Assembly (NCBI GenBank): GCA_965285935.1
Contig: OZ260667.1
Coordinates: 28,954,001 to 29,018,000, forward strand
Direction of reading: 5' to 3'
DNA: 64,000 nt
Origin: Ophelia neglecta
Taxonomy: Eukaryota
In this document: in pieces, positions 1 through 64,000 of the stretch
Layout of the letters: each line of letters begins with the position of its first letter
Numbering within the stretch: position 1 is the stretch's first letter
Notes under the pieces: generated by a model
What the model was told of the DNA's origin: nothing
Seen by the model: the letters and a program-made list of their open reading frames with translations, nothing else
Databases searched by the model: none
Program-made: the position numbers and the translations under genes

Positions 1-82
1 GGCGGAAGTCGGCCGGAGCACTGATAGTGGCCCGGGACAACCGACAAGGCAAAAAGACGGCGCGAAAACTGGCTCGAGCAAA

Positions 83-395
83 ATGGCCGGTCCGGGCCTA
101 GACAGTACCAGTATCAACATGCAGCCTATCGACATGGACAATACGCCAAGCGAGGAACCAGGGACTTTCATGGGCCGATGGCGGCGGCCCCCATTGCTTA
201 AAAAGGTGGGACACTACCTGCAGGATAACCGCATGAAAACAGGTGACCCCGAAACACAGGAGAAACTACGGACGTTAAATAAAACTCAGGAATCTAGCAA
301 TCCCATCCTCAAGAAAATACTAAACATCATTTTTGTGACTACCGGAGTATCACTTCTGTTCGCAGTGGTCGTGGTTATAATCTATACATCCATTG
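83..395 (+). CDS. Gene A exon 1: cytoplasmic N-terminus plus single transmembrane helix of an uncharacterised type II membrane protein (possibly 5'-incomplete)
   Basis: ATG at 83 in AAAATGG context. Hydrophobic stretch ILNIIFVTTGVSLLFAVVVVIIYTSI preceded by KK. Consensus donor G|GTAAGT at 395/396, phase 1 (313 nt). The frame has no stop back to base 2, so the true start may lie upstream of the window. Confidence 0.85.
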
Positions 396-3300
396 GTAAG
401 TGGTTTAACTTTCACTCTTAGACGTGGGTTTCATGCGTGAAAGGCATGGCTACATACTCAACAGACCACCTTCGGTTTTGAAACTTTTCATTGGTGGATT
501 CCAAGTAGCAAATCTACATTTCTTACATGTATCTTTTTCCTACTTACATTATATTATACTATTCCGTGTCCTAACTGATAATCATTTCCAGCAAATTCTA
601 AACTTGTATTTGCTTGATAACGTCATGAAGATAGTAAACCTATTATAAAACTAAATCGCTCATGTTTGTTTTTTTGACAACCTTTCCAAAATACTGTACA
701 ACCTCCACAGTCGCAAGAGAAAAGGTGTTTTGATATATAATGATATATCCTCTTTGGGCCTATTATATGATATTGGAAACAACTTGCCAGTCAATGGTTT
801 TTGAAGAAGCATGTTGGCAATTGCTCTATATTTTATATTCAATTATTGCTTTTGATAATCTTATTAGAAAGTGTCAAATTTCCTTCAGTTTGCCATTCCA
901 TCATTTAGCTGTTATTAGTGAAACCTTAATGGCAACTTTCTTAGAATTTAATATTAATGCATTGATGGACTTCATAGCTGGTTAGCTGCTTTAGACAGGC
1001 AACAGGTAGATCAGTCATCAAAAGATTGCCTGTCCGTTTAACAGTTTGAGAGCAAAAAAAAAACCGAATATTAAAACTTGTGGAATGGTTTGCACCTTTG
1101 AAATCAATTAGTCTAAATGTTGACTTTGATTCAGATAGTTTTATCTTGAATTTCTGCCTGCCTCCCTCAACCCATACTCACGCGCAAACGCATTTAAAAG
1201 CAGTTTATTTCCAATATGGTGTATAATATTATAATTATTCATCTGGCAGTGCATATAAAAATACTGTTATACGTGACTCACATAAAAATATGAACGTCAT
1301 ATGGGAGGAAGACATAATCAAAGTGGAACAGACACGGACAAGCAGGTGCCTCTGTATTTATCAATGAAAAGTCCCGTGTAGAGTGCACGTGTCAAATCAA
1401 ATAAAGTCAACTTAGTAAACAGGCAAGACGACCATTCATCGTGGACACTTAATGGTGGCTAAAAGTCACTCGCACGTTGGTGTGAAATTGTGTCCGAAAT
1501 ATTTCAATCTAAGCAAATAAGACTACTATAGCCGGTGAGCTGTTTTCGCAAAACTGTTCTGTTGATGGATGATGCGTCAGTTCTTCCCTCATCAGGGGTA
1601 AAAACTAAGGTATCAGGTGGATGAACCAGTGTGATTATATGAAAAGGCCATTGCTCGTGGACATATAATGATTGATATAAGGTCCCCCCTAGGTTGGTGT
1701 TAATCAGTAAACGATATATTTTATTATTATTCAAATATGCTGTATTTGCACTCCCGATTGGTGATGGATGATATTTGGCGCATGGGCGGAACAAACTAGA
1801 GTGTCAGCTGGAGCATTCGGGATCATTGTTTGAGCTTTTGAACTGTTCAATGCAATTCAGGTGCTTTGAAAGTAATGTACCTGCAATAAATCGATATATT
1901 ACTTTGAAAGAAATTATGACTGTAGGCCCTATATATAAATGTGGAACTAATGAAGAATTTTAACGATGACAGATTATGTCTAATTCAATAATGTGACATT
2001 AGATCGCCATTTTAATGCCCTACCCCGAAAACTAAGCTTAATGAATTCGACAGAGAAGCATGCAGGGTTCAATTTTGCTCTAGTCTTTTCACCCAGCAAT
2101 ATCTGATTCTAAAAACCTTGAATCGCGAAATCCACTGAGCAAATACCTAGCGGCCTATATATATATGTATTCAAAAACATCTATATATATTACGGCCAAT
2201 ATGAAATTTAATGTAAAGAATTAGCAAATGTGAGAATGATAAAGTGAATAATATTCCATTTTATTGAAATTAGATGCAAGCTTTTGGTTTGTATGTAAAT
2301 ATGCGCGAGTGTTGAACATCTGGGACCACAATTATAACTCCCTCCAACTACAAGTCAATAAATTGAACGTCTATATATACCATATTAAAACTTGATAGTT
2401 AAATGTCGGCAGTTTATCATTGTGCAGTCGATAGCGTGTCCGAGCATCCAATCCCTTCCAAACGACCGCCAAACCATCAGAGAAAGTAAACACGCGTGCC
2501 TTTTCACTTGTAGCTGATATCGATTTTATTTTATGGTGTGCTTTCATTTAATAAAAACATGAATTGTGAGAGACATAAACTTTTTTCGAGTAAATGCCCA
2601 TCCGCCTTAAGGCATGCAAACGCCGACACGGCAGTTTGATTAGAGAAAGGGGGTTATTTACTGGCTGAAAAAACCTGCTGCATTCATCTAATATCCATGA
2701 AAGAAGCGGCGTCACCAGTTTTTATATTTATACGCGCGCATGTTATATATAAATGGATGCTGGATCTGTATTTGAAGTCGATAGGCGATGGCCTCAATAA
2801 AAATATTCATTGTAGGTTTAATAGGCCTGCTTGGAAATTAACTAACAATAGGAACTGCATCTGCTGGTCAATAAAAAAGGCTATTTCTCAATTGACTCCC
2901 TCCAGCAAATACCGTTTATACAGAGAAGCATTCAGGAATATAATGTTCTTTGAGGTCGACCAGTATATTCATACTTTTTAAACTATATTTATTTCTGTTT
3001 TATTGTGATAAAAGCTGCCTAATGTGGTTCATTCAGAAGCTGACTGTTTCCAGCTCTCCATACTGTTCCCGCCTATCTTTATATAAGCCTACTAGCATGG
3101 TGGGCAACGAACAAGTCCCTTATTATAGACCGACATGTATGGGGTCGAAATGCCGATTCATATGAAAAGACAATAGATCTAATGTTATGCACAGCATGTG
3201 GATTAAATACATTTATCTCCATTTCTGGTGGAATAGTCAGCTTATGGATTGGGATGCTCACAATCGCTTTGTAAATTGTAGCTAAGTCACCAGCAGACGA

Positions 3301-6300
3301 TTGTAAACAGTCCGTCACTTGCCCTACTCGAGTATCTTCATTTTGCAACAACACAAATCCAAACATAACCGACGAGACCCCAACTTTGGTTTATAAACAA
3401 GATATATCCTAGCAGGACACAACTAATTCTACCCTCAATGGATGACCTGTTGAGCAAACCACCATAGATTTGAATGAGTAAATGAGACGCATACTTTCCT
3501 TCGCCAATGAAACGGATCCCTGGCGAGGTTCCTGAACAGGGACTGCTTGTTTTGTGGGTGGAATGTGTTGTCCTGGCCTAGCACTCTGATCTGCCATTAT
3601 CGCTCCGCATCTCATATGATACCTGCTCCATCAGTACATTACAGCTAATTTACACTGCTAATTATCTAGATTTACGGTGACAGGGCGTGATGCATCGCAG
3701 CCATAGTTGGTAAATAAGTGACATGGGAGAACCTCTCGGAAGATCGTGCAAACATGTCTCCCACTCTCTGACAGAGATGGCATCCACATTATGGCGCTTC
3801 GCAGAGGGACAGGGAGCCCAAGAATCACAAAGATAGGAATGCACAAAATTACTTAAACAAAAAAAATGAAAGTAAACAGCACATTCATTAATCATTTATT
3901 GGGTTCTATAGCTGAGGTGATATTTAGGGACAAATGATTATGGAAATCCATATGGATTACACATCAACTCTCTTTATTAGACGTCTATGATAATACGCTT
4001 GCAACATAAAACATTGTTGTTAATCCACATTTCTGTCAGTTATCGCTCAACCAGCCATGTGGCAGTGCCTTGGCAATGATCAAGCGGGATTAACTATCTT
4101 TAGAAGGAAGGGAAACCGAGTAACAACCTCCTAACCGGAAGTCATGATATATAGTTTCCTTCGAAAGGGCGATAATTAAAGTTGCTACCAATATACATCA
4201 CCCTTATAATTATCAGAATTTGGTGTGATGTATACACCCAGTAAACCTAAGGAGGACGTTAATGACGAAGTCCATTTTAAGGAGTACTGAACTCTTACTC
4301 TATTTTTCCATACGTCAATGTCACAAGCAGAAAATATATCAAAGACCACAATTATACGGAAAATTTACGGTGCATGGTGTTAATACACTTAAGGTGATTA
4401 ATAGGAGAAAGATGATAGGTCTATGTATAAAAACTAATGATGAAAAGTACCAAAAGTCAAAGATTCTCTGACACCTCTCCTAATCTGGTCGCGGTTGAAT
4501 AATATTCAAAGGTTGATCTTTGTCTTGGTTGTTACCTTCAAGCTTGGACTTGAGCTCACATCCAACTGATTGGTTCTAGTCGGCCAGGCTTGTTTTAACA
4601 GTTTTGACTTGCTGCTTTGTGAAGAAACAAACACGTTGAATAACTATCGAAGGTGCTTACTGTTGTATATTATCATGTAAATAGCTAAGTTGCCTTGTAC
4701 ATCTGGGCAACAAAAACAGGAAAATATTTAAAACAGGTTTAATAAATTTGAATTTCCAATATTTCGGATGTGACACTTTGCAAAACCACTAAAAGATATA
4801 TGGTAATAATGTAATGGATTGAATTACATGCAGAATAACTGCTAGATTCATGAATTATTCTGCTATTTTCTCAATGCCCTTTTTCTCCTGAAGTGATGTT
4901 ATTTGGGTGAATTGTCGAAACATTCAATACCCTGTAAAATATGTTATTCTCAAAACAAGAATGAATTTCAACTGTGTGAATGGTATAACGTTTTTCAGAT
5001 TAGTGTTGCTCATTCTTCACCTACCTGTGAAGCTGCCACCCGCCTCATTCCTTTTTATGGAAGTCATGTTTTATTCCAGTGTTTGCATGCGAAATAGTCA
5101 GATAATTGCGGTCTCTCCTAATTTTACCAAATGATAATCCAAGAGAACTCGTGCTTTTTTGATATGTGGTTCGTGTTATTCTTGCATGATGACTTGTGGT
5201 GGAATCTCATTGGTGTACTGTGCTTGAAACATGGCGTCATATTTGCATTCACCCGTATGTCACTCTTTATGTCGTGTTACCGCAAAGAAATTTAATAGTA
5301 GATTACACAATGAAAAATCCCAGCGGGCCCTTGTATTAATACTAGAGACCCTGCGCTCAATTGCATTTCCAACATGTCGTGAGAGTTTTGTTGAATGAGA
5401 GCTTCAGGCAGAACGCTTTTGGGTTCTTTCAGTGTACCTTTACAATTAAGTTTGTGTTTTAGTCATACCATTTGGTGGTTACACAACCGTTTTAAGGGGC
5501 CACTCTGAAGAGACAGAAACGAGGTGCATCATATTGTCAATCATTTTGTAACTGAAAGACTTAATTTTCTAGGATTTGTCGAAATACTAGGACAAAACCG
5601 AGGTGCCTTAGTGATCGAGGGCTAAGCATTGTTGTAGGGTGTTACTTATGCAAGCAAATGGCACCTGGTAAAACAAATGGCAGGTTATAAAGTAAATAAC
5701 AGTTATACTATATCTGACTGTTTCATTTTTTATCATTATTATCTTAGACTGCATTAGTTCTTTAGGTATTCCAAGGACTAGGGCTGTGGAGGCCTCATTC
5801 TAGATCAATACACGGTGACATGCCTTTATCTCATTCATTAAGGTCACCTCTCTTCTCAGTCCATTCTAAGTCAGAATGCTTCCCCTCCTATATAGGCCGA
5901 GGGTCACCACAAAACCCTATGTCTAATTCATCGTATTGTGATTCGAGTAGCGCATCTGGTTTAGCGCCTCCACGGTACATATTAAATCTTAATACCCGCA
6001 CCACTGTACCTTCCTGGCAGTCGACTCGAGCTCATGACAAGAATGGTCAAATATTTATCAAGGTTCCTCGCCAAGTGCCAATCCGACCAGTCATAATGCA
6101 TTCACCTGATACGCTGGCATAGACAACACCGATCTCATCTGATATCTCGATTTGGGTTGATAAGTAAAAACTCTGCTACGTGCATGCGTAAATTAATTCT
6201 GGCCTCAATAACTGGCCGGATTGGCAATTAATATCGGCGCTGTACAGCAGATATTACGTGTGAACAGACCAGATGAAAGGCCGCGGACAGGATTACGAAT

Positions 6301-9300
6301 GGTTTATTATACCAGAACACTTGAAGTCCTCACAACGGAAACTTGCAATGAAAAGATGCCATTCTTTTTCCTCGGTTTCTCAAGTGCCAGAGTCTCGAGG
6401 TGCTCAAGCTTCACTTTATGAAACACTCCATCGGGCTCGGTTAATGTCGTCTGCCCGAGACTCGCGGACGAGATCACAGATGTGTCTGCTGACACGATTA
6501 TTTTATCTTGTGACGATGTATTTAATGTCGCCTGATGGTAACAAAACCATGTATACTACATAAATCACCTAGATGGCGACATTGATAATTAATTGTTAAT
6601 GAGTCATGGGGGCTGTTTTCCTATCATTGGAAACGCTGGTTGATACTTGCGTTGTAACTATGTTGAGTAAAACATCATTTCCGGTATGGACGATAGCTGA
6701 GATCGAGGGACAAAATAGGCTTGTTGGCGGATTGTGGTTGATTAGGGAGGTCTGGTACTTGAGCCGAGTTGATACCTTTAACGGAGTATTAGCCGGGCGA
6801 TGCCGGTCGGGCTCGTCTCCCGGGACCCCTAACGGCCTCAGCTATACAGCTCTCCTCGCTCTGCCTCATTCATCAACGGGTCATTAAAGCGCAAGGATTC
6901 GAAAACATGGGCTTCCCAGCTCATGATCACCAAGGCAGATGATGGTTGATTTCGGAGACCAGCCGAACCCAACCTTAACTAATTGCTACATAATATTATT
7001 TCATTAACAAGCACATCAATCTAATTGTGAGTAGGCTATGGGCCTATGGGCCTATATTAGTTAAAAAGAACGAACGCTCCCCTTTTTACTATAAAATTGT
7101 TGCGCTGCCTGTCTTATGTTAACTGGCAAAAATAACCAGAGGTAATGCGCGTATCACACGCACTAAACTCATAAATATCTGGGAATTATGTGTGCTGCAG
7201 CCATAACCTGGTCACCTTAATGGCTACAAACCATTCGAATGCTTTTCCCCAATTAACCATTTCCAAGTCACATCTGACATAGTCGATTCGCAGTTTACGG
7301 TGGAAAAAAACGTTCACAAGCTGTAACGATAAAATCATCAAATTGAGTCCTTTTTCCTAATTTTCTAGTTAGCAGGCAAGCATGTTCCTTCAGCAGAAGT
7401 ATAAACTGTATGTACCAGAGTAGGCCTTAGGACCTTTCGCATTTGGAAACGTGCTCCTAACCTCCTCTTAATCAAAGGCCCATGACAAATTAGCTTCTCG
7501 AGAAAGCAAGTCATTCCTATGCGACGACTTGTATTCTCGATCAGACCTGCTAAGCCGCCGCCGAAAGAAGTATGTAAATGGACTGTTTGATGGCCCCGTG
7601 GATCGGAAATCTCTAAAACATCCCACCCACATCCAATGTACAACAGTGGGCATAAATACTTGTTATTGCATCATGTTTCCAAAGGCCATAAGGTAAAAGT
7701 CCCCTGGGGATTCTTAACCTAAACCTACTCGTGTAGGAGGTTGTGCGGAACATTTTATGTAGCTATCAACAGGATAAATATAAAAATTTACTACGATGTC
7801 ATTTTAGAATTGATGAGCTAGCCAATATTTCTGTATCTGTCATAATTTATGACAAGAGACTAGCCTATACATTTCTTAACCAATCTGCCATAAGAGCTGC
7901 GTGCGGGTCAAAACTGTTTAGAAAAAAAAATGGTTCACTGCTGCGAGGGGACGATTGCATTTCCAAGAATATACATACATTGTGTACCGGCAGACAATTT
8001 TCATGAACACATCCAGACACAATTACAGAGAGCCAAATTAGTATAGAAGCGCCCCATTTACCAAGCTGCCTGTTGCGCTGGCTTTTACAGGTCGTATTGA
8101 TCGAGCCAGACGAAGTGGTACATTTAGATTGGCACTGGCGACGCCACAGCTACGATAAAAAAAACGAAAGATACATTTGCAATCAGCCACATGGAATGTA
8201 CTAATAATATGAGCGTGTGTTGTTCTGAACATTTTATCACCGTACACATATTAAAGTTCTTCTCGTGTCAAATTGGAAAATAGAATGGCTTAAGAAAAAA
8301 ACACATCCGGGCCAATTCATTTCACAATAAAAATGAAAGTATTACGGATTTCTTTCCAACAAAAGATGAAATCGGCAGAGGGTCACAGTTCCGAGGTTTA
8401 GGGCCGCAATCCCTCAAGTGACGGGTCGGGCCAAAGGATTATGTTCAAGTTCATTATATTGTCTATAACCTCAGACCCGATCTCTCCCGCTGTAGCTTAA
8501 TTTGGGCAACTGATGAAATAAAAGTTTGAGCAAGCCCAGCACATATACAGCAATGGGCAGACGGTCAATATTCGTTGGCTCAATCGATACTATTGTCTTT
8601 TTTCCAAGTTACAATGTGATTCCGCGTTTTTAAAGAATACATTGAGGCCTTGTGTCTTGTTGGAATAACTTGCACTTCCTCGCATGAACCTAAGTCAAAA
8701 TAAATTCACTATTTCATCCCTGTTCCAGTTTAGGCAATTACACCTCCGCCTCTCCCCTGACCTTCTCCGGAAGAAAGGAATGACTTTGGTTTTTAAAGTG
8801 ACATGGATTCTTTTGCCCGCGATCCATCAGTTTGGACGGATGTCGGCTCCAGGGATGCCAGAAATCAGGAGTTGCTGCGTTTCAACGCAAAACACAACAT
8901 CTCAAGTGTCATGATTTGGCTCTGTTTTGTTCTTCTGGACCATTCGACTTGAACGCACGGTTTAAACGTGTGAATCTTTCAGAGGGCTATTTATCTTATG
9001 AAATGCCTACACAATTAACGAGGCTTTCTTTCTTGATTTTCTGCTGCTACAGTCGATAGAAGAGGCAATCAATAAATATGTAAAACTGGCTATTAACAAG
9101 AATCAAGCCACTGCAGGAATCTCTCCTGCTATGTTGCTTCTGACACGCTGCTTGTTAACGATGACCGGGGGACATAGTTGAGTAGGGTCTTATGAAGCTA
9201 GTGAGCAAGTTGAGTCTCCAAGCCATGTTAGGACAGAGACTACCACATTACAACTTTAAGGGACAAAGTTTTTTCATAACCTAACATTTGGCTTTCATTG

Positions 9301-11582
9301 ACTGGTAAATGGTCTGAATATGTTTGTAACTGGTGTATTCCTTCTCGGGGATCTCCTGCTGTACTATATTTGTTTTGTGTCTAAGATCCATATCAGTTAA
9401 AGTATGTATCATTCCTATTGATATTAGGCTTAAACATAATAGAGGAACGCAGATGACTGATTTCGTTATTTAGATGGTAGAAGAAAACAGACGGCCAACT
9501 ACTTTATATCCTAATTGTAAGGTAATGAATGACTGCAAAGTCTTTGCTAAGTTTTACTGTGAGGTAATGGAGGACTGATGAGGTTTTCCTCCATAAGCGT
9601 TACTGTACGGTGATGGACAACTGTGGTTGACTTCATATTATGAGTTGGGGCTATTGAACAGCAATATCTGACTACGGGAAGAATGTACTAAAGGGGACTG
9701 CGAAAATAGATTTGCAAATAAATGCATTAAATTTGTAGAAGGACACCAATAATAGGGCACCACATTAAAGACATTCACTGCTTTAAATAAATAGGTCAAG
9801 CTCATTGCAAGCCTTGAAAGAACTCTGAGAATTGAGCAAATTTCATTACATAGGCCTGTACTGCTTTGAACGACAATTGGTACAATCTTGATACAGATGC
9901 AAATGTGTCCTTTCATTCGAAGTGGGTTTCCCGGCATTTTTCCGACTGTCCACGCCTCTACAGCATTCTAATCCACAAGATACTTTCTAGACAGACCATA
10001 GCAGCCTGCATGGTTAGCTCATATGTCGACTGGCTGCTACAGTTTTACCCTTCAGACTGTACCCACTAGGGAGATTTACGAGAAGCCAATAGCTAGGGGA
10101 TCCGCTGCAAAGCCTTCAGTTTTAGTTCTCGCCTCCCGAGAGTGGTACAATGGTGAAATTAAACCCCGGCAGTGATTGGAGAGGCGGGGCGCAAATCTAC
10201 AGGTGGATAAAGCTACGCAAGGCGTGATGGATAGATCTCAATATGGTCTTATATTGTTGGGGCTAGCATCGATATACAGGCCGAACAAATACCGGCCGCC
10301 ACAGTAAACATCTGCTGGCAGACATGGCGGTACAAAATGTCCTAGCTATATTTATACAACTGTACTAGCCTATTGTTGTCTATAATTATTTATGTATTTA
10401 TTCAATAGCTAAATTAGCAGTATACGTGTAAACGCTATTTCAATTAAAGGGTTCCATTCCACCAATTGAAAGGAAAGCTCAACTTCATAATTCCATACAA
10501 CCCTCAATAATACAAAACGAAAAATGTCTGGTTCATACGGGCAATACAAAGTTTTTATGTATATTAAATTTGCCATACACCACACCTCACCACCGCATTG
10601 GAGAAATACATTAGTCAGCACGAGTTTACCATAACTACCATACTTAAACAGATCGAATTCTTGTGTGATGAATCTGGGTGGATTTAGAATTATACTTTGG
10701 ATAGAAAACAATGCTTTCTTTGATATTGAGGAAACTATGGTGGCAGAAGATCGGGAGTAGGGGATGTCAACAGATGCCTTTATTTCTTAAGTTTACAGAC
10801 TAACATTGTGACACATTTACGTGTTATGTTTTGCTTCAGATTGTTCGCATCCACTTGGGGCACACTGATATTGCTTACTTTAAGAAAATCCATTAGCACC
10901 GCCCAATCTTACTAGGACGCTGCAGTCCGTAGCGATGCAATGCGTCCTTCATTAGAAGTCAATGCGACCGCCTATTCCATCTTAATTATCGTCCAGGTCA
11001 TAGCCTCTCTACAGAACAGATGATGATCGGGCTTAATTTCGCTTTGATGGGCCAGGACTAATCTCGTTTTCAAATTCTACAACTGTGCCCTAGTCTTATT
11101 ATAGAATTAACTGTACAGAGCCTGGAACCCTTTGTTTATTAACAAGGATAAATTACCTGAAGTGAAATACACGCGCCATTCCTTTATGGACCATAATCAA
11201 CTCAAATATGGTTACAAATAAATATATATAGTCACTATTATATTCAAACTTATTATGGGTATATGTAAATATATTTGTTGGATCACATGTTAATTATTTA
11301 GAATGAGATTGCAAATGTACTGGTTCCTGGGATCTGGGATTTGGGAGAGTTAAAGAGAGGGGATGGTCTGTCCGCACTCTGGTTGAGGGTAAGGGCTGAG
11401 TGGAGGAAGAGAGAGAGAGAGGGGGGGGGGGGGGGCGCTGCAGGGGCGGTAATTTATTAATTTGTCTATATGGTGGCCACTCGATCTCCGTGGTACTGAT
11501 CTCAGAATGGACAAAGTGACCAGTTTTGATTATGCTATATTGAACAATTCTGATTTGGACACATTATCTAGCTCATCCTTAT

Positions 11583-11980
11583 GGCTCCTCCGGGCGGCCA
11601 TTCACCGGAAAACTCCCCCAGGCAGCTCCTCCCGTTGGCTCCTACGGGCGGTTCCTCCGGAATAGTTCAGCCGGAGGCTCTTCCTCCCGGCGTTACTTCC
11701 CGGCGGCTCCTCCGGGAGGCTCCTCCAGGAGATTTCGGATCCTCAGGGCGCCTCATCCCGGCGGGTCCTCCCGGAGACTCTCTCAGGCGGTTCCTCCGGG
11801 AGGGTCGCCCCGACGGCACTTCCCGGCCGGCCCTTCAAGAGACTCCCCCAGGTGCTTCCATTGGTAAGGTCCTCCCGGAAGTGTCCTCTCGAAGGTTTCT
11901 CCAGCCAGCTCCTCCAGGAAGATTCTCTTGGCGTCTCCTCCAGCTATACTGTTGATTCCTCCAGTCGCCACCTCCAGCCA
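11583..11980. repeat. Degenerate GC-rich minisatellite, ~13-bp unit GGCTCCTCCGGGA, roughly 30 copies, in gene A intron 1
   Basis: For example ggctcctccggga ggctcctccagga at ~11705-11730 and gcctcatcccggc gggtcctcccgga gactctctcaggc ggttcctccggga at ~11750-11800. Confidence 0.8.
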
Positions 11981-14187
11981 ACCCCTTTGCAAATAATTTG
12001 CTAATGCTTCAATTTTGTTGTAATTAAACTCTTCCGACAATAATATACATTTATTTTCTTACCAAATATTGTTTGGGTACTCACAAACATCGGTGCATAT
12101 TTGTAGGTCGATTTGTCATGGATGACATTTCAATTTGTTTTAACAGTAAATTCGATATTTCCAGCCATAAAATATAGCTGTAAGCTCATGACGCCAGTCC
12201 GCTCGCATCATTGCAGTGGCCAAGGGACTTCGTAATCTCGGAAGGATCCACACGGGTGATCCACCATTTTCGAAAGAAGTGGGTCAGTTATTATTGTGAG
12301 GTGGTACTATGAGAGTTCCTTACCATAGAGGGTGGGACTGGTATTCTCTAAGGAGCAATGAACAATGTGAAAAATGAAAAAGAGGATTTCTTGATCCCTG
12401 GAACTCCCCGCCTTAATCCGTCACAGAACCATTAATGTGTGCATGCAATGCAGAAGGAAAGATCGTCTGTGAGTATGAGCCAGTTGCCGACTTCTATTTC
12501 CCATTTATTTATCCTTCCCAAGCGCCATGTCCCGTCTAAAACTTATTTTATTGTCTTATTTGCCCACTTTTGGTTGAATTACTGCCTACAACTGAGCTTT
12601 TTGCTACATTTCTGACTCCGAAAATTGCTATATATACTGCACTGGGCCGGTTTTTATGCCCCTGACGCCTCTGAATAATCTCGATCAGAGGGGGAATAGC
12701 CGGAGGTGTCTACACAAGACAAATGAGGAGCGTAGATACGGTCCGTCACTGTCAGAATACTGAATAGAACCAAATTACGGCCCTTTAAAACAACCTTTAA
12801 AGCTGGCGATATACTTAAGTAAGATATTCTGGGAATCTGTGGGAAATGGCTTTTATGTCTCTCTTCTGAGCCAGAAGAACAGCAGGGTACCCACATGGGT
12901 GTTTAATAGGTGTCCGACATATTTATAAGGAGTGTTGGAGATTATTATATATATCATTTTTAGGATATGTCACTAATATGCATGCGATTAGAATTCTAGG
13001 TGCGTAACAGATGCGTTCGTTAATATTTCTCGATCATAAAATGTGAAATATTGAAAGCAAGTAGCTTACAGCCATTTTATCCTTTTAGTATGCCTAATAA
13101 ACAGGCTTTACTTATAAGGAATCGGATTGCATGGGCCTATTATTAACTAATCTGTGCTCAAAGCCCAGCGAATTGTAGCCACTTGTCAATTGTAGGGGCT
13201 GAGAGAATATTTCCTTACATATGCAGGCCAACGCATCCGGAAACCTTCCATCACTTCAGCAACAATGGCGTTCCAGATTGAGCTCCTGGCTTTTATTTCA
13301 GACAATAAACGTTATCTCTAATAGAATAACAGCAGACAAGGAGGATCTACAAGATGGTCTGGGTGGTTACAGTACATTACTAGGGAGACAATATACACGC
13401 CGCTACTACATAATCTGATTTGCTTTGTGCGAATGCAGAGCTCATTCACAAACAATATCCTGTCCACTCGCGGTGATCTACGGGAAATAGCCGCTCCCTG
13501 ATCTAATAGAACATACAACACAGAACCGAAACTCACTTGAGTTTTTCATTCTCAGAGAGAACACAGATGGATGCTTGAATCATTCTCCTGAAACCCTCAT
13601 ACTACATACATTGAGTCACATTGACCATGCATATCCTTCCAGCTAAAATAGAGTTCTGTATAAAACCAGACTGGCTGCCAGGAGAGAAAATACCCCTTAT
13701 TGCATAAATTTGTAATTAAGACCATCCTCCAATTCTGGAAGACACCGCCAACTCATAAAAAAGGGTCTGAGCAAACAAGAGCTTTGAATATCTATTAGAC
13801 TGTGTTGTACTAAAAACGACATCGAGTAGAACGGCATTTAGAAATGTTCTAGAACACTACATGTGTCTGCTTGTGAACGCTTGGTGGTGAATGTGATGAG
13901 CGCCCGAGACAGGGTCCCTGGGACCCGCCAGTTGTTTATGACGACTCCGAGGCGAGGATGGTCGTCTGCCTGAGCCCTCGCTGCATGGAAGCTGACTGGA
14001 ATTCCGTATACACACCCAAACCTTTGTCAGCAACAAGTCCTTTACCAAGATTTCCGGTAAGCTGGGTAAGACGATTTACTGCCGGGGGTTTGATTAACCC
14101 ACTGAATTGCTATAGAAAGCTTAATACCATAGTGTAATACCAGCGCTACACCACCCAATACCCGTACACGACGTGAGCAGGGCTGCC

Positions 14188-14256
14188 CTGTTTAAACGGG
14201 AAAAAAACACCAGACAAGAATAATCTTTTTTAGTGTTTTTTTTCCCGGTTAATCAG
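14188..14256. repeat. Imperfect inverted repeat (~23-bp arms), possible MITE relic
   Basis: ctgtttaaacgggaaaaaaacac ... gtgttttttttcccggttaatcag are near reverse complements around a ~22-nt spacer. Confidence 0.55.
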
Positions 14257-17200
14257 TGTAGATAATGAAATGTGTATAGGAGGGTTGGCAATTCCTTCAT
14301 ATCATTTGTACACTATCATTCATGTTCCTCCCTATTGAATAATGTTCAACAGCTACTATGCATGATATAATATTAATGCTGAGTTGTGTCAGGGTTATGT
14401 CTACTAATAGTCGACATAATATGCTAAGTTCATTCCACTCGCAATCCGAGTTTTCCCCGTTTTAAAAAATTAATTTACTGCTCTGCTCGATAGCTTTTCT
14501 GATAAATACGGAAAGTCTATTGGAACACATTTTATACATAAAAAGTTAAGATTTATTAATATGATTACATGATACAACCTACCTTTAAGATTTACTCATA
14601 AGGTTTTATTACATCACCCATATAAAATTATATTAAACTATAAAGTACATTGGGAAAAAAAAAACTAGCATAATGTATTGCGTCGTGTATATCCTCGTTA
14701 CAGCTATTCTTCCGGAGGCACTGTTGTTCCTGTCATACCATCTCATCCTGGTGTTAATTTGAGGGGTATTTTTGCCCATAAATCTGATTAGTGTAGAAAC
14801 ATTCTATGTATAGACAGGCCAAATGGTTTGTAGAAAAACGTTTCTTTTCCTGCTATCATAGATGATATAACTAGGGTAAATTGGCTATCTGGCAATTTTC
14901 ATTAATCTACACTTTACAATTTGACAAAGAACATAAATATTTAGGTCACTATAATTTGCCTGCCAATATTTGTCCTGAAATGAGATTGCACAACATTTTT
15001 AAAGAAATAATATTTTCTCAATTGGCCATAATACCTATAGTTTTTACACTGATAAACAATCTGACTTCAGGGTCCATTTTACCCCCTTTTTCTCCCTTAC
15101 CCAGAATTAAATTATTTAACAATATCTTGATTGCGTAATAAGACCTTTTTCCATATAGGTCCTACACATATCCAATGTCCCTCATTTCATATTTCCGGTA
15201 AAATTGGGTCATTTAGCCCTCACTTATTGCCATATCACTAAGTTTTAAAACAAATTGTTTGTTTTTTCCTCTTTTGTATAAATAATTACTATTTTATCGC
15301 CTGGTCGCTATGATATTGTACCTATATAGGCCTGAGCCCTGCGACTATATTTTCTCTCGCCTGAAGCTAAGGCAACGAGGAAGCCTTCGGGGCTTAAACT
15401 CTGCCCAATGTCTTATGAATTTGCTTGCGATAGCAATCAACCACGATCCGAGATACTTAAACAGTTAATCTTAGGGAAAGATAACCCTCCTTATTAAGAC
15501 GAATCACACTATTATGGTGCCTTGTATTTGAAATTAGCTATAGGTTGAATTTGGCTGAAAGCTTGTATATTTTCACCAAACGGTCATCCAATTATAAGAC
15601 GGCTGCTCCTTTTTTACGCATTACATATATATGTACAGTATGTATATAATGAGTTATTTGGAGCAACAGCAAAAATAGCCCCTCAGATCCATGAGTAAGA
15701 AAGCAATATTTTCCAAAATAACCTTTACCCGTACGCTCCAGGTCATTGTGTTTTTTCTATAGACTAGTGAGACTTACATTGACCCTGGCGTCGGTCCATA
15801 CGTCTTCATTTAGGTGAGCCACGCGGCAAATTACTTCCGGGTTGTCCACCATCTTGGTCTGACAGGCCTATACACGCATTGCTCTGACATTGTATGGTTT
15901 CAGAGAACAATATGACACTTCAGGACGACGCTAGCGACAAGTCTTCCAAAAATGCATAGCCAAATATGATACTTCAAACACAGGAGTCAATTTTGAAATT
16001 TTCGCAAGATTGAATTATCTAACTGTCTAGGATTCAAATTGTCTATTTGTTTACGTAGGGTACTGCTACTTAAAAAGTATATATGGGTGTATCTCTTATA
16101 CACCGGTAGCTAATCGTACCTTGATATATTTTTTGACCTACTGAAACTGTTTGAAGCCGGATTACCTGAGCCATGCTTTGCTTAAACAACCAGTTCCATA
16201 GCTGGCCATAAACACCTGAATTCCGATATCATCTATGAGAAAGATCTGTGGGACGGCCACTTCGCATGACAGCTTCCTAACAGCATGTTAATATTTAATG
16301 ATATAAAAGGTAGTTAAGCAAGAAAAAATAAAAACAAAAATTATCAAATAGCCGGAGATACACATAAAAAGTCATGTCCGGCCGGCCGACCAACGTAAAT
16401 GATTAATGTAACCGGATGTTTAATACTTTTCGGTGTATGCGAAAGCAAAGTCACAAGCTATACTCTAATATGTCTTAGAAGAAAGGAGTGTTTACCTGTA
16501 TACACAGCTAGATTATTAAGATGACTGTGAAAGAAAAATGCATTCATTTATTATCCATTTCTTTAAAACGGATAAACCATCACCGTATGGGAAAACCTGC
16601 AGATTTCTTCTAATACAAGAATAAACTGTTTAGGCTAAGCGGCCTTCTCACGATGCTGGCATCGATCTTCGTCTTGGTGAGCAGAATGATTGCAGGAAAA
16701 AAAGGCGCTCCAGTTAATAAAATTAACGATTCTCCCCTAATTACAAATAAAATATAGCGAATCTATATGGAGTCTGGTTGAACAAATTAATTTATACGAA
16801 TTGCGTGATATGTCTCTGTCTGAGGGTACAAATTAATTTAAAAAAAACTCACTCTTGTAAATGAGTCTCTTATACTACAAGGACCATATATCATCCAGTA
16901 TTTGAATAGTAGAAAAATGTGCATTATCTTTTAACAATTATAATCGGCCAACTCTTTAATGTTTTTTGTTAACCGGGACACCAATATCCCACCGTTTTGT
17001 CACCCACATTGGACAATAAACCATATAGGCCTAGGCTACAACCTTGAGACTAGCAGAAGAATGCGTTGTCGTTTTTTTGACGATTTTGTACGCAAAAGGT
17101 AGAATTAAAACGTATGATTTCCATCCTATATGCGTGTGATGAAGAAAGAGGTCAGACTATACAGTTACAGGCTGCATTTTATCTTTCCCTGATTTCCTCC

Positions 17201-17743
17201 ATTAAAAGTTCATTAGTGGGACGATATTCAGGTCACGTGAGATGGGAGCGAGTTCACGGTTAATGTGTTGCGAGGAATCCTGGTCCCAGGACGGCCACAA
17301 ACGGACCGACTGCTCCATTATATAGTCACCGAGCTACCGACGACTTTGAAATGTGTGCCGTGACCCGAATGAGATCCTCAGAATGGCTCCTAGATACAAT
17401 GATGGAATGTTCCCTTGTGGAAAATGTTACTAGGTTAATCTGAAAAAATGTGAATAAACCGTTCTCTCGATCTATCATAGTATAATAGCTGTACATGCAC
17501 GGGTAACTAAAAAAAAATTGTAGACTCTTAAAACAATCATGGTCATATATATTAAGGTACATGAAATACCTTAACATCAGTTTTTGAATAGGAAAGTTCA
17601 CACGTACTAATATACACAACGTGTATTAGCATAGACCGAGGGTTTGTTATAGACATGCGTATATCTATCTTAATATTTTCGACCGCAAGTTAACATGCGA
17701 TCTACCTGTAAGAATACGGCATATTTAGCACCAAGGCTTGACT

Positions 17744-17788
17744 TCACCGATACCCTCATCACCGTTACCCTCATCACCGATACCATCA
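17744..17788. repeat. Tandem repeat, 3 x 15 bp TCACCGATACCCTCA
   Basis: tcaccgataccctca tcaccgttaccctca tcaccgataccatca. Confidence 0.8.
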
Positions 17789-20700
17789 TAATAAGCCATC
17801 CATTTATTATAGTCCCGGCGATTATTATAGACATAACAGGTGTTTATTATAGATACGGCGTTTATTTTAGGTCATGGAAAGGGGGGGGGAGAGGGGCTGC
17901 GGTTTAGGTCTTTAGGCTGAGTCTTCGTTGATATATCCCATGTCCTGATCGCACGTCTAGTTTGGCTAAACGTGAAAGTTCTTTCAACTGGTAAATTTCC
18001 AACCGATGAGAAAAACCTGAGATCTTCATTGAGAATAAACTGTGTCGTCTGCTTATTATCCTGCAGGGCACACATTATGGACACTGATCCCATCTTACAG
18101 ACCTAGAATGGACCGGGCTCTGGCGGGTTTCATTTCATTATATTATTCATCAGCGACTTGGCAATAAACTAAAGACACGATGATGAAAAAGCGTTCCAGA
18201 ATCTCCATCATAATAAACGGACAGTCTCTGATATGCATTTGGATGTTTCCTCCAAATGAGTTGAGTACAGGCTGGAAAAATATTCTTCATTACCTTTTGT
18301 CACATCACATTAGGATTGTGATGTACAGTCAGTGCGTCAGGAAAGCACTGCATAGCACTGCACTTAGAAAATCTATGTTAATTAGATTTACCGGGATTTT
18401 AAAGAATTGCGCTTTGAGACTTACAACCCAAGTTGAAAAAGATAATCTTATAGAGATGGCGCTGAAGGAAATGCAATGCTAATCTAGGCGGAGAGTAGAC
18501 CGAAGTAATGCTTAATTCAATTATTTGGGAAACACGTAGGCTTGCCCACAGGAATTTGTATTTAAGCTGATTATGCCCACGTATACGGTCTAGACTTTCA
18601 ATGAAAATAGTTCCGAAAATTGAGATCCGAAAATGCACTTATATAATTAGGATATTTTAATAATCTGTAATCGTAAATTAGTTCCTCGACCCTAACGATT
18701 CATATGGACCACATTAGCCTTAATCCGAATTGACAACTGTATTCATACCAATTTTCAATTTAACTAAAACGTCCCGTTTACGTTTTCAAATCCTCAGACC
18801 ATTATTGTTTACCCCCCCCCCCCACCCCTTCTCACATTTAGAACCCTTTCGGCGATTTGCCTTCGATTAATGCGCTTGTTTTAGACATGAGCTATTATAT
18901 AAAAATATGGTTAAGTAAGGGGGGGGGGAGGGCGTTTAAGATAGGTAGACAAGATCACCTGTATATCAACATCTAGTCATCCTATCTTTATTATAATATT
19001 TCTTAGGCGTTTTATAATCAAACAGCTCAGTTATGAACTGGAACTAGGTCAGACTTCAACTCTATTGTTATAACTGTCCGGTTTCTGCTTTTTATGGATA
19101 ATGAGTTGCATTGGTTTTCATGTACTATTTTTCACACAAGTTAATTCCGGATCGACAAATACAAAGTAGTTTGGAGGACCACCAGGCCTCGTGATTGTTG
19201 AGCTCGGACAGGGCTATTCGCGGCGGCTCAGCCTGCCTGTTATCAGAGACGAAACCTTTATAGATGCTCACTGATGGAGATGTGTCGGATAGAGTCGAGC
19301 AATATTTGTTCTGCCATATTGCAATCAGCCAAAGAGGGCTTGATGGGCGATATTAGGCGGTTTATGCCACGGAAGCTGGAAGGCTCACCCTGCAGGCTTG
19401 CTCAGTGGGCACACAGCAAAGTAGGGATTGACAGCATCCCTTGAGAGAGCGGTACCTACAAGGTCATCAGGGCACCCAGGACCAATCGCCGCTCGCCATG
19501 TAAATGTTTTATACGGTGCAGAAAGCTTGGTTCCAGCTTTTAGACCTTAATGCGCTCGCCTGTCGCCGGTTAATGCATTAGGGCCTCTCCTGGGTCGCCT
19601 CCCAGGCTGAATTCTGGCTTCTCTGTCACACTCGGCAATATTTCATTGTATATGATCCATTTTCTATATACGCAAATATTCGTGTAATATCGAGAATGGA
19701 CTCGGTGGAATGCTCTATTCTATCAGTCTTTTGTAATACAAATCGTCCAGCCCGCATGACGCCATATCGGCCTCGGTGATAAGTTACCACCAGGCGCGGG
19801 GCATTCGCCCACTCTCAACTGTGGAATTGTCCAGGAAAAAAATTAATTAATAATAACCGAGTTAACATGTAGCGAGGAAGAGAGGAATGAATTAATATCG
19901 ATAAAGTGAAGCAATCAAATACAAAGTGAATGTCCCTATACGTTCCTTTGTCTGAACTGAAATGTTTTCTCATAAACGGCTTCATCAATTCCGAAAGTAA
20001 AGTACAAAACCTTCCTTAAATGCCCCCCCCCCCACACACACACACACTCATTTTTTTCCTTGATAACCAGAAGCCATTTCTTAGCTAATAACAGCACGGC
20101 CCCTCCTGCGCCCTTTTACCAACCCTCCCCATCATCTCACCGTTGTTTAATCATCCGGTTAAATCCGAGGAACATTTGGCCGCTGGTAAGACTACAAGTA
20201 GGCCCATTCTATAGATATACATATTGAAGTGTTTGGCATTCAATGTGTTTTCAAATGCTATACTAATCTGATGATTTGAATTGCACAGTTCGATGAAAGG
20301 GATCTGTTACCTTAGCATCAGTTGCTTACAGGAAACATTACAGTCATTTGAATAAAAAAAATGAGAGTTGATACCCGACAGACAAAGACAAATAATGAAC
20401 AAAGAATGGTCCACAAAGTCGGCCACCGAAAAGAGAATTCCAATATAAGAAGACATCCAATTTGGAACGAGGAAACGGGGAAAACTACGGCGGCTGAATA
20501 ATAGTGTGAGAAACTAAGTCGACATAATAATTAACGAGCAAACAACCTCTAAGATATATAGGTTAGATGGCCATTGTAAAAATATATTCTCTCTGTTCTA
20601 CACTATAACGTCCACAAGCCAACTGAGCTAAAATAAAGGGCTAGTTGATAATATTTTACATACAGCTAGTTGTTCGATAACAGAATTTCAACAAAGCTCA

Positions 20701-22890
20701 TGGTTTCATAATTTTCAGTCAGTGTGTGTTTCCAAATTACGTCACTTATATTATATATGTTACTTCTACATTTTTGGCCTACAAAATAGATTTTGTTGTC
20801 AATGATAAATTGTCCACTACTTCTGCATAAAGAGTGTGGTCATTTGCATCTAATTTGCACCAAATACAAGATAGAAATTTTTCGCATTTGTTCTTGAGTC
20901 TTTTCAAAGTTGAAAAAGATCACTAAAATGTGTAGCATTCTCCATGGTATCTATATCCTAGAAGGGTGCTTCGGATAGCCTGTAAACAGTATAGGGGACT
21001 TGATCGTGACTGAACCCCCAATTTTTCTCTGGAATATCGTATATGCAATTTGTTCGAGATATCCGATACACCCAGAGTTAAGTCTAGTCTTCCTTGTGTG
21101 AGACTGGTTTATGGGGAATGGTGGAAAAATACGCCCACCCTAACTTAGGTCAATTATCTCTCATGGAGCCAGACGACAAGGAACTGAATCGTAAATTAAC
21201 TGCTCAATGGCGTTTTCCTCCCCAGAGGTGGTTAACGCATACTTTCTTATTGTATATACCCCAAAATAGTTGGATTAGGTCACTTGCATGGAGCGGCAAT
21301 GGGCTTGGTGATGTTTAGTCGGAACCTGTAGGGGCAATCACAGAATTAATGGTATTTTTCTATATACACACTTTCGGCCCATTATAACCATTTGTGTGAT
21401 TAGCGAACAGGTGGATTCGAAAAAAGAATTTCAGGCTAAGAATAACTATTGCAAGGTCGGAGAGGTCCTGAATTAGTTAATGTTCGTGACTGTCTATAAT
21501 GCTAGGGAATTGTCTGTTCCATTGTTAGGCTGATTGCCTCCCTATCCTGATCTGGAAGCTTTCCACATATATGTATACAGACGATAGAATTATTATGGCT
21601 CGGAAATAAATGATAAGCCTCTACTTGGCCGGAAATGAAGCGAGTGTTTATAATTAGATTTGAAAAGAATGCTCACTTGGTCACATTCGATGCGATGCAA
21701 TATCGAGATGTGATTGCATTTATCCAGAAAACTGAAAGACTATCAAGCTCTACCAATTATGGTATTAATTCCAGTATGTTTGACGAAAAACGATCTAAAT
21801 GAATCTTAATCCATCCTCGGCTGAAATAGAACTGATGGCCTGTTGTATTTCCTATACAAGTGGCTTCTACTTGGCCGTAACTTGCTGAGATTATGAACTG
21901 TAGTTCCTTGTTAGCAATCGACCTTGAGCCAATCTTGCTGGCTTGACACGTCTATGTCACTGTTTTGTACCAGCGTTCAAGGTCACTGGCATCTTCACTG
22001 ACAGACTTTGGAATTGAGTTTGCATTGAAAACCATCCGACTGTGGTAATAATTTGTCGGGATGGGTCGTCTTTATCTATTCACATTGATCTCCCTAATAT
22101 CGAGTTTTCCCTAAATTTTCGAGATATCTACTAGGTGTGCAATGTGTCCTGTTTTGTCTCTCATTAATGAGTTAGGCTCATAGATCAGCCTGGCAAGTAG
22201 AATTCTTGTGCAATATTCACAGTATTTATGTTTCATAAAGGGATTTCCCCAAAATGTTTTATTCAGTTTCAATGCGTTTCCTTATTGAAGGGCACTCCGG
22301 GTAATTGGACCTCGCTGGAATTTCTTGTGCGATAAACCACTGTTTGTGTGTGCGTATTTCACGGGCTCAACAAGGCCTCCGATGTAATATAGCCTAACCA
22401 TCAGTTTGGCTCACCTCTCCAAAACGAGTCCCTTTTGTCATGACAGTGTCGTTATGGTACTCTTGTCATCCCCCGAGCCAAGGGGCTAAAATGCGTCCGA
22501 TATGGCGTGCCAACGAGCGGCGTGTACGAAGCTACCCTGATGAGTTAAGCCTCCGGTTCATCAGAAGGCTCCGCCATTCTTGTCAGAATATGACGTACAC
22601 ATCATTCCTTGTATCTATAGACATCGAGGCCCCTGACAATTGTAGTTTATTAAATCATACATGTCGTGATCATCAGCATGTATAGGGCGGCGGCCAATTT
22701 CTACTTTTTCAATGAATAAATATAATTTGTATTTTTACTGGCAACACGAGGGAAAACGTTTGAAATAAAATAGATAGGGTTATAGCCTAGTTTTGTCACA
22801 CATGCAGTAAACTGTTGATAGAGGACATACAGTGGAGAAGAGATAGACACTGGATATACCCGTATAGGACCTATCACCAATGTGAAAATT

Positions 22891-22997
22891 AGCCATTGGC
22901 CTAAACAATGAGTTTTCGGACTAATGGCTTTCAGACTTATGGTTTTCGGACCAGTGGTTGTTCGGACCAATGGTTTCCGGAATAACGGTCAGTCCCC
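22891..22997. mobile_element. Probable non-autonomous element (MITE-like) remnant with 15-16-bp internal repeats
   Basis: Five tandem copies of ~TTTTCGGACCAATGG (22913-22988) ending in GTCAGTCCCC, plus one inverted copy AGCCATTGGCCTAAAC at 22891. No coding capacity. Confidence 0.45.
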
Positions 22998-25900
22998 AAC
23001 TGATTACCAAACCCATGCAGAGTAAAAAATGTATCAAAGCTCCGAGTGAATACTCCCTGCGGGTATGACGTCAGAATGACTTAGACGGGTTTCTTCCAAT
23101 CATAATGGCGTACAGCAATTACGTCACAATCAACAACATGATGATCGCTGCGCGGGAACTATGAAAAATGGTTGGACACTGGCTTCACTGCTCTGCAGAC
23201 CTAAAAAGCGGGCGTTTATCAAATGCAATATATTGGGGCTTTGCCAACAAGCCATGATGGTCCTCCCTCGACCCAATAAAGAAACAGTAAGGTATTCAAA
23301 TCAGCAGCTACTGTTTGCCAAGAGAGTCTTCCAGAGAAATAGCTGCTTCTTCCACATGTCCGAGCAATGCTTACGCTGATTGCTTGGCTGCTAAGCGGCA
23401 TTACCTTCCTACCTCTGCTCCTCTTGGCCTCTGATCGATTAGATTTTACTCGGAAAAACCAAGATCTCACTTCAAATTAAAGTCGCTGTAATTAAAATAA
23501 CCCAGCACCCTTCAGTCTAAAATTAACAGAAATAATGCTTCTATTAGATATCATGCTTTGTTGCTCTGTTAATTCCACTTATATTTTAACATTTATGCCC
23601 TCATACATACATAATATCTGATAAACCAGAGCTAGTTCTTAAATCTTGTACTGCAAATCATTGAATTAGTCGGCCGGTCGTTGAGGAGCTGTCACTTTTT
23701 CCAATTGTTTTATTTTGTTTAACGGTTGAAAAGGAAAGCCGAAATTCATGTACGCGTTGTTATCCCAACAAACTTGAAACTTATGCAAGAAAGTCAGCTT
23801 TTAGTACTTTAATCAAATATGATATTTCGTTCTTATTTAGCTCCCATTGCAGATATGTTTCTTCTTCTTGCTTAAGATCTCGTTCTTAGAGTTTTTGAGC
23901 TTTTTTTTCGCTAAAAAAAACACCAACGTTTGCTCTCATCGGAGTGATCATGTGACACTCCTGCTGAAATAGTAGCAGCAATTAATTTCCTGAAGAATGG
24001 CTAGAGTTAGGAGGTGTTTCCGTACCGGACTGGCGTCTCATTAAGGGAATTACTGGTTTCCAGTCCAAAGAAAACGGAGGCCAATCAGGGTGCGAACCCA
24101 ACGGACGTGTGTAATTTGAACTGTGATTTGGAGCTTTACAATGTGCATACCTGATGAAGTCTCCCGGGAAAGAGATGCTTTACTGCCTACAAATGGTGTT
24201 AGTTGATAGAAGCAAACGCCGAAGCAATTGGCTTCTCTTTTGGGCCTACTATTAACTAAGATTTACACTATTCTAATAATTCCATCAACGCTTTATTTCA
24301 AAAATATTTCAGTTGTGTTTAAATTCGTAATAGGATGAACCTATATATATCTAACTAAGTGCGAAATTCATTTGCGACACAAGAACTATGTGGAGAGATA
24401 GTATTTCAATGAAAGACAAACAATTTAAGGTGCTGAGCAGGATTCCAGTACTAGCATGACCGTTTAGCATTAGACGTTCTTTAAATTTCAATGTTCAATG
24501 TGTGTATTATGTAGCTTGATCAAACGAAGGAAACAAGTCAAAGAGTGATCAAGTGAGGAATCTAAAATTGTATGGAGAAAGATAACTTGGTGACTGTGGC
24601 AAGTATAGCCTGATGGAGGTATTAGTCCGCTTCCTTTGGTTCGTCTATTGATTGTTTTAACTTACACTGGAAATCATGTGACCCCTTTACAGGCCCACAC
24701 CCTAGATATCCACGTGGTAAACCTATGTGTTTTTATTACCAAACGGTGCTCATTACTCAAAGGAATATGAATAGTGAACTTGACCGTCACGTGTTGACAG
24801 GTCGGTCACGTGCAGCTCAACAACATCAACATCCTGCACACAGGGCTGGGCAGACGGGCAATTATTGGTGGGGATTCTTGCCAAGTATTGACAGGAAGTC
24901 ACGAGACTTTGGTTGTGACTAAACATTGCGTGGAGAATGAATTCTTATGTCTGAATGACATATTATATTTAGGATATCGGTATAGGCTTATATAGACCTA
25001 TATAAGCCTAATCTGCCCTGTATGAATAACACAAAATAACACCGCCATTGTCCGTCCCTGAATGGTATGTGTCCTTGTCAATGTCATAGTCCTCACCAGA
25101 TCCGTCAGACAAATAGTCCTCTATATCTGCCCTAAAAGTACTGCAGTCATTTGGGTTATTTCAGAATATAAACATATATGTGAGCCCGGCCGTTTGGGTG
25201 ATGGACACCATCACGCTTCAGGTACTGCATGGCAAAGAAAAGAGACCCTTCCCCGAATTTGTATTCATACGCCAACATACAAAGGTTTGGTGATATTCCT
25301 GCTTCCGGCTGCAAAAAAGCACCGCCTGTACATAGTATTGAAAGACAGAATGAAGACATAATGGGTATGCTCTCTTCTCCGCCCTGCGTGGGCAAAAGAA
25401 GAAGATGGTCCTGTCAGCAAAGATATTTGTCACATTAGTCATGTTTAGGACATTCACATCACACATGTCCTATCTCCCTAGTAGGTAAATGTGATATGCA
25501 GCACAAATGACTATACAATGCACATGGAGTTTAACAAAACTAGATCTATGGCAAATTAAAAAAAACAACCTGTGTCCTCATCATGGACTCATTGCTTTAT
25601 TATTGGGCAACATTCTTAAAGTCAGTGTAAGAACAGGGAATGCTCGCTGCTCTTGTTTTATTGGCATAAGGCCGACTAGGCCCAGTTGCCTTCTCCGTAA
25701 CCTAAGAAGCAAGCCCAGAGTCATTGTATATTCGCATGCAGAAGGACATTATGCATGGGAAAGGCAAATCTGCCTTCTCGTATGGCACAAGAACAAAGCC
25801 CTGTAGAATAAAGTCAAGGAGTGAAGACATTTTCACCTCCTTGTGTGTGCCGGAGATAAGTAAGCTGCCGTCTTTTGGGGCCTCTAGAGGCCCCAAGTCT

Positions 25901-27087
25901 TTGTCGGTTTCACACCCCAGTAGAAGGTGCCCGGGGGGAGCGCAGTCGAATCATTACCAGCCCCTCACCAGGCTACAGATCAATGCCTCAAACGATGGTG
26001 AGAAGTTGGCTGTTTACATGGCAAGCATTCATTTGAAGGCAGTAGTAACACTTGAAAGAATCGCTTCTCGAATGGCTGCCAGCCAGAATAAGTCATAATG
26101 AGTATGTATAGATCTACTGTTGATGAGCATTATATACTGGACGCCTGCAGTATATGAACTAAGACTATCTCAGCGTCTCATTCGCTAAAATTCGCAGTTC
26201 GCCTTACAATAGATGGCCTATTATGCCAACCACAAAGCTGGCAAATTGGACCTTTTCAATGCTTACTATTTCATATTCATTTATTTGGGTGGTAAGGTTA
26301 TTGCTGAGAAATGAAAGCTGTAATTTGGTGTTATGTTTCTCACCCAGCAGCTCCTGTGTCTGCTGGGTCGGCTGATCCTGTTTAACCTCGTCAATCGATG
26401 CTTGTCCTGACGGCTCGTCTGAGATAATAGGCCGTCTAAAGCCCCACTTCACTCCGTGACCCGACCATCTCCCACGGCTCACTACACACCCACCACAATC
26501 AGCTCATAACCTGCTCGCCGCTCAACTTCCATGAATTTTGACCAGTTTCTTTCCCCTTGTGATTTGCGGAGGCAGCAAGGAGTGATGCTGGCCGAAATCA
26601 GGTTATTCGACAGTGTAGAGCCTAAATAAGAATCCCGCTGTCAGACCATATCCTCTAACAGCCCTGTTAGTGGAATGGCGTTGGTATTTGATGAATCCAC
26701 AGGTCAAACGCATGCCAGAGAGACTGTGTTTGCCGCTACACGACTTTGGTGCGTAAAAACACGAAGCCCAAGCCAAATTCCATAGCAATTTGGAACATAA
26801 CCATTATTTTGAATAACTAGAGCCTTGACCCTATTAGTTTTTCATACTTGATAATCGTTTACAGAAGAAAAGAACATGCAAAAGTAAAGTTGGTCCTGAT
26901 TATACTGGTCTTGACCGCCGGGCTTAATAACCAACTATTTCATTTAAAGGAGCCATTTAATGGGGTCTCGACCCCCTCCCACTATTTGTTCTTCTTTCTG
27001 CAAATGGCTCCAGGGTGTCATGAAAGTTGAAATGGGAAGTAGTGTCTCTTCCAACAAGTATTTGCACCATCCATGTGACAACAGATT

Positions 27088-27198
27088 CCCCCCCCCCCAC
27101 CCCGGACCCATCTCCCCCCCCCCACCACCACCACCCCCACCCTACCCCGCACCCACAACACCTCGACCCGACCCACCTACTCTCCCCCCCCCCCCCCC
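27088..27198. repeat. C-rich low-complexity tract (G-quadruplex-capable on the minus strand)
   Basis: Several C runs of 5-15 nt and CCA repeats within 110 bp. Confidence 0.7.
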
Positions 27199-30100
27199 TC
27201 ATCCCATATCCCTCACCAACTCGGTAAATCCTATAGCTCCGGCAGGGTAACCCTAAACATCAGTTCCATTAGACATTGATTATAATTCCATGTCGACTTT
27301 ATCACGACCTACTGCCTTTTCATTTGCTATTTGTTTTGTCACCAATTCATCATATCACTGTCCTCACAGACCTCGGTAATTGCATCACTAACTGCCGAAT
27401 TCGTCATAAAATCCACGAAATCTCCAATATTGGTTTTGATTATTGCTGGCGTTGGTGCCAATGGAGGGATCACCCAGTTTCTCCATATAGAGGCACGGTT
27501 TTGCGGCATATCGAGGGTTTTTCCATAAAGATTTTAATGACTACAAGCATCCATTAGAATAAACCAATCAATAGATATTATGCTCGAATGGAAATTCAGC
27601 CTCATGCAATAATTACCCTTCGTCGCTCAAGCCATGTGCTTATTCACATAAACTAACAGTCATTCATTTGTTTGAAGGGATCAACATCACAATCTAGGCG
27701 CAATAATCTGCCCTGAAAAGTCCATGTAACAGTTGGCTCAATGTTAAATCTTGGATCATTGGAAAATTTAATAAATGCCTTGTCAAAGCAGCTCATGGAA
27801 CTACGATATGAACGGGGATTCCCATTGAGATCAAAAAGTATCTCATCAAGCATGTTTCTGATAATTTTTTTTTCATAGATCTGGGACTATCTATACATCG
27901 TTCTTGTAGCTGATCTTGCCCAAACAGACCTGATACACTTTTTGCTGCCTTTACATGAGGAGGATCTTGTAGTGTGTTTTACTTTAGTTCGACAAGTATA
28001 ATAATTATTTATCTAATATAAGAATGCTTTTCTTCTGTAGTCATAATATAAATATTTTATTTATGTGGGATGCACCTTCGGTAGGTTCCACTACTGTACT
28101 GTAAAAGCTCCATATGAATATGAATATTTATAATATCATGCACTTGATTATTACAATTATCAATTCTGCAATAATTTAGAAATAATATATATTCATTTAT
28201 TTCATCACTTCTAAAGCGCTCGTTTATGGATACCTAAGCGGAAATCCGTGTCGTGATCTGTTACTGGAGAATCCTCGGGACTCGGGTACCAATAAATGCT
28301 TTATTTATGAAACGTAATATTTAGTACTGCATGGCATGAATCAGTAAACGTATTAACATGATTAAGCTGCTCATGTCGGAATAATGTCCCCGTTTGTAAG
28401 AAGGAAAACGACACCCTGCCTCCCCCGGCCTACTGATTGTCATACAAGCTCTCCTGGTCATAAATAAGAAACATTCATCATGTCACAAGCTGGAAAGAGC
28501 ACAAGAAGGCCCATCAACGTATTAACTTTATTTTCGTTACAACCACCATCCCCACCCACACCCCACAACATTGCTACTCCCTTCTCCCTCCTCTACCTCA
28601 AGCCCTCACTCAATGAGTCATACCTTTGAACCCTGTTTGACATCCCTTCCGTCTCCTCTCCTTTTTGTTGCGCCTGTTATGGGAAATTTTTAGGACAATT
28701 ACATTACTTTAAAAGACGACAAGCAGCTTGGCCTACAAAACAAACTGACTTCTTCAAAGCCATACGATTTAATGGAATCATTCTCAAGGGTGTATAAATA
28801 TGGTGCCTATATTACATTTAGTTGAGCCTCCCACCCAAACGCCCTCGCTCCCCCCTTCCTTGTCAGTCACCCCATCCCATAAAACTAAACTCTTTAACGG
28901 CTTTAAGCCGCCCACCCACAATTATAACACTAATGCATCATAAGCAGAAGAGTGCTGTTTGTATTGCACAGGTGGGAAAAGAATTACACCTTAAGGAAAA
29001 TTCTGCGTCGTTCAAACTGAACATGGATTATTTATGCCAGTGTCTATCGAGTCGTTCAGTCATTCTGGCTAATTACGTTTCGAAGAAACTGTTAACGCCT
29101 TGACTGTTCCACCTACAGTGCGAAGCAATTAAAAAAATCTTGTTCGCCTTTCATCTGGTAGGCGTGGCCTTGATTTGAAGGACTAAAGAATTCTTTGTCT
29201 GTACAAGTCCCCTTTCCATTTATAATTAAACCGTTTATAATATTTAACCTTACCAACATTTTTGATTGAGTTTAATAAGCTAACGGACTAAACATTCATA
29301 GACGTTCAGTTTTAGTGTTTGTTTCTTTCTATTTGATTACACCATATATTCACTTAGTTATTAATAACATGTTATTATAATTTATAAGTCTTTATTTAAG
29401 GTCAAACCTATTTGTACCCCCTTTACACTAGCCTAATGTTATTAGGCCAAGATAATTATACCCAGGCATGGATGTTCAGTGTAAGACACTTAAGGAGTCA
29501 TTTATCAGTAGAGATATCCGTCGCGTAGCTTCCCCTGGCCGAGATTAGCAGCCTTGATATTTTAATTGTAACTCGATTTAAGTTTTCCTTTTTGTTCGAA
29601 TAGTTTTTTTTTTAGTTTATCCTTGCTTCTAAGAATAGGTGTGTAGGGAAAGAAAACATGTATACATGTCTGTGTGATCCGCTTAGTTATAATTATAGCA
29701 TAAACTTACTACTTTTAATAATTAAATTTTTAAATAACTTTACTGATTTGAACTTAAGTGATTCACTATCAAATGCTTGTATGAAAGTATTTTCATTGGT
29801 AACTGCATTGAATAAATTAAAATGATCGTACCCGACCTCAAAGTCGATTAAAATTAATTATAGCTTAGAATCCGAAAATATATGATTATAAAGTTGTAGC
29901 GTCTAGGTTCAACAAATTGGGTGAAAATAAAATAGGCATACGAATGTCATTTAAAAGGCTTCAATCGTCACCTTGCAATTTGTTTACTTTTTCTGTTTCG
30001 AGAAAAAAAAAGACCTCGTGTATTTGGTGGAAAAATAAAAGCGGATACACGGCAGACAATATAAAATCAATCGTCAGGAAGTCATTCTGTCTGAAGTCAC

Positions 30101-30603
30101 GGGGAACCGTCAGATTCAGGACCACATATATCAAAGAAGATCATCGCTGGGCAATTGGTGATTACCATGAGAGTATGATAACAAGGTGTTAGTTCCCCTC
30201 TCAAAACTCGCCAATACTCCTATCCTCCTTAGAAATTGACCAATTTCATAGCATGTAGGTGATTTACACAGCTTTGGCTAATATTGACGCAGAAAATAAA
30301 AGGGTGACAATTGAAACCTTTTTTAAACATTCCTTGTCTATATATATTTAACATTATGTTAACCACTTTATTATTCGAAACTTTGCTAAACCATTCTTCT
30401 ATGTTAAAATATGTATGCATTCGAATCACGAGATTGATGTATATGATGAAATAACAAAATTGTCTGGTGATATTCAGAAAACCTTTGGCTGGACAGAATG
30501 AAAGGAAGATAAACAATAACCAATTTAATTTTCTTAAGGCGCCCTTCTTCGGACGTAAGCACACTTCTGACATAAAAGTTACCCATTTTGGTTGTTTTTA
30601 CAG

Positions 30604-30690
30604 TCACCGACAACCCAACAGCGCCAAAAGAAGAGGCGGTAGCTGACAAAGACAGATTGGGTCGTGACCTCAGCCTCGCTGTGGGGCTCG
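30604..30690 (+). CDS. Gene A exon 2 (87 nt, phase 1-1): (V)TDNPTAPKEEAVADKDRLGRDLSLAVGL
   Basis: Acceptor ttttggttgtttttacag| and donor CTCG|GTAAGA. Length is a multiple of 3 and the exon is open in the frame set by exon 1. Confidence 0.75.
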
Positions 30691-33600
30691 GTAAGAGAAC
30701 CAGTGTCATTCGGTGATGGTTGCGCATGCGCCTCTTATTGCATTTCCCGTGATTGCGTAGCTAGGTCGGCAGACTGAAACAGCACCAGTAAACGATCGCG
30801 ATACATAAACACGAATATAGTGCATGGGAGTAATGAATACACGAATACCACTGACTCGGGACTGTCTCCGTTTTCTATGATATGATTCTGCACACACTGC
30901 CTTTTTCAATGAGCCTTTTTTCAATGAAGCCCCATTGCATTCAGTTGCATTCTTACAATATGACCCGCGCACTTCAAGTATTAATTATACACACGTGGAT
31001 AATTTTGGCATTATTTGTTGCAAATTAGATTCCTACCTAATAATATGAAGTGATAGTGCATTTTCATTAGCTTATACATGCCAATGAAATTATTGCTTGA
31101 TGTTTAATTGGTGCAACGATTTCTCGGTGCTCTGATTTGTGAATGATGTGTATCCGTAATTTCTCTTTACTGCCGTCTAGTCTTAGTAGTACCCCGCGGG
31201 CGTCTGATTACTTATTTGTCATGGTGATGCTGTCACCATAACAATTTGAGCACCTTCTGTTGATGAGGATTTCTTCTACACAAATCATTTGGTCGTCTGC
31301 CGGTCCCTGAATCCACCTGCTTTCCAGCCTGATGCATCAATCACAGGCGATCTCGCCTTGGCGACGAGAGCACTCGTTTCTCTGTCAGCGTTGAGCATTT
31401 CTGGGTGAATTTAAAATTTCCTTGTTTGCCGCTCTCTGCTTCCCCATATCCAAAGTGTGATGGGTAATATTGGATGTATTAGCTGTTGGCATTAATCTGG
31501 AATGTTGCCTAGCGTGCCAGCCTAGCATGAAAACTGCCTGATACCTTTGGGCTATGTTTTGATTTGCCAAATGGATGACAGAACCTTTTGATTAAATCCA
31601 AAGTCGGGCACGAATAGTGCACATTAGATTGGGAGTCTAATTAAGATCTGCACATAGTCAATCATTCTAACCGCATACCCGATCGTCCTCAGCCTGCTTC
31701 GGTTATTTATGTTTTCTACAAAGTAAAGAAAGTGCATTTAGGTTGTTGAGAATAAACGCTTAATCATTAGTTTCAAAACACCCTGTATCCACGGGCCTGT
31801 ATCCTTTGGAATAGGTAGGTCAGTGTTTAAGAAGGAGAGCTTGGGATCGCGTTGCTATCATGCAAATTGGCAAAAAAACATTGAAGCCTGAGACAATATG
31901 AATACCAGAAAGCATATCTACACCTAAAGTAATGCCCAATTAACATCTTGTGATTAATCAACCTCTTTAAGGGTTAATTAGGTTAAATTTATCATTTGGC
32001 AGGAATGTTTCTACTGAGTCAAAGAAAAATAGTTACATGTTATGCCATGCATTTATATCATACCTGCGACGTTGGAATGCTCTGTAAATTAAACCAACTA
32101 GTTTTTTTTTCGGACGGAGCAATACTCACAATTTAATACTAGACCTTTCTTGACCAGCTTGATCAAGTGTCTTTTCTTTCAGAAATTTCTGAAACATTAT
32201 TCTATCCCCTTTGAAGATGCATCCCTTTTTGTGTTCTGCAATATCATGTCTGCATAATTACCGTCGATGAATCTATGGCATGACACCTGTCCAATGTGAC
32301 CTCATAAATTTCAGGCGGGAACGGGCAGACGTCAAATAACAGACCGGCACGTCACCGTAGGGGCGCCTCAATTCTCGTCCACCATTTTGTAAGTAATCAT
32401 TACACGTGATTGGCTGAGATCTGGTGCTGGAGGGTGAAGGATGCTTGATATCTTACTAATATTTAACATTACTTCACAGCAAAGAACATGGCTGACAGAG
32501 CTGCATCAACTGATTTCACCAATCAGTGTTCACGGTTCTTTTTGTGGGTGTGCATGCAATCTTTATTTTCAGTTTCTAGGTATTTTTTCTTGGTGGCTGG
32601 GTATTTTGTACAACTTCAAACCAATTGTACATTTGTGAACATATATTCACGTTGCTGGGTTGATTAAAACGTTCGAAATGTGCCACTCAAGACAACATTT
32701 CCCTTTTGTTTAATTAGTTGATGTATATATGAAACCCCCTCTGCCTGATCTGAGATTTGTATAAAGATAACATCAGCATTTTTCGTTAAATAACACTATC
32801 TGGGCCATCATATCCGACGACAAGTTCAGAGTATGAAGACATACGAGCCCATCAGCCAATAAAAATCACCCATTTGGAAAATATTCACCATCGTTTAATG
32901 GTATTTCCATCCGACAGGGCCCTCTTTTTATGTGCCTGGTGGTCCATCTTCCGTGGTTAAAAAGTCAGAGGCTGCATATCCGTTTTGTCGTCTGCTGAAA
33001 TAACTGTATTATATCAGTGTGACTATAACATAAAGCACCCAACAGGACGATGCTGTTCAGAAAGCAGACTGAGTGCTTATTTTATGAGCATTTTCTCTTA
33101 CCTCTTCCGGTTCGCTGCAGATCATAGACTCTACTGGGCTATATGGCTGCTGTAAGGGCTGAGCAAACTGTAATAACCCTTTGTCGTCTGCCATCTATAG
33201 AAGATGGATATAAGTATCAACCTAGAAAGTATCTGCTCGTGTGAAACGACAACTACACCTTGTCCTTGTTGCAAAAAGCCGCAGACAAGCAGGTGCCATG
33301 GAACCAGCGTGGCAGCAACGTGCTACTGCCGTCTGTATACGATATGCACGGGCCTTATACTTCACAGCCATGCTGGAAGATGATATCGAAACCATGAATA
33401 AAAAAAGGATTTTTATGTAAAGGCTAGTTACATTTATTAACTGTCATTGTAAGATTTATTGTGTTTAATATTAGAGGTGTGTCAAGCCGTTTGCAATATA
33501 AGACATTTAAGGCCCCTTGCCGAGTTCCCTTGTGAGGTGGCGGTGTATGTCAAATATTTTTTTCTTCGGGAACAGCAAACGACTTCCTTGAAACGCGACG

Positions 33601-34247
33601 ACATAGCTTGATGTATCTAGAAGGATTATGGGGGCAGACTTATTTCATGCAGCTGGAGCCTTTTTGTAAAGAAAGGGCGTAATTCAGTCAACAAATTCCG
33701 TGAAGCGTTCCTGGTGCTGCTTAGCAATTCCTGGTCTCCCAAGCGACCGCCAAGGGTCGCATATATCAAGGTGAATATCTCGCAGTAGTGCCATCGACAA
33801 AAACGGAAAAAAAAGTAGGTTTGAGGATTAATGTTGCAGCCGCCAGTCGGAGGTGCTAAGTGGTTTGAAGAGCCATTAATTATTCATCACGAAAACAATG
33901 CGAGAACCGTAGCCGTCCCCTAACCCATTGGTCGTCCATGGTGTATGAGCATGAATGTAAAATGGCGCAGTCACGAAAAATGGCGCAGTCACCAATCAAC
34001 TAAATAAGGTCATTCCTGACAAAATGTTGGAAGTGTGTTAAGTTTGTGCGTTATCCAATTTAGTCAATGGAATCCATCGGCTGAGACATACTATGTCTGG
34101 CTCGTCTTGCTTTGTTGGTGTGAGTCATTTTCGTCCAGAAATGGTGCAAATGTCTAATCATCTAGAACTTTCAACTTCAAAGACGTGTTACAACGATACA
34201 TATTATAGTGATCTCAAAGCAAATTTACTCATCTCGATGTTTTTCAG

Positions 34248-34325
34248 AAAATGCTGCATCCAAGCCGGAGGACCTAATGAGATTAGCGGCTTCCCGCCAA
34301 CAACAACACACAACTCCGCCCCAGT
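34248..34325 (+). CDS. Gene A exon 3 (78 nt, phase 1-1): (E)NAASKPEDLMRLAASRQQQHTTPPQ
   Basis: Acceptor catctcgatgtttttcag| and donor CAGT|GTATGT. Length is a multiple of 3, open in phase 1, joins in frame to exon 4. Confidence 0.7.
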
Positions 34326-35394
34326 GTATGTATCTGCTAGTTTCTGATAAATGATGTGTGTTATATTAGTGTTCTTAAATCAGAATCGTGGCTGTCATAG
34401 GGCATCTCAGACGCGTAGATTGAAGCTAGTGCGCGAGATCACCATCAAATAAATAGGCCGCAAACTCAATGTTATATATGTTTATAAAATTAATAGAAAA
34501 AGTAAAGCCTGTATATATAGTTCAGATCTCAATTTACATTGAGTAGGCATATAAAACCGGAAGGAAGCACTGATATGTCAACCCGACAACATAAAGCAAC
34601 TTAATCTTAACAAGCCGTACGTTATTGTGCGTTGATAGATCATTTAAATAGCTCACTGCAGCAGAGAATGTTCATCAAATCCAGATTGACAGTTCAATCT
34701 CAGTTAAACAGTGAAATTCATTCACAGATGCGAACATAAATTCTAGGCTGTGCAATCCAGACGTCATTTTTATGGGGACTATACGCTGCCAAGCACAAAA
34801 GTAAAAATATCTATATGAATGACAACAATTCTCTTAGAGCAATTTTGATTTTTCTATTAATGGTTCTCATGTGCTGCTGTTGAGTATATAGTCAATCTAT
34901 TGAATCTGTATTGTTTGTTGCTCACCTCCAACCACTCAACAATCGAAAATAAGAGTGGCTTTATGTGAATAACTACAGTAGTGATGTTGTAACAGACCAG
35001 AAATAGCATTGGGGTAATAGAATTTATATTTATGATTGATTGTTACTTTAAAATCTCCTGTTTTAACTCGTGATGTAAAGAAATGTGAAGTCGGGACATC
35101 TTGATATTTTGAACGCAAGTTTTTTCGAAAACAAGGTTAATCTTTATACCGATTATATTTAAAGGAAAGCATATAATATGTAAGGGGCCTTACATATGAC
35201 AGAAATATAGGTATAATATAGTGTTCGTGACCCTCTTAGTTTGGAAAATACAAGACAATATTGGTACTAGCTGCTTAAATATTGCCGATAAAATAGTAAC
35301 ACTCATTACATGTCCTGTGTCTGTGCATTGGTAAAGTAGATTTAGGTCCATTTTTGTGCTAGCTAATACCATTTAATCATTTCTGCTATTTCAG

Positions 35395-35972
35395 TCTTAG
35401 CAACACCTTCCCCAGAGTACAAAGTTATTCCTATAGATGAAATGGACGATAATGATTACGAAGAGAGACAGACAAAAGTGGAAACAAATGACGATTTGAT
35501 ACCTTTAAATAGACACGATTATGATGGTCAGCCATATCCCGAACTCCCCGGAAGTGAACGCGATACCGATTTTGTTGACCAGGATTGGAGACCAGTGAAC
35601 TCTCGTGAGGATGACGACAGTGACATTGTCAGTCGTAAAAATGGCGGATATGGATACAGTGAGGTGAATAAAAACAAAAAGGATAATGAAAAAGATAGAA
35701 CTCAAGACAGACCACCTAAACAGCGACCAAAAGGTAACGTCTCTCTCGGGTACGTAACTGTGACATCCACAACCGTTGATCCGTTTGATTTAATCCCTCC
35801 AAAAAACGCCATAATAGACGAATTTGGAGTAAGAGAAACCGAATATATTCATAACTACAAAGTAGACAACGTGAGGCATCATAAAAAGAAACAAGAAGGA
35901 AGGAAACTTCGCGGGAAGTTACGGGAATCCAGAACGAGACTTCATAGGCAAAGGCCATCTTCCAGCACGTGA
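35395..35972 (+). CDS. Gene A terminal coding exon: acidic then basic low-complexity ectodomain, (F)LATPSPEYKVIPIDEMDDNDYEER...RLHRQRPSSST*
   Basis: Acceptor catttctgctatttcag| at 35394/35395 is phase 1 and in frame with ORF 35442..35972 (176 aa, D/E/K/R-rich). TGA at 35970-35972 is followed by a long AT-rich UTR-like region. Linkage to exon 1 is inferred from phase only. Confidence 0.8.
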
Positions 35973-37661
35973 CCCAACTGAATTCTCGCGAACCTTGTCG
36001 AGAGCTTTTATCCTGCCTCAGTCACATTTTCTCCACCTATACCGTCGTCGTTAATGGCATCTTTGTTAATCCACATTTCATCAACACAAAGTCCAATTGT
36101 GTACATTAACGCAATTAATGTTGTGCGCTAACACAGTTGTATTTTTTACAATATATGTTATCACGTGTGAATTGTTTATGCAATTTTACTGCATGGGTAG
36201 CTTCTGATCATTTTTGCATTTTATATTCAATCTTTTAAAAGATCGTGCCTTCATAATCGACTGTCTTCGATGGAATAGTTCCTTTACGCAATATTCTTGT
36301 TTCCTGAAGTTGATTTAATATTAATAATACTTTCGTTTTATACGTCCAGCAAAAAGGCATTTACACCCTCGAAATAAGGAGTATTTATCCTTTTTTTAAT
36401 CGGGATAAACAATGACCTATCAGTTATAGAAAGTCACGTTTAAAGTCTAAAGGTGAGATATTTCTGATTGCGGTATCTGGGAACTGAAGATTTAATGTAT
36501 GCATACAACCGCATGACGACCGACACAGATATTGTAGGTCCCTAGGGCAAACGGTATAATCGATAATAAGCAAAGGAATGTTCCATGTGCTCGATTTGCT
36601 CAAATATGCACCAAGTACTAAGGCTTATCTTATTATTTAATTTAACTATGCATGCAGGTACTTGATTTCATAAATATCGTTTGGTTGTTCTATTTTGATG
36701 TCCTGGATTTTGAGTGACACAGAGTCGCCTCGTCGCTTGACACATGCTCAAGCTTTTCACACGCCCTGAGTTTAGTTTATGAAGTTTGCTCATTGGTATA
36801 TATTTGACCATTTGTCTTTCACTTAAGTCAATGCTAGTTGCATGCGAATGTGTGTATAGTGTTCTTTAATTGCTAATCTTCGGTCCAGGGACATTTACGT
36901 TGTGCTATATGTTTTAAATCGTTGACATCTCGACGTATTCAGCAAAACAAGGATACTTTACTGTGTTGGTGGAAGCTGTGCACAATATTTGTGTATAATA
37001 ATCAAACGCTTCCATATCTCAATGAGGAATTGACTCTAAGGCCTTCCAAATAATTGTCTTGCTATTTTATATTCTTTATGTGCCGCAGAATCATTAGAAC
37101 TTTATAGAAATAGGTAGGAATATTTAGCTCTAGGTTTTATAAAACTGATATAAATATAACTTTGCCATGGTATAAAATATTCCGTCGATCATGCTGTCAA
37201 GTCGATGTAGTGACATCTCTGTCAAATCCGCCTGGAATAATACTTGCTAAATCGATTCGAATTTGATATTCCAGATACTTTTATTTGAGATAATCCTGAC
37301 TCACTAGGATAATACTATATTTTACACGCATACGTGTTGCTTTAGGTAGTCCTTACCCAAAAATATGTAAACTTAATATCCGAGGACTGAGCTACAATGG
37401 GAAAATAATTCAACTGTCGATATGAAAAGTTATCATAAAACTTGCTTTACACACATGTGAGTTAAGTAGTAAAGTAAAATGTTAATTTTATCTTTTTATT
37501 TAGTCAATCAAAGAGACAGAATTTGAATCGGGTCTACCAAATATTCCAAGGATTAGGAATGTATTTTTCAAAAGGTATACATGTAATAGTAAATGACATT
37601 TGTCCGATTCTCTTCAATGTCTTCTTACTTGTCGGTATCTCAATCATTTATATCAACTGTA

Positions 37662-38395
37662 AATAAAATATCTTATATTCACCATTCATATATCCATCCT
37701 CTTTCGATTTTACAATTAATCGAATAAACTGTTATTTGAGAAAACAAACTTGCAAAACATAACCGACATTATTTAATTTTGATGAGTCATCAGTATGATT
37801 TTATTCGGTAGAAGGCTACTCTCGTCATAGTATCTTATTTCTCTGACACGAATCTTTTAATTGCGTAGTGTATTTGTCGTTTACTCACGGGGTAGTTATT
37901 TAATCCTTACATGGCTAGAAGTCTTAAAATTTTGAAAAGAATTGCAGTGAATTAATAGTAACCAACATAAGTGGTACTACTAGCTTTATTAAATCAATTT
38001 AAAGCCGCAAGATTTTGTGTCTTCACATTAACGATTATCATCCAGGTAAAAGACTGCATTAAGGTTTTTTCTGTCAACGGTATATTGGTATTTGTATTAT
38101 ATTGCAAATTTTGCACTTGGTTATTTGTAACATATATATTATCATTGTATATAAAAATGTCTTTGTACTACACGTGTAGTTAACAACTATTTATAGAACA
38201 ATTGTTCTAATATAAATAACAATGGAATTGTTTAAGAACAAATTGTATGAACTAAATTTCAAAACGGACAATTGTATACGGATGTCATTGTTGTTTCAAA
38301 TTGAAATTGGTGCCGTCGATATGATATCACAGAATGTATGTGCATGTCGCCTCTTTTCAAAATTATTAGCTTGTACTTTGTAGTATATCAATAAA
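37662..38395 (+). other. Candidate polyadenylation signals for gene A (AATAAA at 37662, 37723 and 38390)
   Basis: Canonical hexamers at the end of an AT-rich stretch downstream of the stop, before the convergent gene B. Which one is used cannot be determined. Confidence 0.35.
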
Positions 38396-39720
38396 GTTTA
38401 TTGCGCCTTTAACGGGTGTTAACTACCATCTACATGCTTAATTTTTTAAGTAAATAACTAGGAAACAAGCGGCTTGTATACTGGCATGAGAAATAACTGG
38501 TGCTAAATATGTACGTTATGCCCACATTTTTTTCAGTTGTTTTTTAATATAGAAATGATAGAAAGAAAAATAATTCTTCGAAGTCCTAGTTCGATGCTGT
38601 TTTAACATGAAACAGATGCACATGACCCCTATCCCTTGCCCTAGATTAAGCGGGACAAATCTTGCAAAGCTTGTTATGTGTTACAATGTAGGTGTTAAAA
38701 CGATGGTTAAGTTAAACATTCATAGTTTCATTGACATTCTTACAGTATCACAAACTTATTTGTGAACTATGTTAATGTCATGAATAATTTAAAGCATTTT
38801 TATTGGTTAAATCATAATTTTACTTATGAACATATGATGATTTCACATGACAATGTTAACGTGGATTTTCACTTTATCGGCAAGCCAACCGTTTCCAGCT
38901 AGAAAACCTTTTTATTTGAGTTCGGATATTTATGTTTCTTGTTGCAATATATGACGATCTTTACTGACACATATATGTTCATTGTCGTCTTGCCATATCT
39001 TTCATTGGAGAAATCCTTTATTAAGTTACTACTTAATCATCTGTTAATGTCAAACCTTACGATGAAGTAGTCACATTCTCTAACAAACCTGTCGTAAAAT
39101 CTAAGATGGAACACAACCGTACCTGTAAACGTATATTAGCCATTTGCTCTGGGATTCAAGAGCAATTTAAATAATATAAATGTTACTAGGAGAAAAGTAA
39201 AATCTATATATAAGGGACAGACAGTGAACTTTTATTTTACGCAAGGCGGGAAAACGTGGCAAAACATGGCCCATGCAAATTGGAGTAGAAACCAATTTAG
39301 CTCGTTGTAAAGGTAATTGATCTATATTTTGCCCCAATATCAAGGACATATGGATATATGGATGTTTATTGATTTTAAGTGGGAGGCATCTTTTAACTAC
39401 CACTGGTGTAAAAAGTAGTTTCCTCATCAAATATTCTTTATATTTTTATTATTGACAGGAATATTTTCTGAAACAGGTGGTTGCTTTGCCGGGAGGCAAT
39501 ATTAGATTTATAATCAAGTGAGAGCCCATTGGTTTTAATCTAGTGCACAAGGTCCAATATTGAAACTAGTGACATTGTTTTATTTTGGTTTTATGTAACA
39601 TTAATCAGTTTTATCTAACATTCTGTTATAGATTAGCAGTGTGTCACATCTATATCATTAAAGTTTAAAAGGCGTGTTGCCCTTAAAGAACAAACAAGTT
39701 AAAAATCAATTTTGCATATA

Positions 39721-39881
39721 TTACTGCGACTGGTCTGTGATACATAAACAAGAGCTGGCGAGTCCCTCTTCGTCGTAGGGCTGGTACGTGGAATTGAAGC
39801 ACGTCAAATTGTCTTCTTGCAAGAGGGGAACTGCGACAGCTGTCAAAGTCTCTGTAATAACCTCGAGGTCCTCCTGTGTAC
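39721..39881 (-). CDS. Gene B terminal exon: (G)TQEDLEVITETLTAVAVPLLQEDNLTCFNSTYQPYDEEGLASSCLCITDQSQ*
   Basis: Acceptor ttttgtgtgatttttag| in phase 1 gives 52 open codons then TAA at 39723-39721. Minus-strand AATAAA at 39584-39579. Acidic composition continues that of exon 2. Confidence 0.85.
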
Positions 39882-40390
39882 CTAAAAATCACACAAAAGG
39901 GTAGTAAAGCCTATTTATACTGAGATTAAGCTAGTAGTTAAAGCATATCGCACTTATGTCATCTATTGAAACTTCAGTGTGCAACACAAACTCATTGAAT
40001 TTATTAAAGAGAACACTCAGTTTAACACCTGTTGGTCATGATTGTATGAGTAAAGTGTTGAAAGTCTGTACAGAGTGATAACTAAATAACCTTGTAAGCT
40101 AATACAAGGAAATAGCATTTAACTTGTTGATTTTGGATGCTATCTTTAAATCTAAATTCCCTACAGTGGTGCGAGTAAACGTTGCAGTCCAACCGATTTA
40201 AAATACACATATTCTTCCAAAAGAACAAATTAAAAAACAAATGTTTAAACTATTTATGATAAAACTACCCTGATTCGTCTCTAATTTGTTGTTTTAAAAA
40301 TTCCATGTGGCAATATAATGGCCGGGTAATAAATACATGTAATCATATATTGCGGGCAGTCTAAAAGAACAAAATTCTACTCAGACCTAC

Positions 40391-43220
40391 CGCTGAGGAT
40401 TGCATTGTTTTCTACCTCCTGATGTAGATCGGTATTCTGCCATTTCACCACCTCTAGAACTCTCATACACACGGCCTCTTCGGGGGCCGGTGTCGCGTCC
40501 TCTAAGGGGTATCTAAGGAAATTCAGCTTTTGGAACATGACAAATTTTAATGATTCGATTTCTGCAGAGCTCAGGTTTCCAAAGATCGATTCGACAAACT
40601 GCCGAGGTATGCAAGCCCAGAAATCAAGAACTGTGTACTCGGTGACGTTTTTGTTCATTCGTCTAAGCATCGCATCAGAACCACTGTTAAGATAGATATC
40701 GGCGTAATCTATTTCTTTTCCTTCGTCCTTATAAGACAAGGCAGTTGCATCATCGTCATTGAAGACGTCTCCACCCAGTGCTCCGAGTATGTTGGCCAAT
40801 GGGTTTGGTTTTCCTCCTCCATCGCTGCCCCCGCCGCCACCAAGTGCTCCGAGTATGCTGGCCAATGGGTTTGGTTTTCCTCCTCCATCACCACCTCCGC
40901 CGCCACCCAGTGCTCCGAGTATGCTGGCCAATGGGTTTGGTTTTCCTCCTCCATCGCCGCCTCCGCCGCCACCAAGTGCTCCGAGTATGCTGGCCAATGG
41001 GTTTGGTTTCCCTCCTCCACCACCACCTCCGCCGCCACCCAGTGCTCCGAGTATGCTGGCCAATGGGTTTGGTTTTCCTTCTCCATCGCCGCCTCCGCCG
41101 CCATCAAGTGCTCCGAGTATGCTGGCCAATGGGTTTGGTTTTCCTCCTCCATCGCCGCCTCCGCCGCCAACCAGTGCTCCGAGTATGCTGGCCAATGGGT
41201 TTGGTTTTCCTCCTCCATCACCACCTCCGCCGCCACCCAGTGCTCCGAGTATGCTGGCCAATGGGTTTGGTTTTCCTCCTCCATCGCCGCCTCCGCCGCC
41301 ACCCAGTGCTCCGAGTATGCTGGCCAATGGGTTTGGTTTTCCTTCTCCATCGCCGCCTCCGCCGCCATCAAGTGCTCCCAGTATGCTGGCCAAAGGGTTT
41401 GGTTTTCCTCCTCCATCGCCGCCTCCGCCGCCACCCAGTGCTCCGAGTATGCTGGCCAATGGGTTTGGTTTTCCTCCTCCATCGCCGCCTCCGCCGCCAC
41501 CAAGTGCTCCGAGTATGCTGGCCAATGGGTTTGGTTTCCCTCCTGCATTACCACCTCCGCCGCCATCAAGTGCTCCGAGTATGCTGGCCAATGGGTTTGG
41601 TTTTCCTCCACCATCACCACCTCCGCCGCCACCCAGTGCTCCGAGTATGCTGGCCAATGGGTCTGGTTTTCCTCCTGCATCGCCGCCTCCGCCGCCACCA
41701 AGTGCTCCGAGTATGCTGGCCAATGGGTTTGGTTTTCCTCCTCCATCGCCGCCTCCGCCGCCACCAAGTGCTCCGAGTATGCTGGCCAATGGGTTTGGTT
41801 TCCCTCCTGCATTACCACCTCCGCCGCCATCAAGTGCTCCGAGTATGCTGGCCAATGGGTTTGGTTTTCCTCCACCATCACCACCTCCGCCGGCACCCAG
41901 TGCTCCGAGTATGCTGGCCAATGGGTTTGGTTTCCCTCCTGCACCACCACCTCCGCCGCCATCAAGTGCTCCGAGTATGCTGGCCAATGGGTTTGGTTTT
42001 CCTCCACCATCACCACCTCCGGCGCCACCCAGTGCTCCGAGTATGCTGGCCAATGGGTCTGGTTTTCCTCCTGCATCGCCGCCTCCGCCGCCACCAAGTG
42101 CTCCGAGTATGCTGGCCAATGGGTTTGGTTTCCCTCCTGCACCACCACCTCCGCTGCCGTCAAGTGCTCCGAGTATGCTGGCCAATGGGTTTGGTTTTCC
42201 TCCTCCATCGCCGCCTCCGCCGCCACCAAGTGCTCCGAGTATGCTGGCCAATGGGTTTGGTTTCCCTCCTGCACCACCACCTCCGCCGCCATCAAGTGCT
42301 CCGAGTATGCTGGCCAATGGGTTTGGTTTTCCTCCACCATCACCACCTCCGCCGCCACCCAGTGCTCCGAGTATGCTGGCCAATGGGTCTGGTTTTCCTC
42401 CTGCATCGCCGCCTCCGCCGCCACCCAGTGCTCCGAGTATGTTGGCCAATGGGTTTGGTTTTCCTCCTCCATCGCCGCCTGCGCCGCCACCCAGTGCTCC
42501 GAGTATGCTGGCCAATGGGTTTGGTTTCCCTCCTGCACCACCACCTCCGCTGCCGTCAAGTGCTCCGAGTATGCTGGCCAATGGGTTTGGTTTTCCTGCT
42601 CCATCGCCGCCTCCGCCGCCACCAAGTGCTCCGAGTATGCTGGCCAATGAGTTTGGTTTTCCTCCACCATCACCACCTCCGCCGCCACCCAGTGCTCCGA
42701 GTATGCTGGCCAATGGGTTTGGTTTTCCTCCTGCACCACCACCTCCGCCGCCACCCAGTGCTCCGAGTATGCTGGCCAATGGGTTTGGTTTTCCTCCTCC
42801 ATCGCCGCCTCCGCCGCCACCAAGTGCTCCGAGTATGCTGGCCAATGGGTTTGGTTTTCCTCCTGCACCACCACCTCCGCCGCCACCCAGTGCTCCGAGT
42901 ATGCTGGCCAATGGGTTTGGTTTTCCTCCTCCATCGCCGCCTCCACCCCCATCCAGTGCTCCGAGTATGCTGGCCAATGGGTTTGGTTCTACTTCTGCCT
43001 CACCGCTTCCTCCATCGCCGCCTCCGCCGCCACCCAGGTCCCCGAGAATACTGGCCAATGGGTTTGGTTCCTTCTCACTGCTGTCGCCGTCACTTCTCGA
43101 TGCATTCTGTAAACCGGGGAGAGGGTTGTCTTCAAGATTACTATTATGTTCATTATTCCCAGGTTTCACTTGTTCGGGTGGATTCTCATTAACCTCAGTA
43201 TTGTTTAGCACAGGCCATGA
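40391..43220 (-). CDS. Gene B exon 2 (2830 nt): short acidic N-terminus, 35 x 22-aa Gly-rich repeat, first part of the C-terminal domain
   Basis: Acceptor tttttgtttaattattatag|TCA TGG CCT. Corresponds to ORF 40377..43211. Donor AGC G|GTAGGT at 40391, phase 1. The frame stays open ~125 codons beyond the repeat, and many unit variants are synonymous in this frame (CTG/CTT, GGC/GGT, GGA/GGG). Confidence 0.92.
40770..43070 (-). repeat. Coding minisatellite, 66-bp unit, 35 copies (first copy divergent, last truncated)
   Basis: Plus-strand unit approximately AGTGCTCCGAGTATGCTGGCCAATGGGTTTGGTTTTCCTCCTCCATCGCCGCCTCCGCCGCCACCC. 35 P(N/D)(P/S)LA(S/N)ILG motifs counted in the translation. Confidence 0.97.
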
Positions 43221-43386
43221 CTATAATAATTAAACAAAAACAACAAATAGTGAACATGTTCTATTTATATTGTAGTCGTTGTTTTACATCTTGTGAATTC
43301 AATAGTAGTCGTAGCTAATTTTCTTATTATTCAATAACAATGCTCAATGTCCAAAAGAAAAATACCAGGAAAATAAATTGACTCAC

Positions 43387-43461
43387 CGATGATTCCTTAA
43401 CAAAGCATAGAACCAATCCGATTAGTATTGTGGTTAAAAGTGGGGCCTTTTTCTGACGCAT
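43387..43461 (-). CDS. Gene B coding exon 1: signal peptide MRQKKAPLLTTILIGLVLCFVKESS
   Basis: ATG at 43461. Basic n-region, hydrophobic h-region and polar c-region. Donor TCG|GTGAGT, 75 nt, phase 0, matching the phase-0 acceptor at 43220. Too short for the ORF track. Confidence 0.9.
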
Positions 43462-45428
43462 ATTGTTGCTATGTAAAGCTAATTATGTTAAAACCCATCA
43501 GCACTTAGAACTAGTAGGAATGAAGAAGAGACTTATACTGGGTATAAACACGAAACATAATTCAAGAACCATTTTGGTGCACATTCGCAAACTTTCTTAG
43601 AATATGTTCAGACTATCGTGTGATTCGATTGGTGGTCTAAGTAGACCTGTATATCTTGGTGAGTTTTCTTCATGTCCACAATCGATGTCATTGAATTATA
43701 TTTTTCCAATTACCGTAATTGCTGGTATTGAATTTCACTATCTTGGAAATTGATGCTTTTGAAATTGATCCCCCCCCCCCCAATGGCTTACAGAAGGGCA
43801 ATGCATACATAGATTTTTTTGTGTGTGTAGACAGATAATGCTCTAGCAAGTCGATAATTTGACGAATGTTATGACTAGAACTAAATTCATTCGTCCTAAA
43901 TGGAATGCGTACTACACATTTAATATTCAAGATGAAAAAGTAGTATGCATGCTGCTTTTGAATAAATGTGCACCGAAAATAAAGCTAAACTAATAAATGC
44001 GACGGTAGTAAATGCTCTTTTCTCAGGCCAATGAAATGTGTGAGGAATGGATTGAAAACTTTCCCATGGAATGGGTTTTGTCGTAATTATTATACCAACA
44101 TTCATTAGATTATTTTATATCAAAATTGTACATTGTTGCCATTACGCCAGTCTGGGTTTTCAGAGGTCATCCTGCCTTCCGAAGATATCAACCACATGCT
44201 TCCTTTTTCTCAAAAGAAAAACTTCTTTGAGATGTTTGTCTTCTTCTCATATCTTATGATTTCTGGGTGGGTTTGGTGAGGAGATGGGGGGGGGGGTGCT
44301 CCTAGAAGTTAAGAAGTCATGTCTATGCTCCGTAAGGGGACTGGGATAAATATACTCCTTTACTTGAAACGCTTTCCGATATTCTGGTGTGAGGAAACTA
44401 TGTAAGCTATTCTCTCACTGAATTTTGCCATGAAGACCATATTAAGCTAGCTTGAATCAAACTTCTCCCTCTTACCAAAAGTTTTAATTTTAACCGTCAT
44501 CTCTTCAACAATATAAATGAGCTATTTTTTTTTTAGAATACTGTTGAGATAACCAATGAGTCTCTTGCCAACTTGGCCTGCTTATGAATACATCAGCGCC
44601 ATCCTATCAGCCTTTCTCGCATAAAAAAAATCAAGTTATCCCGTACTGGTAACACTATAGTACCTAATAAATAGGCCTAATGATATTTAATATTTGTACA
44701 TTTAAAATGTCGTCGGCCAAACTTGCCACACAACGCAGACTGTACATGCTTATATCTTCTAAGAGTTTGAAAAGTACTTCATAATTCGAATATATGATGG
44801 TTTGTTATAATTCAATTTATTTTAAAATTAACAAATGACTTAGAAGTCGGACTGACTTAAACACAGGTACATGTATAAGACTAGGAGTTATAAACTATAA
44901 ACGGCAATGTCATTGCTCCTTACAACACTCAAGTTCACGAATTTCATCACTTCAATTTTATTTAAATGCCAATTGTTGTAATAGACGGATGTGATGCTTA
45001 TTTCAAGTAACATGCCTATGTACATTTAATAAATAACTGGTCAAACATTAATTATAAAAGAACTTCGACGGTATAATACAGCAATGAAATACGATATAAT
45101 GTACATAGTTATTCTATTTACATATTAGAGTCAATTTATATATTTTACCATATCAATTTACTAAGTAACATATTCACAATGCTCGTGCACCTATATAACA
45201 CCAATACAGTTTGAGCACTTTACATAATATAATAGTTTTAATCCTCATCGAGGCTGCCTGCATTGTTTTCCCATGTGAGGTTGCTCTGAAGAGCGTTCAT
45301 TCCAAATTGAATCTTTCAACTTCGTGGCTGGAGAACACTTGTCACACGATGGGATTTTCTGCAGGGCACATGACTTTCTTCTCAGAACTACTATTCGAAA
45401 TATTTGAGCAGCATTTCGATGTGTGCTT

Positions 45429-45547
45429 CTATGCAATGAGTAGCGAAACTACAAACAGGAGATCCAGCATGAACGTGAAATATTCAAAGCGTAAACTACT
45501 TCCTCTGCTGCTGCCTATTACACCAGAGGCTTCCGGTTTTGAATTAG
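45429..45547 (-). CDS. Gene C terminal exon: (T)NSKPEASGVIGSSRGSSLRFEYFTFMLDLLFVVSLLIA*, GPI-anchor-signal-like tail
   Basis: Acceptor actttctatttacag| in phase 1. Small-residue S/G cluster, spacer and terminal hydrophobic run ending at TAG with no cytoplasmic tail. Confidence 0.82.
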
Positions 45548-45733
45548 CTGTAAATAGAAAGTGCGGAAAGTTCGTAAGGAAATTGGAAATCAATAAAATA
45601 TGCTTTAGTTGTAACAATACTATATACATGAATATTTAACTGAAACTCCCTCACTTGTATAATGAAATAGTGTTCCGTAACATTGAACTTATTTCCTGGA
45701 AAAGGTATAAGTGGTGAGTATAAGCCCACTTAC

Positions 45734-45966
45734 TGTTTACATATGGAGGTGGTCCTTTCACCGTGGGATCGTGTATGAATCTAAAGCTTATCCAAGAGGG
45801 CGACGGAGTAGCTATTTTTTCATTTGCTGAAAAGTACTTGACTATGGCCGTCGGGCTGAGTGAGTTGTAGATAAATGTATTGCTCCTCTTTGTTAGTTTG
45901 TCAGCACATATCTTCTCAATTTGTTTCTCGCCGTCAAAGATCTCAATGTATTCCAAACATAGAGGG
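45734..45966 (-). CDS. Gene C: CUB3 C-half PLCLEYIEIFDGEKQIEKICA... plus Pro-rich stalk
   Basis: Acceptor tttatatttttcag| and donor AACA|GTAAGT. 233 nt, phase 2 to 1. Matches ORF 45651..45956. Confidence 0.88.
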
Positions 45967-46511
45967 CTGAAAAATATAAACTTGAGAAATGCTTAATAGG
46001 TCTTCATTATTCTTGCTGCGACTTTTGACCAATTTGATAAAACCAGGCTGGCTTCCTTAATTGTTCACTATATAAAATGCCCGTCTTGCGCTGTGAGTTA
46101 CGAACACTTCGGAGCAAACACAGTACTTACATAAGGGCTACGTGATTAAAAAGCGTTAAACCCGGTATTCCTGAACTACTTATGAGCCGAGGATGTCGAA
46201 GGAGGTTACCAGCATGTGATTTTTATTGGGCTCACCAATTTTCTGGCTTGTCTAATTTTCCATAGGCCTTTTTGCCTTATTCAACGTCCAATACTAAGGC
46301 TTATACATGTATCTCAAATACTCAGTGTTCAACCTGATTAATTTTACATCACGTTGGCTGAATATTATCTTTGGAAAAATTCAATACATGTAGTAAAGAC
46401 AAGCATAGCGACCGTACCACAGCAGTCACTGCCACTGCCATGCTTCTTTTGTGTTGTTCTACATGTGAAGAACTTTACCAACCTAAACCACTTGTCTAAA
46501 GAAAAACTTAC

Positions 46512-46713
46512 TCCAGTTCAGTGACCACAACCTCCAGTTCAATCTTTTCATTATATTTTCCTTCAAATCTGTATTCACAGCTGGTTTCGTTCTTTATCCG
46601 ATGATCGGGCGTGTGAACGTCGCCTTCCTTTTCGTCCATTTCGTCCAATTTCGCTGACGTAATTGTCCAATCACATAAAGTGTCAGCTGCCAGGTCACCA
46701 CCATCGTACTCGT
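46512..46713 (-). CDS. Gene C: CUB3 N-half ...TLCDWTITS...GDVHTPDH...TSCEYRFEGKYNEKIELEV
   Basis: Acceptor ggtttttag| and donor GGA|GTAAGT. 202 nt, phase 1 to 2, open. CUB Cys1/Cys2 pattern present. Confidence 0.88.
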
Positions 46714-46888
46714 CTAAAAACCGTACTTGTCTATTTCAAATAATATTATGGGTGACCATACTTCAATCTTGATGAAGGAATGATCATGTAAAGCTACACA
46801 TGTCATGTTACTACTTAATTCCGAGAAAAAAGTGCTACACAATTTACGTTACCCTCATTGCACGTAAAGTAATGGTAAACTCACGTAC

Positions 46889-47088
46889 TTCTCCACCGGG
46901 ATGTCGCCTGCAGATCAAATCCACTGTAATCCCAGGGGGGTCCCCCGGGTCCGGACTCGAAGATCAGTAGTAAGGAGGAGCCGCTGGATACTAGGTGGGC
47001 GCCGTCCAGGCCGCAGAAACGACCAATCAGGGGACTGAGGGTGGACATCCCGTCATAGACTGCTACGTAATCCTCACTACAGTTGGTG
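46889..47088 (-). CDS. Gene C: CUB2 C-half TNCSEDYVAVYDGMSTLSPLIGRFCG...SSGSSLLLIFES...SGFDL
   Basis: Classic CUB CxxDYVxVYDG...GRFCG...GF pattern (ORF 46881..47099). Acceptor ttggccaaaag|. In-frame donor AGAA|GTACGT, 200 nt, phase 2 to 1. Confidence 0.92.
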
Positions 47089-47191
47089 CTTTTGGCCAAA
47101 TAAAGTGAAATTGATGCATTTAATACAATATGGACAAGAGACCTGCCCTTATGAATAAGGCTACGTTGAGGGATAACACAAGAATTAGTAC

Positions 47192-47375
47192 CTTCTCTTT
47201 AAATCAAATTTTCCTGTAAATCCTTTCCCTCCCATTCTCAATTCCACGCGGTCATCGTCAAGATTAGTCAGCAAGTAGCGACATTTAGTGTTTGGTGGGT
47301 AAATACCCGGATATCCGGGCGACTGGACATCGCACCACCCTAAGCAGGTGTCGATGGGTATGAGCCAGTCACATT
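47192..47375 (-). CDS. Gene C: CUB2 N-half (E)CDWLIPIDTCLGWCDVQSPGYPGIYPPNTKCRYLL...
   Basis: Acceptor gttcttcaacag| and donor AAG|GTACTA. 184 nt, phase 1 to 2. Hallmark CUB motif SPGYPxxYPPNxxCxY. Confidence 0.92.
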
Positions 47376-50143
47376 CTGTTGAAGAACATAATTACTCCTA
47401 TTATTTACACATATCTTAACAACATGGCTGGACATCAACGAAGCCAACTAACAAAAATGTCACTAGTAACGGGTGTTCGTTTAAAACATAGGCCCTGAAG
47501 CATACGGGTAAACAGCATTGTCTATATATTTGGGGCTCTTGTATATATAGCTAAGCATCCTGCTCATTATCTGAATAGATGTGGACAAGACTGCAGAATT
47601 TGAATGCTGTAGCCTCCCCTGTATACCTACTTGTGTTTCCTATTTTACCATCCTTTCTCTGTAAGTTACCGTATGGTAATTTATCATCGGCCTCTGAAAA
47701 TAGAGGAAATTCAGAGATATATTTAATAGTCAGAGAAAGAAATTGTTTAGCAGTTTTAGGAAGACAGCTATTTTCTTCACCTAACAGTTGTAATGAACCC
47801 AGCAGATGATCCTTCGGCTTCTCTGTAATAATATCCATTACAAATGCTTAAACATTTACTGTTGTCTGATTGAAGAAGTGTCTTGAAGGAAACATTTATA
47901 GATCATTATTTATGCTTTGCGCAAGAAATTCGGTTTGATGAAGGAAACTGACTGCTATAAGAAATAAACCAAACATAAAGAAAAGTAATAAAAACCATTT
48001 GGTCAGACCAAGATACAACTATTTACTTAACTTTATCGTTTGCATGAGAGTTATCTTATTTAAGGAAGCAAAAATAAAGTAGAACGAAAAATGGCAACAA
48101 TGTTGTCACCTTTGCATAGACTTCCATCAAGCAACTGATTTGAGAAGGCCTACCTACGTTTCCGCTTGACAAAAATGACATAATTATTTCTTAAATAACT
48201 TAATTTAGGTGGAATTCAGGCTCCGATTTGAAATTGACTATATCACGCCTGTACTAAAATGTTCTCATTGATAGATGGTGGGTTTTGATATATAAATCAT
48301 TTACAACACGACATATACTAGAATAGGCCCATTGGTACCAGAAACAAATCACAGGGCTTCACATTTTTAGACCTCACATCATATAACTTGGAACCTATTT
48401 TCAATCTGGCAAAGCGCGGTGGAGGACGTTCAACTAGACCCGTCGGCAGCGCCCCTCGTGGTGCGGCCAGCAACGTACCTTTGTAACTTTTACCCTTTGC
48501 CTTCAGTTCCGGATTTCAGTTCCGAATCCGGAACAAGTATGGTGCAACGTACCGGAAACAAAGGCAATTAGAAACTTGATTTAATTGGCGCATTGAATTA
48601 AGCTCACATACATCGCACAAACGTTTTAGTCTTTAATAAACAAGTCCATAATTAATAATGGGAGGTTTTTGCTTAAAAAATGCAGTACATGAAATATTCT
48701 GTGGATCAAAGTCATTGAAAGGAAATGACCCCAAATGTTTTACAAACCCTTTGAATGAGACACCTCTCTCAAAATATACAAAATTAATGCATGCAATATT
48801 ATAATGAACTAAAGTGTGTTTGTGAACATGGGAATTCACTGCAGATATTAGCAACCGTTCACGGACTTTCCGGGTTCCGGAAATTGATACGAACTTCACA
48901 GTGCGATACCAGTACTGCGCGACAATGTAGGAGAAGCCTTGAATTACGGGTTCTGTTACAGGGAAAGCATGATGAATCTAGGAAAGTTTTTCAAACAGAA
49001 AATGTTAATCGCAATAAAGGCACCATCATAATCACTCCCATGATCCTCTCCCTCGGTATCCGGGAGAGCGGCCATTTTAAAAACAATTCGCACAATAAAG
49101 AGTGGCCATATATCTCGCAATGACCTGCGAGATTATACAGACACACATATGATATTCCATAATCTCATGTCTTACTGTTAAAAGATAATACGAGTACATT
49201 TATGATCTGCCATATATGCTTCTTTTAAATATTCCATGGGGTCACGTGCTACTGAGAGAACCTCGCTACTAGTACTGGTTATTAGGTTATCTTCCGTATG
49301 GCTACATTTTAATATCTGTAGGTAACACATTGGCATAGAAGTTATGTGTCTCTAAAAATATTTGTATCCTTGAGGTAAACTCGGATCTCGGCGTTTCCGT
49401 GATTATTTCGCTCTTTCTGTACTCCCAACATGGCGGCGCCCAGTAAAACTGGATAGCACGATTTTTGAGTTGGTTGTGTATTGATTCACCTCAATGTATT
49501 TCTTAGACTCTAACGTGTTTGTACATTCATATTTGGACTAACTGGCGAATATATAACAATATTAATGTGAACCTACAGACAGAATTCACTGACTGTGATT
49601 GAGTTTAAAACATTGACCTCTTGACCACATATTTCAGCGTGTGAACTAGGCTAATACATTGTAAAATTGTACTTTCGGTTATAGCGTGGCAACCCTAAAA
49701 TTTCTACCGACTTAACGCTTAATTGACCGACCATTGCCAGAGGCTCAACCATGCATCTATTCTCGCCATATCGCCATAGCAGCCAGTATAAAATACAGCC
49801 AGAATAATGCATTCTTCTGAATATTGTATAGTTATTTCCTAAATTTCTACATACACCAGTCATATGAAGCAATTATCGTCACTGTTCGATATAAATTAAT
49901 GATCAATATACACTTTATTATATAGCGTGATCACTAAACTATTTAAAGAACCCAATAAAAATAGATTGGTGTTATGGCAAGCATTAATTATGCAAGACTT
50001 TTAGTAAATATCTCTTTTTGCCAGCATAGAACCATGCACAAATCCTATTTTTCAAAACCATTGATCAATAAGCAATTCCACGACTATACAATTCATTTTC
50101 AATCTATATATCAACTCAAATGTGCTGCGCAAAAAATACGTAC

Positions 50144-50167
50144 CAGATGAATTGCTGGTGTCAGCAT
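50144..50167 (-). CDS. Gene C: 24-nt microexon (D)ADTSNSS, CUB1-CUB2 linker
   Basis: ~40-nt polypyrimidine tract, then cacaaag|ATGCTGACACCAGCAATTCATCTG|gtacgt. Phase 1-1, no stop. Confidence 0.7.
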
Positions 50168-50844
50168 CTTTGTGAGGCGTGAGCAAAGAGACGTGAGAGA
50201 AAGAATGAAATAAAAAAAATGTCGTAATTATCGCATGCCTACCGATGTGTTTAAATGTTGCTTACATTCACAGTGTGCCGAGCCAGCTTCACTGATCACA
50301 GCACCAACGAGATACACACTGAATACTTCAATCAACACACAAATCAACGAATACACAATGGTAAAACAGGAACATTTGAAAGAGAAGGTTAAGCAGGGAA
50401 ATACAATATGTTAGACTCAGAAATGAAAAAAAAACAGATAAAAATTATTAATTTTAAACTGCATTGAAATGTTTCTTTCAACGAGTCTTTTCAATGCAAG
50501 TTTAAAATAAATGCCGCTTGTGACCTTTCTCTTTAGGTCAACCATAAGCCACAGGAGAAAGCTACACCTAAGCATAATGCCACCCAGTGAATCACATGTA
50601 TTCATCTGGAAAATGATTGAAATGAATAAAATCCTCTAACTAACGTTAGGTGCGAATAGAATTACGAGCACAGTAAATAATTCTGAAGGCTTTTGATACA
50701 AAGGAGGTCTAATCGAGGATGAATGCTCTCTGCTAACCTCCATCCTTAACTCAACCCTAAATTAATATATTTCATGTTGCTCAACTTAAACAGTAGGTCT
50801 AAGTTAAATGGGCGGTCCCAACACGGAAAGGCCAATTACAGTAC

Positions 50845-51056
50845 CTGCGTTCAAGAAAGTGACGTCAAACTCGTAGCCCAATGAGGACCTTGCGTTGTCC
50901 AATTTGAATTCTACGAAGGCTTTGGGATGTTTGGTTAGTCTTTTAACTCTGACCTGGCCGTCTGAGTACGTTCCACACAGGGTGGTGGGCGGAAGCCAGT
51001 CTGGTTCTGTACTACACGACTCTTTATCCGATATCCGTAGATAGCCATCATCACAC
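50845..51056 (-). CDS. Gene C: CUB1 C-half CDDGYLRISD...TLCGTYSDG...AFVEFKLD...YEFDVTFLNA
   Basis: Acceptor tctgaactttctag| and donor GCAG|GTACTG. 212 nt, phase 2 to 1, open. Contains CUB-like CxxGYL and LCG motifs. Confidence 0.88.
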
Positions 51057-51486
51057 CTAGAAAGTTCAGAGAAAGTTTATATTCACGAAGAAAAGAACGA
51101 GAAACTCAATAGCCTTGGTCTAAATATGCATTATTATTATTATTATTTCACACGACCACGTAGAGCTATAGATTAATCGAATGGCCACCCCGTCTTACCA
51201 ACGAGTTAAAAGAATAATATGAATTTTAGTGTTGTATCCAAGCCAATCTGATAGCAATACGCCCTGATTTTTATTCGTTTGTTTGTGTGTTAGCACAAAC
51301 ATGAACACATATACCAGACGTATAGTCTCAGAGAAGTCGCCCCCTCCCCTCCCCCCCCCCCCCCCCTACCCCTACCCTCATAACATAGTGTAATTAGGCA
51401 GCAGGTAAACCACTAATTAAAAGTGGTGTAAGAAGTAATGCGGCTTTACGAATCATAAGTATGTACATGAAAATCGGTGTACGCAC

Positions 51487-51688
51487 ACTTGTGTTTTGGC
51501 GTCATACATGCCAGCGCGGATATTTCTTACATCCACCTGAATGAACTGTCCTGGTGCCGCCACAAACCGGAACCAGCAGTAAAGGGCCTTGCCTCGATCT
51601 GATTTCCGCACGTTGTCCATTTTTAAGGTCAATGTAGCCTTTTCCATGTCATTGAGATCCCCCACAAGAACGGTCTCATTGCATTTAT
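51487..51688 (-). CDS. Gene C (CUB-domain, putative GPI-anchored protein): CUB1 N-half, first exon found; gene is 5'-incomplete
   Basis: Acceptor ttctatttttag|, reads KCNETVLVG...ALYCWFRFVAAPGQFIQVDVRNIRAG, typical of a CUB first half. Donor GT|GTGCGT, phase 1 to 2. Confidence 0.85.
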
Positions 51689-54600
51689 CTAAAAATAGAA
51701 ATACACATACTGTATTTATCAACAAGCGATAAATTTCATAATTAAATAAAATATACATGACCTTCAATGTGCATAGCTACTTAAAGATGAATGACTTTGT
51801 AACATATGAATAAAGTTTAGTGTTATAGTTTATTATCTGGAGCAGCTGGCCTTATCACTCTAGCGGGGCAACTGTTGCTATGTTTATTTATATACAGACC
51901 ATATATATAAATTTTTAATGCATCCTATTTACAGCCACCTGCCATCCCAGTTTGCCAGTCACATCTAAGTACCGGGCCGAAATGTTTGCAGACAAGCTTT
52001 GAAATATTTATGCGATCTTATTCAAATACACTTAGGGAGACAAGAATAAAACAGTCGTATGAATGTGTCCTTTTTAAAAGACGTCGTGTTTGGGGGGACC
52101 AATTGGAAGCTAAAGGAATGGTGGACTTTTCATATGACTAGCTTTGGAAATAATAGAAACGCTCTGAGATCATCCGGTTGACAGAATCCATGAACAGAAA
52201 TTGTCTGAAATGTCAGTTATGTCTGTTGTGAATCGAGAGACGGGATCTCATGGATAGATGAGGGAAAACGCTCAATAATCGAAAAGGAAAGATGCATGTG
52301 CCTTCTCTTTAAAAGCTTAAACCAGACAGTATATATAGTTTCATAGCTTCTATCGTTTGCTTCAGATTCCGTGGCCCAACAAAGTTTTATTGAAACTTGC
52401 CTTAGAATATTTAAAGGCAAAAGCCCAGATTCAGTAGGGCTATGAGCCGCCATAACGTTGCTCCACAGTTAGAGTGATGCCTTATTGTTACGATCTTCTT
52501 TGGTCGTTTTGTGGAGATTTTTACTGTAGAACTGCATCGATTCCTTTTAATGCATGATCCTCTGTTAACGGGCAAAGTGACGCCTGTCTAAAATATAGAT
52601 TACAAGCGGCACATGTATGGCCTGTCGCCGCAGCCCAATGGATGTTTCTGTGCTGGATACAAAGAAGGCGCTGATCCATCGAATAAATAATTTGATGGGG
52701 ATTTCGCCCAGGCTCACTAGCAACGGTTCTGTCGTCCAAGGGCAATGGGTCGGGCTTAAAGTATTTATTAGTGGGCATATGCTAATCAACTTTGACCTCA
52801 TAACCTACATTTACCATCAAATGTAGGTTCCGAAAGAGACAGAGGCGATGGCAAACTAACTGGGAATCAATGAATTTCAAAGTCGAATGAAGGACACAGT
52901 GGCCAAACAGCTCTAAATATTCTCCAGCACTAATTTAAAATTGAAAGTGCATCAAACCAAAATCCTGACCATCGATAACTAACTTTATTTATCAAAAACC
53001 TAATATTAAAATATAGACGGAGCTGTTCGTAAAATGTACCGAACAAACTGAAACATGATGGTTCGAGTATTTGATTACATTAATTCGCCCGGTATTGGAA
53101 TAAGACATGTTTACACACGTTTTAGGACCTACATTTGATAAATAATGTATCACTAAATCATTTGTATGAATATATATATACATGTATATGTAGTATCTAG
53201 CTGAGGAATTAACATCATAACTTAAACATCTTGTGGCATTTTGTTTCATGGACAGTTGAAATAATAATTTACATTAGTGTATATGGATTTGACGATTTTG
53301 CGATGTTACGATATTTACTAATAAAACATTTGGAGACCCGTTACATAAGTCTAAATTTTCTTAATAAGAATGTAATAGAGAAAGAAAGTATTGGGAATGT
53401 TTTTATAATTATCATTATACTTGTGTGTAAAACGTGAAACTGCACTTGAACAAATCGAAGCAGCACATCACACACTGCTCTAGAGGCCGCTCCAACACTA
53501 CAGTACCCTGGGCGATTTAATGGGAGCTGACAATATCCGGGGGCTTATATAATTTCCTAGGAAATCTGTAGAGAGGATTGAAACTTACATGCATCAAGCT
53601 ATTGAATTAACTCTCTCTACCTATAGCAAAAATCGGCAATCGCGACCCACTTCGACAAATGGTTAACTGCATTATATATGGGCCTTTGTAAATTGCATTA
53701 ACACAAATTGATTATTTTCCCGTCATGCCACCCGTGGCCATATTTTCGATATTTTATAAATGAGATGCACGGCGTCAGGACTTTGCCATGTTTGTAGAAA
53801 ATACATGGCGGGAGAGAGCCCGCAATAGCTTGTCACCTTGTCCTCGAAATGAGAGAAGTGCCGATATGAATCAACCCAATATGTGTGATGAAGGGGAAAG
53901 GCCTGGGCTGGCGGCGGGCGGGAGGGGGTGGGGTGGGGGGTCACCACGCAAAGAATTTGTAAGGGATTGTTCAGATATAAAGCTTCTTTCTGTCTATTTC
54001 ATTAGATGTACCTGTGAGAGTAGACCTAAGGTGTACCTCTTACGACCAAGAGGTGGCTTGACATTCTGTAACATGATTGAATGAATTATGCATGATTTTA
54101 ATACAACTATGTTGCATTTGACGTAATGATAATAGTGATTACATAACAACACACACGACATTTTAAATGAGATTGAGTGATAACCCATTGGGTGTGAATT
54201 AAGTGTCCTTCCTGGTTACTGTTAACTGTCCGACATAACATTATATTGTGTCTTAAAATTATGTTGGCATGTCCAGGGGAAAACACACAAAGAAGGTGCA
54301 TGCGGCGGGATGCATCACTTTATGAATATGATCTTTGGTATATGAAAGTGTGTCATGGACTAAATGGAGAGAATTATGGTGTAAAAAACATTATCTCAGC
54401 TTTCAGAATAAATATATTTAAGAATAATTATTATTTCATTATTAGGAGGTAGGCTAATTATTGGACAAAATGCGGCTCTTTAAAACAAGTGGTTCAATGC
54501 TTGCCTAAAACAGTAGTGGGCTATTGTAGTAAACGTTCTTGTCAAGCCATGTAAAGAAGTTCGAAATTATTTTCCAAGGTATTTCTGTGAAAACGTCACA

Positions 54601-57600
54601 ATCATGTCAAATCACCAGAAAAAAAGTCAACTTCTGTAGCTGTAATGTGTTGAGGCTATTAATTACAGGGTTAGTCTTGAGCAGAACAGCACAGGAACAA
54701 AAAGAGCAAACTTCTAAACCATAACAAAATAGGAAACGAGCTTTCAAAATAGCCTTCTTGAGTTCGACGCATGATTATAAAATATAGTAATATCCGGTCC
54801 TTTTATGCGTGCTAAACAGCCCATGTCACGCCGTCAAGAGTAATAAAAAGGAAAGAGGAGAAAATAAGATGTCATTGCTTGAGTGCTGAAGAAAGAGACA
54901 TCCCGTGTCTGCCAAGACAGACGTCCTTCTTTCCAGATTTTGTCGTCGTTGCAATAGTATCGATGACTGATCTAGTCTCGAGGGAACGAGATTTACACGG
55001 CTAGGGTCCCAAACGCCCGCTCCCTCAATTATTTTCACGCCTGATGGGAAGAGCTTTGGACGGTTTCTTCTCTGGTCAATTGAGCAGAGTGATTGAAAAC
55101 TCGGTGGAATGGATTCCAGCAAACTATTAGGGAATAAGTTGGTGGTCCAAAGCTATTTCAAACCTCGATAAATCATTCGGTATCTTATCAAAAGGCGGAC
55201 CGATTTCAAAATCATGTATGTCGAAATGTAGGGTATCACAAATCACAGCCTACGTTTTACATTCTACATTCGACATTCTTTCGTTTTCCAAAATGGGCCA
55301 ATGCTAGATATTGAATATGGATTTCGTAAATGTGGCCTTTAACACTCTTGACAGTTTCAATACCGTTTCCCTTATGTGAAAAAAAAGGAAAGTTCAACAA
55401 AGTCAGCTTAATTATGATGGACAGGATTTATTAACATAAGGCACCTGTATGATCACTAAATACTTCTAACTGTGAGCATGTTTAGCTCTACCGTGTCTCT
55501 ATTATAATAATACGCCTACTTGGGAGGAGAAAAAAACTTTAAAATGATATCTATAAGCCTAATGCGTTATCGAATTGTACAAAAAATACCAAGAAAATGC
55601 AGCACCGTTTTAAAAGCCAACACATTAGGCAATTTCCGGTATAATCTAGCAGCCTCCGGGCCAGACTTTAGGGTGCATGACTATATAATAGAGGTTGCAT
55701 ACAAAATTCTGAAGTGGTAGAGTCAATGTCGGGAGAATAATCCTATTCGGCGCCTAATATCAACTAAAAACGGCTTGGTGTGAGGGAGGAAATACGATGA
55801 GTATATTGGATCAGCCGAGTAACAACCCTCGCAGACGATAAGGAGCAGGCAATGACAAAACTAATAACATGACACGCCCAATTGATTAAGTTAGGGCCTC
55901 GATATGAGCTTTGTGATTGCAATAATTCGCTAAATAGTGGAGACAAGCGAAGCGACTCGGAGTCCAAAATGCCCACCGACATAAGAAAATACTGTCTATC
56001 CCTCACTCCTTGCAAATGCTGTTTAAGTTTGTAGAGGTCTGTAGTCTCCCCTGTTTTAAAGACATAAGGGCGAAAATTTATAACCGATAAGATTGTTTTG
56101 GTCTTCTAGGTAGACAGAATGCATGGAGGGCTTTACTTAATAGTTTTTTAATGAGTCCTTATCCGTAGAATTCAACCGTTGAATATTATTATCTGTTATC
56201 GGGGTAAAGGGGATTCAATGCCCAATTTTGGGTCATGACCCGTGAGAACCCCACTGCATAAATGGGTGCCGCTTTATTTTGAAAACATGGGAGACTAGGT
56301 CTACTCTAAGGAAGTCAGGAATTTGGACATGCAGTTTATATGTTGTGTTCGTGTGTGTGTGGGGGGGGGGGGAGGGGGGGGGGCCCCAGAAGAAATGTTG
56401 TGAACAATTTTGATTTCTCGAGCGGCCTCAGACCAACATTTTTTAGGAAAAAAAACATAGCAAAGGTTTCCTGAACCAAAGATACCAACTTTTTCTCCAA
56501 ATTTGTAAAGAAAACTTCTTTCTCTTTAAAATCTTCTGCCCAAATTGTGCGTCCCTTAATTTTAAACAAATAAGAGAGTAACGGCTTCAATTGTATTATT
56601 TAAGTCGTCCATATGGCATGCTGGGGGCTTACGGGCATCTGTAAAAGGGAAAAATATACACTAGGGATGACGTGGGCTGGTTGTCGATGCGTCACCAGGG
56701 AGCGGACATGTTCGAGGTTGAGGCTTGGAAATGCTCAAAAAGATCAATGTATACCCACTCGAACGGGATAGTCAATAGAGTGATGTTATAGAACCATAAT
56801 ATCAGACTCCCGAGCGGCTATCATTCAAATATACAAGTAATAAAAAGTGAACCCGCATTTGATCTCAGAATTGTACAGACCTATAATATAGCTGGATATT
56901 ATTTAGCTTATTTCAACAATAACAACTAGCGTATTCATGTGAAGTATGTCATTAGAAAAAACAAATTTTGGATTGCTTCTTATTCAGACTTATGTTCATT
57001 ATCCATATAATCAGAATAACTCACTCAATGACACTCGGGGATAAGATCTCATATTTTTCTAAAACCAATGGATAAAAAAATTGTATTTAATTTTTGTTTG
57101 GAGGAATATTATATGACAATGTCGCTTGGGGAGAAGATCTAATGTATTGATTTAACATTGCTATTCAGAGTTGACTCTTGAAAATTGGGAGTTTAAGAAG
57201 CAGCCAGACCACATTTATACATTTAATTGTTCGATATACTGTTATTAAGTACATGTATGTCCAATTCCAGTTTGATAGAGCCAACTCAATTAACATTCAT
57301 ATCTATATACAACCTGGTGTCTCAGGGGTAAAGGCCCAAAGAGAGGAGGCCTCGAGCTAGTCTGTCTGCATGGAGGATAAATAGGCCTACTACAAGGGTT
57401 ATCCGAACTGCAGTGAAAATACTCAGGACATCAAGGGAGGAATTCGGCCAAATTTTATCCGTAAACAACGTTATTACATCGCTATTTGGTGTACTTTCTA
57501 TTAATTTGCAAGACTGACATGTACAGGAGTCACAAAATACCAGCATTAGAACTTTGAACCTTTGCAGTATTCACTGTAAATTAAAGGCACACTGGAGAAC

Positions 57601-60600
57601 ACAATGCCTTTATGGTGCAAAGCACTGACTAACAATTACGCTCATTAGCTTTTAACCAATATTTTCCCAGTTCCCGGATGTCATGCCATTAGCTTCTTTT
57701 CATGCAACACTCATTTTTTTCTCAAAGAAGAAAACGACCAAAGCAAGTCGATATCGCCTCCCTCATTTGTTTTATTCAGAACATGTTTATACAGGTACAC
57801 ATCGGATTAATAATAAACAGAACGTAAATTTCGGTGTGCTTACAGACTACAGTCTCATTTAAATAGTTATATTTCTTTGGCTTCTGCATTCTACACTATC
57901 TTTAGGGAATTGCAATTACATCTATAATAAGCATGTTTGGGATATAGAACCTTGCGTTAAACGTTCTCGGGCGCATCTCAAGCGTTATAAAACATGCAAG
58001 GGTAATAAAGTTGAATTAGTCACAATTAGCGCCTCTTACCTATAGAGGAAAAGTACTAAGGGCGCCTGGGCAATTTTAGGTAAGGGGGATTGACTTTTTG
58101 AGATTTTTCAGGGAGAAGTGGGGGGGGGGGGAGGGGAGCTCATTGAATTGGAAGATGTCACTAATTGAAGATGTACAAATCTGTTGCATTTTTTGGTCTG
58201 CTGGACGCCCATAATGATTACAGTATGATTGCCTTATAACTAAAATGGAACATATGGTGACCATACTAATTGGATTTTATTACTTTATTAGTTGCTTTTT
58301 CACTCACACACATATATACATTAGGCACTACATTAGTCATCATTGGATACGTTAAAATATATCAAAATAATTACATTTCTGTGACACTTTTGCATTTAAA
58401 TGTCCGGACTTTTGAGCTAGTCTGGTAAAGAGAAATTTGGCGGTTGTGTATTTCCAGGCACCCGGGTGAGAGCCAGTCATGCCCTTTATCCAAGAAAGAG
58501 CGAGCAAAGCTACTCAATTGTTGCATGATAAATTATGAATACCCACTGACATATGTTATAAGCTGTGTCATACGGATTCAATGTGCAGGCTGGAGCCTAT
58601 TTATCAAACGACTGCGAGAAAGTCAAGAAACAAGCACCTGTTACAGACGATTTCGATGAGCCTGGTAGAGACAGGATACAAAGAATGGCGGTATAATTTT
58701 GGGAAAACCACTGACGAACACCTAACTTCCGTTTATGTCACTTATAATCAGTAGTGGCTGTAAGCACCACGATTCCTGGAGGAAAAATTATCCTGAGCGG
58801 ATCCAATGATACATACGACTTGCAAAGAGGATTGTGATTTGGACATTTTATTTGAATTACGGCTGGCAAACGGAAGTTGAATTTGGTAGCAACATAATAA
58901 ACGTATGATTATTGCTAACTGTTATTCTTTAAGTTACAAACAACGGCCATCAACATCATACCACCAGACATGAAAAACCACCCATCTGACGTTGAATTCG
59001 AGTGCTCATTGAGTCATAGAATACAATTTTACGATAAAATATCTATTTATAATAAGTCAGATCTCAACTTGCATACACCGCAGCTTTCGACTTGGGCATC
59101 CCAGCTGGATTAAAACCAGGCTCCAGTTATCAGACGATCAGAAACAATTTCGTCAGAACTATTTTGTGTCTGCAGGTCTAATTGCTGCGCCAACTCTTGA
59201 GACTGGGCCATTGGCAAAGAACTAAGAGGTCACCGATCAATCCAGGGAGAAGATTACGTGTGAGAGTCGCGGACTAATAACAGACAACATACTCAACTGC
59301 CATTATGTCGAAGAAAAACAGCACCTCGCGAGATTGCCAGTTGCAGGAGGGACGCCTACGGAGTGTTGAAAAACTATATCATGTTCTGGACGCAATTTAT
59401 TTGCCCGCCATTTTTAACAAGAGTAGTATGTGCTACACATGGAGGCCACTTGGAGCGTATTGACAAAATGCAACACAAATAATTGATATTTCATTTCATT
59501 TAGATATTTAGATAGCTCCAGTTCATTTTCCTGTCGACTAACTGACAAGTGTGTTTGAGTCGACTTTTATTTGACCTAGCTATTCACCACCACGCCAGAC
59601 AGTCAAAAGCAATATATAGAGGGAGCAGCGCCGCCTTGTAATCATTTTGCATTATACTGAGAATCCCGACTAGCTATGTAGGCTTTTCTCTCTCGACTCA
59701 TCCCTAGGGTTTTATATGTACAACGAAATTGCCGTTGCCTCCTTTAGCCCGCCTCTTGAATAATGCCCGCCTTTTGTATCGAATTCCGCTTAACGTGTCA
59801 TCTCTGCTTATCCTCTGGACCGCAAACCGACCATTTTGTAATCGTCACGCGCGAGACTCTAGCACTAGACGCCAATCAGAACTTTCATCAGGGGAGTTCT
59901 CTGCCCGGCTTTTTGGTGTAGCGTTCGGTTTTAGACTGCTGTCAGTGTTGGGTCAAGGATTGTGAAAGTTGCTAAAGCAACATTGATCGCCGAGTTGTTC
60001 ATTAAAGGACTTCAACGACTGGATAATGATAGACCCGAATTTGATTAAATGCGGAAATACCAGTATCCATAAAGGCATCACTGGCCCAATTCAATATGGG
60101 GTCACTCAATGATCCAATTTTAGCCCCAACTCGCGGGCTTGGTAACTATGTAAGAAACATCTTGATTTTTCATTAACATAATTTTTGAGAGCTGAAGTAA
60201 TTCAGGCAACGGGAAACCAAGTTCCAACTGGGCAACACAACCTTCACGCCTAACACAAATCTTGTTTGCTTCATGAACTCGTTGTTATCGTGTTTTTGAT
60301 TGACATAAAATCTTGATATAGCTGCTCAAAATTAAATGAAGGGAGCTGGATAAAACGATTGGTATGTATCCAATTGGATAGGCTGATCTTCTCCCCACCA
60401 GTGTTTCGTATTATGTCTACTACATGTATATGTACAAATATTACTCCTTAAATCATTTATGTTAATATGTCCCTTAAAATAGAAATTCTGGATTACAGGG
60501 TAATATGTTAAACATATATTGAAATGATTAGGTTAACATCCATTATTATCAGGGACGACCGTGGTATTGCCATTTGGACAGTTTAGTAGAGCGTTCTAAA

Positions 60601-61569
60601 CTTGTACATTGAGTGCCTAACCAATGATTTGATAATTCTACAACTTTGACTAAGCAACATTAACCAAAATATTATAAAGATATAATATTAATTAAAACAT
60701 TGTGACATAACGAGCTTATAAACCTTTTCAAAGTAGTGCAATGAGAAGGGCAAAAAAAAAAAAGACAAGAGGACTTTAGTAACTAGCTACTATAGAGCCA
60801 CCATTATAGACCAGTGGAAGAAAACGTCTATATCAAACCTCAGGATAAAGATAAACTGGTCTCCATTTTAAATATGAATTTATACAAGGCAATAGGACTA
60901 CATCAGTAGCAAGAAGTCGAATTATTTAGATAAATTTTGGGTTGTAGTTGGTATTGCATGTATGGTAGGTGTGGCCGAATGTATAACATAACCAAAGAGT
61001 TTGAGCAGAATACAGACTTATGTATAATATGGATGAGAAAGAGTTAAGAGTTGCTAGTCATATAACAAATTCCACTTTCAGTAATCCTTCGTTCCGCCTG
61101 AGATATCATATTACACGTCTCTTCTCCTCGACAATCTACTGACAGGGATAGCGTGGGTGTCACATATCATTTTGATATTGCCTTCATTGCCCTGGTTAGT
61201 AATCAAAGAATCAAATCCCCAAGGGACGGAGCAGGCTGCGAGAGACAGTAGAATGTACAGCTGATATCGCAGGTCACGCCATAAAGAAATTGACTATTCG
61301 ATGAATGCTACTAAGAACCAGAAGCCATGGACGTTAGGTGTCGTTAAAGGCGCGCACTTTTAATATGGCATTCGGGCTGCGACAGCATGAATTATTTACA
61401 AGGCTAATAATGCACAATAAATGCATAGCTCTACAAAATGAAGCACTAGAAACATCTTTATTGACATTCTGTTTAACCCCTATACAACAGATAACTACTA
61501 AGTGAACTTACTACATTTGGCCAACAGACAAATCAATTTAAAGCATTATCGCGGTGGCCTGCAACTTGC

Positions 61570-61652
61570 CTATACATAATCTATATTATATATGTTATAG
61601 ATATTATATATATTATATATAACATATACATGTATATATTATATACATACAT
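61570..61652. repeat. Degenerate (TA)n/TATAT simple repeat
   Basis: tatattatatatgttatagatattatatatattatatataacatatacatgtatatattatatacatacata. Confidence 0.75.
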
Positions 61653-64000
61653 AAACAAGCCAAAAAAGCAGCGCAGATATACATTCAAATATGAGGAAGA
61701 AACAAATATATCAGAAAGCTACAAAATAACAAGAACATAGTCAGCACTTTTTTCGGTATATCTGACATAGCAGAATTAAATCATGATTTGTTATTTGCTT
61801 GGAAGGCTATAGGGACAAAACACATTAAGCTTGAAAGAGTGAAAACAGATCTGACATAATATCTCATAATGTAATATAGACCTGTACTTTCTCAGGAGAA
61901 AACAGGCGGGGAATGATCAATCTTAGGTGGAACAAGGGGAAGTCCCTGTTGTCGGTGATCTGGCACCCTATTTGAGTCCTGTTTTGAATGTTACAATAGA
62001 GGTAGTAAGTCTGTCCACCAATATTTACATATAAACATATATGCCAAATGAGTAACAAGGACAAAATATTTAATAGTGAAATCTTTGTGTTTTGCTCTCT
62101 AAATATACGTGTCACTTCACGCCGAGTTACCTAAAGGAATGAGTTTTCTTTGGCGAGAAATTCTGTGCTGCGGAGGAATATTGATGGAAAGTGACCAGAA
62201 AGGCTTAGGAGAGCAATCCCACTGATGGACGAGTTTGTGTTTGGAATACTGGGAACTCTGAAGTAAATCACTTTCCCTAGTTTCACCGATAAGTCGATAA
62301 ATGTATGTCTCGTTTCTCTTAAGCATGTCTTTCAGACTCCTTGGTCAAGGGTCACACGCACGGGTGCCCTGGGATATATGTATACTTCGCCACGAACTCT
62401 AGGGTAGCAAGCCCCAGCGAAAGCCTTCCACATTGAGCAAAGCCACAGAAATTGAGCAATGCCGCAGAAAAACGTATGTTGCACACGAAAAATATAACCG
62501 GTTTTGCCAGTGCTCAATCGGAAGCACCTCCTGCTTGGGGTTGGTGACTGTTATAGGCCTCACGAGTTGGTCTCAATATAATTATTTACCTGTAATTCAA
62601 ACGACCGGGAATATTCCAATCACAAAGCGCGTATAGAGCGTGGTAATACATTTCGGTAGTATGGGCCTGAAGGCTGAAAGGCAATAATGGTTTAAAGTCA
62701 TACATTTCAGCGACACTTACATCGGATTTCTATATCCAGTTGAGTAATAAAGACCTGCCTGGCCAAGATGTTGTCTTATTGGAACGCAATAATTTTTTAT
62801 AGGCATTCATTTCAGCGACACTCTTCCGGTTTGACACCATGCATAGATTAAATATAGGCCTAAATGTAGGCCTTATTGTTATAACTTGGCTTATCTGGCG
62901 TATTAGCACAAGCTGGAATTTAGAAACCAGCTCTCTATAGGACTGTTCGCATTTCGTTCTTTATAATTCGAACTCGTTTCCCTTTCATAGGCATCGCTAT
63001 GTTATCTAAACATCTCGAGGAATGTGTAAAGCATTCAGAAATTTCATACAAATGTAATATTACATTCTGGTGCAGTTTATGAATTCCTTGGGCATTCTTT
63101 CAACATCTCCAGGTCTTTAGATGCCAGGTTGCCTTGGTTTGACTATAGATAAATATGAATTATGAGAAAACTACTGACTCTTACCTCCGACAGGAATATG
63201 ATCTCAAATTGACAATACAATATTTTGGCTTTGAGACTTCACCGATTCCAGCAAGCATTTGTATGCCCGTCAGCCTAGACTATAGTAATGAACTAACACT
63301 TCGAGCATGATCGACATTCTTAATTGCACCAATATTATCAGTCGAGTTTGTATTATTCCAGTGAGATGAGTTTATCGTCTCATCAAAATTATTATCATAA
63401 GGAACACACATATTTTGATGTGATTTATCAGAAATTTACATTTCAAAATAATATTAACTTAGCTCAGTTATTGCGTTGAATGGTTTTAACTTGTATTTGC
63501 AGGTGTTACCATATATAAATGAACAAATATAGACCTACATGTATGTACATATTCTCGGAACAAAATCGATAGATTCATGTTGAGACAGTTTTAAAAAGTT
63601 GCCGTAAATGTAAATATTCTCAATTAACTAGGTAATTATAAACGTTTTTAAGTATGGCATGTTTGTCAAGGAGTCTCTTGCGTCTAGTGGTGACTTGGAA
63701 TATCTTTCTTTGCAGACTAATTACCACTATAATCCACGTGTATTATATTGTAAACATATTATTGGGTACTATTCCTCTCGCAGCACCTGAGCATCTGGTC
63801 CCATGAGGACGCATGCTCACTAATAAACAAGGCTGCTTGCCAAATTGGCATCTACATACACTGGATGGTCCATTTAGTGGGTTGTGCTTGGGAGATGGCA
63901 CCAACAAACAGGCCTCTGGGGAAATATTGTTGAACCCTACTTAAGAGAACGCAATATACTCCAAGAAATAGGCGCGGCAGTATGTACAGAGTGGTTGATA

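What the first reader, a model, noticed from the sequence alone, without database searches (positions are those of the whole stretch)
39721..43461. Secreted 1021-aa block-copolymer protein: signal peptide, 35 x (amphipathic motif + polyglycine spacer), folded C-terminal domain; candidate new structural or adhesive biomaterial protein
Seen: three phase-compatible exons give a signal peptide, ~50 polar/acidic residues, 35 units of KPNPLASILGAL-GGGGGGDGGG and a non-repetitive tail. The repeat has no Tyr, Cys or Gly-X-Y periodicity, so it is not a DOPA-type adhesive or a collagen. It is about charge-neutral (1 Lys and ~1 Asp per unit). Established: signal + Gly-rich repetitive core in one giant exon + small terminal domain is the layout of spidroins/fibroins and other secreted elastomeric or fibrous proteins. 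Inference: NP-capped LASILGAL segments form short amphipathic helices acting as hydrophobic stickers on flexible Gly tethers. That would suit a gel, mucus, cocoon, tube or egg-capsule material, or multivalent membrane binding. I do not recognise the repeat from any named family.
Basis: partly seen in the sequence, partly recalled or inferred. Interest (0 to 1): 0.85.

Follow-up and report, generated by a model that had tools for sequence, protein, structure and literature searches.

The report
Orphan secreted glycine-rich repeat protein
A single-copy, three-exon gene in an unnamed invertebrate genome very probably encodes a 1021-residue secreted protein built of 35 copies of a short hydrophobic motif separated by polyglycine; it has no detectable relatives and no expression data, so a gel or fibre material role is plausible but untested.

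Summary
A 66-bp x 33.6 tandem array (40771-42988) lies in one 947-codon open frame on the minus strand and gives 35 units of [K/E]PNPLASILGAL plus a ten-residue Gly-rich spacer. Canonical, phase-compatible splice sites join it to a 25-codon signal-peptide exon and a 53-codon last exon, 1021 aa in all. GC steps, open-frame odds and a codon score favour this frame in all four exon segments. I put the gene being real at about 0.85.

Single-sequence AlphaFold2 gives 9-10-residue helices on PLASILGALG and low-confidence spacers, with weak confidence overall. The motif is plainly hydrophobic with a small-residue face, not strongly amphipathic. The 'folded C-terminal domain' is unproven: pLDDT is 49.7, there is no Pfam, PDB or 1.84-billion-protein relative, and 5 of 7 haplotype SNPs are non-synonymous. 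A self-association model gave no verdict. The only public runs are DNA, so splicing and expression are untested. There is no paralog in the genome.

My best reading is a lineage-restricted secreted sticker-and-spacer matrix protein. The rivals are a peptide polyprotein, a surface coat and a functionless young ORF. It is a new variant of a common kind, of moderate interest. The scan had noted only this same stretch before.

The parts
43387..43461 (-). Exon 1: ATG plus 25 codons. It looks like a signal peptide, with a basic n-region MRQKK and a 16-residue hydrophobic core.
   Evidence: Read. The donor GTGAGT follows at 43386. This frame has the best codon score of the six. A is at -3 of the ATG. 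No SignalP-type tool was available.
43221..43386 (-). Intron 1 (166 nt, GT..AG, pyrimidine-rich 3' end).
   Evidence: GC is 0.26-0.30, against 0.45-0.59 in the adjoining part of exon 2.
43071..43220 (-). Start of exon 2: 50 polar, acidic residues (N 20%; S, P and E 12% each) with two N-glycosylation sequons.
   Evidence: No paralog in the genome. This frame is open and scores best of the six.
40776..43070 (-). Repeat core: 35 units of a 12-residue motif ([K/E]PNPLASILGAL) plus a Gly-rich spacer of about ten residues.
   Evidence: TRF array 40771-42988. Unit table. The motif is nearly invariant and the spacer is variable. AlphaFold2 puts helices on PLASILGALG.
40391..40775 (-). End of exon 2: a non-repetitive acidic segment of about 129 residues. 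It has 2 Cys, 2 sequons and the protein's only dibasic site (RR).
   Evidence: The frame is open at chance odds of about 0.001. The codon score has z = 4.4 against window background. No Pfam, PDB or library relative. The model is low-confidence and mostly helical.
39882..40390 (-). Intron 2 (509 nt, GTAGGT..AG, phase 1).
   Evidence: GC is 0.23-0.34. It carries 7 SNPs and 2 indels between haplotypes.
39721..39881 (-). Exon 3: 52 codons plus the split Gly codon and the TAA stop. It holds 3 Cys and 2 sequons and has no hydrophobic tail.
   Evidence: GC peaks at 0.46-0.50 between AT-rich flanks. No paralog. No variant in the three runs.
39579..39584 (-). AATAAA, a candidate polyadenylation signal about 140 nt after the stop.
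   Evidence: Pattern positions. This is inference only.
43532..43537 (-). TATAAG, a possible TATA box 71-76 nt upstream of the ATG.
   Evidence: Read. This is inference only.

Best explanation
This is a real, single-copy, lineage-restricted gene for a secreted, N-glycosylated, acidic protein of 1021 residues. The core has 35 units. Each unit has a Pro-capped hydrophobic segment of 8-10 residues (PLASILGAL) that tends to form a short helix with a small-residue face. Each unit also has one Lys and a flexible spacer of about ten residues, mostly Gly with one Asp.

The inferred mechanism is as follows. Outside the cell the polyglycine spacers stay disordered and hydrated. The 35 hydrophobic motifs act as weak, reversible, multivalent contacts within and between chains. 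That gives a coacervate, gel or elastomer-like matrix for mucus, tube, cuticle or egg coat. The five Cys of the C-terminal region (an odd number) could link chains by disulfides, and the single Lys per unit could serve as a covalent cross-link site.

What is shown: the array, the open frame, the splice logic, single-copy status and the lack of relatives. What is inferred: secretion, helices, self-association, cross-linking and the tissue role.

My odds are 0.85 that the gene is real, 0.75 that the product is secreted, and about 0.45 that it has a matrix or material role.
For: Gene and frame:
- The array and the 947-codon frame are confirmed.
- Exon 2 has no Met before the repeats. Its frame opens exactly at an AG acceptor, and the upstream ATG exon has a canonical donor in compatible phase.
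- The third exon and a polyadenylation signal fit the model.
- GC rises at each predicted exon.
- The chance of the open flanks is about 0.001, 0.06 and 0.05.

Secretion and properties:
- There are six N-X-S/T sequons in about 230 non-repeat residues, and no C-terminal hydrophobic tail.
- Gly runs are written with mixed GGN codons, not one slipped triplet.
- The motif is almost invariant while the spacers vary.
- AlphaFold2 places six helices at 22-residue spacing with low-confidence spacers and no global fold.
- Composition is G 35%, L 13%, A 10%, P 8%, with net negative charge.
- The gene is single-copy.
Against: - There is no RNA evidence. The three public runs cover the introns without joints.
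- No ortholog or paralog is known, so there is no conservation test.
- In the C-terminal coding part, 5 of 7 haplotype SNPs are non-synonymous, including W>R and A>P. SNP density there is no lower than in the intron.
- Variation within the array fits the antisense Pro-rich frame as well (dN/dS 0.32 against 0.305).
- Synonymous sites in the motif are also nearly invariant. The invariance may therefore reflect recent unit copying rather than protein-level selection.
- Structure models are low-confidence.
- The self-association job gave no verdict.
Confidence: 0.45

Rival explanations
1. It is a polyprotein precursor. The secreted chain would be cut into about 33-35 copies of one small peptide, a signal, pheromone or Gly/Leu-rich antimicrobial peptide. 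One possible product is a roughly 20-residue peptide released after the single Lys and amidated on a spacer Gly. Another is a peptide trimmed at the X-Pro-X-Pro start (KPNP) by a dipeptidyl peptidase.
For: - There is a signal peptide exon.
- The 12-residue motif is invariant while the spacers vary, as in multi-copy peptide precursors.
- An X-P-X-P N-terminus and a Gly before the Lys are typical of processed peptides (my own knowledge, untested).
Against: - Each unit has only one basic residue, and it is followed by Pro. From general knowledge, prohormone convertases do not normally cut that bond.
- Units 1-2 have Glu in place of the Lys.
- The only dibasic site (RR) lies in the tail, not between copies.
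- There is no acidic or dibasic frame around the motif.
Confidence: 0.1
2. It is a soluble, surface-active or multivalent coating protein rather than a bulk material. Many weak hydrophobic motifs on flexible tethers would let it coat hydrophobic surfaces, lipids or microbes, for example as a lubricant, an antifouling or wetting layer, or an agglutinin.
For: The architecture evidence is the same as for the best explanation. The net acidic charge and the sequons favour solubility.
Against: - The helices are too short and too weakly amphipathic to insert into a membrane on their own (moment 0.33-0.37, no cationic face).
- No lectin or other binding domain was found.
Confidence: 0.15
3. There is no working protein. 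A minisatellite would have expanded inside a young or decaying open frame that is not expressed, or is expressed without a selected function.
For: - No homolog was found anywhere searched.
- No RNA run holds the locus.
- Haplotype variation in the tail looks close to neutral, with 5 non-synonymous and 2 synonymous changes.
- Synonymous codon choice does not differ from background.
Against: - Three separately open segments with canonical, phase-matched splice sites are hard to get by chance, as are an ATG plus signal peptide, exon-like GC and a polyadenylation signal.
- There are no indels in the coding parts, while three lie in the non-coding parts of the laid stretch.
- The 2.2-kb array keeps its frame without a single indel.
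Confidence: 0.15
4. The coding strand is the plus strand. The array would then encode a proline-rich repeat (SAPSMLANGFGF plus a Pro run).
For: That frame is open over 40735-43230. It shows the same low dN/dS among units, 0.305.
Against: - The frame closes 12 codons before the array.
- It has no upstream ATG or signal exon.
- Plus-strand frames hold 4-7 stops across the 387-nt C-terminal flank and score below the minus frame in every segment.
- An open antisense frame sharing third positions with the sense frame is expected over a real gene.
Confidence: 0.03

Closest known systems
Spidroins and silk fibroins
   Same: A signal peptide, one very large Gly-rich repetitive exon and short non-repetitive ends, in a secreted product.
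   Different: There is no match to the silk terminal-domain families or to any Pfam model. There are no poly-Ala, GA or GPGXX blocks. The hydrophobic block is helix-prone rather than beta-prone.
Squid suckerins (block-copolymer structural proteins; comparison from my own knowledge)
   Same: Secreted, with strict alternation of a short structured module bordered by Pro and a Gly-rich amorphous module.
   Different: Suckerin modules are rich in Ala, His, Thr and Gly-Tyr and form beta-sheets. Here the repeat has no His or Tyr, and helices are predicted.
Elastomeric proteins: abductin, elastin, resilin (comparison from my own knowledge)
   Same: Very high Gly content with interspersed hydrophobic residues and few charged residues. 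A Lys next to Pro recalls the KP-type cross-link regions of tropoelastin.
   Different: There is no sequence relation. The repeat is 22 residues long with a pure poly-Gly run. Cross-linking is not shown.
Sticker-and-spacer phase-separating proteins, such as FG nucleoporins and keratin/loricrin 'glycine loops' (comparison from my own knowledge)
   Same: Short hydrophobic contacts spaced regularly along a disordered, Gly-rich chain. This is the mechanism I propose.
   Different: Those proteins are intracellular and use aromatic stickers. This one has a signal peptide and uses aliphatic Leu/Ile stickers.
Multi-copy peptide precursors, such as FMRFamide-type neuropeptide or apidaecin-type antimicrobial precursors (comparison from my own knowledge)
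   Same: A signal peptide and many identical copies of a short motif between more variable spacers.
   Different: No dibasic or otherwise recognisable cleavage sites flank the copies.

Membership tests
Spidroin / silk fibroin | Conserved non-repetitive N- and C-terminal silk domains | tested here: not met
   Pfam scan of exon 2, the tail, exon 3 and exon 1 found no family. The only hit was a sub-threshold DUF5576 match at E 0.18.
Spidroin / silk fibroin | Poly-Ala or (GA)n blocks alternating with GGX or GPGXX | tested here: not met
   The unit table shows none.
Collagen | Gly-X-Y triplet periodicity | tested here: not met
   The spacers are runs of consecutive Gly, and the motif has Gly at one position only.
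DOPA-type adhesive proteins | Tyr-rich (DOPA precursor) and Lys-rich repeats | tested here: not met
   There is no Tyr in any of the 35 units.
Classical multi-copy neuropeptide or antimicrobial peptide precursor | Each copy flanked by mono- or dibasic convertase sites | tested here: not met
   There is one Lys per unit, followed by Pro. It is replaced by Glu in units 1-2. The only dibasic pair is RR at exon-2 residue 853, in the tail.
Classical multi-copy neuropeptide or antimicrobial peptide precursor | Signal peptide, with the peptide conserved while the spacers drift | tested here: met
   Exon 1 was read. Minor-allele sums are 22 in the motif, of which 15 fall at one silent site, against 85 in the spacer.
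Mucins | Pro/Thr/Ser-rich O-glycosylated repeats | tested here: not met
   Exon 2 has 5.5% Ser, and Thr is absent from all 35 repeat units.
Exchangeable apolipoproteins (Pro-punctuated 22-mer repeats) | Amphipathic helix spanning each 22-mer, and a match to the apolipoprotein family model | tested here: not met
   No Pfam match. Predicted helices cover only 9-10 of the 22 residues. The shared period of 22 is taken as coincidence.
Elastin-like cross-linked elastomers | Lys-derived covalent cross-links | not testable with these tools
   This needs protein chemistry on the native material.

The most novel reading that the evidence does not exclude
This would be a previously undescribed class of extracellular sticker-and-spacer material. 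Short aliphatic small-xxx-small helices on pure polyglycine tethers would give a reversible, hydrated gel or elastomer without aromatic, DOPA, His-metal or beta-sheet chemistry. If so, it is a new design principle for protein biomaterials.
Probability: 0.2. Interest if true: 0.65.

Novelty: new variant of a known kind. Interest (0 to 1): 0.38.

Why it matters
Secreted low-complexity repeat proteins form the mucus, tubes, cements, cuticles and egg coats of invertebrates, and several have inspired new materials. This one uses an unusual chemistry. It has aliphatic, helix-prone motifs on pure polyglycine, with about one Lys and one Asp per unit and no Tyr, His or Cys in the repeat. If it is abundant in a secretion, it would add a simple 22-residue building block that can be made recombinantly.

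As it stands it is a well-supported gene model for an orphan protein. There is no evidence on expression, processing or function, and such orphan repeat genes are common in these genomes.

Tried and rejected
- **Relatives of the tail.** The word-based search and the exhaustive HMMER search of 1.84 billion representatives gave only one spurious hit, a bacterial repeat protein at 24% identity. A whole exon-2 search found nothing. A PDB sequence search found nothing below E = 2.
- **Atlas feature search.** It returned unrelated unnamed clusters at a below-par recognition score.
- **A look-alike on the same chromosome.** The region near 62.38 Mb is a G-rich satellite field. Its frames are broken by stops and it has several periods, so it is not a paralog.
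- **Back-translated motif scan of metagenome contigs.** It gave 21 loci, 20 with a single match. The one locus with two matches was read, and it encodes nothing like the repeat.
- **Paper search for the motif.** No paper holds it. A general literature search gave nothing closer.
- **RNA evidence.** The run search found only three runs of one sample. Their contigs cover introns and intergenic DNA without joints, so they are DNA.
- **Self-association.** The job with 4 copies of 3 units returned no verdict, so it is not evidence either way.
- **Choosing the strand from variation among units.** This failed, because the sense and one antisense frame score alike.
- **Fold searches.** I did not run them, because both models are low-confidence.
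- **Naming the organism.**
  - There was no mollusc hemocyanin hit, but that search had no working control.
  - The second Atlas call, with a COX1 piece, gave no useful taxa.
  - The mitochondrial contig gives only a lead.
- So there was no search, fold or exact look-up with the joined 1021-aa product, and no fold of the tail across the exon 2/3 junction.
- **Rejected readings.** The collagen, silk, mucin, DOPA-adhesive and apolipoprotein readings are rejected in the membership table.
Full report
**The array and its frame**

Tandem Repeats Finder reports one array at 40771-42988, with period 66, 33.6 copies, 91% matches and no indels. Five of the six frames are open across most of it.

Cutting that frame at each ILG gives 35 units. 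The first spacing is 27 residues and all the others are exactly 22. Units 1-2 begin with E. Units 3-34 are K-P-N-P-L-A-S-I-L-G-A-L followed by ten residues that are mostly Gly with one Asp. Unit 35 runs into the non-repetitive tail. The repeat has no Tyr, Cys or Gly-X-Y pattern, and carries one Lys and about 1.1 acidic residues per unit.

**Gene model**

Exon 2 has no Met before the repeats. Its frame opens exactly at an acceptor (pyrimidine-rich tract, AG at 43222-43221). An ATG at 43461, 166 nt upstream, starts 25 codons that end at the donor GTGAGT, in phase 0. Those codons are MRQKK, then a 16-residue hydrophobic stretch, then KESS.

At the other end, the donor GTAGGT at 40390 splits a Gly codon. 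An acceptor at 39882 restores the frame for 52 more codons up to TAA at 39723-39721. An AATAAA lies about 140 nt further on. The three exon lengths sum to 3066 nt, which is 1021 residues.

Three results support this model:
- GC content rises from 0.23-0.34 in the predicted introns and flanks to 0.38-0.53 in the non-repeat coding parts, and to about 0.6 in the array.
- Random stretches of this window are open over 129, 53 and 50 codons in about 0.001, 0.05 and 0.06 of trials.
- I trained a codon-frequency score on six long HSP70-family frames of the same genome, against the window's non-coding trinucleotides. The tail lies 4.4 SD above random window stretches.

That score mostly reflects amino-acid usage and the absence of stops. 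A purely synonymous score does not separate the frames.

Every search was made exon by exon, by reference.

**What variation says**

Among the 32 regular units there are 20 DNA types, and neighbouring units are never identical. So the array is not a very recent burst.

This gives dN/dS of 0.32. The antisense Pro-rich frame, which shares those third positions, gives 0.305, so this test cannot choose the strand.

The 36 nt that encode the motif are almost invariant. They carry 22 minor alleles, 15 of them at one silent Leu site. The 30-nt spacer carries 85. Silent sites in the motif are quiet too. The pattern may therefore reflect how units were copied as much as selection on the peptide.

**Public reads**

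Their contigs cover introns and intergenic DNA, at word depths of roughly 4-39 per contig, and show no joints. They are DNA, so splicing and expression remain untested.

The haplotypes do show:
- 7 SNPs in the 389 coding bases of the tail;
- 7 SNPs plus 2 indels in the 509-nt intron;
- no variant in exon 3;
- one further indel in the downstream non-coding stretch, so all three indels lie in non-coding sequence.

Of the 7 coding SNPs, 2 are silent and 5 change the residue: V>I, R>Q, K>R, W>R and A>P. The numbers are small, but there is no sign of strong constraint on the tail.

**Relatives**

None was found.
- Pfam gives nothing for any exon.
- The tail finds nothing real in 1.84 billion representative proteins, in the word-indexed collection or in PDB sequences.
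- Whole exon 2 finds nothing.
- In its own 762-Mb genome, the tail, exon 3 and the N-terminal segment each match only themselves.
- A weak repeat match 33 Mb away is a G-rich satellite field with broken frames.
- A back-translated motif scan of metagenome contigs gave 20 loci with a single match each. The one locus with two matches was read, and it encodes nothing like the repeat.
- No paper holds the motif.

These libraries did not even return this protein itself, so they do not hold this species' proteome. They may also be thin for its close relatives. 'Orphan' here means no relative among the proteomes searched.

**Structure**

Single-sequence AlphaFold2 on six units gives six helices of 9-10 residues, exactly on P-L-A-S-I-L-G-A-L-G. 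Their pLDDT is 50-70, the spacers fall below 50, and pTM is 0.18. That agrees with helices on flexible tethers, but it is weak evidence.

The motif is hydrophobic, with a mean of 0.69-0.76 and a moment of 0.33-0.37. Its other face consists of small residues (A, S, G, A) in a small-xxx-small pattern, not polar ones. 'Amphipathic' therefore overstates it.

The 129-residue part of the tail encoded in exon 2 is modelled as mostly helical at mean pLDDT 49.7. That is too poor for a fold search. A four-chain self-association job returned no verdict.

**Protein properties**

- Exon 2 is 35% Gly, 13% Leu, 10% Ala and 8% Pro.
- It has 76 acidic residues against 47 basic ones.
- There are six N-X-S/T sequons in about 230 non-repeat residues.
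- There are five Cys, two in exon 2 and three in exon 3.
- There is one RR site, in the tail.
- There is no C-terminal hydrophobic tail, so no GPI or membrane anchor is expected.

**Interpretation**

Most likely this is a lineage-restricted secreted glycoprotein that works as a sticker-and-spacer polymer. Hydrated polyglycine tethers would carry 35 weak hydrophobic contacts. The single Lys per unit and the odd number of Cys are possible cross-link points. Together these features would suit a gel, a coacervate or an elastic matrix. The mechanism is inferred from the sequence alone.

There are four rivals:
- **Peptide polyprotein.** It is attractive because the motif is invariant and starts X-P-X-P. 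But no cleavage sites flank the copies, and K-P is a poor convertase site.
- **Soluble surface coat.** The same architecture could serve as a coating rather than a bulk material.
- **Functionless young ORF.** The tail's near-neutral polymorphism and the lack of any relative fit this.
- **Plus-strand Pro-rich reading.** This is unlikely.

**Context**

- CUB-domain exons lie upstream on the same strand, at 46884-47198 (Pfam E 7e-8), with CUB-like frames at 45654-45992 and 51456-51776. Polyadenylation signals lie between them and this gene, so I take them to be a separate gene.
- No Rfam family matches in the window.
- The genome's mitochondrial contig uses TGA for Trp and has trnK(UUU) and trnS(UCU). 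It carries the blocks cox3-Q-nad6-cob-W and nad3-S1-nad2. PMC2667193 lists these among the conserved annelid clusters. Here, though, genes lie on both strands, whereas that paper describes all genes on one strand in the annelids it studied. An annelid or other lophotrochozoan host is a lead, not a finding.
- Other first-stage notes list several more secreted low-complexity repeat genes in this genome. I did not test them.

**Verdict**

The biomaterial reading is reasonable but untested, and the 'folded C-terminal domain' is unproven. This is a new variant of a common kind, the invertebrate secreted repeat protein. I score its interest as moderate rather than the 0.85 first given.

Noticed in passing
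window 45654-47198 and 51456-51776, minus strand: The upstream neighbour on the same strand has CUB-domain exons. The frame at 46884-47198 matches Pfam CUB at E 7e-8. Two more frames look CUB-like by eye but fall below threshold.
   Followed up: partly
L012 (G000:C12:62378000-62387999): This is a dense field of G-rich satellites with periods of 62, 57, 82, 138, 162 and 466 bp. One 82-bp unit translates to RPSPVSLLSALGEG plus a Gly/Glu run, which superficially resembles the repeat studied here. Its frames are broken by stops, so I take the likeness as low-complexity chance.
   Followed up: partly
G000:C223 (L014, L015), 17755 bp: The mitochondrial genome has genes on both strands. ARAGORN called 21 tRNAs, including a second trnM-like gene with anticodon UAU. 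The blocks cox3-Q-nad6-cob-W and nad3-S1-nad2 look annelid-like. About 2 kb (8000-10200) is presumably rRNA.
   Followed up: partly
window 40327-40474: Run X3 carries a divergent haplotype with five SNPs and a 7-bp deletion in intron 2. A low-depth contig also leaves the reference at 40427 into an A-rich sequence, which may be an insertion allele or another locus.
   Followed up: no
window 35367-35969, plus strand: A 201-codon open frame rich in Asp, Glu, Lys and Arg has an internal ATG (176 aa). It has no Pfam match and may be a single-exon gene or one exon of a low-complexity protein.
   Followed up: partly
window 2-418, plus strand: An open frame has an ATG, a polar head of about 85 residues and then a hydrophobic stretch of about 20 residues. 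It looks like the first exon of a type II membrane protein. It has no Pfam match.
   Followed up: partly
window 11544-12001 (plus strand) and 26948-27259 (both strands): These are low-complexity stretches open in several frames. The first is Pro/Gly/Ser/Arg-rich and the second Pro- or Gly-rich. A strong negative GC skew runs over 26-30 kb.
   Followed up: no
G000, 48 matches on contigs C1, C2, C5, C7 and C12: The HSP70 family is expanded, with several intronless copies and a cluster on C2 near 104.69-105.03 Mb.
   Followed up: no
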